Positions 1 to 45,412 of a stretch of DNA of 45,412 nucleotides are shown one piece after another (position 1 is the first letter of the stretch; every line of letters starts with the position of its first letter). Source of the stretch: Candidatus Bathyarchaeota archaeon. GTDB taxonomy: Archaea; Thermoproteota; Bathyarchaeia; Bathyarchaeales; Bathycorpusculaceae. The stretch lies in assembly GCA_963739305.1 (NCBI GenBank), contig CAVTZU010000035.1, positions 1-45,412 on the forward strand. The letters run 5' to 3'. The notes under the pieces were generated by a model. It saw only the letters and a list, made by a program, of their open reading frames with translations. It made no database searches and had not been told where the DNA came from. A program made the translations under genes and the position numbers.

Positions 1-87
1 ATCGAGTTACCCTTTGTCAACGCGGAAAATCCGGCAACAAACCGTTCTGCGACAGCAGTCATTACCCCGAATGACTTAAAGAGGTGA
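1..87 (+). CDS. 3' end of an unidentified ORF running in from the window edge
   Basis: Frame 1 is open from base 1 (IELPFVNAENP...DLKR) to TGA at 85-87, followed by GAGGG and the next ATG at 97, as in an operon. Confidence 0.35.
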   Translation: MELPFVNAENPATNRSATAVITPNDLKR

Positions 88-96
88 GGGCTTCAA

Positions 97-419
97 ATGA
101 GTAAAATCAACCTTGAATATAATCTGGACAAAGTACTGAAGTCGAAAGACAAATCGATCGTTCTCTTCTACGCTTCCTGGTGTCCCTTTTCTAGAGGTTC
201 TTGCCCGTGTTCAAAAAATACTCCCGAGCCAAGCCTGATAGTTGCTTGGAAGTCGTCACCGATGACAAAGCGAGTCTTTGTGAAAAATACAACGTGGACG
301 TAGTCCCCACGGTGCTTATCTTCGAGAAAGGCAAAGTCACGAAGCGGTTGGACGGAGCGGCAGGCATCGGACTGACAGAGAAACAACTGCTCGATTTCGC
401 CAAAAAATCCGAACGTTAA
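97..419 (+). pseudogene. Thioredoxin-family protein split by a 1-nt frameshift near 195 (pseudogene or sequence error)
   Basis: VLFYASWCPFS in ORF 97..303 continues in ORF 201..419 as FLPVF...LCEKYNVDVVPTVLIFEKGKVTKRLDG (cis-Pro motif); joined about 107 aa. Confidence 0.8.
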
Positions 420-542
420 ATCGCTGCGTTTCAAGCAGACAGGACGAGCTTTCGTCAGCTGTCGGTCTGATCTAGGATCGGATCTTCAAAGTTATGGCGC
501 CAATGGGGCACGTTGAGACGCGGCACTAAAAGCTGATCGAGG

Positions 543-1316
543 TCACATTCTCAGCACTCCAGAAAGCACGTAGGTCAATGCGAATATCACCCCGAATCCA
601 ACCGCGCAGGCGCCAACCGTGAGTGCTGGAGGGTTCTTGGCGTGAGCTTCTGGCAAGAGGTCACTTGCCCCCAAGTACAGAAAGCCACCGGCAAAAAATG
701 GCAGAAGGAGAACTATGTAGAACTGCTGAACCTGAATGAAAAGCGCCACAACGGCTCCAAAAACCGGCGCAACCGCATCCAAGAACAACATTCGCAGGGA
801 ATTTTTCAGGGAGTTTCCGGAATTCAACATCACAGTAACTGTGCTAAGACCATCCGTGAAGTCATGACATATGACTGCAATCGCTATGATGATTCCTACG
901 TGGATGTCGGCTTGGAAACCAAACCCAATGGCTAGACCGTCGATGAAACTATGGACCGAAAGCTCGGAGGTCGCGAAGAGGCCGCCTACGGGATGCTTGA
1001 CTTCAACGTATTCGCCATCCTTGCTGAAAACATGAGCGCTGATTAGCCGAGAGATCACGTAGAGGAAAAGGAACCCGACGACTGTCAAGGCCATAACGTC
1101 TTCAAGAAGTACGTTCACCGCCGTGGCAAGCTTGAATGTCTCAGGCAGCAAATCCAACAGAGAAGTCGTGATCAATATCCCAGCGGCGAAGGCGCCCAGA
1201 ACTCCAATGTTCTTCCTTCGTCTTGCTGCAAATGTCCCTCCGAGCAAAGTAGAAAAGCAAGTAACGACAGCCAGCAAGAGCGCGTAAAGGTTCATATCGC
1301 TATCCTTTCTTGACAC
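543..1316 (-). CDS. ZIP-family (ZupT-like) divalent metal transporter
   Basis: Multi-TM; motifs LLPE, SVHSFIDGLAIG, ICHDFTDG, GGFLYLGASDLLPE. Confidence 0.9.
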   Translation of the reverse strand: MSRKDSDMNLYALLLAVVTCFSTLLGGTFAARRRKNIGVLGAFAAGILITTSLLDLLPETFKLATAVNVLLEDVMALTVVGFLFLYVISRLISAHVFSKDGEYVEVKHPVGGLFATSELSVHSFIDGLAIGFGFQADIHVGIIIAIAVICHDFTDGLSTVTVMLNSGNSLKNSLRMLFLDAVAPVFGAVVALFIQVQQFYIVLLLPFFAGGFLYLGASDLLPEAHAKNPPALTVGACAVGFGVIFALTYVLSGVLRM

Positions 1317-1364
1317 AAGCTACTTAATCATTTTCGTAAAGGAGCCATATCTTGAATGTTGTCT

Positions 1365-2129
1365 TCATCTACTAGTCTTTTTCGCGCGCGCGGGAACTTT
1401 TCTTCCTGTCAACAGTTTCATCCTGGTTTCTCTGACGGCAATTCTGGGAAGCACGTCTTCATTTTCCTCCAGATATCTTTCGACCCTCTGCCTGCTGTGC
1501 TTGATTAGATCCCTTAGCAGCCATGATATCGCCTTCGTACTCAGAATGTTTCGCTCGGACTTTAATCTGTCAATGTTCATGAGAGCCACGTCTGTCAGCC
1601 TTGAATCTTCCGAGTCTCTCACTGGTTTGATAAGCAAAACCAGACTCGCGCGTCTCTTGTTAACGTTGCTATCCGAAGCAAGCTTGGTCAACAACCTCTT
1701 CCATTCTTTCCAGTTGCCCAAAACCTCAGTTGCAGTGAATTTCGATTGGCACAACGAATCAACTTCGGCCCACCCGTGCAATCTATTCAGCCAAACGTCA
1801 ATGTACTTCGGTTCAACATGCTTCCTTAGTTTGGGCATTGACTCAAGCAACTCGCCAGCCATCGAAATCTCGTTAATCGATTCTCCCTGATACAGAGAGC
1901 TTAACAATTCAATGTACTGAGACATCGAAAGATCAGAATGCCTTTTTACCCATTCTTTTACGATTCTTTTCTCGGTATCTGCTCCGAGCACGTAGCATAC
2001 CTTGTCAGTTCCAATATACCTCAAGAGCTTCTCTTTCTCATCCCGAGACATATCGCGCGCATTTGCCTTCGCTTCGGACACGAGATCAAAGCGATATTTG
2101 TTCAAAACCTTTCGATTCAACTGTCCCAA
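1365..2129 (-). CDS. AlkD-like HEAT-repeat DNA alkylation repair protein
   Basis: WAEVDSLC, NKRRASLV, KAISWLLR and VRE motifs typical of the AlkD family. Confidence 0.8.
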   Translation of the reverse strand: MGQLNRKVLNKYRFDLVSEAKANARDMSRDEKEKLLRYIGTDKVCYVLGADTEKRIVKEWVKRHSDLSMSQYIELLSSLYQGESINEISMAGELLESMPKLRKHVEPKYIDVWLNRLHGWAEVDSLCQSKFTATEVLGNWKEWKRLLTKLASDSNVNKRRASLVLLIKPVRDSEDSRLTDVALMNIDRLKSERNILSTKAISWLLRDLIKHSRQRVERYLEENEDVLPRIAVRETRMKLLTGRKVPARAKKTSR

Positions 2130-2171
2130 TCCTGGTTCATAGCAACGTCTTCTTCAGGGGCAGGGGCTTGC

Positions 2172-2603
2172 TTATTCTTGCGGAGGCCTAGTGTAGACTT
2201 CGATAACGTGGTTATCAGGATCACAGAAAGAAGCTGCATAGTATCCTGGCACGAATTCTGGATGCTCTTCAGGAGGGAACAAAGGTTCAAACCCATTTTG
2301 CTTCATATTTTTAGCCACCGTGACCACGCTCTTCTTATCTGGAACAAAGATGGCTAAATGCTCTGTAACCACAAACTCCTCTCCAGTAGGAGCAGCACAC
2401 TTGACCCTCACATCTCTCTGCTCGCCTAGCCACACTTGAAAATTCTGATTCGAGAATCCGAGGACCCCTTTCGAGTCAACAATGACTCTGCAGCCGAGAG
2501 TTTTCAACAAGACCTCATAGAACCTTCTCGCCTTTCTGAGGTTTGTTACTTCGATTCCAACATGACCAATTGTGGCTCGTTCTTCTTTTTTCTCAGGCAC
2601 CAT
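2172..2603 (-). CDS. VOC/glyoxalase-bleomycin resistance family protein
   Basis: IGHVGIEVTNL..ARRFY, HLAI, GYYAASFCDPDNHVIEV. Confidence 0.88.
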   Translation of the reverse strand: MVPEKKEERATIGHVGIEVTNLRKARRFYEVLLKTLGCRVIVDSKGVLGFSNQNFQVWLGEQRDVRVKCAAPTGEEFVVTEHLAIFVPDKKSVVTVAKNMKQNGFEPLFPPEEHPEFVPGYYAASFCDPDNHVIEVYTRPPQE

Positions 2604-2786
2604 GCGTTACCACGTGAACTTTAAGGGATGCTTTGGTTTCATAAGCTTTGCCTACCGCTTGAGGGTAACTCCTGCGCGCGCTTCTTAAGAGCACGTGACT
2701 GCTCCATCATCATGACAGACCGCCTAACTATGCCGACAGCGGCTTGTCAGCAGGGTTTATTTCGAATGGGTTCCCACTATCCATCC

Positions 2787-3392
2787 ATGATTCTGAAAAG
2801 AAGCTTCTACGAGCGAAACACTTTGACAGTGGCAAAGGATCTCCTTGGAAAACTCTTGGTCCATGAAACCCCGCTAGGTATGACTGCAGGCAAGATCGTT
2901 GAGACCGAAGCATACATGGGTCCCGAGGACAAAGCTTCACATGCCTTCGGAAATCTCCGTACGAAACGGACCGAAGCTCAATTCGGACCAAAAGGACACG
3001 CCTATATCTATTTTGTCTATGGAATGCACTATTGTTTCAACGTTACCAGCGGAATAATCCCCGGGAAACCCGACGCAATCTTGGTGAGAGCACTTGAGCC
3101 AGTTTTGGGGGTGGACATAATGATTAAACGCAGGGATATCTCTGACCGAAATACGACTAACTTGACAAATGGACCCGGCAAGCTCTGCAAGGCAATGGGT
3201 ATGTCGACAAAACAGAATGGAGCCGACCTATGTGCTCCACCGCTTCACATCGACGGAGGCCAAAGGATACGAAAAACCGAGATCGTTCAAACAACGCGTA
3301 TTCACGTGGATTATGCAGGTGAATGGAAATACGCACCTTGGAGATTTTTCGTAAAGAACAACCTGTACGTTTCGAGACCAACTGGAAAATAG
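2787..3392 (+). CDS. mpg: 3-methyladenine DNA glycosylase, AAG/MPG family
   Basis: SFYER..VAKDLLGKLLV, IVETEAY, DKASHA, YIYFVYGMHYC, NGPGKLC, PWRF; likely start ATG 2787 rather than 2628. Confidence 0.92.
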   Translation: MILKRSFYERNTLTVAKDLLGKLLVHETPLGMTAGKIVETEAYMGPEDKASHAFGNLRTKRTEAQFGPKGHAYIYFVYGMHYCFNVTSGIIPGKPDAILVRALEPVLGVDIMIKRRDISDRNTTNLTNGPGKLCKAMGMSTKQNGADLCAPPLHIDGGQRIRKTEIVQTTRIHVDYAGEWKYAPWRFFVKNNLYVSRPTGK

Positions 3393-3463
3393 GTCGCGCC
3401 CGTCAGAAATCGTGTGCGTTAGGTACAAATAGGAACACTGTCGCTTAGCATTCTGTGGAGAAT

Positions 3464-3814
3464 ATGTCAATCTGGAAAACAGACAAATGGAACTATAGAA
3501 TAACCAGTAAGCGATCCATTCTGATCAGGAACAAGAGCATAGATCAACACAAAGTTGGTGCAGTGGATCTGACAACGAAGCTCCCTATCGTGTTCGAAGT
3601 CTCCAAGGATGTTTCAATGCAGGCAATCAAAGTAGGCAAAAAATATCTCGTGACGGTCAGAATCTACACCGCCAAATCGACGGAGAACGTGAGCGCAGAC
3701 TATATTGAACTCTTTCAGGTGCTCGACGTGGATCAACCGGCAGAAAACTTTCTGTCAGCAACGTGCTGTTATCCAAACCTTATCCGATTTGAACTCGAGG
3801 ACATAGAAACATAG
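3464..3814 (+). CDS. Hypothetical protein (beta-rich)
   Basis: About 116-aa ORF with GGAG upstream of ATG 3464 and no competing ORF; no recognised motif. Confidence 0.55.
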   Translation: MSIWKTDKWNYRITSKRSILIRNKSIDQHKVGAVDLTTKLPIVFEVSKDVSMQAIKVGKKYLVTVRIYTAKSTENVSADYIELFQVLDVDQPAENFLSATCCYPNLIRFELEDIET

Positions 3815-3863
3815 TCAATAGTTTCCTGATAATTGAAGGAAATCAGGATTCTGCAGAACGAAA

Positions 3864-4475
3864 CTATCGGATCGTTTTGTTCTTGGCGCCGCTTTTGCTG
3901 GTCATTTTCCTTATCTGTTCATAGCGGAAGCAGTGAACTAAGTGATCATTCACTAAACCAGCACCTTGCATGAAGGCGTAGCAGATGGTTGGTCCTACGA
4001 ACTTGAAGCCTCTTTCCTTCAATTTTTTGCTCATCACCCTGCTTTCTGAAGAGTCAGCTGGAAGATCTGCAAAGGTTTTAAGAGCATTGTCGATTGTTTT
4101 TCCTCGAACAAACTTCCAGACAAAGGCATCAAAAGAACCGAAATTATTCTGAATCTCCAGGAATTTGCGCGCGTTATTCACAGTCGCCTGTATTTTCGCC
4201 CTGTTACGAATGACTTCAGGATTGTTCATAATACGGTTGATGTCTTTCTCGGTGTACTTCGCTATCTTTTGCGGGTCGAAATCGCTGAATGCTTTCTTCA
4301 TTGCTTTTCTTCTGTCAAGGATGAGTTTCCACGTTAACCCTGCCTGAAAACCTTCGAGTACTAATAACTCGAACAATCGCTTGTCATCATGAAGAGGAGT
4401 ACCCCATTCGTCGTCATGATAGGCGATGAAAAGCGGGTCAGTGGTTTTCCAGCACCTTACAAGATGCTTTTTCAT
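3864..4475 (-). CDS. tag: DNA-3-methyladenine glycosylase I
   Basis: RCW..YHDDEWG, LFELLVLEGFQAGLTW, IRNRAKI, GFKFVGPTICYAFMQ.AGLVNDH..CF. Confidence 0.95.
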   Translation of the reverse strand: MKKHLVRCWKTTDPLFIAYHDDEWGTPLHDDKRLFELLVLEGFQAGLTWKLILDRRKAMKKAFSDFDPQKIAKYTEKDINRIMNNPEVIRNRAKIQATVNNARKFLEIQNNFGSFDAFVWKFVRGKTIDNALKTFADLPADSSESRVMSKKLKERGFKFVGPTICYAFMQGAGLVNDHLVHCFRYEQIRKMTSKSGAKNKTIR

Positions 4476-4669
4476 GACGAACAGTATCCTATGTCAACGT
4501 TCTTAAGTTTGTCCATAAAGTATTTTTCCCCGTTTAGACCTTACGAAAAACGTCACGTAAGATGGTGTGCCGTTTTGCGGAGGATCTCAATAAGGCGCGC
4601 AGACCGGTTTCTGCAGATTCTTCCTTTGTGGTCACCATTTCATGCGTGGCGATTATAGTTGGTCAAGGT

Positions 4670-4973
4670 CTAGAATGTTTGCAGTTTCAACTTGCTCAAA
4701 TAGTGCTCTTTCAGCTTTGCTAGCTTCGGCGCGATGACCAGAGTGCAGTATGCTTGTTCTGGGTGCCGTTTGAAGTAGTCTTTGTGATAGTCTTCTGCAG
4801 GGTAAAACACTCTCAACGGTTCAAGCTCCGTCACGATCGGTCTGTCCCACGCGTTTGCCTCACTCATCTCTTTGATCACTTGCACAGCTACCGCTTTCTG
4901 TTGATCATCGCGGTAAAATATGACTGAACGGTACTGGGTTCCGACATCAGGACCCTGACGGTTCAACGTGGTT
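4670..4973 (-). pseudogene. msrA: 3' half of peptide-methionine (S)-S-oxide reductase; 5' half absent
   Basis: TTLNRQGPDVGTQYRSVIFY, FYPAEDYHKDYF, YC present; no GCFW motif; homology starts abruptly at the (CG)n tract 4974-4986. Confidence 0.88.
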
Positions 4974-4986
4974 CGCGCGCGCGCGC
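4974..4986. repeat. 13-nt alternating CG tract at the msrA breakpoint
   Basis: cgcgcgcgcgcgc read directly. Confidence 0.9.
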
Positions 4987-5025
4987 TACTATTGACCAGT
5001 CTGTTGGACAATGAGGATGAGATGA

Positions 5026-5577
5026 TTGGACCTGGATCAGGCTCTAAAGGGTCGCAGAAGCATACGAAGCTACGTTGAAAAGGGAGTGCCAATACAGCTC
5101 GTCAGACAGGTCATTGAGGCTGGCACGTTTGCACCTTCAGCTAAGAACGGCCAGCAATGGCGGTTCACCGTAGTTGGTGGAAAAACAAAAGCAGATCTGA
5201 CTGCAGTTTTCCGAGCTCAGTTGGAGAACGTCTCACAGAAAATTGGCAGAGAAAGCATGGGATCTTCTTTCTCTTCCTGTGTGATAATGGAACAAGCACC
5301 CATCGTCATAATGGTTTGGAACGCCGGAGAGAGAGGATGGGAAACCGAAACCCAGAGCGTCGCCGCCGCCATTCAAAACATGCTGCTCAAGGCACATTCT
5401 CTTGGGTTGGGAACTTTATGGATCGGCGACATCTTCTACGCGACTGAAACCCTCACACGTCACCTCAACAAACCTTGGAGGCTCGCGGCAGCCGTGGCCT
5501 TAGGATGGCCAGCCTCGGCTCCAGAACCGCGTCCAAGGAAATCTGTTGATGAAGTCACCGAATTCTTCATCGACTAA
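5026..5577 (+). CDS. Nitroreductase-family flavoprotein
   Basis: RRSIRSY, APSAKNGQQWRF, AAAIQNMLLKAHSLGLGTLWIG, LGWP, RPRK. Confidence 0.92.
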   Translation: MDLDQALKGRRSIRSYVEKGVPIQLVRQVIEAGTFAPSAKNGQQWRFTVVGGKTKADLTAVFRAQLENVSQKIGRESMGSSFSSCVIMEQAPIVIMVWNAGERGWETETQSVAAAIQNMLLKAHSLGLGTLWIGDIFYATETLTRHLNKPWRLAAAVALGWPASAPEPRPRKSVDEVTEFFID

Positions 5578-5650
5578 CAAGAAAAGCTTCAGAAAGCCTT
5601 GGCAGTACAAAAAAAGAGGGTGAAGCGTCGTCATTTATTTATGAGTGGTG

Positions 5651-5665
5651 CTAAACCTTTTTATC
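5651..5665 (+). promoter_or_regulatory. Putative BRE/TATA promoter of the DEAD-box helicase gene
   Basis: ctaaacctttttatc about 110 nt upstream of the ATG. Confidence 0.4.
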
Positions 5666-5773
5666 TGAGAACGATATGTATTGGTCACGTCACAATAATT
5701 CATGTAATTAACGAAGCTTCTGAAAGCTTTTAGAAATGCATGCACAATTTTTGTGGCAGGAGATACATAGTAT

Positions 5774-6964
5774 ATGCAAAATATGCAAAATAATACCTTC
5801 AAAGACTTGTCACTAAGCAGTGAGGTCATGAAAGGTATCGAAGAGCTTGGATTCACAGATCTATTTCCAATTCAAGCTCAAGCGATAACGCCGTTGCTTC
5901 AAGGCAAGGACGTTATCGGTCAAGCACAAACAGGAACAGGCAAAACCGCCGCCTTCGGTATACCGATGATTGAGCGGGTAAACCCTGAGGTCAAAGAAAT
6001 TCAAGGTTTGATCCTGGTTCCGACTCGAGAACTTGCAGTGCAAGTTGCTGATCACGTACGGCGACTCGCAAAGTACGCGGGAGTGAGGGTTCTGCCGGTT
6101 TACGGCGGAGAACCCATAGAAAGACAAATTCACGCCCTGAGAGGCTGCATTCAGATCATCGTCGGAACGCCAGGCCGAGTCATCGACCTGATTGAAAGGC
6201 GAATACTTGATCTGGGGTTTGTGGGAGTTGTCGTTCTAGATGAAGCAGATCGCATGCTTGATATGGGCTTCATAGAAGACATCGAGTACATACTGCGAAA
6301 AGTGCCCAGAAATCGGCAGACCAGTCTTTTCTCAGCTACGATCGACGCGCAAGTGATGAGAATCTGCAATAGGTACATGAAGAATCCCGAAAAAATACTC
6401 GTAAGCAAGGATGAAATAGCCCTCACTCAGATGAACCAGTACTACATGGTGGTAAACCCGTATGAGAAGTTTGAAGTTCTCTGCAGCATACTGAACGAGA
6501 ACCACATAGAACGTGCTATAATATTCTGTAAAACCCGAACGGACACGGGCATTCTGGCTGAAAAGTTGAAAGACAAAGGCTATGATGCAAAACCGCTCCA
6601 TGCTGGGCTAACTCAACCACAACGAGACTGCGTCACCGACCTGTTCAGAAGAGGAAGGCTGAAGTTCCTAATCGCGACTGACGTCGCTGCCAGAGGATTA
6701 GATATTCAAGGAATCACCCACATAATAAACTTCGACGTACCAATGGAGGCGTTGGTTTACTTCCACCGAATCGGAAGAACGGCCAGGATGGGCAGCGAAG
6801 GCACGGCTATAACCCTCGTCAGTTACGGTGAAATGTCGGATTTCAACAGCATAAAGGCTATGACCAAGACAAGAATCCAGGAAATGCAAGAACCAGAGTC
6901 GAGCGGTGAGGGAAGCCAAAGAAGCCCAGTGTCCTATATTGCTGCACCAAAACCTCGATGGTAA
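5774..6964 (+). CDS. DEAD-box RNA helicase (DeaD/CshA-like core)
   Basis: Q motif PIQ, AQTGTGKT, PTRELA, GTPGR, DEAD, SAT, ARGLD, HRIGRTAR. Confidence 0.96.
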   Translation: MQNMQNNTFKDLSLSSEVMKGIEELGFTDLFPIQAQAITPLLQGKDVIGQAQTGTGKTAAFGIPMIERVNPEVKEIQGLILVPTRELAVQVADHVRRLAKYAGVRVLPVYGGEPIERQIHALRGCIQIIVGTPGRVIDLIERRILDLGFVGVVVLDEADRMLDMGFIEDIEYILRKVPRNRQTSLFSATIDAQVMRICNRYMKNPEKILVSKDEIALTQMNQYYMVVNPYEKFEVLCSILNENHIERAIIFCKTRTDTGILAEKLKDKGYDAKPLHAGLTQPQRDCVTDLFRRGRLKFLIATDVAARGLDIQGITHIINFDVPMEALVYFHRIGRTARMGSEGTAITLVSYGEMSDFNSIKAMTKTRIQEMQEPESSGEGSQRSPVSYIAAPKPRW

Positions 6965-7055
6965 ACGAATAGACTTAAATTAGCCTTGATAAATATAAAA
7001 ACCGTGCAAGAACAACCCACTTTTGCACTCAACAGAATAGGAGTTGAAGTAGTAA

Positions 7056-7193
7056 ATGTATAGAAAAGAGATGCACAAGGCAGTCTGTGCTGATTGCGGT
7101 AAGGAATGTGAAGTTCCTTTCAAACCAGACGGTAGCAGACCAGTATACTGCCGAGAATGTTATTCTAAACGAAGTCCACCACGAAGATATTAA
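7056..7193 (+). CDS. CxxC-x17-CxxC small zinc-finger protein (45 aa, not in ORF track)
   Basis: My translation MYRKEMHKAVCADCGKECEVPFKPDGSRPVYCRECYSKRSPPRRY; GGAG upstream, T-tract downstream. Confidence 0.88.
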   Translation: MYRKEMHKAVCADCGKECEVPFKPDGSRPVYCRECYSKRSPPRRY

Positions 7194-7229
7194 GCTCACA
7201 AGCTAACATCTTTACTTCGTTCCACCAAC

Positions 7230-7242
7230 TTTTTCTTTTTTT
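7230..7242 (+). terminator. Oligo-T terminator candidate
   Basis: T-rich tract about 36 nt after the CxxC gene stop. Confidence 0.45.
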
Positions 7243-7298
7243 ACCACTATTAATAATAAGAAGAAATCACATTCTTCATTGAGGTTAAGACCAAGAAA

Positions 7299-7442
7299 TT
7301 GCCTAAAGATCCCGTTTGCGGCATAATTCTGGACGAAAAAACATCCAAGTTCAAAATCACTTTCGATGGTGAAACGTATCATTTTTGCAGCGTCACCTGC
7401 AAGAAGAGGTTCAAGAGACACCCAGCAAAATTCGTTAAATAA
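7299..7442 (+). CDS. YHS/TRASH-domain small metal-binding protein (47 aa, not in ORF track)
   Basis: TTG start; MPKDPVCGIILDEKTSKFKITFDGETYHFCSVTCKKRFKRHPAKFVK matches DPVCG...Y.FCS..C...F...P. Confidence 0.85.
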   Translation: MPKDPVCGIILDEKTSKFKITFDGETYHFCSVTCKKRFKRHPAKFVK

Positions 7443-7553
7443 CATGGCCCCTCAATCGGCAAAGACATGGATGCTGGCGAAGCTTGATTACAATTGAAGT
7501 CACGGCAACAATCATGGGTAGGGTCGCATAACATAGAAGGAAAGTGAGACGAG

Positions 7554-8177
7554 ATGCGCAACAAAGTCTCATCAAGCGAATATCTTGCGTTCCTGAGCAT
7601 GAAGTATGAAGTTGATGCTGACAAATTCTTTGAAGCACTGGTCTCAGCAGCTGGAAAAAGTCAGAAATCCACCTGTGGAAACCTTTCAATCGTGTGTCGA
7701 AAAGAGAAGAAGGACGGAATCGTTCTTCTCATAACCAAGGGTCCGAAGGTTGTGGCGCAGTTTCCGGTTTCGAAGGAATTTCTGACCGAACGTAACAACC
7801 CCATTAAAGATGCTGCGAAGTTTACCTTCTCAAACAGACGCGTCATGCAAGAGAATAGAAAGGTCCAGCTATTCCAAATCAAAGACTTGAGGCCGGGTAT
7901 GAAGAAGATCCGTCTGAAAGCTGAGATTCTTGAGATCTCCGAAGCGAGTTCCGTTGTAACTAGGTTTGGGAACATGGCAAACGTAGCGAATGCATTGGTA
8001 TCCGATGAGAGCGGCGAAATCAAACTGTGCCTATGGAATGAACAAATAGGATCCATTTCAGTTGGAGACACTGTGGAGATTGAGAACGCAAACGTGTCCA
8101 CGTTCAGAGGCGAAAGACAATTGAGAATCGGGAGGAAAGGATGCATTCGAATTTCTCGCGACCCTTCTCCTAACTGA
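7554..8177 (+). CDS. SSB/RPA-like OB-fold protein with an uncharacterised N-terminal domain
   Basis: C-half IKDLRPGMKKI..VANALVSDESGEIKLCLWNEQI..GDTVEIENA.V..FRGERQL.IGR.G is an archaeal SSB-type OB fold. Confidence 0.85.
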   Translation: MRNKVSSSEYLAFLSMKYEVDADKFFEALVSAAGKSQKSTCGNLSIVCRKEKKDGIVLLITKGPKVVAQFPVSKEFLTERNNPIKDAAKFTFSNRRVMQENRKVQLFQIKDLRPGMKKIRLKAEILEISEASSVVTRFGNMANVANALVSDESGEIKLCLWNEQIGSISVGDTVEIENANVSTFRGERQLRIGRKGCIRISRDPSPN

Positions 8178-8267
8178 AGCGGCACTGAATTGTACCGGGG
8201 CTGAATAACTTACTGATATCGCAAAACAATTAAGCATGGAATACAGAAGCTTTCGCTTGTCAGAGGG

Positions 8268-8543
8268 ATGGGAGTGACAGCGGTACAAGCTTACATACTC
8301 TTCAAGGTCAACTCTGGAATGGAGAAGGAAGTAAGCAAACAACTCGCAGAGCTGGATGAGGTTCAAGAGGCAAGCATAACTTACGGCGAATACGATGTTA
8401 TTGCAAAAATAAACGTGAACGATCTTCATCTGCTAGAAGACTTCCTTGCAGACAAAATCCGAAGCGTTCGGAGCGTCGTATTGACGTCAACGATGATTAT
8501 CGCCCAGGAGTTTAAAGGAAGAAAGCAGCGGGCCTTGAAGTAA
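8268..8543 (+). CDS. Stand-alone Lrp/AsnC ligand-binding (RAM) domain protein
   Basis: AYILFKV..GME..V...L...V......YGEYDVIAKI.....T.TMI; no HTH. Confidence 0.85.
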   Translation: MGVTAVQAYILFKVNSGMEKEVSKQLAELDEVQEASITYGEYDVIAKINVNDLHLLEDFLADKIRSVRSVVLTSTMIIAQEFKGRKQRALK

Positions 8544-8711
8544 CGTCTCGCCTCATCAGAGCTGGCTCATCAGCATTGTTTCCTCATTCTTTCTTTTTAC
8601 GCGGAGCTTTGCCTAGACTGAATGGTGACGAACCGCGCGCAGTATAACAACAAACCATATCCTGCTCATCTAATCTAACAAGAAACAGAATTGTTAACGG
8701 AGGACAAAAGC

Positions 8712-8873
8712 ATGGACAAATACAAGTGCACAATCTGTGGCTATGTGTATGATCCAGAAAACGGCGACCCTGAGTCAGGCATCAAGCAGGGAACTTCGTT
8801 TGAAGAGCTTCCTGACAACTGGGTCTGTCCGATTTGCGGAGCCGCGAAGGATCAGTTTGAAAAATCAGAATAA
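8712..8873 (+). CDS. Rubredoxin
   Basis: [41 protein letters not shown]; ATG 8712 after GGAGG. Confidence 0.95.
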
Positions 8874-9027
8874 GCAATGTTCCTTTGACTGAGAATCTAC
8901 TTTTTTCAGTTGATTCTCCAGGCTGAGGGTCAGAAATTGCAAGATCTGACCTAAGAAAGGAATCGTGTTTTCCTCGAGCAACCAAAACCAACCGGAGTCA
9001 TTTCCACAAAAGTTGCCTTTTAATGTG

Positions 9028-10021
9028 TCAGTTGGAACGACAAGGATCTAGAACGTTTGATTCGTCAATTGTTGGCGGTGGAGGCGCCTGTGGAATTTCT
9101 TCATGCCTGTCTTCTTTGGCGAGGTGTCCTAGGACTATCGCGGCCACAGCTAGCAGGATGAACACTCCTGCGAGAGGCAGGTACGGTTGGTAGTCGTCCC
9201 ACAAACTCGTCCCTATAGAAGGTGGAACCGTTCCTTCAGTCAACATCGCATAGGGCATACTAGTTGGGAGCTGAACGTTTTGGCTAAATTTGTTATCATA
9301 AAGGTTCGTGAGAGCGTAAATGTCGAGAGTTGAAGGATAAACTACTATAGCTCTTCGAGGAGGTGTAGTACATTAATTCCGGTCCGTTCAGCGTGTTGGG
9401 TGAGTCTGCATGTCCCAGGCCAAGTGCGTGTCCGAATTCATGCATCGCCACATTTTTCACAAATAGCTTAGCGGCGGTTCCGGAGAAGGTGGTTACGTTG
9501 ATAGTAATGGGCGCCATCGGCGTATGTGTGATCGAGTTCCAACTGTAGGTGGTCAGCCCAACCGTGTTTGAAGTTGGAGGCATGTTGTCTGGCGTGAAAG
9601 TGAAGGCAACGTCATAATGGTCCGTGGCGTTGACGTCGCTGACATAAAAAGCATAGTTTATCATGGGCAACGAAGCGTTGTAGGTCTGAGTGTAGTTCCA
9701 GATGCTTTTAACCCAGCTATCCAAGGCCTCCCGCACTGCAACGGCATATTCAGGAACAGTCCACCTGTTCATGTCAACGTACACGTTCAGGGGGAAACTG
9801 GTCCATCGGAATTCCTCAAGCGCAATGACCGGAGACGAATCAGGCGCTGAAAAAGCAACCGTTCGGAAGAGAAGACCGAAATTTAAGGGCGCTACTATCA
9901 GGAAAACAAGTAACAGATGCTTCACCTTGAAGCTAATCCCGCGCTTTTTTCTTATGTTCAAAAGATTCATCATTGACCATGTTTCGAGTCGAGTTCTTAA
10001 ACGTGCTTTTCTAGCAATCAA
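9028..10021 (-). pseudogene. Membrane-anchored matrixin-like (M10, metzincin) zinc metalloprotease with one frameshift near 9350
   Basis: HEFGHALGLGH and Met-turn ELMY; shifted frame continues AIVVYPSTLDIYALTNLY...SMPYAML into ORF 9028..9258 with a C-terminal TM; start probably near 9970. Confidence 0.8.
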
Positions 10022-10098
10022 GATTCACGTTTAAGATTGGTCACCAAGTAACGATAGGTCAATGGGCTCCGATGTTAGAGAAGGATAGAACTTTCATC

Positions 10099-10114
10099 CA
10101 AAAATCTTTTAAAT
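10099..10114 (+). promoter_or_regulatory. BRE/TATA candidate in the divergent intergenic region
   Basis: caaaaatcttttaaat about 50 nt before 10162. Confidence 0.5.
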
Positions 10115-10161
10115 TTGAAACCTGTATCCTACATTGCTGACTTAGTTTAGCAGGGAGAAAG

Positions 10162-11670
10162 GTGAAAATGAAACGCAGTAGATTATACGCTCTATCTCTG
10201 ATCATCATAGGATTGATGTTGACAAGCATAATCAACGTCTTCATTGTCCATGCGCCCGTAGTTCAATGGCAAGGTTACATAAAACCTGCATTTCCCGACT
10301 ATACTCCAAGCGGAATGCCTGATTTTGACGAGAAACAGAATGGTTGGGGACCAGCTCCAGGAACGTACACTTGGTGTGGCCCTGTAGCAGCTGCAAACTC
10401 GCTCTGGTGGCTAGACTCCGAGTACGAGTCAGCTTATAATCCACATCCGACCCCACCTCCAACAATCAGCGACCACTTCAACCTTGTAAAACCTACAACG
10501 CCAGTTGGGATGATCATGATCCAGAAACGTTGATCCATTCGTTCACAACCTTAGCCTTCTTGATGGACACTGATGGTCAAAGAACAGGAGATGGTCATAT
10601 TGGAACGCGTTGGCCAGACCTTGAGAGTGGGATCAAACAATACATTAGTGCAACAGGGTCTAGCAGGATTCTTCGAGGTTCACAACAGCTCTTTTCCAGA
10701 CTTATGCCTGGATCGCCAATGAAACACAGGTATGTCAAGACGTTGAGATCTTCCTGGAGTTCTACCAATTCACCGGTGGTGGTTGGACCAACCTGACGAT
10801 CACGAACCCAAGCATAGAATTTGGACATTTCGTAACCTGTGCAGGCGTGAACGTCACCGACGAGGTGAAGTTTTGATAAGTGACCCGCTACAGGACGCTT
10901 ACGAAGCTGGAAGCGTCCCCAAAGGGCGTTCACCGATTCCTGAACCGTATCCTCATCCATCAATAGCTCACAACGATGCTCAATTTGTCTCGCAGGACGT
11001 TTACTCGGTAGCACCATGGATCATACCGCCACCTTCGCCTTATGGTTTACAACCAGTTTGGGAACTGGTTGGATATCTGCAAACCATGGGATATGATCCA
11101 TCCTACCATGCGTTCATCAGAGCTGCTATAGCCACATCAGCGACTGGCGTTCATGACGTCGCCGTGACCAACGTCAAAACTTCAAAAGATGGGTGCAAGC
11201 CGATGCCTACAGTGGCTGACAATTCGAAGGTCAAAACAAACGTCACCGTCCTCAATAAGGGCAACTTTACAGAAACCTTCAATGTTACGATGTACGCGAA
11301 CACAACTGCGGTAGATACCCAAACGGTAACAAGCTTGGCATCAGGTGCCCAAATCACACTCTTCTACACATGGAACACAACGGGCTGGGCTCACGGCAAC
11401 TACACTATAACCGCGTATGCAGCTCCAGTTCCAGGCGAGACAAATACAACTGATAACACCTACACGGATGGCGTCATAAAAGTCGTCATAGCAGGAGACA
11501 TCAACGGAGATGGAGGCGTCGACATATACGATGCCATAATGCTTGCTGGGGCATACAACTCTGTCCCAGGCGCGCCAAACTGGAACCCGAATTCAGACTT
11601 GAACTCAGACGGAATAGTCGACATATACGACGCCATAATATTAGCGGGTCACTACAGCCAGCACGAGTAG
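10162..11670 (+). pseudogene. Secreted papain-like (C39-like) cysteine peptidase + CARDB/Ig + dockerin-like domain, broken by at least 4 frame changes (10490-10865)
   Basis: Signal peptide; WCGPVAAAN (Cys 10375), GHFVTCAG (His 10826, other frame), ISDP (Asp 10882); HDVAVTNV..WNT..DN CARDB; duplicated GDINGDGGVDIYD / DLNSDGIVDIYD. Confidence 0.75.
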
Positions 11671-11683
11671 AACAATCCTCCCC

Positions 11684-11693
11684 TTTCTTTTTT
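11684..11693 (+). terminator. Oligo-T terminator candidate
   Basis: T-rich tract 13 nt after stop 11670. Confidence 0.5.
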
Positions 11694-11737
11694 CGCGATC
11701 AGGCAAACGATTGCGTTCTGTCACGCGAGACGCTAGG

Positions 11738-11811
11738 TGCGGTCGCCGGGATTTGAACCCGGGTCGTCGGCGTGGGAGGCCGATGTCCTAGCCAGGCTAG
11801 ACTACGACCGC
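11738..11811 (-). tRNA. tRNA-Gly (CCC), intronless, CCA not fully encoded
   Basis: Reverse complement GCGGTCG...TCGGC-CT-CCC-AC-GCCGA...GGTTCAAATCC...CGACCGC-A folds as a cloverleaf. Confidence 0.95.
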
Positions 11812-11897
11812 CTGTCCACAGAAACTAGGCAGAGACAATTTGACTTGTTAGACTTTTATCCCTTGCTCTGGGACCTTGAGAGCAAGGAAAGAGGCTA

Positions 11898-13448
11898 CTA
11901 ATGCTCTTCGATAATTTGCGCTTTGGTTTTCTTAGGCGTTTGACCACGCGTTGACAGGTATGAAGCAGTTACTAGGAAGGCTGCGGTCAACGCTGCGAAG
12001 ACATAGGCAAGGTTGCGTAGGTTCTGTGTCGTTTCAGCCTGGCTGCTCAGGCTATTTTGGAGAGATGAATTAAGGTTAAGGTAACTGTTTTGAAGCTGAG
12101 TGAAGTTTTGTAGCAAGAGAGTATAGCTGTTCAGAAGGGCCTGCAAAGTTGTATTCTGACTGATTAGAAGATTTTGGTAAGTAGCGTTCAAGCTGTCAAA
12201 GTCGGCCTGAAGCTTATTGTACTTGTCGAGCAAGGAATTGTATGCCTGAAAATCATTTGAGGAAAAAACTGTTACGGTCTGATTCTCATTGGAGTAAGTG
12301 AAGTAGAGATAAGCATTTGTCTGGTTCGATGCACTTAGCAAGTTCCCTTGTGCTTGTCCTTCATTGGTTATTATGGTAAACGGATAGTTGATTATTGAAG
12401 TTGGAATTGCCATTCTGCAAAAACCTGTTTGGCCAGTTTGCCCATTAGCGTTGAACGTGATCATTTTGTTGCCCGTTTCTCTTCCAGTTTCGTAACTGAA
12501 GCTGGAAATCGTGGAGTTGCTTACGATATCAACAAAGTACGTTGCATTCGTGGTCACCGTGAACTCTGAGAAGATCCCCATCAGAGGATATTCGTCAAAG
12601 TTGTTCGTATCTACAAGATAAGTGTCGTCTCCGATTCCATCATTGTTGGCATCAGTTCCTGCGTAGCTTATCCAAAAGTTTCCTTCACCGTTCTTGCTCC
12701 AGATGTTCTGCGCGTTCGGTGATTGGTCCGTGCTGACAATGTCTTCAAAATTGTTGTGGAAGAAAATGTTCTGGCGTGAGCCAGCGGCCAGAGACATTCC
12801 TTGTTCATTGTTTGAAAGCGTATTTGCAACGAACACATTGCTGCTGGACGTGTAGACCAATATTCCAATCGAGTTGCCATAGACAGCATTCTTCGAAAAG
12901 AAGTTCCGCCCTGAATAGTAACAAGTGATTCCTACGACAGTGTTGTTGGTGATTATGTTGTTTGAGAAAATACTGTTGGTGCAAAATCGCATACCGATTC
13001 CAGTTGCTGTGCCCGTGATTATTACTTGGATTACGGAGACCCCCGCGGCGTTTTCGACACTTATTCCAAGGTCATCCGGTCCATGAACGCTCTTCGTGAC
13101 TGTCAAGTCTTGAACGGTCACGTTGTCGCTGGTTATCGAAATGACGATTTGAGCGTTAGATCCGTCAATAATAGTTGTGTTTCTGTCTTCGCCGACAAGC
13201 GCAATGCTCTTGTTTAAGATGAGATTCTCTTGATATGTGCCTGGTGCCAAGACTACGGTGTCTCCTGATGTTGCGTTATTCACTGCCGCCTGAATTGATG
13301 TGAAGTTAAGCGGAACGCGTATGATCTGGGGGTCTCGGGTTGCAGATGCCTCAAGCTTGACGGGAAGCATGCCCCCGTTGGAGGCGAAAACATAGAACAA
13401 AGACAAGCTGACCAAAAGGATCCAAGCATGTTTTTTCATTTCGATCAC
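11898..13448 (-). CDS. Cell-surface parallel beta-helix (NosD/pectin-lyase-like) protein with coiled-coil stalk and C-terminal TM anchor
   Basis: Signal peptide, SIQAAVN.A..GDTV...PGTY.E, Asn-rich repeats, GNFW..Y.G.D.N.DGIGD, heptad region, TM plus basic tail. Confidence 0.85.
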   Translation of the reverse strand: MIEMKKHAWILLVSLSLFYVFASNGGMLPVKLEASATRDPQIIRVPLNFTSIQAAVNNATSGDTVVLAPGTYQENLILNKSIALVGEDRNTTIIDGSNAQIVISITSDNVTVQDLTVTKSVHGPDDLGISVENAAGVSVIQVIITGTATGIGMRFCTNSIFSNNIITNNTVVGITCYYSGRNFFSKNAVYGNSIGILVYTSSSNVFVANTLSNNEQGMSLAAGSRQNIFFHNNFEDIVSTDQSPNAQNIWSKNGEGNFWISYAGTDANNDGIGDDTYLVDTNNFDEYPLMGIFSEFTVTTNATYFVDIVSNSTISSFSYETGRETGNKMITFNANGQTGQTGFCRMAIPTSIINYPFTIITNEGQAQGNLLSASNQTNAYLYFTYSNENQTVTVFSSNDFQAYNSLLDKYNKLQADFDSLNATYQNLLISQNTTLQALLNSYTLLLQNFTQLQNSYLNLNSSLQNSLSSQAETTQNLRNLAYVFAALTAAFLVTASYLSTRGQTPKKTKAQIIEEH

Positions 13449-13497
13449 GTTTCCTTTTTTACATATTAAGTTTAAAGAACCGACTTTGTCTGTCTCA

Positions 13498-14097
13498 TCA
13501 TCTTTGGCCGAGAGTTTTCCCGAGCATCAGTGAGCATAGGACCGAGACGAACAATCCTGAAGCAAACACTATCGGACTGATCGTTGGTTGCAGAAGAGCC
13601 ATCAAAACCACGACGTACGATATGACTGCAAGCGCTCCAAGGGCAATGGCTTTGAAGTAGTTCGTCCTTGCTTTTTCTTGGTATGTCAAAGCGGAGTGAA
13701 GCTGATCCTGCATCTGTTTCAGTTGCTGGTCTGTGGCTAAAATCACGAGGTTCTTGTCGCTATCTTGAAACTTGAAGCTGGAAAGCGCGTATCTCTGGAG
13801 TTGCCAAGGGTTCTTTTTCGGTAAGATCTTAACAATGTTCGCTCTTTCCATCTTCTTCAGAATCGTTTGGACCTTACGGACAAACTGCAGGTCATTGGTT
13901 TTCTCTTCTCCCCACAGTTTCCTTATTAGATCTTTGACGTCCGGGAACATCAAATCCAGTTGAAAAGATGCGATTGCATTGACGAGGTTGAATTGGTATT
14001 CGCCTTCTCGAAGGCGTATGGTGCCGTTGAGGTGCTCCGCCTTCGAAGCTTCCTGAAGAAACTTGACTTCGCTCGGCGACAGTCGACGTTGAGACAA
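13498..14097 (-). CDS. Hypothetical protein: putative winged-helix-like N-domain with two C-terminal TM helices
   Basis: VRKVQTILKKMERANIV helix-wing pattern; hydrophobic C-terminus; TTG start. Confidence 0.65.
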   Translation of the reverse strand: MSQRRLSPSEVKFLQEASKAEHLNGTIRLREGEYQFNLVNAIASFQLDLMFPDVKDLIRKLWGEEKTNDLQFVRKVQTILKKMERANIVKILPKKNPWQLQRYALSSFKFQDSDKNLVILATDQQLKQMQDQLHSALTYQEKARTNYFKAIALGALAVISYVVVLMALLQPTISPIVFASGLFVSVLCSLMLGKTLGQR

Positions 14098-14249
14098 CGT
14101 GTTTCCCCTAATTCAATAGTGTCAACTGACCAAATAATAAACCTGTCGCGTAACCCGACCATGCAATTCAACTCTTTCAACTGACATGTTTCCATTTTCA
14201 ACCGAGTCTACAGAAAAACGGCTTAAGTCCTTCATAGACGCCTATGTAA

Positions 14250-14654
14250 TTGAAGGGCTTAAGTATGGAGAAGTACATTGTTGATAGAACCTTATCCTAC
14301 ATCCCCCTGCAAAAAAGATATCGGCTCTGTGGTTTTGCTTTGGGAAAGAAATATCGCAGTCATTTTGAGATCATAGCCCTTATGGTTGAAGCCGTCAGAG
14401 ATGCGGGACAACCCAAATTCTCCATAATGCAGCATGCAAGCATCAACTGTGGGCAGGCTGATAAGTTTCTGAGTTCTCTCATCTCGATGGGATTCATCGA
14501 GCAGTACATCATGAGTGGAAGACCAATGTATAGGGCGAGCGAGAGGGGCTTGGCCTTTTTGAGACAGTACTACGTTCTTCTCGGCATGTTCTTGGTTTCG
14601 GAGGATGAAGCAAGACAACCTGCCATTATTCATCAGAACAGTCTAAGACAATAA
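14250..14654 (+). CDS. Archaeal winged-helix transcription regulator (start uncertain, perhaps TTG 14340)
   Basis: YRSHFEII..M.E......KFSIMQHASIN......FLSSL...GFIE......Y..SERG..FL..Y. Confidence 0.8.
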   Translation: MKGLSMEKYIVDRTLSYIPLQKRYRLCGFALGKKYRSHFEIIALMVEAVRDAGQPKFSIMQHASINCGQADKFLSSLISMGFIEQYIMSGRPMYRASERGLAFLRQYYVLLGMFLVSEDEARQPAIIHQNSLRQ

Positions 14655-14816
14655 CGGTACGGTTTAGGATCAACCAAGACGACGTCTCAATCTTCATTTA
14701 GTTAGAGTGCTGTGTATCTCAACTCGTGCTTTGTTGTGTCACTTTTCATTATTCGAATCTGTGCTCGAATACCACCACTATTTTATAAGTAAAAAATCTG
14801 CTATGCTTGGAATGAG

Positions 14817-15902
14817 ATGGAGCAATTGACACGAAAGCTCACTTACGCTGAATCAGGCGTCGACAGGGAGCTGAGAGCTGAATCCAAGAGGGCGCTGGGC
14901 ATGCTGAAGGGCACCTACAGATACAGCAAATACGGGAAACTAGTTGAACTTCCCTACGGCAGAGTTTTCCCATTCCTTGATCGCTACTTGGATCTGCAGA
15001 TCGAAGGAGTCGGCACGAAAGTTCTGGTTGCTCAAATCATGGAAAAGTACGACACAATAGGAATTGATGCGATTGCGATGGTAGTCAACGACGTAATACG
15101 CTCGGGTGCAACTCCACTTGCCGTGGCGGACAACATCCATGCACAGGTGTCTGATCCCTTCCTAGTAAAGGAGTGGATGAAAGGGGTCATCAGAGGTGCC
15201 GAAGAATCTGAATGCATGATTCCTGCAGGCGAAATAGGAGACGTCGCCGACTTGATCAGTGGTTCACGTTCCCGCAAAGGATTCGACCTAGTGTGCGCCG
15301 CGATAGGCGAAGTCACTGAAGAAAAACTAGTTTCTGGCAGAAAAATCAAGTCAGGAGATTCGATAATAGGCATGAGAAGTTCCGGGATTCACAGTAACGG
15401 TGTCTCGTTAGCGAGGAAAGTGCTCTTTAAAGAATGGGGAGGGAAATATTCGCCTAACGCTTCTCCTGAGAGTCTCGGCAGAGAAGTCGGTTCCGAAGTC
15501 CTTGAACCAACAAGGATATACGTCAAACCCTTCCTTCGAGTGGCAGAAAAACTTGAGATCAAGGGCGCAGTCCACATCACCGGCGATGCGTACCTCAAAT
15601 TCAAAAGTCTGACAAAATTCTCGCGAAGAATCGGCTTCGAATTCAACAACTTCAAACCTCAGCCGATCTTCAGACTGATCCAGCGAACTGCAGCAAAAAT
15701 CAGTACTGCCATAACCGATGAAGAGATGTTCAAGACCTTCAACATGGGGTGGGGGTTCGCAATAATCGTTGACAAAAGCGTAAGGGACGACGCCTTAGAT
15801 ATTTTGGAGCAGGCTGGAATGGAGTCCGAACAAATTGGCAATGTGAACAGTTCGGAAGGAGTCAAAATTGTCAGTGAAGGCAAGAGCATCATCCTCGACT
15901 AG
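14817..15902 (+). CDS. purM: Phosphoribosylformylglycinamidine cyclo-ligase (AIR synthetase)
   Basis: TYAESGVD, EGVGTK, SSGIHSNG, EPTRIY, HITG, EM.KTFNMG.G. Confidence 0.93.
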   Translation: MEQLTRKLTYAESGVDRELRAESKRALGMLKGTYRYSKYGKLVELPYGRVFPFLDRYLDLQIEGVGTKVLVAQIMEKYDTIGIDAIAMVVNDVIRSGATPLAVADNIHAQVSDPFLVKEWMKGVIRGAEESECMIPAGEIGDVADLISGSRSRKGFDLVCAAIGEVTEEKLVSGRKIKSGDSIIGMRSSGIHSNGVSLARKVLFKEWGGKYSPNASPESLGREVGSEVLEPTRIYVKPFLRVAEKLEIKGAVHITGDAYLKFKSLTKFSRRIGFEFNNFKPQPIFRLIQRTAAKISTAITDEEMFKTFNMGWGFAIIVDKSVRDDALDILEQAGMESEQIGNVNSSEGVKIVSEGKSIILD

Positions 15903-15920
15903 TTCTTTGCATCAAGAGCG

Positions 15921-15937
15921 GCAAAAGCGTTTAAATT
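15921..15937 (+). promoter_or_regulatory. BRE/TATA promoter for a probably leaderless purSLQ mRNA
   Basis: gcaaaagcgtttaaat ending about 24 nt before ATG 15960. Confidence 0.6.
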
Positions 15938-15959
15938 TGCTCATCCTCAAGTCTATTCT

Positions 15960-16211
15960 ATGAAATATCGCCTAACAATTGAAGTTACTCTTAAGCCGGG
16001 ACACAGCGACCCCGAGGGCGAAACCGCCGCTGAACTGTTGAAACAGCTCGGCTACAGAATTGAAACTGTCAACGTTGGCAAAGTCTACTCAGTTGTTCTT
16101 CAAGCCACAACGAAGACTGAGGCAAAAACAAAGGCAGAAGAAATGTGTAGGAGACTGCTGGCCAATCCAACAAAGGACAACTACTCTATCGCCATCGAGG
16201 AAACAAAATGA
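15960..16211 (+). CDS. purS: FGAM synthase subunit PurS
   Basis: LKPGHSDPEGE, GK.Y, MC.RLLANP. Confidence 0.93.
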   Translation: MKYRLTIEVTLKPGHSDPEGETAAELLKQLGYRIETVNVGKVYSVVLQATTKTEAKTKAEEMCRRLLANPTKDNYSIAIEETK

Positions 16212-18589
16212 CGTCGCGCGTCTTCGCACTCAGAAAAGTTCCATTCACGCTTTTCGAAGTCAAACTTAACGCGGCCTCAGACAAACAGCTCGTCGAAATC
16301 AGCAACGAGCTCGGAATCGGCCTAAATCTTAAAGAAATGAAATTCATTAGAGGATACTTCTCAAAGAAAGGTCGAAATCCAACCGACGTCGAACTGCAGA
16401 CCATAGGTCAAACATGGTCTGAGCACTGCTGCCACAAGACTTTCAAAGGCAAAATCAAATTCGACGGAAAGGAGATTGACAGCCTTTTCAGAACCTACAT
16501 TTCGAGCACGCTCGGAAGAGTGAAGCCAAAGTGGTGTTTCTCTGTTTTTGAAGACAACGCCGGAATCGTCGAGTTCGACAAGAATTATGGTATAGCAATC
16601 AAGGTTGAAACGCACAATCATCCATCCGCAGTTGAGCCGTTCGGGGGAGCAGCAACTGGAACAGGCGGCGTAATCCGCGACATACTTGGAGTTTGGGCAG
16701 ACCCGATCGCATGCACGGATGTACTGGGATTTGGACCGCAAGACTTTGACTACAAGAAACTACCGCCAGGCGTGAAGCATCCTAAGTACGTTTACATGGG
16801 AGTCGTGGCTGGCATCGGGAGTTACGGGAACAACATGGGAATTCCAACGGTCAACGGCGCCGTCTACTTTGACGAGAGCTACACAGGCAATGTCATAGTC
16901 TATTGCGGCTGCATCGGGCTACTCCCTCTCAGCAAATTCAGGAAAAACGCTCAACCAAATGATGCGTTAGTCATGGCTGGTGGGAAGACCGGTCGCGATG
17001 GCATACATGGCGTAACCTTCGCATCTGCTGAATTGACGGAGAAGTCGGAGGAAATCTCTCGTCCCTCTGTTCAGATTGCCAATCCAATTGAGGAAGAGAA
17101 ACTCAAGAGGGCGTTAATCAAGATACGAGACCTAGGCCTGGGGTCTTCGACAACAGATTTAGGCGGCGGAGGGCTCTCCTCCGCGGTTGGCGAGACCGCA
17201 AGCAAGTTCAACTGTGGCGCCCTGGTGGATCTCGACAAGGTTCCGTTGAAATATCCAGGGCTTGTTCCTTGGGAGATCTACGTTTCAGAATCGCAGGAAA
17301 GGATGCTGCTGACCGTGCCTCCTGGAAATCTAGCGAGGGTATTCTCGATTTTCGAAGAAGAAGATGTTCAAGCAACTGAGATAGGACAACTGACATCTGA
17401 TGGCGTTCTTAGACTCAGTTTTCGGGGTCAAGAAGTCGCCTCGATGGAAATAGCGTTTCTTTTTGGAGCGCCGAGAACGACCAAGACCGCAACTTACAAG
17501 CCTCCTGACCTGAAGGAACCGAATGTTCCACCACCAGAAAACCTGTCAGAGGAGCTTCAAAAAATCCTTTCTTCGCCCGACGTTGCAAGCAAAGAGAGCG
17601 TAGTGCGCACCTACGACCACGAGGTTAAAGGGAACACAGTGCTCAAACCATTACAGGGAGAGTACCGAGGTCCAAATGACGCGGCAGTTCTGAAACCGTT
17701 GAACGATTCTTGGAACGGAATCGCAGTTTCATGTGGTATGAGCCCGAACTACGGGAGAATAGACCCTTACTGGATGGCTGCCTCCTGCATAGACGAAGCA
17801 ATAAGAAACAACGTCGCAGTTGGAGGCAGACGGATCGCGCTTCTCGACAACTTCACTTGGGGAAATCCTGAACGACCCGAAAGACTCGGAAGCCTAGTGA
17901 AGGCATGTCAGGCTTGCTACGACGTGGCGATTGCTTATGGAACGCCGTTCATATCAGGAAAAGATAGCCTCTACAACGAGTCCCCCTTGGGACCTGTGAC
18001 TCCGACGCTTCTGGTAACAGCGTTAGGCATAGTTCCCGACGTTCGCTCTACGGTTTCAATGGACGTAAAAGCTCCAGATGAATCGATCTACGTCGTAGGA
18101 GGAACTCACCAAGAACTGGGCGGCTCAGAATACTACAGATTGAAGGGTTTTCTCGGAAAATCCGTTCCTCAAGTGCGAAAGACTGAAGGCAAGAAAACGT
18201 TCGAAGCCGTCACTAACGCAATTGATTCTAAGTTGATCAGAGCCTGTCACGACTTGTCGGGAGGTGGCTTAGCCGTCGCCGCGTCCGAAATGGCATTCAC
18301 TGGAGGATTTGGAATTGACCTCGACCTCGGAAGAGTGCCTAGGGATACATTGAACCGTGACGATTGTGTACTCTTCTCAGAATCAAACACGCGTTTTCTC
18401 ATAGAGGTTTCTGAAGAGAACAAAACGCGATTCGAGTCTCTGATGCGGCGCACATGCTTCGCAGAAGTGGGCAAAACCAGGGCAACTTCACGGTTTCGCG
18501 TCAAAGGGTTAAACAAAAGAGTTGTGGTCGACGTTTCGCTTGACGATCTGATGTCAAGCTGGAAGCGAACGCTGAGCCACGAGGCTTGA
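16208..18589 (+). CDS. purL: FGAM synthase subunit PurL
   Basis: WSEHC.HK, KVETHNHPS, GGAATG.GG.IRD, SESQERM, GKDSLYN; ATGA overlap with purS. Confidence 0.97.
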   Translation: MTSRVFALRKVPFTLFEVKLNAASDKQLVEISNELGIGLNLKEMKFIRGYFSKKGRNPTDVELQTIGQTWSEHCCHKTFKGKIKFDGKEIDSLFRTYISSTLGRVKPKWCFSVFEDNAGIVEFDKNYGIAIKVETHNHPSAVEPFGGAATGTGGVIRDILGVWADPIACTDVLGFGPQDFDYKKLPPGVKHPKYVYMGVVAGIGSYGNNMGIPTVNGAVYFDESYTGNVIVYCGCIGLLPLSKFRKNAQPNDALVMAGGKTGRDGIHGVTFASAELTEKSEEISRPSVQIANPIEEEKLKRALIKIRDLGLGSSTTDLGGGGLSSAVGETASKFNCGALVDLDKVPLKYPGLVPWEIYVSESQERMLLTVPPGNLARVFSIFEEEDVQATEIGQLTSDGVLRLSFRGQEVASMEIAFLFGAPRTTKTATYKPPDLKEPNVPPPENLSEELQKILSSPDVASKESVVRTYDHEVKGNTVLKPLQGEYRGPNDAAVLKPLNDSWNGIAVSCGMSPNYGRIDPYWMAASCIDEAIRNNVAVGGRRIALLDNFTWGNPERPERLGSLVKACQACYDVAIAYGTPFISGKDSLYNESPLGPVTPTLLVTALGIVPDVRSTVSMDVKAPDESIYVVGGTHQELGGSEYYRLKGFLGKSVPQVRKTEGKKTFEAVTNAIDSKLIRACHDLSGGGLAVAASEMAFTGGFGIDLDLGRVPRDTLNRDDCVLFSESNTRFLIEVSEENKTRFESLMRRTCFAEVGKTRATSRFRVKGLNKRVVVDVSLDDLMSSWKRTLSHEA

Positions 18590-18592
18590 ACA

Positions 18593-19411
18593 ATGAAGCG
18601 TGAAGAAATCCAAGTTTGCGTTCTGCGCGTTGGCGGGACGAACTGCGATGCTGAGACAAAACGTTCCTTCGAGGAACTTGGCGTCCACGCTGAGATTGTT
18701 CATGCGAACGTTATGGCCACGCGACAAAGCATGCTAGAGTACAACGCTTTGGTCTTTCCAGGAGGATTCTCATATGGAGACTACGTCCGCGCAGGGGCAA
18801 TATGGGCAAAATTGATAGTTGCGAAACTAGGAAAAGAACTGCAGACTTTCGCAGACGAAGGACGTCCAATTCTGGGCATTTGCAACGGGTTCCAAGTACT
18901 AGTTGAAGCGGGGCTGTTACCGGCTTTCAACGGTGTCAGCTCTTATCCCGAGGCAGCGCTAGCCACCAACAGTCCGCCAGGCTACAACTGCAGGTGGATC
19001 AATCTCAAGCACGAAAACGGCGGGAGATGCGTTTTCACCCAGACGATTCGAAAAGGAAAAGTCCTTCGGGTGCCAGTCGCACACGGAGAAGGCAGGTTCA
19101 TCTTCGAGAAAGAAAAGGAAAGACGATATTTAGAGAAGCTTTGTGAGAATGATCAGTTAGTCTTTCGGTACTGCAAGAAAGATGGTCAGTACGCGGACGG
19201 TGCTTTTCCAGCAAATCCAAACGGATCATTCTATGACATAGCCGGTATATGCAACCCCGAAGGAACGGTGTTCGGGCTGATGCCTCATCCTGAGAGAGCC
19301 TTCTACTGGTGGCAACAACCTGACTGGACCAGGCAAGGAAAAGTGCCTGAATTTGGAGATGGAAAAATGATTTTCGAAAGTCTAGTCAGATATCTCGAAA
19401 AGAAGAATTAA
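18593..19411 (+). CDS. purQ: FGAM synthase glutaminase subunit PurQ
   Basis: GTNCD.ET, PGGFSYGD, GICNGFQ, AHGEG, NPNGS, MPHPER. Confidence 0.96.
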   Translation: MKREEIQVCVLRVGGTNCDAETKRSFEELGVHAEIVHANVMATRQSMLEYNALVFPGGFSYGDYVRAGAIWAKLIVAKLGKELQTFADEGRPILGICNGFQVLVEAGLLPAFNGVSSYPEAALATNSPPGYNCRWINLKHENGGRCVFTQTIRKGKVLRVPVAHGEGRFIFEKEKERRYLEKLCENDQLVFRYCKKDGQYADGAFPANPNGSFYDIAGICNPEGTVFGLMPHPERAFYWWQQPDWTRQGKVPEFGDGKMIFESLVRYLEKKN

Positions 19412-19425
19412 GCAGCCTAAGTTTT

Positions 19426-20346
19426 TTATGCTGGCTTCAGAGTTCTGAGATCTTTCAGCGTCGGCAACGATGTCCTTGCTCCCATCGCCATGATACATCG
19501 AGATGCAACGAAATTGCCGATTCTTGCACATTCGCAAATGCCTTTTCCAGAAAGCAATCCATAAATGAAGCCGGCGTCGAAAGCATCCCCTGCCCCAGTT
19601 GTGTCCAGGACTTCAACTTGGAAAGGCTCTACTAGATAGCTTTCTTTTCCATCGGTGACGTAACAACCTTTGTTTCCGAGCTTGACCGCCACCACTTTCA
19701 CACCGTGATCAATGAGTGATTTTGCACCAGTTCTAAACTTTCTTTCGCCGGTCAAGAGTCTAAGTTCAACTGCATTTGGCATCATGACAAAGGTGCTGTC
19801 AATTATGGATTTTAGTTTCGATAATCCCGCTCTGGCGTACAATGCTCCGGGATTCAAACTGATTTTCACTGTCTCAGCAAATCTGTCAACGAGGTTCCTC
19901 TGAGTCTCGAATGACTTCTCTCCAACGAAGGATGACAAATGCAGAAAACTTGTGTTCAGGACGTAATTTGAGTCAACATCATCGCTGTTTATTTCGTCAT
20001 TTACTCCTGGGTCGACGTAGAGGGCTCGTTGTCCGTCGTCGTCGACAAAACCCATTACCTTCCCGCTTCTTCCGTTTCTCGCGACTTTCGTCCCATTCGT
20101 ATCGACTTTTTCCTTTCTAAAGCCTTCGAGCAACGTTCTGCCTTCCTTGTCGTCTCCAACTTTGCCTATGAAGCCGACGTGGGCTCCTAATCTAGCGAGG
20201 CCCACGATTGTGTTTGCCGCCGAGCCACCGCATGTCTCCGAATAATCTTTTATGAAGCTTTCTTCTTCAGCACCGGCTATTCTGTTAACTTTGAACAGTT
20301 TGTCAACGTTGAGGGCGCCGAATCCTATTACATCAAACCTTTTCAT
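19426..20346 (-). CDS. PfkB/ribokinase-family (nucleoside-type) kinase
   Basis: [34 protein letters not shown]. Confidence 0.92.
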
Positions 20347-21260
20347 TGAAACAGCTCTCTCAGAGGAATCTTGTGTTGACCTAGCTTCCCCCCGTAGTTG
20401 CCCGCAGAAATCCTTACAACATCTCTAACGCTTAAGGCAGCTTCTATGCTGGCTTTCATAGCCTGCTTGACAGCTGACATTGAAACGCCATTGATGACAA
20501 TTTCCGGTATATAACGGACTCCTTCAGGAACCATCGAGGCTTTGCCGAGTTTTTTCTTGAGAGAAGGGCAGTATTCGTGGTTTGTCGTTGGTCCAATCCA
20601 CGGAAACCTCGTTTCAGTCTTTGAGCCAGCGGAGCAGATGTCAAACGAAGTTATGACGCCGTTGACCTTGTGTATCGCTGCCAAAGCTTTGGCTCCTGCG
20701 TCCTTCAATGCTTGTTTGGTCTTGCACATCACCCAGAAGTTTGCGCCCATAACACCGTTGGCATAGCCTAAGTAGTGTTCGACTATGAAGTCTGGAACCA
20801 TTGTTGGAACGATGATCACTTCGCGGCCGAACCGTTTCTCCACCCATTCGTAGCCGTCACCGCAATGTCCTACGCGTTCCATCATGTCTATTTTTCCTTC
20901 AGGTTTGGACAAGGCGTCAAAAACGGCGGTGAACGGTTTCACCAGGATGTCTTGGCGTATTCGATACGAGAGTTCAATTTCAAATCTCTTTAGGCTGTCT
21001 GAAAAAGGCTTTTTTGAATCCGCCGAACCCCAGAACTGAAGGATCGCACCTGGACGTTTGTCTGGTGTTTGTTTTTCATTTATCCATTTTTCAATTCCGC
21101 CTTCGACTCTGCCGATTACTATCGAAGGAGTGGCAGTCGCATCTTGTGCGGCTTTCCTGACCGTTTCTTCATCGTCTGCTGTGACAGCAATTCGGCAGTA
21201 GAATCCGTCAAAGGCTTCAGCATAGGTATCTTCAATGATGTTTTTGTTAACCAAACTCAT
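20343..21260 (-). CDS. Formylmethanofuran:H4MPT formyltransferase-like protein (divergent Ftr paralogue)
   Basis: [46 protein letters not shown]; central motifs differ from canonical methanogen Ftr. Confidence 0.88.
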
Positions 21261-22339
21261 CCCAACTCTCCGGCCACAATACCCCTCACTTTCTTCCTAA
21301 ACTTGCTGCTTTCCTCAGCGAGCTCTTGCATATTTTCTGTGGTGATTATTTTAGCTTTGGGCAAATCCTTTACGTGAGTCTCGAGGAACTTGTTGATCAA
21401 TGACGGATCTGCTGAGCTCTCGCATATCGTTTGAGGGCTCCATTTCGCTACCAGCTCCCTGGTTTTGTCTTTTCCACATCTAATGAAAACGTCGGCGACA
21501 ATGGCGGTTGCAAGAGCGTCATAAGATATTAGAGCAATTTCCGAGTTGCTGATTGCATACCGGTTTCCGTTGTAGGAGACGGTTAATCCGTCATTTTCTT
21601 TCACAAGCTTGAAGGCTTCTTCATCTGTTATGCTGTCGCCAACGTACATTACGTCGCCGAGAGCTAGGCTGGTTTTTTTGGCAATTTCGGCTACGGCATC
21701 GGCCTTTTCGAAACCGCCCACCGGGTTGACTTCTGAATATATTGCACCTATGCACATTTCTGTTATTTGTTCCCAGAAAATGGCGTCGAGCTCTTCAATT
21801 GTTGCTTGGACACTTTCTGGGAGTTCTTTCAAGCTCTTTGCGTCTGGAGGGACTTCAAAAATAGGCATTTCCGCGATCAATTGGGCAGATTTTTTAACTT
21901 GTGCTTTTTCCTTTGCGTCCATACTGTATTGGTCCAAGTTGAGTCTAGTGCAGTATGTATTGTTGAAAGGAAACTCCAGTTTCTTGCAGAGAGCTTTGAT
22001 GTAGTGTTCGTAGCTCGTGCTTACGATGTAAGTTGGCGCAATGCTGAGGATGTGTTGCATTGACTCTTTGGCGTTCGTTATCAGAATCAGGTTCTTGGCG
22101 CAGTACTCTCTTATTTTTCTGTCCGTTACATCATAGGCTTTGAGAAACGGCAGGACAAGTTTCAATGTGTCGCCTGCTTTGTAACCTGCTCTCTTCAAAA
22201 TGTCCGCGAGTGCATCGTCATATCTGCTTGTTACTGCGAAGATCTTGTCCCCGTTCGGAACAAAATGTGACATTATTTCGAGTGCATTGTCGTTCTTGGA
22301 AATTGGGCCTTCACAGTCTGAGATGAAAGCTCTCGTCAC
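21257..22339 (-). CDS. HAD-superfamily hydrolase (COG4030/EhaR-like)
   Basis: Motif I variant DCEGP, VSTSY, GG.EK, motif [10 protein letters not shown]; GTGA overlap with purD and ATGA overlap with the ftr-like gene. Confidence 0.8.
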
Positions 22340-23745
22340 GACGTGCGCCTCAGTTTTCTGAGATGCCCCTTGCTTTTCTTTATGTTGGTTTCTGATGCTA
22401 CGTCGGTCCTGTTCCAGAGGGCTCCGCCTTTGATTGCTTCTAGGCCTTCAAGCGAAATCTGTCTTGCAGCTTCAATCGTGTCGCCGATGCCGATAGCGCA
22501 GATGGCTCGGGACTTTAGCGCGTAGACCTTGTTGTTGCGTTGCTCCATCGCCCCGGGATAAATTCGTATGTCGTTGCCAAATCTCTTCCTCAGCTCGTAT
22601 GCTTTTGACAGGTCAACAGGTCTCCCTATCTCGTTTTTGTCCACTGAAGCGGGAAACGTTTCATCATAGCCGCCGTATGAGGGTGGAACCTTGTAGGTGA
22701 CGACGGTTGCGGCTTTCGTCAGCTCGATCTTGTCTAGGGTGCCTTCGATCATCTTGAAGCAGACGTCGACAAAATCGTCCTTCAAGATTGGCAATATGTT
22801 CATTATTTCTGGGTCTCCGGGGCGACTGTTGTTCTCCAGTATTTTCAATCCTCTACCCGTGTGCATAAAGGCAACATAGAGGGGAGTTCCTCGCAATGCC
22901 GTGTCTTCTTTTCCTTTCCATTTCCGGAAGATGCTTTCAATGACTCTGATTTCCTTAGCTCGATCGCTCTCAGTCAGAAATGGCAGTACGTCACCGACCC
23001 CTTTGTACGAACCCATACCGCCTGTGTTGGGTCCTTTGTCGTTGTCGAATGCACGCTTGTAGTCTCTTGTGTCAGGCAACGGTACAAAGTGCTTTCCGTC
23101 GCAGAAAGCTTGAAAACTCGATTCCTCACCACCGATTTTTTCTTCCACTATCACGGGGCCATATTGATAATTGGACAGGAAGTGCTCGAAGAGCTGTTTT
23201 CGACTTTTGAAGTGGTCTCCCCAGACTCCCACGCCTTTCCCAGCCGTTGGCTTATCCGGCTTCACGACGGCTTTGTTGTCCAGTTCATCTAACCAATCGT
23301 AGACTGCCTTCTTCACTTTGCTAATGTTCTTGTGGTTTTTGGGGTTGAAAACTCTAAAGCGGGGGTTTACTTCTGGTGCAATCTCATCGAAAAGTAGTCG
23401 CTGCTGAACCTTGCTCTCTTCTATCGCGTATTGTTTGGTTGGACAGACCATCGGTATGGATGTTTCTTTTTCAATTAGGTCCCGAATTCCCTCGATGATC
23501 GGTTTTTCTGGACCGACAATTCCGAAATCAATTCGGCTCTTGTTTTCCTCAGCGAACTTGCATATCTCTTCAATGTTTAGGTCAGGTACTACGACGTGTT
23601 TCGCGGCTTTTTGAACGTTGAATGGGTTTTGCTGTTTGTCCGCAACGTAGAGTTCGACTCTGTACTTGGAACTTCGGGCAAAGGCATCTACCATAGCCGC
23701 TTCTCTTGAACCGTACGAAACGACAAGTATCCCTACCTTCTCCAC
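22336..23745 (-). CDS. purD: Phosphoribosylamine-glycine ligase
   Basis: GSRE, VGPE.P..EG, GKGV, EE.I.GEE.S, DYKRAFDND.GPNTGGMG, NSRPGDPE. Confidence 0.92.
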   Translation of the reverse strand: MEKVGILVVSYGSREAAMVDAFARSSKYRVELYVADKQQNPFNVQKAAKHVVVPDLNIEEICKFAEENKSRIDFGIVGPEKPIIEGIRDLIEKETSIPMVCPTKQYAIEESKVQQRLLFDEIAPEVNPRFRVFNPKNHKNISKVKKAVYDWLDELDNKAVVKPDKPTAGKGVGVWGDHFKSRKQLFEHFLSNYQYGPVIVEEKIGGEESSFQAFCDGKHFVPLPDTRDYKRAFDNDKGPNTGGMGSYKGVGDVLPFLTESDRAKEIRVIESIFRKWKGKEDTALRGTPLYVAFMHTGRGLKILENNSRPGDPEIMNILPILKDDFVDVCFKMIEGTLDKIELTKAATVVTYKVPPSYGGYDETFPASVDKNEIGRPVDLSKAYELRKRFGNDIRIYPGAMEQRNNKVYALKSRAICAIGIGDTIEAARQISLEGLEAIKGGALWNRTDVASETNIKKSKGHLRKLRRTS

Positions 23746-23797
23746 GATCGATCAACCTCGTTTCAAGATTTATCGTGAAAATCTCAGGTCCAATCGT

Positions 23798-25306
23798 TCA
23801 AGAGGCTTCTTGGATCGCCTCTTCCATCTCATACAGCCTTTCTTTCTCTTCAAACCCGTTCTCGAATCGCTTTTTCATCTCATCCGCTATCTTTTGCGCT
23901 AGAGGCGTTGGATACCTGCCGGTTATGCAACCTGTGCATAGTTCGTTTTGCTTGAAACCTATGGCTTTGACGAGGCCCTTCAGTGATTGATAGCAGACAG
24001 AATCCGCTCCTATGGCTTTCGCGATTTGTTCCGTGGTATGCGTGGAGCCTATGAGTTGTCCGTACGTTGACATGTCTATGCCGTAGAAGCACGGTCCGAT
24101 TATGCGGGGAAACGTCACGAAAACGCACACTTTCTTGGCACCCATCCTGCGCAGTTTGTCAACTATGACTTTTGTCGTGTCGCCTCTGACTATGCTGTCT
24201 TCGGTTACTATGATGCGTTTTCCGTTGATTTTTGGTCCCAAGATGTTGACCTTTCTGTCTATGGTTGGGTTTCGATCTTTGTTAAGCAAGATGAAGGCTC
24301 TTTCAGTCACGTATCGGTGTCTGCGAGATGCTCTTTCCCATCGTAGTCCCGACTCATCATGAACGCCTAGTGCTGAGTCGTCACCGGTCTCTGGAACGGA
24401 CAATATTACGTCAGCGTCCTTGACAACGTCTGGGTTTTCCTTCACCAGGTTTCTTCCAAACTCTTCACGCACTTCGTAAACATATTTGGTGTCAAACCGC
24501 GAGTCGGGTCTCGCGAAATACGCAAATTCAAATGCGCAGAAGGCTTTCCTTTCATTGCTGACGAGTTTGTGCCTTTCAAATCCGTCTTTCGTGACCGTTA
24601 CAAGTTCTCCTGGTTCAAGCTCAAAATCTCTCGTGAAGCCGTTTATGTCCAGGCTGGCAGTTTCTGAGGAGAAGGCGTACGTTTTGTTATCGGAAGCGTG
24701 TCCCGCACACAACGGTCTTATACCATGTGGGTCCTTGAAGGCGAAGAACTCGCCTTTCTGGTTGATGCAAGCTACAGAGAAGGCTCCGTCGATTTCTTTC
24801 ATGGATGTTTTTACGGCTGAGGGTATGGATTTGCCCTTCAGAAACTCGATCAGAAGTTTGTGACAGATCAGGTCAGAGTCGCATTCATATGAAAATCGAG
24901 GGAACTGGCGGCATATTTCTTTCTTGAGTTGAAACGTGTTTACAACGTTGCCGTTGAATGAGACTGCAATTTTGAGTCCTTTCTTTGACGCCGTCATTGG
25001 CTGGGTTCCTCTGATTAAGGATGATTCATCGCATTTTCCCGAGGTAGTGTACCTCACGTTTCCAATACCAATGCTGCCAGGCAGGCGTCCGAACCATGCA
25101 GTAATCGCGCTAGTTTTTAACTTTGGAACTAGGTCCAGATTTCGGTGAACGTGGAATCGTCCATCGAGATAAGTGAGAAAGCCATGCGACTGATGTCCTC
25201 TGTGGTTTTGGGCTCTCATGCCCCAGTATATGTACGGAAAGACGGGTCGATTATCATAATTTATGGCGGCAAATACTCCGCATTCGATCCCCAGTTCGTC
25301 TTCCAT
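23798..25306 (-). CDS. purF: Amidophosphoribosyltransferase (propeptide and 4Fe-4S type)
   Basis: Short leader then ECGVF, HRG, VRY.T.G, NGN, FE..YFARPDS, DSIVRG.T, PCFYGID, LCTGC.TG.YP; TATA position favours ATG 25306. Confidence 0.94.
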   Translation of the reverse strand: MEDELGIECGVFAAINYDNRPVFPYIYWGMRAQNHRGHQSHGFLTYLDGRFHVHRNLDLVPKLKTSAITAWFGRLPGSIGIGNVRYTTSGKCDESSLIRGTQPMTASKKGLKIAVSFNGNVVNTFQLKKEICRQFPRFSYECDSDLICHKLLIEFLKGKSIPSAVKTSMKEIDGAFSVACINQKGEFFAFKDPHGIRPLCAGHASDNKTYAFSSETASLDINGFTRDFELEPGELVTVTKDGFERHKLVSNERKAFCAFEFAYFARPDSRFDTKYVYEVREEFGRNLVKENPDVVKDADVILSVPETGDDSALGVHDESGLRWERASRRHRYVTERAFILLNKDRNPTIDRKVNILGPKINGKRIIVTEDSIVRGDTTKVIVDKLRRMGAKKVCVFVTFPRIIGPCFYGIDMSTYGQLIGSTHTTEQIAKAIGADSVCYQSLKGLVKAIGFKQNELCTGCITGRYPTPLAQKIADEMKKRFENGFEEKERLYEMEEAIQEAS

Positions 25307-25328
25307 GACTGGGCAATAACAGAAGGGG

Positions 25329-25345
25329 TATTTATCAGTTTTTAG
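25329..25345 (-). promoter_or_regulatory. BRE/TATA promoter of the purF-purD-HAD-ftr-pfkB operon
   Basis: Reverse complement ctaaaaactgataaata about 23 nt upstream of ATG 25306. Confidence 0.55.
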
Positions 25346-25401
25346 CACATTTTTAACTAAAAACCATGGTGACTTTTACAAAAACAATGCTAAACCCTGG
25401 A

Positions 25402-26718
25402 TCATGGCGTAAGTCTGAATTTATCTCGAGGATAAAGCGTAACTTCCCTTATGTTCTTTCTTCCTGTAAGCATCATCGTGAATCTTTCAAGCCCGATCGC
25501 CCAGCCTGCGTGCGGCGGCATACCGTAATCAAAGGCATCCAGGTGATGCTTGAACGATTCGGGGTTCAGGCCTCTCTCCTTCAAGCGTTTTATCAGAAGC
25601 TCTTTGGAAGATATCCTCGTGCCTCCAGAGACGAGTTCCAGCCACCGCCACATCAGGTCAAAGCCCTCGCATATTTCCGGCTTCTCATTCCGAGGTTTTA
25701 TGTAAAAAGCCTTGGATTTCGTAGGCCAGTCGACGATGAAAAAGAAGTAAGGATGCAGCTTTCCGAGCGTTCTTAATGCCGGCGTTGGTATGTCTTCGCC
25801 CCATGGAATATCTACGTCTTCATTCTTCAGCTCTTCCAGAAGCTGAGAGTATGTTAGTCTTTTGAAAGGAACTTCAGGCACCTTCACGGTGTGCTTCAAG
25901 ATGTGCAGTTCTCTTCTACACTTTTCAGCCACTGTCTTGCAGACCTTTTGCATCAGTTGTTCAAGTATTTGCATCACGTCCTCGGCATCAGCGAAGGCTT
26001 CCTCGATGTCTATCGACACGAACTCGCTCAGGTGATGACGTGTGTGTGATTCTTCAGCTCTGAAGAAAGGTCCCATTTCAAAAACTTTCTCAAGACTCAT
26101 GACCAGCTCTTCTTTGTACAGTTGCGGGCTCTGCGCAAGGTACGCTTTTCGATCAAAGTAGTCAAGTTGAAACAGCTCTGCACCACCTTCCGTTGCCGAA
26201 GCAATTATGCGAGGAGTGTGGACCTCCAAGAAACCTCTTTCGAACAAGAAGTGTCTCGTTATCTCCACGGCTTCGTGTTGGATCTTGAAGACCGCAATGT
26301 TTCTTTCCAGAGACATGTCTAAGGCTCGTGCGTCCAGACAAACCTCCAGGTTCGCAGGTGTCTTCCCACAAATGTCTATTGGCAAGGGTTCGGCCGTGTT
26401 GAAAATTCTAATCTCCTTCGGAATCACTTCGACGCCTCTTGAAGTCATGTTTGTCTTCTTGACAGCTCCTTTAACGCCTATTGCGTACCTCTTTTGCAGG
26501 ATATCTGACTTCGATACGACTTCGTTGTCAGCCTTTTTTCGAAGTACAGTCACCTGTATCGTTCCTTCCCTGTCCTGAAGTATTATGAAGCGAATTCCAC
26601 CGAGATCTCTGATTTCTTGAACCCAGCCGAACAACGTGACCTCCTGGCCGTCGATCTCGGGTTTCACGTCCGCTGAATAATGTGTTCTTCGCCAATCACC
26701 AATAGAATCCATGTTCAT
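25402..26718 (-). CDS. aspS: Aspartyl-tRNA synthetase (archaeal type)
   Basis: RTHYS, GWV.EIRDLGG, EGGA, LAQSPQLYK, FRAE, GMPPHAG.AIGLER, PRD. Confidence 0.96.
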   Translation of the reverse strand: MNMDSIGDWRRTHYSADVKPEIDGQEVTLFGWVQEIRDLGGIRFIILQDREGTIQVTVLRKKADNEVVSKSDILQKRYAIGVKGAVKKTNMTSRGVEVIPKEIRIFNTAEPLPIDICGKTPANLEVCLDARALDMSLERNIAVFKIQHEAVEITRHFLFERGFLEVHTPRIIASATEGGAELFQLDYFDRKAYLAQSPQLYKEELVMSLEKVFEMGPFFRAEESHTRHHLSEFVSIDIEEAFADAEDVMQILEQLMQKVCKTVAEKCRRELHILKHTVKVPEVPFKRLTYSQLLEELKNEDVDIPWGEDIPTPALRTLGKLHPYFFFIVDWPTKSKAFYIKPRNEKPEICEGFDLMWRWLELVSGGTRISSKELLIKRLKERGLNPESFKHHLDAFDYGMPPHAGWAIGLERFTMMLTGRKNIREVTLYPRDKFRLTP

Positions 26719-26740
26719 GAATTTCTCCACCGGTCTCAGA

Positions 26741-27250
26741 CTAGTCTGCGAATTCCACACGTAACGTTATGTTTCGAACCTTACTTGCAATGTCTTTCAG
26801 AGGTTTCATGTCAAAAGACTGTCGTCCTCCATGTCTCCTTCGCAGGATCACGCGTGTTTCCATGCTTCCGTCGGGAAGCCATATTGTGTTGATCGTGATG
26901 ATGTTCATGGGTGCAAAAAGGTCTTCTAAGAATTTCCTGTCATCGACACCGTTCTCCAAGATGCGAATATTCCTGCCAGTTTCGTCACCCAGAGCATGCA
27001 CAATTTTGCCGCCATAGCCTAAGAGCCTTGGCACGTCACCCGGACCCACAACTATTGCAAGAGTTCCATCTGCATCAATGGCTTTGTGAAAATACACGTT
27101 CTGAAGCGACGGATACTTCTCCTCTAAAGACATCAAAAGACGAGCTATCTTTAAGTCTAGCTCGCTTATTTCTCCAGACTTCACTTTAGCTAAACACTTT
27201 TGGCAGAGTATACCGCTCTTCAGGCAGAAACTGCAAAGGCCCATCTTCAA
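26741..27250 (-). CDS. Zn-finger + KH-domain protein (archaeal NusA-like)
   Basis: CSFCLKSGILCQKC then LLGYGGKIV KH-like GxxG loop; start likely TTG 27250 or ATG 27244. Confidence 0.75.
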   Translation of the reverse strand: MKMGLCSFCLKSGILCQKCLAKVKSGEISELDLKIARLLMSLEEKYPSLQNVYFHKAIDADGTLAIVVGPGDVPRLLGYGGKIVHALGDETGRNIRILENGVDDRKFLEDLFAPMNIITINTIWLPDGSMETRVILRRRHGGRQSFDMKPLKDIASKVRNITLRVEFAD

Positions 27251-27317
27251 AGATAGAACTGCCCTCCGCAAACAAAGGAGGGGCGGCGGAGCATTGAGTC
27301 TATGGCAGATACGTTTT

Positions 27318-27596
27318 CTAGCGTTCGAGCCAAATTTCGATAGTGCTCACGTTTGAAGGCGAGCCACCCTCTTCCCTGGGTGCCATCTGCTGTGTTCCGA
27401 TGCCGATTTGCTTGACCTTAACGTCTGGTAGGAATCGGCGTCTGACGACTTCGACGACGTCGACGGCCCTGCTTATAGACCTACCTCGCGCTTTGACCTT
27501 TACTTCCTTCGCTCCGCCGTGAAAGAGGGTTATGCATGCCAGTACATAGTTCATTACTGGCTTGATTCCGATCAACACTGCATTGCTTTCAGACAT
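27318..27596 (-). CDS. albA: DNA/RNA-binding protein Alba
   Basis: [34 protein letters not shown]. Confidence 0.96.
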
Positions 27597-27792
27597 TTTG
27601 TACCGCCTTACTCCTAGTTTATTTTTTTCTGTAGGCTCGATAACCTTCCTTCTCGGAGGATAAATACATTACGGTTATAGATTTGCATTGAAGAAAGCGT
27701 CAAATTTGAATGTTTTTCATCTAATTTGATCATGCCATGACTGAAAACTTAAAGAACCTACCACTGTAAAACTCTGACTAATCAGACCCAAC

Positions 27793-28266
27793 ATGGAGGA
27801 GTGGGATATGGAAACCCTGACGAGACGGTCGACACATCTGCTTCGGATGCTGTATGAACAAGGTAAGTCGACGAACACGTTCACACTGCATCTGAAACAG
27901 GACGAGCTAGCGAAACAGCTCGGAATAAGCAGACAGGCTTTGAACGTTCATTTGAGAAAACTTCGAGACCTCAACTACATACGTACCGGAAGAGGGTTCA
28001 TAGATGTAACAGAGCAGGGTTTGGGTGCAGTTGGGATATCTTCTACACCCGCGTTTATACTGATCAAAGTTTCACCTCTCAAAAGAAGCTATGCATATCA
28101 AAAGATCAAGGAGTTAAGAGTTCAGAGAGCCTACAGAATCGCAGGAGATGTCGACGTGCTCGCGATGGTGGAACGAGAGAAATTGGACGAAGTTCTAAAA
28201 AGGCTGTCTTCAATCGACGGTATAAAGGACACCAAATCCTACGTCACGATTGAAGCGATACGGTGA
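27793..28266 (+). CDS. Lrp/AsnC-family regulator (HTH + RAM)
   Basis: QDELAKQLGISRQALNVHLRKL; YRIAGDVDVLA..I.GI.DT.SYV. Confidence 0.85.
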   Translation: MEEWDMETLTRRSTHLLRMLYEQGKSTNTFTLHLKQDELAKQLGISRQALNVHLRKLRDLNYIRTGRGFIDVTEQGLGAVGISSTPAFILIKVSPLKRSYAYQKIKELRVQRAYRIAGDVDVLAMVEREKLDEVLKRLSSIDGIKDTKSYVTIEAIR

Positions 28267-28279
28267 GGAGGGTTAAGAT

Positions 28280-29416
28280 CTGAAGCTCTATGAATATGAA
28301 GCAAAAAACATACTGTCTAAATACGGAATTGCAGTACCTCAAGGCGGGCACGCAACAACCGCGACTCAGGCTCAGGAAATTGCCGCACGGCTCAGGCCGC
28401 CTGTTGTCGTCAAAGCCCAGGTCCTAGTTGCAGGGCGCGGAAAGGCTGGAGGAATACTTTTTGCCCAATCTGCTGAAGAGGCGCAGAGAATCGCACAGAA
28501 GATACTGGATATGAAGATAAAGGGTCTTCCTGTCAAGAGCGTCTGGGTCGAGGAAAAGATAGACGTTAAAAGGGAACTCTATTTCGGAATAACAACAGAC
28601 AGATTCAATCGGTGCTACGTCGCAGTTGCCTCTTCGATTGGCGGTGTTGACATAGAAGAGGTGGCTTCCAAAACCCCTGAAAAAGTCATCAAAGTCGAAG
28701 TCAACCCTCTACTTGGTCTACGCACTTTCCAAGCACGAGAAATCGCCAGAAACATGGGGTACGGTGGCAACCAGATCTTGGAGCTCGGACGAGTTCTCGA
28801 AAGATTGTACGCCGCTGCAATGGAAAATGATGCTGAATTGATTGAGATGAACCCCGTGGTCGAGACTGTTGACGGAAAGTTCATCGCTGCAGACGCTCGT
28901 ATCATCATCGACGACAACGCTCTGTTTAGGCATCAAGACTACAAGAGAAGACTTCTAGAGGGTGAAGGCGACTTGAGCCCTCAGGAACTTGAAGCCTTGA
29001 ACAACGATTTGGCTTATGTCAGGCTTGAAGGAAATATTGGCGTTATCGGCAACGGAGCAGGGCTAGTTATGGCAACTCTCGACACGATCCAATACTACGG
29101 CGGAAAGCCAGCTAATTTTCTGGACGTGGGCGGAGGAGCGGCTTCAGAAAAAACTGCTGTTTCCCTCAGAATAGTGCTTTCGGACCCACGGATCAAGACT
29201 CTGTTCATTAACATCCTTGGCGGCATCACACGTTGTGATGAGGTCGCAAAGGGCATTCTTGAAGCAAAAGAGAAGGTGGGAGTGACCATTCCGATGGTCA
29301 TACGGCTCGTGGGCACAAACGAGGAAGAAGGAAAACGAATACTTACCGACGCGGGAATTCACGTTTTTGAAAGCATGGAAGAAGCGGCCAAACGTGCCGT
29401 TGAGATGGCTAGTTAA
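28280..29416 (+). CDS. sucC: Succinyl-CoA ligase (ADP-forming) beta subunit, CTG start
   Basis: (M)KLYEYEAK, VKAQVLVAGRGKAGG upstream of the tracked ORF; EMNP, GNGAGL.MAT.D, ANFLD.GGGA, NILGGITRCD, RLVGTN. Confidence 0.93.
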   Translation: MKLYEYEAKNILSKYGIAVPQGGHATTATQAQEIAARLRPPVVVKAQVLVAGRGKAGGILFAQSAEEAQRIAQKILDMKIKGLPVKSVWVEEKIDVKRELYFGITTDRFNRCYVAVASSIGGVDIEEVASKTPEKVIKVEVNPLLGLRTFQAREIARNMGYGGNQILELGRVLERLYAAAMENDAELIEMNPVVETVDGKFIAADARIIIDDNALFRHQDYKRRLLEGEGDLSPQELEALNNDLAYVRLEGNIGVIGNGAGLVMATLDTIQYYGGKPANFLDVGGGAASEKTAVSLRIVLSDPRIKTLFINILGGITRCDEVAKGILEAKEKVGVTIPMVIRLVGTNEEEGKRILTDAGIHVFESMEEAAKRAVEMAS

Positions 29417-29429
29417 GGAGGCGATCGAT

Positions 29430-30314
29430 TTGGGGATATTGATCAATGGAAATACGCGAGTAGTCGTTCAAGGAATAACAGGATCTCAAGGGAGTTTTCA
29501 CACCAAGCTAATGCTCGACTATGGAACGAAAATAGTTGGAGGAGTGACGCCCGGAAAGGGTGGATCACAGGTCCAAGGCGTTCGAGTCTACGACACGCTT
29601 GCGGAGGCTCAGGAAAAATCACTAGCTGATGCTTGGATATGCTTTGTTCCTGCGCCCTTCGCGGCCGATGCGGCCCTTGAGGCTCTTGAGAACGGGATAA
29701 AGACGCTCGTAATAATAACGGAACACATTCCCATAAAAGACGCGATCCAAGTTATGGCTTATGCCAGGCAGATGAATGCATCCATTATCGGTCCGAACAC
29801 ACCAGGCATAATAACGCCGGGCCAATGCAAGCTCGGCATCATGCCTTCGCATATCTTCCAGTCTGGGAAGATTGGGATGGTTTCCAGAAGTGGAACTCTG
29901 ACTTACGAGATTGCAGCTGGCCTGACTAAGAATCGGCTCGGTCAATCAACGTGCTTCGGGCTCGGAGGAGATCCTATAACTGGACTGAACTTCATAGATT
30001 CGTTGAAAATGTTCGAAAAAGATGCAGAGACCGAGGCTGTCGTGTTAATCGGGGAGATTGGAGGAAACCTGGAGGAACTCGCGGCAGACTATATTACAGC
30101 TTCAAAATACTCTAAACCCGTCGTAGCTTTCGTGGCAGGGAGGTCTGCTCCGCCGGGAAAGCGCATGGGTCACGCCGGAGCAATCGTGATGGGCAAGGCA
30201 GGGACTGCCGAAAGCAAGATTGAAGCTTTGATAAAAGCTAACGTGCGAGTTGCTGAGAAGCCGGGAGACGTTCCTCAGCTTCTACAGAGCGCCCTCAAGG
30301 ATAAGAGACGATGA
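29430..30314 (+). CDS. sucD: Succinyl-CoA ligase alpha subunit
   Basis: TTG after AGGAGG; [44 protein letters not shown] (phospho-His). Confidence 0.95.
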
Positions 30315-30390
30315 GGTTCGCAGGCAATACGCAAAGTATATTTGACACAGGCTCGTGCTAGTGTTAGCTACTTGAACGTGGTACGATCAG

Positions 30391-30552
30391 ATGCCCATAC
30401 TCGATCCATTGAAGAAGGCTTTGGCTCAGAAGCACAGGCTCTACTTGAAGATATGTCGTGATTGTGGAGCAAGAAATGCTGCCACCGCGGTAAAATGTAG
30501 GAAATGTCATGCCAAGAACCTGCGTTGGAAAAAGCGAGAGATCGTAAAGTAA
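30391..30552 (+). CDS. rpl40e: 50S ribosomal protein L40e (53 aa, not in ORF track)
   Basis: MPILDPLKKALAQKHRLYLKICRDCGARNAATAVKCRKCHAKNLRWKKREIVK. Confidence 0.93.
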   Translation: MPILDPLKKALAQKHRLYLKICRDCGARNAATAVKCRKCHAKNLRWKKREIVK

Positions 30553-30573
30553 TCTGCTGATTTTTTCCATTTT

Positions 30574-31188
30574 CTAGAGAAGGTTGTACAAGCTCTCGAT
30601 GTTGAAAGCCGTGTTTGCACATCCATTCTTTATCAAGGGAACATTTTGACCTACGACGTTCATGGTCTTCAGAATGTCTCCGCCGGCTTTCACCTCTTCG
30701 CCACAGGCAACGCCGACGATGCCTTCGTATTGTTTGGTTTTCAAAATCTTTGGGATGCAAGAACCGCCTGGCAAAATGTAAACGTCGTATCCTTTGTTCT
30801 GCGCAAAGGTTACTGCGGTTCCCACGGAACAATCTGGTGAGCAGTGAGCGCAGACGTACGAGGGAATGTTCGGGTCAAAATTCGCTTTGCATCTGCCGTC
30901 CATGTACTTTCTGGAGCAGTGTGGCAGGAAAAGGGCTCGCTTTTTCGTTTGAATAAACTTTTCTCTTTCAATGAGGTTTCTGGCTTGCGTATCCATGAGA
31001 TCCTGCAACAACGTGACAGCATCATACAGGTTGAGTCCTGTTGCCTCTTGGATCTTGAATGTCCTTATGATCTCCTGTGCTTTCTTTCCGAACTGTTTGT
31101 TCATTCCCTTCTCATAACTGATTTTTGCGATTTCAGTGAATACGAATCGCGGTATCTTTGAGAGATCAAAGGTGAATTTGTATGGCAT
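30574..31188 (-). CDS. DUF116-family protein
   Basis: LFLPHC.R...C, C.HC..DC, YILPGGS, GVAC..E, PL.KNGC.NT. Confidence 0.85.
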   Translation of the reverse strand: MPYKFTFDLSKIPRFVFTEIAKISYEKGMNKQFGKKAQEIIRTFKIQEATGLNLYDAVTLLQDLMDTQARNLIEREKFIQTKKRALFLPHCSRKYMDGRCKANFDPNIPSYVCAHCSPDCSVGTAVTFAQNKGYDVYILPGGSCIPKILKTKQYEGIVGVACGEEVKAGGDILKTMNVVGQNVPLIKNGCANTAFNIESLYNLL

Positions 31189-31274
31189 ACCGTATGGTGT
31201 AGAGGGACAAACCTTTAAGATTACCTGTTTTCATAATACTTGGAAAATCGAAGGCTGAAGCAGAGGAGACTAAT

Positions 31275-31679
31275 TTGAGTAGGATATTCGGTAAGAATAA
31301 GGAAGAAAAGAAGCAAACGGTTCAAGCCGTTGAGAAACCGCAAAAGATGTCGGAACTCGAGCAGCTGGCGGGAGACGACAAAATGAGCTACGACGCACTC
31401 GCGCAAGTGATGTTTCTTGATCCTAGAAAAATCGAGACTTCTATGAAACAAGCCGTTGATAACGCTAAGAAAGCCGAGAAAGACGGCGACATAGCGAAAG
31501 CGGGAATGTGGTATGAGGTTGCTGGAGGTCTGGCGATCTACGAAGGAAACGTGAAAAAAGTCGTTGAGTGCTACGGTGAAGCACACCGGGTCATTGGTCG
31601 AGATTACAAGATTCTTGCGAGCCCAGAAAAAGCAGTCGCGTTGGCCAAAGAGTATTACAAGCGATACCTAATGACGTGA
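31275..31679 (+). CDS. Hypothetical helical (TPR-like) protein
   Basis: GAGGAG then TTG; A..WYEVAGGLA.Y.G......ECY helical-repeat pattern. Confidence 0.7.
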   Translation: MSRIFGKNKEEKKQTVQAVEKPQKMSELEQLAGDDKMSYDALAQVMFLDPRKIETSMKQAVDNAKKAEKDGDIAKAGMWYEVAGGLAIYEGNVKKVVECYGEAHRVIGRDYKILASPEKAVALAKEYYKRYLMT

Positions 31680-31690
31680 AAATGACCTTG

Positions 31691-32116
31691 CTATTTCTCT
31701 TCTCGTGAAGGTTCCAGAAGATCCCTGAGAGACCTTACCTCTTCTCTCAGCGTTCCTACTTCGTCTTCAAGGGCATTGGCCCTCGATTCTGCGAGTTTCC
31801 TCAGGTTCTCGATTTCGGTCATAAGATTTGCTCTTTCATTTTCGAGTGTTTTGATTTTCTCGCGTAGGTTCATCAGTGTCTGCATGAGCCCTTCCTTTAC
31901 GGTTCTAATTCTTCCTACCATGTCTTTAATGCTTACGGTTTCTTGAGTTTCCTTTTTGGCCTCGATAGCTGATCTGAACCTAGCTTTGCAGTTGGGACAT
32001 TCGAAGATTGCGGCAAGCTTCACTTCTTCGTTTCTTTTCATGGACTTGCGGGACGGGATGGGCCATGTCTTGACTGGAGTCGAGACCTCGAACCCACAGT
32101 TGGGACAGTTGACCAA
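31691..32116 (-). CDS. Zn-ribbon (Cren7-like) domain + coiled-coil protein
   Basis: CPNCG..V..PVKTW...AIFECPNCKARFR then about 75 aa of heptad repeats; GGAGGAG upstream. Confidence 0.75.
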   Translation of the reverse strand: MVNCPNCGFEVSTPVKTWPIPSRKSMKRNEEVKLAAIFECPNCKARFRSAIEAKKETQETVSIKDMVGRIRTVKEGLMQTLMNLREKIKTLENERANLMTEIENLRKLAESRANALEDEVGTLREEVRSLRDLLEPSREEK

Positions 32117-32216
32117 GCAGTCTCCTCCTCATTGAATTGTGGAGTGGCGAATTTAAAATCTGTTTTGGGAGTTAGTCATGAAGTTTTTGAGTTTATAAAA
32201 AAAGGAAGGTGATTTG

Positions 32217-33188
32217 TTAGATAGTCATGAGAAACATTAGTCTTTCAACGAGTTCTTTGTACCGGTTTCTAATCGTCACTTCGGTTACCTGCGCGATTTC
32301 GGCTATTTCTCTCTGCGTCTTTCTTTCTCCGGTTAATACAGAAGCTATGTAACTGGCCGCGGCGGCGATGCCCGTTGGGCCTCGTCCTGAAGTGAGTTTG
32401 AGTTCCTTTGCGGCTCCCAAAATTTTATGCGCGATTTCCTCCACTTTTCCCTGCATTGTCAATTGATTGGAGAACTTGGTTATGTACTGGCTTGGTTTCA
32501 ACGGCGGTATTTGGTAGTCGAGTTCCTTGATCAGAAAACGGTAACTGCGTCCGACTTCCTTCTTGTTGACGCTGGATGCTTGGGCTATTTCTTCCAGCGT
32601 CCTTGCTAGTCCACATTGCCTGCAAGCTAGATATATGGCGGCAGCCGTCACTCCTTGAATCGATCTTCCTCTGATCAGTCGTTCTTTCACAGCTTTTCTG
32701 TAAATGACGGAAGCTGTCTCAAGGATGCTTTTAGGAAGGTTAAGGTTGTTGGCGATCTTCGTGATTTCAGATAATGCGAATGCAAGGTTGCGCTCGGTTG
32801 CGTCTGAGACTCTTATGCGCCGCTGCCACTTTCTCAGCCTGTAAACTTGAGCTTTTTGTCCTGGTGAGAGACTCTTCCCATAAACGTCTCTATCGTGCCA
32901 GTCGATCATCGTTGACAAGCCTTTGTCGTGGATCGTGTAAGTCAATGGTGCGCCAACTCGCGTTCTCTTCGCCCTTTGTTCATCATCAAAAGCTCTCCAT
33001 TCAGGTCCCCTGTCAGCTATCTTTGCAGCGAGCACGAAACCACAATTCATGCATACCAGTTCAGCGTTTTCGTAATCGCGCATCAATCTTGTGCTGTGGC
33101 ATTCCGGGCAGGTTTGGATTTTTGCCGGCTCACGAGTTTGTGCTGTTGGAGAATCTTGATTTGCTTGCACCTCATCAGTGTCATCCAT
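32217..33188 (-). CDS. tfb: Transcription initiation factor IIB
   Basis: CPEC..C.NCG Zn ribbon, [49 protein letters not shown]. Confidence 0.98.
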
Positions 33189-33438
33189 ACTTGTTTTTCT
33201 CCTTTCTCCTCTTTGAGGGGATTACATAGAGTGGTTTATTCACCGTTTTATACGGATCATGTATAGTGGGTCTGATTGCGACGTAGGGCGAGGATACCGG
33301 TCCAAGTATGTCAAAAACTTTTCCGACGGGTTTCAGCTTTTCGTCAATGACGGTTTCGCCGATCTTCGGAATATTTTCAACCTTCATTATTATGTTGCGG
33401 CTCGGACTAATGTGAAGGACTAAGCCTAATCTCTGCAA
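33181..33438 (-). CDS. gar1: H/ACA RNP subunit Gar1
   Basis: LG.VLH.S, P.IG..V.D....VGKV.DI.GPV..PY; conserved position upstream of tfb. Confidence 0.92.
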
Positions 33439-33485
33439 ACTTGCGTTTTCCCCTCAGCAAAAGCAACATGCTTCAACGAAACAGC

Positions 33486-33500
33486 ATATTTAAACTTTTC
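33486..33500 (-). promoter_or_regulatory. BRE/TATA promoter of gar1-tfb
   Basis: Reverse complement gaaaagtttaaatat. Confidence 0.6.
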
Positions 33501-33686
33501 TGCGTTTAAGGTGTTCGAAATGGCGTTTTCTTCAAAAATCAGCTTGATAGCGCGGTCTTCGACTCAATTCTGGATGCCATTGTGGCAGAAAAGCAGTTTG
33601 AGAACGACTTCAGGAATTTTCGTTTCCAAAGTATTATAGGATTGAATAGCCCCATTTTCTTCTCGACTGTCAAGGCCGAGAAAGGT

Positions 33687-34979
33687 TTGACTCTTTACAA
33701 GTTCGACACCAGCGAAGAATCTGCACGTAGGCTCAATGCGGAGGATCCTCTATCTCATTTCCGCCAAAGATTCTACGTTCAACGTGAAACTATCTATGTT
33801 GACGGCAACTCCCTGGGGCTTCTTTCCAGAGACGCCGAGCGTTCAGTCTTGCTGTCTTTGGAAGAATGGCACAAGCTAGGAGTCAGAGGGTGGCTGGAGG
33901 CTAAGAGGCCTTGGTTCTACTTTGCAGAGGAGTTGGGTGCAAAGTGTTCCAAATTGGTTGGGGCCAGAGCCGACGAAGTCATGCTGACGGGAACGACAAC
34001 GATCAACATACATCAACTTGTACACACCTTCTACCAGCCTGAAAAGAAACGAACCAAGATCCTTGCTGACAAACTGACTTTTCCAACCGACATATACGCT
34101 CTTAGAAGCATACTGAAGCTAAGAGGGCACGATCCCGACTCAGATCTCGTTTTTGCACCGACGACAAACAACCGATACTTGGATGAGGATGGAATAATCG
34201 ACATGATGGATGATGAAACCGCATTAGTCTTTCTTCCATCCGTCCTGTACAGAAGTGGCCAGCTGCTCAATATGGAGCGTTTGACGATGGAAGCCCACAA
34301 AAGGGAAATTCCAATTGGGTTTGACTGTTCTCATTCGGTCGGGGTCGTACCCCATCATTTTGACAAGTGGAAGTTGGATTTTGCATTGTGGTGCAGTTAC
34401 AAGTATCTGAATGGTGGACCGGGCAGTTCAGCCTTCCTTTATCTGAACAAGCGGCATTTCAAACGAGAACCTGCACTTGCTGGGTGGTTTGGATACATCA
34501 AAGACAAACAATTCGATCTTGCAGTCGAGTTTGAACACTCCAAGACAGCAGGAGGATGGCAAATCTCCTCGCCGTCGATTCTCAGTTCCGCACCAGTCGA
34601 GGGCTCGTTAGATCTGATTCTCAAAGCAGGCATCAATACGATTAGAAAGAAATCTCTGAAAATGACCTCCTACCTCATGTACCTTGTCGACCAAGAACTC
34701 TGTCGTGTTCCGTATAATTTCTCGATTGGAACACCGAGAGAAGCAGAACGCAGAGGCGGACACGTAGCTATTGAACACAAGGACGCATTAAGAGTCAGTG
34801 AAGCTCTCAGAGCAAGGGGAGTGATTGTTGATTTTCGTCCTCCGAACGTGATCCGAATCGCTCCCATACCCCTGTACAACTCATATAGGGAAATCTGGAG
34901 AATAGTTCAACACTTGAAGGCAATTATCGACAAAAGAGAGCACGAGAAGATTTCTAAGACTAGAAAAGCCATCTCGTAA
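33687..34979 (+). CDS. kynU: Kynureninase (PLP-dependent)
   Basis: DPL..FR..F, Y.DGNSLG, FPTD.Y, D.SHS.G, WCSYKYLNGGPG, GWFG, RGGHV, DFR.P..IR.AP.PLYN; likely start TTG 33687. Confidence 0.92.
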   Translation: MTLYKFDTSEESARRLNAEDPLSHFRQRFYVQRETIYVDGNSLGLLSRDAERSVLLSLEEWHKLGVRGWLEAKRPWFYFAEELGAKCSKLVGARADEVMLTGTTTINIHQLVHTFYQPEKKRTKILADKLTFPTDIYALRSILKLRGHDPDSDLVFAPTTNNRYLDEDGIIDMMDDETALVFLPSVLYRSGQLLNMERLTMEAHKREIPIGFDCSHSVGVVPHHFDKWKLDFALWCSYKYLNGGPGSSAFLYLNKRHFKREPALAGWFGYIKDKQFDLAVEFEHSKTAGGWQISSPSILSSAPVEGSLDLILKAGINTIRKKSLKMTSYLMYLVDQELCRVPYNFSIGTPREAERRGGHVAIEHKDALRVSEALRARGVIVDFRPPNVIRIAPIPLYNSYREIWRIVQHLKAIIDKREHEKISKTRKAIS

Positions 34980-35042
34980 TTGAGAAGTCGTTGAAATCAC
35001 TTTTTTCAACAGTCTTTTAAGAACTTCCTCCATTAGGTTTAC

Positions 35043-35513
35043 ATGGCGATATTAATGTCAGAAACGCCTCGTGAATTTGACTCGGCTTTCTTGGAGTCTG
35101 AACTCAAAGGTAAAACCCTTCTTATCTACTGGTACATGCTTCAACAGTCAACGCACACCGTTGGAGTGCGTGAAGTTCAGCGCGCGCTCAGTTTTTCGAG
35201 CCCAAGCATTGCAGTTCATCATCTTCAAAAGCTGCAGAATCTGGGGCTTGTTGAAAAGAAAGGAACAGGTGAGTATGTGCTTGAGGGCGAGGTGAAGGTC
35301 GGGATCCTGCGGTTTTTTACTCGCTTAGGACGGTTCCTCGTTCCTCGATACCTCTTCTATTCAGTCTTATTCACAACTATGCTGACTGTCTACTTGATAC
35401 TATGCGTGATAGGGCAGATCGTGCCTAGCTTCTATGCCGTCAGCTTTGGGGGGATCGGGCTCCTGATTTTTTGGGTTGAAACCTTCAGGCTATGGAGGGC
35501 AAGGCCGGTATGA
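35043..35513 (+). CDS. Membrane-tethered winged-helix regulator
   Basis: GVREVQRAL.FSSPS.A.HHLQKL..LGLVEK..GEY followed by two TM helices. Confidence 0.82.
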   Translation: MAILMSETPREFDSAFLESELKGKTLLIYWYMLQQSTHTVGVREVQRALSFSSPSIAVHHLQKLQNLGLVEKKGTGEYVLEGEVKVGILRFFTRLGRFLVPRYLFYSVLFTTMLTVYLILCVIGQIVPSFYAVSFGGIGLLIFWVETFRLWRARPV

Positions 35514-35552
35514 TCTCTCAACATTCTGTTCTAAAGCGTAGAACTAAAAGAA

Positions 35553-35882
35553 ATGACTGTGCTGTCAAAGGCAGGGATGCTTGAAGTGAAGAGGCTCCTT
35601 ATCTACGTTGCAAGCGCTGTCGTACTGGGGATTTTGGTGACGGTGATTCCTTTGATCACTTTCGCTGAAGTAAAACATGAATCGTTCGTTCTAACTTCAC
35701 CGTGGCTAAATGAAAACATTCGCGGGCTGGAGGGCTACAGCAATCTTGGTACACCGAATTCAGACAGCTTCGGCTTCACAATTCTGGTCGTGAGTTTTGT
35801 CGTTTCCATGGTCGTCTACCTCTTCGTCAGGCACAGAGTACCCAGACATGACCTTCCATGGGCCAGATTCCCAGTGTACTAA
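35553..35882 (+). CDS. Hypothetical 2-TM membrane protein
   Basis: Two hydrophobic segments; co-oriented 40 nt after the regulator. Confidence 0.65.
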   Translation: MTVLSKAGMLEVKRLLIYVASAVVLGILVTVIPLITFAEVKHESFVLTSPWLNENIRGLEGYSNLGTPNSDSFGFTILVVSFVVSMVVYLFVRHRVPRHDLPWARFPVY

Positions 35883-36057
35883 ATCTAGTACAATGGTGTT
35901 CTGAAACATAGCATTATGCTTCCCCAAATCTCTCTATCTATTGAAAGATCGAGAGAATAGTTATGAAAGAGAATCGAAGTCACGGAGTCAAGAGAATTGC
36001 CAGACTTTGGGTTCATGATGTCGAAAACAAGGATCGGGCCGCATCGAAAACGAGGAA

Positions 36058-36279
36058 ATGATCGATATGTCAGCGAGCGTTCTTCAACGCCGATTGGAGA
36101 AAAATCTGCGGGAAAAACAATGCCTTGAAACTGAGAACCCTGCTGGTATGAAGCTTATTGTAATCTGTCAGGTCTGCATCCGATGCGGTCAAGTATTTCC
36201 CTTCAAACAGGGGCGAAAAAGTTGCCCTCAGTGTTCTGGTCTGTTGATAGCCAAGACTATGATTCGCAAACGCTCTTAG
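36058..36279 (+). CDS. Possible small Zn-ribbon protein
   Basis: CIRCG...CPQCSG; GAGGA upstream; start uncertain. Confidence 0.45.
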   Translation: MIDMSASVLQRRLEKNLREKQCLETENPAGMKLIVICQVCIRCGQVFPFKQGRKSCPQCSGLLIAKTMIRKRS

Positions 36280-36407
36280 GATTCTCACTTTCTAGTAAAG
36301 GTCATGAATGTTATATTCATTGGTCTTGGTTCCTTTCACGGGGTCAAATCCTGCGAATCGGAGTCTTGACTTGAAAACGGGATCTTAGAAACTTCAAACT
36401 ATGTGGT

Positions 36408-36423
36408 CGAAACCTTCTTAAAT
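36408..36423 (+). promoter_or_regulatory. BRE/TATA promoter of the rpl7ae operon
   Basis: cgaaaccttcttaaat about 43 nt before ATG 36466. Confidence 0.55.
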
Positions 36424-36465
36424 GAGGACTGTTGATTAGACTGTGCATTTGAAAGGGTGAGGCTT

Positions 36466-36846
36466 ATGTCCAAACCATTCTACGTCAAGTTTGAAGTCTC
36501 GAAAGAGCTTGCAGATGCAGCCTATGAAGCCCTGCAAATAGCTGCAAAGACAGGCGCAGTTAGAAAGGGAACGAACGAAACGACGAAAGCGATAGAAAGA
36601 GCACAAGCTAAGCTTGTGATTATCGCTGAGGACGTTCAACCGCCAGAAGTTGTCGCACACTTGCCGCTGTTGTGTGAGGAACGAAAAATCCCGTACATAT
36701 ATGTTCCAACCAAAGAGAAGATTGGCACAGCGATAGGCATCGACGTACCAGCAGGTGCTGCAAGCATCGTCAAAGAAGGAGACGCAGCAGGTCTAGTCAA
36801 AGAAATAGTTTCAAGATTAGAGCAGGTCAAACGAGGAGCCGCGTGA
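36466..36846 (+). CDS. rpl7ae: 50S ribosomal protein L7Ae
   Basis: [42 protein letters not shown]. Confidence 0.97.
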
Positions 36847-37076
36847 TGAGCAGAGAAGCCAGAGAGAGTGCGCAGGTTGAACTCATTCCGGCCGAAGTTA
36901 TTCAAGTGATCGGTCGCACAGGAGTTACGGGCGAAATAAGCCAAGTCAGAGTTCGCATTCTCGAAGGAAAAGATAAAGGTCGAATCATCTCGCGTAACGT
37001 GAAAGGACCAGTTCGGGCTCAAGACATTCTCATGTTGAGAGAAACAGAGAGAGAAGCCAAGAAAATCAACAGGTAA
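36843..37076 (+). CDS. rps28e: 30S ribosomal protein S28e
   Basis: [41 protein letters not shown]. Confidence 0.97.
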
Positions 37077-37108
37077 GCCAGGACGAGAAATAGCGGGAGA
37101 CCTCGAGG

Positions 37109-37306
37109 ATGCCGAGACCGAGAAAATGCTCATTCTGTGGCAGCGACTTTCCGCCAGGCACAGGCATGATGTTCATCAAGAACGACGGGTCAATCCTCTG
37201 GTTCTGCTCTAGCAAATGTAGAAAGAGCTCATTGTTCTTAAGAAGAGACCCGCGTAAACTCAAGTGGACGACGTATTTCGGGAAAGAAGAGAAAGGAAAA
37301 GCATAG
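37109..37306 (+). CDS. rpl24e: 50S ribosomal protein L24e
   Basis: CSFCG...PGTG.M.I.NDG....FCSSKC......R.PRKLKWT. Confidence 0.97.
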
Positions 37307-37385
37307 TTTCCCTTTTTCAGGAAATATCTTCATTAACGTTTTCTAATCCTCATTCTCCGCTTTGGTGAGGTCGGAGTAGAATGCT

Positions 37386-37464
37386 TGGTAGCGGGGAGTA
37401 GATTTGAACTACTGATCTCTGGGTTATGAGCCCAGCGGGTTAATCCTGGCTACCCCACCCCGCT
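37386..37464 (-). tRNA. Initiator tRNA-Met (CAT), CCA encoded
   Basis: Reverse complement AGCGGGG...CTGGG-CT-CAT-AA-CCCAG...GTTCAAATC...CCCCGCT-A-CCA; A1:U72 pair and three G-C pairs in the anticodon stem mark an archaeal initiator. Confidence 0.95.
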
Positions 37465-37564
37465 GCTCGACAACCTGGAGCTGACCTCTCCGGAAGTTGA
37501 CAGCACATCATTTACAGAAGTTGGTTACATTAAGGTTTCGATACTAGTCGCGATCATACGCGCG

Positions 37565-37669
37565 CTTGAGAAATCTTTCCCTGCAAAGCATAAGCTCTAC
37601 ATATTTGGCGCTCTTGGTGGGGTAATTGCGACTGGCATGGCTATTTACATAAGGAAATCGAAAGCATGA
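37565..37669 (+). pseudogene. Startless C-terminal remnant (TM anchor + basic tail) of a surface protein
   Basis: LEKSFPAKHKLYIFGALGGVIATGMAIYIRKSKA*; begins at CG tract 37559-37565; no ATG/GTG/TTG in frame back to the stop at 37427. Confidence 0.45.
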
Positions 37670-37894
37670 GTTAGACTGGAAACTCGAGCTTTTGGCCAAC
37701 GAAACTCGAGCTGAGCCCCACTGTCCTTAACGTGCGCTGTAGTGAGATGGAGTGGGCATATTGATTTGAAATTCATTAAGACTATAAACTAAAGGTTTGA
37801 TTCTATGTCAAGGAAAGATGTGACGCTGGAAAGTGTGCACTCGCTGACATTCCTGATCTCCTGTTGAATGGAGGCACGTTAACTGTCAACAACT

Positions 37895-38254
37895 TTGGAG
37901 AAGAAACCCGTTGCGATCATTTCGGCTTCTTTTCAAGCGAAGGCGCTGAACGCCGAGTCAGTCACGACTATCGCCACAAGTTTTCTGAAGAGGATAGGTA
38001 ACAAAGGCGGTTTGAAGCCTAAGAGAGTTTCTTTGGAGGAAGGAGTCTACACGGTCGAGATTGAATTGAAGAAGCTGTCCGCGGTTGTCAGGGTTGATTC
38101 TGAGGCACATGAAATCAGGGGATACGAGATCCAGCCAAAGAGTGAAGAATCTTCATCTTCGTCAATTTCTCCTAAGGTAATAATAATCGTCGTCGGCGTG
38201 TCAGTCGTCGTGCATATCGGGCTGAACTTTGTTTTAAAAATGTTCGGACTCTAG
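37895..38254 (+). CDS. Hypothetical protein, PepSY-like fold with C-terminal TM
   Basis: NAESV..IA..FL......V.LEEG.Y.VEIE.....VRVD.....I..YE then hydrophobic helix. Confidence 0.6.
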   Translation: MEKKPVAIISASFQAKALNAESVTTIATSFLKRIGNKGGLKPKRVSLEEGVYTVEIELKKLSAVVRVDSEAHEIRGYEIQPKSEESSSSSISPKVIIIVVGVSVVVHIGLNFVLKMFGL

Positions 38255-38379
38255 GTTTGTTTCTCACTGTGGGTCTTCGAGTTTGTCTAGCGCGCGCTAA
38301 ATACATAAACACATGAAGCAATAAAATCTTAAAAGTGCGTACACCCGTCGTATACTGTGTGGATAATGGTGAATTGAAA

Positions 38380-39057
38380 ATGACGGCAACAACGTCGAGA
38401 TATAAGTACCCCATCGAGTACGAGCTGAATCCTATGTCAGTGGATAAAGGAAATAGCTGGCTAACATTGAAACTGAAAAACACGTCAAGGGACACTCTTA
38501 GAGGAGTTGACGTACAATTGCACTCTTTGGATACACATTACCTAATGGTCTATGGAACATGGTGGGGATTTGGATCTGGACAATACCTTAAGGAGTTTAA
38601 GCCAAATGAAGAGGTCGAACTGGTTTTCCGGATTGATGCATTAGGGTCAGCTGATGTATATATCACCATTATGGCACGTGAAGAAAGACACTACTTCTGG
38701 TGGGAATCCGGCTGGACTCACATCTCCGTAGGCGAGGAAAAAGCGATACTCGAACGCCTATTTGTGCTTTCGCACCCATATACGAAAATTGGAAAGACCC
38801 TCTCGGCCGAGGCAACCGTCAAGGGCGTGAGAAAAGGTGCAGGATTGAAACTGGAATTCTGGGTGGAACCCCCCTCAGGAAAGTCTGAAAAGCAGTCCAC
38901 AACAGAAATAAAGGAACTTTCCCCCGGAGAGGAAGCCCGTTACTCAGCTGAGTTCACGCCCAAAGAAGCGGGAGGCTACACTATATACGCGTATTTATAC
39001 GATGATTGGCAAAGAATAGGGCACAAGACAAATTACATCTATGTTCAAAGCCAATAG
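38380..39057 (+). CDS. Hypothetical protein with two Ig-like beta-sandwich domains
   Basis: LTLKLKN, L.PGEE.RY..EFTPKEAG.Y.I.AY; ATG 38380 after GGTGA; no signal peptide. Confidence 0.7.
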   Translation: MTATTSRYKYPIEYELNPMSVDKGNSWLTLKLKNTSRDTLRGVDVQLHSLDTHYLMVYGTWWGFGSGQYLKEFKPNEEVELVFRIDALGSADVYITIMAREERHYFWWESGWTHISVGEEKAILERLFVLSHPYTKIGKTLSAEATVKGVRKGAGLKLEFWVEPPSGKSEKQSTTEIKELSPGEEARYSAEFTPKEAGGYTIYAYLYDDWQRIGHKTNYIYVQSQ

Positions 39058-39115
39058 CAATCACCAAGCCAACTCAATCTTCAACTCCCTTTTTTTGTTT
39101 AACAAATGACACCCC

Positions 39116-39134
39116 TACGCATGCGCGCGCGCAC
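39116..39134. repeat. 19-nt perfect purine-pyrimidine alternation including (GC)5
   Basis: tacgcatgcgcgcgcgcac read directly. Confidence 0.85.
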
Positions 39135-39285
39135 TAAACCGTTACAAAGAATCTTTCTTCACGAAGGTTTTTGTAACAATTACTAATTTTGGAAAACTTA
39201 CCGGCAATGTTGGAAGAACGGCAAAAGTGTAACAAGTTACTTTGCGCGCGCTCTTCAACGTGCAATGAAAGAAACCGGTTGGTTC

Positions 39286-40584
39286 TTACGTGCTTGTCAG
39301 TTTTTCCTCAAAGTCGACTATTCTACTTTCGTCATGCGCTTGCGGATGTTGAAGCGCTTCGTATATTCGCAAAGTCTGTTTTGCTGCTTCCTTCCAGGTG
39401 AAGTATTGCAGTACTCTTTTTCTGCCACTCTGTCCCCATTTCTTCGCTCTGTCGGCGTCGCATAGGATCTCTTTGATTCCCCACGCGATGTCCGATGGGT
39501 TTCCTCCGTTTACATGTACGCCATTTTGGTCGGGGCCTGACGGTACGACTTGTTCTCTGAAGCCGACTACGCCTTGTGCGCCGACTATTATTGGTTTTTC
39601 CATCGACATTGCTTCAAGGCTCACTATTCCAAAAGGCTCGTATGTTGAGGGGAATATGCATGTGTCCGCAGCTGCGTAGTGTAGTATTCGTTCTTTTTCA
39701 GGGATGAACTCAAACCTGCACGCGACTTTTTGGCTTATTCCAAGTCGGTTTGCGGCCTCGGTTATATCGTTTTGTTGTTCGCCTTTTCCGAGAATAACGA
39801 GTTTTGTGTCTGGGTACTCTGCGAGGACGGTTGGCATCGCTTGGACAAGGTTTGTTACTCCTTTAACCCAGGTGAGTCTTCCGCAGAACAGGATCATTTT
39901 TTCTTCCGGTTTTATGTTGTATCTGTTCCGTACAGCCTCTACGTCTTCAGGCTTGCAGTTTTGTCGGTTATAGCGGTCGGGGTCTACTCCGTTCCAGACT
40001 ACGCTTATCTTGGATTTGGGCCATCCGTGTCTAACTAGGTCTTCTTGCATGGCATGGCTGACCGTTATTATCTTGTCGACTTTCTGAGATGTTGCCCATT
40101 CAAGGTGCGATACGACTTCTGAGCCCGGTCCACCCGCTCTTCCCCACTCCGTGCTGTGTACGTGGAAGCAGACGGGGGTTTTGGTTTCGTTTTTGGCCAT
40201 TAGGCCCGCGATGCTGCTAAGCCAGTCGTGGACGCAGACTACGTCGTAGTTTAAGTTTTCTTTTTTGAGCATGCTGTTTATGAATTTGCTTGCGCTTAGT
40301 ATGTTGTAGATGAATATATCGTTGAACATTCGGATGTTGGTGCCCCATTTTTTCAGGTCGTCGGTGACAAACATTGGGAAAACGTTGCTGGCATCAGCAA
40401 TTAGCGGTCTGTGCACCTCGACGCCCTTCATGATTTCTCTTGTTTTCAGGTTTCCAGCGTTGAGCGTGAAGACTGTCACGTCGTTTCCCATTGAGACGAA
40501 TTGGCGCGTTATGTAATCTGCGTAGGTTCCTAAGCCGCCAACGAGGGCAGGTGGGTATTCCCAGACGAAGAACCCGATTCTCAT
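39286..40584 (-). CDS. GT4-family glycosyltransferase (glycogen-synthase-like)
   Basis: WEYPP..VGGLG, HDW, HSTE.GR, NGVD, GRL..VKG, PS.YEPFGIV.LEAM. Confidence 0.92.
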   Translation of the reverse strand: MRIGFFVWEYPPALVGGLGTYADYITRQFVSMGNDVTVFTLNAGNLKTREIMKGVEVHRPLIADASNVFPMFVTDDLKKWGTNIRMFNDIFIYNILSASKFINSMLKKENLNYDVVCVHDWLSSIAGLMAKNETKTPVCFHVHSTEWGRAGGPGSEVVSHLEWATSQKVDKIITVSHAMQEDLVRHGWPKSKISVVWNGVDPDRYNRQNCKPEDVEAVRNRYNIKPEEKMILFCGRLTWVKGVTNLVQAMPTVLAEYPDTKLVILGKGEQQNDITEAANRLGISQKVACRFEFIPEKERILHYAAADTCIFPSTYEPFGIVSLEAMSMEKPIIVGAQGVVGFREQVVPSGPDQNGVHVNGGNPSDIAWGIKEILCDADRAKKWGQSGRKRVLQYFTWKEAAKQTLRIYEALQHPQAHDESRIVDFEEKLTST

Positions 40585-40737
40585 TTAGAATACACCGCTT
40601 TTGGTTAGTTGTGGACACGGAATGACTTGTAGGTTGTTCAAAAGACACCCTCTTGTTAGAAGGCACTGCGATGTCGAATGGATAAATAGGTTATGAATTG
40701 CGAATTTGAATTGGTCCTGTGGTTCTACAGTACCTTC

Positions 40738-41259
40738 TTACTTGGTGGGTGGTGCGCTTACGACTTCAGGGGCAGTCTTTTCAGCAGTCTGCGGCGAAGG
40801 TTGAGGCTGCTGCTGGGGTTCTAAGGGTTTCGTGCCAGTGTTTTCTGGCAGTATCTGGATTTTCTCTTGCATGGGATGTAAGAGATCAGGAGGAGGATAA
40901 GGTGTGTCCAGAAGGGAGGATAAAAGATAGATGGAATTGAAAACGTGTTGATAGACGGTGAAGAGAATTTGAGGAAGCTTAGTTTTTGGGTTTATCTCTA
41001 GCCTTTTGTTTATGTCTTGTGTGCTGCCTTCCAGGACAATCGCTCCGGAAGTTGAGTATTTCGCTATATTCGGCTTTGTTTCGAGCAGAAGGTTAAAGGA
41101 GAGCGTGAGCTGCGAGTTGGTTTTCTTCTGTTCTTCGATCTTCGCGTTCACGTTGAAGAAGACGTCTTCGCTCGGCGTGTTTTCGCCCATTCTTTCCGCT
41201 TGAAGGCTATCTATGCGAATGGAGACTGTTACTCCAGAGACGGAATATTTTGGGCAAAT
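40738..41259 (-). CDS. Hypothetical protein, possible SecB-like fold; N-terminus extends past the tracked ATG 41190
   Basis: Frame open upstream (KYSVSGVTVSIRIDSLQAER); four beta-strands, long helix, TPYPPP, Q/P-rich tail. Confidence 0.6.
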   Translation of the reverse strand: MCPKYSVSGVTVSIRIDSLQAERMGENTPSEDVFFNVNAKIEEQKKTNSQLTLSFNLLLETKPNIAKYSTSGAIVLEGSTQDINKRLEINPKTKLPQILFTVYQHVFNSIYLLSSLLDTPYPPPDLLHPMQEKIQILPENTGTKPLEPQQQPQPSPQTAEKTAPEVVSAPPTK

Positions 41260-41361
41260 AGGTGATTCCTCTGGACCTTACCATTGTTTACTTAACGTCT
41301 TAAATATTGTTTTGTCGTTTTGTGTGTAGCTGCTGTGACAAGCATATTGAAGCTGCTTTGT

Positions 41362-41925
41362 TCAGTGGTTCAGGGCTGGAACCGTGAATTCCGCCTCGAA
41401 TTTGTAATCTTGAATGGTTTGTTTGCTGTCTCTGGTTTGCAGCACGAGTTTTTCCGGGATGTCGTCTTTGAAAAAGACGATGTAGTTGACGTTTTTTCCG
41501 AGCCCTATGCGTTCGAGCTGTTGGAGGGTTGACTTGAATCTGTCCAGTGCTTGAGTTTTTTTGTTGATTTCTTCGATTGCTTCAAAGAGGATTTCTGCTT
41601 CACCTTGCTCTGTTGAACATAGGAGTATGTCGCCTGATTGAATCCAGCAGGAAGATTCGTTTTTTTGGGATTTTCCCTCGTTCTTCTTTTTTCCGTTTTG
41701 GGAGGGCTCCGCAGCCTTCTTGGGTGATGCCCGCTTGTTTTTTTGCATCGTGGCTGATTTTTGGACCCAGCTTTCGTTCTTGTGTGTTTCTTCGCAAGTT
41801 CGAAGCAGGGAACCCAGCCATTCACTATAGTCTTCAGCCAAGGTTTTGTATTGAGTAATCTGATAGACAATGCTGTCGCTCATTTCTTTCATGGAATAGA
41901 ACGTTCGGATTTCTGTTCCCATCAT
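41362..41925 (-). CDS. Hypothetical protein (helical, Lys-rich linker)
   Basis: GGTGAGGT SD; two amphipathic helices flanking a KK-rich linker. Confidence 0.75.
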   Translation of the reverse strand: MMGTEIRTFYSMKEMSDSIVYQITQYKTLAEDYSEWLGSLLRTCEETHKNESWVQKSATMQKNKRASPKKAAEPSQNGKKKNEGKSQKNESSCWIQSGDILLCSTEQGEAEILFEAIEEINKKTQALDRFKSTLQQLERIGLGKNVNYIVFFKDDIPEKLVLQTRDSKQTIQDYKFEAEFTVPALNH

Positions 41926-42139
41926 ACCTCACCTTGTTCTATGCTCTCTCGATTTCTTCGCCTGATCTTTCTTTTTCAGGCATACCCGCTGTTGAATCTC
42001 TTTCTTGATCAATGTAGGGTTTCCACGAATAAGAGAATTTGTGTATCATGTTTGCTACATACTGGTTTGTTCGTGTCAGCCCTCGTATTCGCTATTTAGC
42101 TGAGGGAATTGAAGAATTCTCATTCTTTTGCGAGACAGC

Positions 42140-42655
42140 TTAGGAAGTGGCCTTTGAGACTGCTCTTGACATCTTCTGGACTTCTTTCGTTATTGATGAG
42201 AGAAACTTCATTCGTCCTTCGATTTTCTCTCTGTGAGTTTTGAAGAGTTGTTTCAGTGTCGGTAAGACATCCTCTAGGACGGCGGTCATTAGGTCGCGGT
42301 TTTCTTCTTCGATCAGGTTTTTCATGATCATGCTTCCGTCTCGGTAGAGGAGCATGAGTTGTCCAGTTGGGTCGATGCTTGCTCGTGCAACGTCTCCCAA
42401 TTGGTTTGGGAGAGCTTCTGTCGAGACCTGAATTGTTGCCACGAACGGTTGCATCAGTTTTACGAACGATTCGAAGAACTCGCCCACGAGTGTTTCTTCT
42501 TCAGAGGTTAGTTCACAGATTTGTCCTATGTCGTCCTGTACGCTTTTGAGCGAATCAAGCAGTTCTTCAAGGGAGACCCTGGGTTTTTTGTGGTTTGGTT
42601 GATCTTTGGCTCGAATCAGCACTGTCTCCTCTGGAGGAGTTGTTTGTTCACTCAT
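42140..42655 (-). CDS. Hypothetical coiled-coil protein
   Basis: 171-aa ORF with N- and C-terminal heptad helices around a small beta region. Confidence 0.72.
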   Translation of the reverse strand: MSEQTTPPEETVLIRAKDQPNHKKPRVSLEELLDSLKSVQDDIGQICELTSEEETLVGEFFESFVKLMQPFVATIQVSTEALPNQLGDVARASIDPTGQLMLLYRDGSMIMKNLIEEENRDLMTAVLEDVLPTLKQLFKTHREKIEGRMKFLSSITKEVQKMSRAVSKATS

Positions 42656-42990
42656 GTGGAGTCATTACCATGCTTAGCCTGTGTGCCGTTGAAAAGTTCT
42701 TGTACGTTACACGCCTTACAGACACGGATCGGCAGGAAAAATTGCAGCGATAGCTGCTGTTATGTGTTTCTTTTGATGGAGGGTTCTTCTTTGTTTAGTG
42801 ATTTGTCGTTTAGAGCAAGTGTCGTATATCTTAATACGCAATATTTATATCGTCTTCGCACCTTGTAACATGTTGTTCAGGGGACACTGGATTGAGTTAT
42901 AAACATCAGGGCTTGAAAGAGACAGCTGAAGCCAGCAGAGTTGAGGAAATCGCCTCTTTTCGACGCGAGAAGTTCAAGGTAACAGTGTCC

Positions 42991-43944
42991 ATGAACAAAG
43001 AGCGACCGATGTCGCAATCTCCTCTTTATAACAAATATGACATCAAGAGGTACGATCTACACCCCAACTACTCGTTTGCACACTTGTCGGACATGATACC
43101 CAAGAACACTCCTGAGTTCATCGACAGCGGACAACATTATGTGGAGCGAATTACTCGTGCGCTCTACTACTTCAAGCAATGCTCTTTAATCGGTCCCTCG
43201 GGGACAGGAAAAACTCACATCGTCTACCTCGTTGCCGAACTATGTGGTCTGCCCGTGTGGGAAGTCAACTGTGGCCTGCAGACTTCCTCGTACGACTTGA
43301 TCGGGCGTTTCATCGGTCTCGGAAAGGACAACTGGGTCGATGGGCTGTTGACCAGGTGGCTGAGGCTGGGGGGTATAATGTATCTCGATGAAGCCAACAT
43401 GATGAAGCAGGATGTTGCAACAAGACTCAACCCTGTTCTTGACACACGAGGGCACCTAGTGCTGAACGAGAAGGACAACGAGTGTGTGGAGAGGCATCAG
43501 TTTGGATATTTAATCATCAGCATGAATCCGTACTCAGCCGAGTTTGCTGGAACGAAACCGTTGAACGCTGCCATGAGAAGGCGAATGGCAGTGTGGATAA
43601 ACTTCGACTATACGAGTGTTGGAGAACAGATTTCGCCGGAAGAAGTGAAGATGCTGATGAAACGAACGCGTTTGGATGAAGATGTCTCCTCCAAAATAAT
43701 TCGAGTTGGTGCGGAGCTTCGAAGGCAGTATAAGGCTGGTGATCTTCCTTATGGTCCTTCTTTGGGTGACTTGATCAATTGGGCGACTCTTATCCATGAT
43801 GGCAACACGGTTCATGCGGCTGCTGACGAGACAATCGTGGCGGTCACTAGTGATAACGTTGAAGTGCAGGACGATGTTAGGCGAATCATAGAATCAGTCT
43901 TTCCTAAGGCTTCTGATGCGGGACCCCGAAACAATCCACGGTAA
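42991..43944 (+). CDS. MoxR-family AAA+ ATPase, CbbQ/NirQ/NorQ type (start 42892-43009 uncertain)
   Basis: Walker A GPSGTGKT, DLIG, DG.L, Walker B YLDEAN, sensor SMNP, PLN.A.RRR, C-terminal PS..DL..WA lid. Confidence 0.9.
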   Translation: MNKERPMSQSPLYNKYDIKRYDLHPNYSFAHLSDMIPKNTPEFIDSGQHYVERITRALYYFKQCSLIGPSGTGKTHIVYLVAELCGLPVWEVNCGLQTSSYDLIGRFIGLGKDNWVDGLLTRWLRLGGIMYLDEANMMKQDVATRLNPVLDTRGHLVLNEKDNECVERHQFGYLIISMNPYSAEFAGTKPLNAAMRRRMAVWINFDYTSVGEQISPEEVKMLMKRTRLDEDVSSKIIRVGAELRRQYKAGDLPYGPSLGDLINWATLIHDGNTVHAAADETIVAVTSDNVEVQDDVRRIIESVFPKASDAGPRNNPR

Positions 43945-43949
43945 TCATC

Positions 43950-45412
43950 ATGGGATTTCTTGAATATGCTCTGGGTCTCTCCTTTCAGAAAGACAATCTC
44001 AAAACAAGAATTAGAGCAAATCCTCGTTTTGTAAGACCCACCCTCGCGCGAAGTGAAGAGGGGTTTGATGTGAACTTGCCCGTGCCGACTGCGTCTGAAG
44101 AAGGAAACATTCATTTCTTAGGTTCAGAGTTTTTGGCAGATTCGGTCGGGAAAGCCAAAGTCGGAAGGCTATTCAGGGCCTGTGTTTTTCACTTAACTGC
44201 TCACACCGTGATTCCCGGCTTTATAGAGAATTCCATGTCATTAAGTAGGCCCACGAACGTGGAAGCTTTTTCGGAATCTATGGTGAATGATGTCTACGTT
44301 AATGCTTACATCTCGGCCAGGCACGCAGACAAGCTTCCGGACCTAGCTTACGCCAACGCGCTTGCTTTTGCCAAAATGAAAGCTGTCGACAGAATCTTCA
44401 ATCCATCAACCAGGATAATGTCAGCTTTGCTTTCGAAAATTCACATGGGAATGTTGAAGGGGAAGCTTTCGCAGGAAGAAGGAAACACAGTCGCTCAGTT
44501 GAATGCGAGGCTTAACCTGCTTGCGAAAGACATTTTGATGTCTCTTAACGGCAAGGAAGTCAACGTCGAAGAAATGGTCAGCGAAGCATTAAACTACGTG
44601 ATACAATCCATCGAATCAAACGGCCCCATATTGGAAGCGCCATGTCTCCCCTACACTGAACAACATGGGAGAACAACAATTTTCGTTGACAATGAAATGC
44701 CAACTGACGCCGAAATCGAGAAGGTGTTCAGGAAATCTATGGAGACTTATGGAGGAATGACTTCGTCAGAAGGCTCGGTTGACTCACTCTGGAAGAACCA
44801 ATCAGACGCGGAGGCTTGCCAGGCATTTGATACTTGGCATGCTCAAAGGGCTCGTGAACAAAGGATCTTGGAGAAGCTGAAGGAGCACGACGAATGGAAT
44901 AGTTTCAGGTCCGTGGAGTTTCCCGAGGAGGACTTGACGCAATACTTCCGGGCAAGGGCTTTACTTGCCGGAGGGAGTCGGCGGCTATTGGACAGCCTGA
45001 GAGTTGCTCAGGACGCTCTGGATGAAGATCCAGGCAAGGAGATGGGGCAACTCGATCTCACAGCAGTCATTCAGGTGCTCGCAAGCAAGAAGCCGGCAAC
45101 AGATGTTTTCATGAAAGACGAGTATCTCAGCAAAAGCTTCGCTTGGACGATTCTCTTGGATGTAAGCGAAAGCATGCGAATCAAGAGTGAATTTGCGCGG
45201 GCCGTCGCCGTATGCATTGCAGAGGCGACGAAGGAACTCCTTATGGATTCTGGTTCTTGGACCTATTTCGCCTTCAGTGATCGTTTTTTTGTGTTGAAGG
45301 ATGCGTCAGAAGCATACTCCAACAGAGTGCGCGCAAGGCTCGGTGGGCTCAGGTTTGGAGGCTTGACTTACATGCCTGAAGCCATGCAATTTGCAGGAGC
45401 CGTTCTTGCTAA
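43950..45412 (+). CDS. vWA-domain protein (NorD/CbbO-like partner), truncated by the window end; not in ORF track
   Basis: My translation is open from ATG 43950 (MGFLEYALG...) to the last base; G.LDL..VIQ, ILLDVSESM (MIDAS DxSxS), AFSD, GLTYMPEA. Confidence 0.88.
   Translation, partial: MGFLEYALGLSFQKDNLKTRIRANPRFVRPTLARSEEGFDVNLPVPTASEEGNIHFLGSEFLADSVGKAKVGRLFRACVFHLTAHTVIPGFIENSMSLSRPTNVEAFSESMVNDVYVNAYISARHADKLPDLAYANALAFAKMKAVDRIFNPSTRIMSALLSKIHMGMLKGKLSQEEGNTVAQLNARLNLLAKDILMSLNGKEVNVEEMVSEALNYVIQSIESNGPILEAPCLPYTEQHGRTTIFVDNEMPTDAEIEKVFRKSMETYGGMTSSEGSVDSLWKNQSDAEACQAFDTWHAQRAREQRILEKLKEHDEWNSFRSVEFPEEDLTQYFRARALLAGGSRRLLDSLRVAQDALDEDPGKEMGQLDLTAVIQVLASKKPATDVFMKDEYLSKSFAWTILLDVSESMRIKSEFARAVAVCIAEATKELLMDSGSWTYFAFSDRFFVLKDASEAYSNRVRARLGGLRFGGLTYMPEAMQFAGAVLA

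Follow-up and report, generated by a model that had tools for sequence, protein, structure and literature searches.

A candidate GAR formylation module encoded after purD in Bathyarchaeia

The three genes that follow purD in a bathyarchaeal purine cluster, encoding an EhaR-family protein, a divergent Ftr paralogue (Ftr2) and a PfkB-family kinase, are the best candidate so far for the missing archaeal GAR formyltransferase. The purD-ehaR-ftr2-pfkB unit would convert GAR to FGAR, the third step of the de novo purine pathway, in a host with methanopterin C1 metabolism and with neither a folate formyl donor nor PurN or PurT. On the basis of sequence comparison, we consider it probable that Ftr2 transfers a formyl group from 5-formyl-H4MPT to GAR or its riboside, with EhaR and PfkB as conserved accessories. 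The PurN/PurT gap in archaeal groups has been on record since 2011 (Brown, 2011; PMC3261824), and ANME-1, Archaeoglobales and Methanobacteriales are among the groups described as lacking both enzymes (Chadwick, 2022; PMC9012536). No published account of the trio as a GAR formylation module was found in the literature.

The purine locus and its host genome

The window, that is, the whole stretch of 45,412 nucleotides that was analyzed, belongs to a genome of 2.32 Mb in 36 contigs (97.1% complete, 7.8% contamination). The ORF list and HMM matches gave the order purF-purD-ehaR-ftr2-pfkB, convergent with purM-purS-purL-purQ, and the convergence of purSLQ and the trio was seen again in many bathyarchaeal loci. 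The minus strand carries purF (amidophosphoribosyltransferase, step 1; 23798-25348; TIGR01134 309.8 bits, below the cut-off of 350; PF13537) and purD (GAR synthetase, step 2; 22336-23745; GARS_N/A/C domains; TIGR00877 249.4 bits, below the cut-off of 288), followed by genes for the EhaR-family HAD-like protein (360 aa; 21257-22339; 91 bits to PDB 1y8a, HAD Pfam models below cut-off), Ftr2 (305 aa; 20343-21260; PF01913 and PF02741) and the PfkB-family kinase, the EhaT counterpart (306 aa; 19426-20346; PF00294 181 bits). Ftr2 scored 339.8 bits against NF002554, above the cut-off of 297, and 226.4 bits against TIGR03119, below the cut-off of 292.6. The plus strand carries purM (AIR synthetase, step 5; 14817-15902; TIGR00878 261.9 bits, above the cut-off of 236) and the HMM-matched parts of the step 4 FGAM synthetase, purS (15960-16211), purL (16208-18589; TIGR01736 677.7 bits) and purQ (18593-19411). 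As the earlier note had described, the Ftr-family gene stands in the middle of the trio and the minus-strand genes are joined by 4-nt stop/start overlaps, namely GTGA between purD and ehaR (22336-22339), ATGA between ehaR and ftr2 (21257-21260) and ATGA between ftr2 and pfkB (20343-20346).

The absence of PurN and PurT from the cluster, also claimed there, extended to the whole genome. The PurN fold (Formyl_trans_N, PF00551) had no match in a profile search of the window or the genome, and PurT was not found genome-wide, the best TIGR01142 match (39.9 bits) lying within a 1101-aa ORF that was read as carB-like and rejected as PurT. PurH1 was not found in the genome, and step 9 is covered by two tandem PurP paralogues. 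Mch and FwdA are both encoded, neither FolD nor FTHFS was found in the genome, and three Ftr paralogues (Ftr1, Ftr2 and Ftr3) are present.

Phyletic distribution and genomic context

Among 131 Halobacteriota genomes, PurN/PurT were absent from 52 of the 58 with Ftr2, the other six having PurN, and present in 67 of the 73 without it, six having none of the three; because related genomes are not independent, 2x2 tables of such counts overstate significance, and many of the genomes are MAGs that may be incomplete. Of 20 Bathyarchaeia genomes, 15 encode Ftr2, none of them with PurN or a PurT-like gene. Two Bathyarchaeia without EhaR and Ftr2 (G002 and G117) keep PurM, and each has a PurT-like gene of full length (245 and 239 bits); G029, from their sister genus, carries the trio; another (G021) has no EhaR, Ftr2 or PurT-like gene, nor PurM above cut-off. 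Outside Bathyarchaeia, PurN/PurT were absent from 43 of 50 EhaR-positive genomes; in four (one ANME-2, two Promethearchaeota and one Altiarchaeota) canonical PurN was found together with Ftr2 of full length, and in two more (G182 and G186) with only fragmentary Ftr2-like matches. None of 14 EhaR-positive bacteria had canonical PurN/PurT, and PurM was present in four of the five tested. The complementarity is thus imperfect, and the pattern matches the gap reported in the literature (PMC3261824; PMC9012536). The anti-correlation sought by phyletic profiling, as the earlier note had suggested, was recovered for Ftr2; EhaR stands alongside PurN or PurT in 15 of 66 EhaR-positive Halobacteriota.

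The linkage to pur genes, which the same note had expected to be conserved, holds in part of the archaea. EhaR adjoins Ftr2 in 13 of the 15 Bathyarchaeia genomes, where linkage of the trio to purD is conserved, and is a direct or close neighbor of purD in four Asgard-type loci. In Methanobacteriales the trio sits inside the eha operon and not with purD; in Archaeoglobi and ANME-1 its genes are scattered, and in these two groups and Hydrothermarchaeota the neighbors of Ftr2 and EhaR were uninformative. One bathyarchaeal family (f7), which has FolD and PurH1 and no Ftr2, carries a PurN-like formyltransferase gene after purF-purD, a positional replacement of Ftr2.

EhaR and PfkB accompany formyltransferases of three folds

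EhaR retains the motifs DCEGP (with the Asp nucleophile and Glu at +2), STSY, Lys212 and GDSITD; its nearest PDB entry, 1y8a, is AF1437, annotated as hypothetical, and its 3330 relatives include proteins labeled in JGI as "energy-converting hydrogenase A subunit R." Because an EhaR motif served to select the 120 context loci, motif conservation among them is partly circular. EhaR tracks putative GAR formyltransferases of three unrelated folds, Ftr2, PurN-like and PurT-like. A divergent PurN-like enzyme lies beside EhaR or is fused to it in many anaerobic bacteria and Methanomassiliicoccales; one PurN-like::EhaR fusion (P0183) is 53% identical to the PurN-like enzyme of family f7. Two fusions are PurT-like::EhaR (P0198 and P0211), and a PurT-like ATP-grasp gene adjoins EhaR in two cases (L028 and G250). 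Fourteen of the 120 loci have pfkB, the PurN-like gene and ehaR in one block, 12 in that exact order and two in another, sometimes inside pur operons (L044 and L124). In tblastn searches, the trio kinase was the best match in the genome for module kinases of all contexts. A new finding here is that EhaR and PfkB are not methanopterin-specific; because the pair occurs equally with PurN-like and PurT-like enzymes, even in bacteria free of Ftr, its role is likely to lie on the acceptor side and not with the methanopterin donor.

The pair could instead be ordinary pentose-phosphate or nucleoside salvage enzymes travelling with pur genes, such as a kinase acting on ribose or ribose-1-phosphate and a sugar-phosphate phosphatase or nucleotidase that feed PRPP or balance purine pools, with Ftr2 alone performing step 3; we regard this as unlikely. 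In its favor, the best NCBIfam matches of PfkB, none of which reaches its cut-off, are ribokinase (TIGR02152, 177.7 bits, cut-off 299.65) and ribose-1-phosphate kinases (130-137 bits), and the best PDB matches of PfkB, at ~100 bits, are ribokinases, so that its sequence marks it as ribokinase-like and not as a ribokinase equivalog. Only two PfkB-family matches were found in the genome by tblastn, one of them the trio kinase, which may therefore be a housekeeping pentose kinase. In addition, 14 of the 120 loci contain EhaR and PfkB with no recognized formyltransferase in the same 8-kb block. However, the EhaR fusions are specific to formyltransferase domains, none to Prs or PurF being seen among those examined; the trio remains intact away from pur operons too, as the last genes of the eha operon; and EhaR is present in 54 of the 58 Ftr2-positive Halobacteriota, within 3 kb of Ftr2 in at least 10.

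Ftr2 forms a clade apart from solved Ftr enzymes

Ftr2 has the two-lobe fold (PF01913 and PF02741) of the solved Ftr enzymes (EC 2.3.1.101; PDB 1ftr, 2fhj, 1m5h and 1m5s) and FhcD (6s6y). It scores 160-179 bits to these solved enzymes, with which it has in common the catalytic Glu (E253) and the C-terminal AGNYGGKLG stretch. In a tree of 64 sequences, the 39 Ftr2-type rows occupy one side of a single branch (SH-aLRT 99, length 0.46), separate from every solved Ftr, and the window Ftr2 clusters with Methanobacteriales EhaS (support 100). Ftr2 is thus distinct from the canonical enzyme: Ftr1 and Ftr3 of the same genome fall on the opposite side with Archaeoglobus Ftr1 (641 bits to 1m5h, compared with only 215 bits for an Archaeoglobaceae Ftr2). 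The window Ftr2 and the genome's Ftr1 are 40% identical. Ftr2 has 38 conserved positions in common with Ftr1, among them the catalytic Glu, and 13 are specific to the Ftr2 clade, including P252 beside that Glu, C133, W176 and C179. Unlike solved Ftr, Ftr2 adjoins purD, ehaR and pfkB, persists in genomes with neither FwdA nor Ftr1, and is anti-correlated with PurN/PurT. Ftr2 was reported from ANME-1, Archaeoglobales, M. kandleri and M. marburgensis, and no characterized member is found among the solved structures or in the accessible text of that report (Chadwick, 2022; PMC9012536). None of the findings that the earlier note had held to weigh against its reading, namely PurN or PurT in this genome and in most genomes with the trio, an unconserved pur linkage, or Ftr2 as the sole copy and grouped with canonical Ftr, was obtained.

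It is quite improbable, in our estimate, that Ftr2 acts as an additional, ordinary formylmethanofuran:H4MPT formyltransferase, either an anabolic C1 isoenzyme or an Eha-associated subunit, although its NF002554 score, the retained Glu and 38 positions, and the co-transcription of EhaS and EhaT with eha (PMC3087415) would suit such an enzyme. The tandem PurP paralogues might also be called on, as the function of cluster II PurP-like proteins had not been demonstrated according to Brown (2011; PMC3261824); yet Methanobacteriales, which have a single PurP, still have no PurN/PurT (PMC3261824). In Sulfolobales and Pyrococcus, PurT occurs alongside both PurP clusters, and the distribution of PurP therefore does not match the gap. 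Seven of the nine Ftr2-only genomes encode neither FwdA nor Ftr1, which would leave a classical Ftr without formyl-MFR. Nor would such an enzyme explain the anti-correlation with PurN/PurT, the PurN-like replacement after purD or the conserved purD linkage. All five of the FwdA-less Ftr2-only genomes tested encode Mch, in one case 1.6 kb from Ftr2 (G211), which gives some support to formyl-H4MPT as the donor. Of the methanopterin-dependent module put forward in the earlier note, the donor has thereby gained ground, whereas the EhaR/PfkB pair has proved to be more general.

Highly improbable, finally, is a PurU analogue that frees formate from formyl-H4MPT, perhaps via a phosphorylated intermediate, to supply PurP, which uses formate and ATP, and an unrecognized formate-dependent GAR ligase: the formate requirement of PurP, the Ftr homologue FhcD in the formate-releasing complex of methylotrophs (PMC6926001), the PurT-like partners of EhaR, which would use formate, and the formate source of archaeal PurT and PurP, left unexplained by Brown (2011; PMC3261824), speak for it, but HAD and PfkB chemistry concerns phosphate esters and not formamides, the genome has no PurT-like enzyme to spend formate at step 3, the PurN-like partner keeps the N-x-H and D transferase residues and scores 76.6 bits to PurN versus 36-42 bits to PurU, and the complementarity is with PurN/PurT themselves.

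A model for step 3 and its relation to known systems

In the preferred reading, Ftr2 would be the catalyst, passing a formyl group to the glycinamide amine rather than to methanofuran, most likely from 5-formyl-H4MPT supplied by Mch or Ftr1. EhaR, with a predicted HAD phosphotransferase fold and intact catalytic motif, and PfkB, a putative ribofuranose-type kinase, both look like obligatory partners of step 3 whatever the formyltransferase. Tentatively, they may bracket the transfer: EhaR would remove the 5'-phosphate of GAR, the formyltransferase would act upon the riboside, and PfkB would restore the phosphate with ATP, making a weakly driven formyl transfer irreversible. Such a kinase and phosphatase around one formyl transfer would be ATP-costly, and we know of no precedent.

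PurN (EC 2.1.2.2, folate-dependent) yields the product proposed for Ftr2, FGAR, and takes the same pur-cluster position; a PurN-like enzyme replaces Ftr2 beside EhaR/PfkB in family f7 and many bacteria. The two are related in neither sequence nor fold, and the PurN donor is 10-formyl-THF, whereas a methanopterin-bound formyl is proposed for Ftr2. The formate- and ATP-dependent PurT performs the same step in folate-free archaea and, if the bracket model is right, would resemble the trio in spending one ATP per formylation; the folds are unrelated, and the Ftr2 proposal implies neither free formate nor a formyl phosphate intermediate.

The last three eha genes of Methanobacteriales, ehaR-ehaS-ehaT, are orthologous to the window trio in the same order, a parallel that the earlier note had drawn and that was borne out by JGI names and a Methanobrevibacter locus with hydrogenase subunits, two polyferredoxins, ehaR, ftr2 and pfkB. 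EhaS and EhaT were named, found to be co-transcribed with the eha hydrogenase and read as subunits (PMC3087415). Unlike in the eha operon, no hydrogenase gene adjoins the window trio, whose partners are purF and purD; if our reading is true, the hydrogenase-subunit view of EhaR-S-T (PMC3087415) would give way to an anabolic module merely sharing the operon.

The longest purF ORF starts with GTG, and the motif ...IEC|GVF inside it points to a propeptide ahead of the N-terminal Cys. Upstream of purM, a small winged-helix protein (14250-14654, plus strand; PF14947 HTH_45, 39 bits) is a possible regulator of the pur cluster.

Purine Genes and the Gap at Step 3

The gene cluster described in the earlier note was borne out by ORFs and HMM matches, which resolve 14817-25348 of the window into two convergent gene strings: purM, purS, purL and purQ on the plus strand, and purF, purD and the genes for a HAD-like protein (EhaR, 360 aa), an Ftr-family protein (Ftr2, 305 aa) and a PfkB kinase (306 aa) on the minus strand. 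The 4-nt overlaps that had been reported are exact in the sequence, and join the last four minus-strand genes, purD through the PfkB gene. A small winged-helix gene (HTH_45; 14250-14654, plus strand) lies directly upstream of purM, and its product is a possible regulator of the pur cluster.

The lack of PurN and PurT, claimed previously for the cluster, was extended by HMM search to the whole genome (2.32 Mb, 36 contigs, 97.1% complete, 7.8% contamination), in which neither was found. Formyl_trans_N had no match in this genome, no protein of the window matched the PurN fold or the PurT ATP-grasp, and the best genome-wide match in the PurT search (39.9 bits) falls within a 1101-aa ORF read as carB-like. 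No PurH1 was found in the genome, and two tandem PurP-like genes (contig C13, 53622-55261; 254 and 234 bits to PF06973) cover step 9. As Mch (403 bits) and FwdA (811 bits) are both present and searches of the genome found no FolD or FTHFS, C1 metabolism is of the methanopterin type. Among the steps checked (1 to 5 and 9), step 3, the conversion of GAR to FGAR, is the sole one unfilled.

Similar gaps are on record. The passages of Brown et al. (2011; PMC3261824) cited here report no purN or purT in two Archaeoglobi, four “Methanomicrobiales” (the species named there are Methanobacteriales) and Methanopyrus kandleri, and give M. thermautotrophicus as a purine prototroph. The same passages leave tandem PurP pairs of the kind seen here (“cluster Ib / cluster II”) unexplained; PurP cluster II as the missing step-3 enzyme was rejected on phyletic grounds, the Methanobacteriales having a single PurP (Brown et al., 2011). 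In the sections of Chadwick et al. (2022; PMC9012536) cited here, a divergent “Ftr2” clade is described in ANME-1, ANME-2a/b, Archaeoglobales, M. kandleri and M. marburgensis, and PurN and PurT are noted as missing from ANME-1, Archaeoglobales and Methanobacteriales, where “an as yet unidentified enzyme” is invoked; these sections are separate and do not connect the two. In the literature searched, with subscription journals outside its coverage, no paper was found that links Ftr2/EhaS, EhaR, AF1437 or COG4030 to GAR formylation, and the term “glycinamide riboside” had no occurrence.

Ftr2 and Its Clade

Ftr2 has the domain architecture typical of Ftr (EC 2.3.1.101), with the FTR N-lobe (PF01913, 150.3 bits) and FTR_C (PF02741, 186.9 bits). 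Against curated HMMs, it scores 339.8 with the subfamily model NF002554 (above 297) and 226.4 with the equivalog TIGR03119 (fhcD; below 292.6). The catalytic glutamate (Glu245 in the M. kandleri Ftr) is kept as E253, the PEIVING of Ftr2 aligning with YEIVING of 1m5h. In the part of PMC6926001 cited here, the catalytic glutamate of FhcD is Glu252. This position is at least 90% conserved in both Ftr clades, which have 38 positions in common; a further 13 are Ftr2-specific, including P252 beside the catalytic residue, C133, W176 and C179.

Searching with the window Ftr2 gave a bimodal result, with orthologues at 254-538 bits (45-77% identity) versus canonical-type copies at no more than 220 bits (33-45% identity). 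In a tree of 64 sequences (IQ-TREE quick mode), a single branch (SH-aLRT 99, length 0.46) divides the 39 Ftr2-type rows from all others, and the window protein groups with EhaS of Methanobacteriales (support 100). The canonical-type copy of Archaeoglobus (Ftr1) is on the other side and scores 641 bits to PDB 1m5h, whereas an Archaeoglobaceae Ftr2 reaches only 215 bits; the Ftr2 clade thus stands apart from the side holding the 1m5h orthologue, and has no orthology with a characterized or solved Ftr. The separate canonical-type ftr that the earlier note had proposed to look for exists: the genome encodes three Ftr paralogues, of which the window protein belongs to the Ftr2 clade and the other two to the Ftr1 side. 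One of these two (G000:C28:58169-59044, outside the window) stands out among the Ftr1-side sequences by its very long branch (1.43) and has a C-terminal motif altered to AANYGGTLG.

EhaR and the PfkB Kinase

EhaR is homologous to PDB 1y8a and carries HAD motifs I-IV (D8-x-E10, S107-T108-S109, K212 and G234-D-S-I-T-D239), with Glu instead of Asp at position +2 after the Asp nucleophile; the Pfam HAD models are below cut-off for it. The motifs D-x-E-G-P, STSY, Lys and GDSITD are kept in all contexts among the 120 loci listed, a conservation that is partly circular because the scan itself required the last of them. The window kinase contains a PfkB domain (PF00294, 181 bits) and scores 177.7 with the ribokinase equivalog TIGR02152, below 299.65.

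The EhaR family was represented by 615 sequences at E ≤ 1e-3. Among them is an EhaR-like subfamily without the Asp nucleophile and GDSITD (P0191, P0220, P0233, P0234, P0237, P0244, P0248, P0253, P0259, P0261 and P0262), which is probably non-catalytic; P0261 comes from a Candidatus Methanoplasma MAG.

Distribution of Ftr2, EhaR and the Known Transformylases

The 151 Thermoproteota genomes sampled comprise 20 of the window's class and 131 others. EhaR was found in 17 of the 20 versus none of the 131, and Ftr2 in 15 of the 20; EhaR accompanies Ftr2 in every one of the 15, and PurN and PurT-like genes are absent from all of them. In 13 of these 15 genomes, ehaR lies next to ftr2; purD-ehaR and ftr2-pfkB are 16 kb apart in G085, and ehaR and ftr2 are on different contigs in G093. 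Two class members without EhaR and Ftr2 (G002 and G117) carry a full-length PurT-like gene instead (245 and 239 bits), and G029, from their sister genus, has purF-purD-ehaR-ftr2-pfkB and no PurT-like gene. Another two (G037 and G069) lack Ftr2 but keep EhaR, and encode a 278-aa PurN-like formyltransferase after purF-purD, with a PurH1-like/FolD/PfkB cluster 3 kb from EhaR. The last, G021, has no EhaR, Ftr2, PurN-like or PurT-like gene, and since neither a PurM above cut-off nor a match of PurL size turned up in it, it probably makes no purines. Outside the class, a Thermoproteota genome that also carries a PurT-like gene has 141 residues with 70% identity to Ftr2 inside a 471-aa ORF (G105:C129:5557-5979); fusion, fragmentation and contamination are all possible origins of this stretch.

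A second sample consisted of 131 genomes of Halobacteriota, the phylum of an Archaeoglobus genome, with cross-tables compiled by hand from the search results and hence open to slips of transcription. Ftr2-type copies were called at ≥250 bits or as contig-end partials of ≥51% identity (G162, 51%; G269, 66-71%; G301, 73%), and G182, with fragmentary Ftr2-like pieces only, was counted as negative; PurT-type genes were called at ≥212 bits over the full length, plus one contig-end partial (G280, 233.7 bits, positions 1-171), and PurN at E ≤ 1e-25. The anti-correlation that the earlier note had proposed to look for was seen: neither PurN nor PurT was found in 52 of the 58 genomes with Ftr2 (one or the other in 6) versus 6 of the 73 without it (one or the other in 67). 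As relatives are not independent, these counts are taken to show a pattern, with no P-value drawn from them. All 15 Ftr2-positive Bathyarchaeia agree. EhaR is present in 66 of the 131 Halobacteriota, including 54 of the 58 with Ftr2, and in at least 10 of these 54 the two genes are within 3 kb on one contig. Among the 12 genomes with EhaR and no Ftr2, eight have PurN, one has PurT, encoded next to EhaR (G250), and three have neither; 58 of the 65 EhaR-negative genomes have PurN or PurT.

In addition, 50 EhaR-positive genomes outside Bathyarchaeia (36 archaeal and 14 bacterial) were tested for PurN, PurT and Ftr. Canonical PurN occurs in six, PurT in one and neither in 43; in an Altiarchaeota genome, canonical PurN is directly upstream of ehaR-pfkB. 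None of the 14 bacteria has canonical PurN or PurT, or any Ftr, and PurM was found in four of the five tested. Nine EhaR-positive Methanobacteriota genomes (G152-G160) are all devoid of PurN and PurT, eight having Ftr2 and one a PurN-like gene; the inference for this phylum rests on these nine and on the cited passages of Brown et al. (2011; PMC3261824). Exceptions, with Ftr2 and PurN together, are found in ANME-2-like genomes, Promethearchaeota and Altiarchaeota, and absences in MAGs are weak evidence.

Gene Neighborhoods and Fusions

The EhaR motif scan, with one genome per species, gave at least 120 loci in 8-kb blocks, which were annotated by tblastn. Among the 120 listed, an Ftr2 gene lies in the block at no fewer than 47, with purD in Bathyarchaeia and as ehaR-ftr2-pfkB in Methanobacteriales. 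The expected linkage to pur genes is conserved in part. Of the 120 motif-selected loci listed, 27 combine purD, ehaR and ftr2 in one block (23 of them with pfkB too), and the order recurs in 10 further loci of Bathyarchaeia; Methanobacteriales, Archaeoglobi and ANME-1 do not show the linkage. In ANME-1, Archaeoglobaceae, Hydrothermarchaeum, Altiarchaeota and Methanopyri, no informative neighbors of Ftr2/EhaR were seen, the genes nearby encoding HemD, ribosomal L18e, TPR, rhomboid, thioredoxin, RtcA, asparagine synthase-like, DtxR-like repressor and chaperonin proteins. The position of the trio at the end of the eha operon as ehaR-ehaS-ehaT, given for Methanothermobacter in the earlier note, found support in a Methanobrevibacter locus (L029), which lies in a hydrogenase operon; the neighbors of the window trio are purF, purD and purQ.

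At least 16 of the 120 loci listed have a PurN-like gene in the block, usually in the order pfkB-PurNlike-ehaR. These come from bacteria (Thermodesulfobacteriota, Deltaproteobacteria, Dehalococcoidia, Thermoleophilia, Actinomycetota, Bipolaricaulota, Armatimonadota, Aerophobetes and Syntrophorhabdales) and archaea (Methanomassiliicoccaceae, Altiarchaeota and a Methanobacteriota MAG), and two of the blocks, L044 (purL-purF-purM-pfkB-PurNlike-ehaR) and L124, are within pur operons. The N-x-H and Asp residues of PurN are retained in the PurN-like enzyme, and GAR transformylases rank first among its solved relatives. Over its first ~80 residues there is no alignment to PurN, in which this region holds the GAR phosphate loop. 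At one locus or more of the 120 listed (L028, Aenigmatarchaeota), a PurT-like gene is in the block, the ORFs being adjacent. No formyltransferase was recognized in 56 of the 120 blocks listed, many of which are truncated at EhaR. In one locus from Odinarchaeota the order is purL-purF-purD-ehaR-pfkB-x-purB-purM.

In one family representative, P0183 (599 aa), EhaR is fused to a PurN-like domain that shares 53% identity with the G069 enzyme. In P0198 (899 aa) and P0211 (961 aa), EhaR forms the C-terminus, and the N-termini match only PurT/ATP-grasp models, weakly and over a short stretch; a fusion of EhaR to PurD was rejected for both, as these N-termini have no similarity to the window PurD.

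Several loci call for comment on their records. L053, from a “Bacteroidaceae bacterium” record, has a Methanobrevibacter-type ehaR-ftr2-pfkB (52% identity to the window Ftr2); most likely, this bacterial assembly contains a contig of archaeal origin through mis-binning or contamination. On three Bathyarchaeota MAG contigs (L131, L093 and L052), purF, purD, ehaR and ftr2 are in several out-of-frame pieces (six for purD in L131), which look like long-read indel errors and not pseudogenes. L091 and L100, from “Nitrososphaerota archaeon” records, have a typical Bathyarchaeia purF-purD-ehaR-ftr2-pfkB (64-70% identity), and their phylum label probably reflects older taxonomy.

Formyl Donor and a Possible Route to FGAR

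Ftr2 is the sole Ftr in nine Halobacteriota genomes, and FwdA is absent from seven of these, genomes of unreported completeness of which several are dominated by one large contig. An organism with neither formylmethanofuran dehydrogenase nor Ftr1 would have no evident need of a classical Ftr. Mch, which can make 5-formyl-H4MPT from methenyl-H4MPT, was found in all five tested of the seven, and in G211 it is 1.6 kb from Ftr2. Since Mch could thus supply the donor in genomes lacking FwdA and Ftr1, the data favor formyl-H4MPT as the donor of Ftr2 and an acceptor other than methanofuran.

The simplest account of these comparisons is that Ftr2 would be a third, non-homologous GAR formyltransferase and that EhaR and PfkB would belong to the same step on its acceptor side, because the three unrelated formyltransferase folds that they accompany share only GAR and FGAR. 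In addition, the EhaR-linked enzymes are all divergent and canonical PurN and PurT are mostly without EhaR, which suggests that the EhaR-linked formyltransferases act on a modified acceptor. The fusion of a phosphatase-like protein to a transferase and the presence of a ribofuranose-type kinase are consistent with a bracket in which the acceptor is dephosphorylated, formylated and then phosphorylated again. EhaR would convert GAR to glycinamide riboside; an interchangeable formyltransferase (Ftr2 with 5-formyl-H4MPT, or a divergent PurN-like or PurT-like enzyme) would yield formylglycinamide riboside; and the PfkB kinase would phosphorylate this to FGAR, the ATP spent pulling the formyl transfer. 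The Ftr reaction is only ~4 kJ/mol from equilibrium, and the coupling of one ATP to a near-equilibrium transfer from 5-formyl-H4MPT by such a bracket is a tentative proposal, which we consider rather doubtful.

On a wider scale, EhaR, an exchangeable formyltransferase and PfkB might constitute a widespread and previously unrecognized three-enzyme route to FGAR, with dephosphorylated intermediates, in anaerobic archaea and bacteria, and EhaR/S/T might not be hydrogenase subunits, a possibility that we consider somewhat improbable. If true, EhaR, EhaS and EhaT would be where purine synthesis taps the C1 pool fed by Eha. Eha reportedly replenishes C1 intermediates withdrawn for biosynthesis, which would explain the seat of the module in the eha operon of Methanobacteriales. 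The candidate module itself would link methanopterin C1 metabolism directly to purine synthesis and would account for three orphan eha-operon genes and for the structural-genomics orphan AF1437 (PDB 1y8a), and a parallel PurN-like/EhaR/PfkB module is flagged in many anaerobic bacteria seemingly without canonical PurN or PurT. Metabolic reconstruction would be affected in sulfate reducers as well as in Bathyarchaeia, Asgard archaea and ANME. For Methanobacteriales, Archaeoglobi, Methanopyrus and ANME-1, the missing GAR formyltransferase has been a recognized gap in the textbook pathway since at least 2011 (PMC3261824, and again in 2022, PMC9012536, in the passages cited here). A concrete three-gene candidate for it, clonable from cultured organisms such as Methanothermobacter and Archaeoglobus, can now be named.

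Other Observations

The naming of EhaS and EhaT in the literature is inconsistent: in sections 9.4 and 10 of PMC3087415, the Ftr-like eha product is called EhaS once and EhaT elsewhere, and Table 2 puts MTH403 under Ftr. In the window, aspS comes after purF, and consecutive genes at 9296-13448 encode proteins that are probably secreted or exposed at the surface, namely an M10-like metallopeptidase, a CARDB and dockerin protein and a NosD/beta-helix protein.
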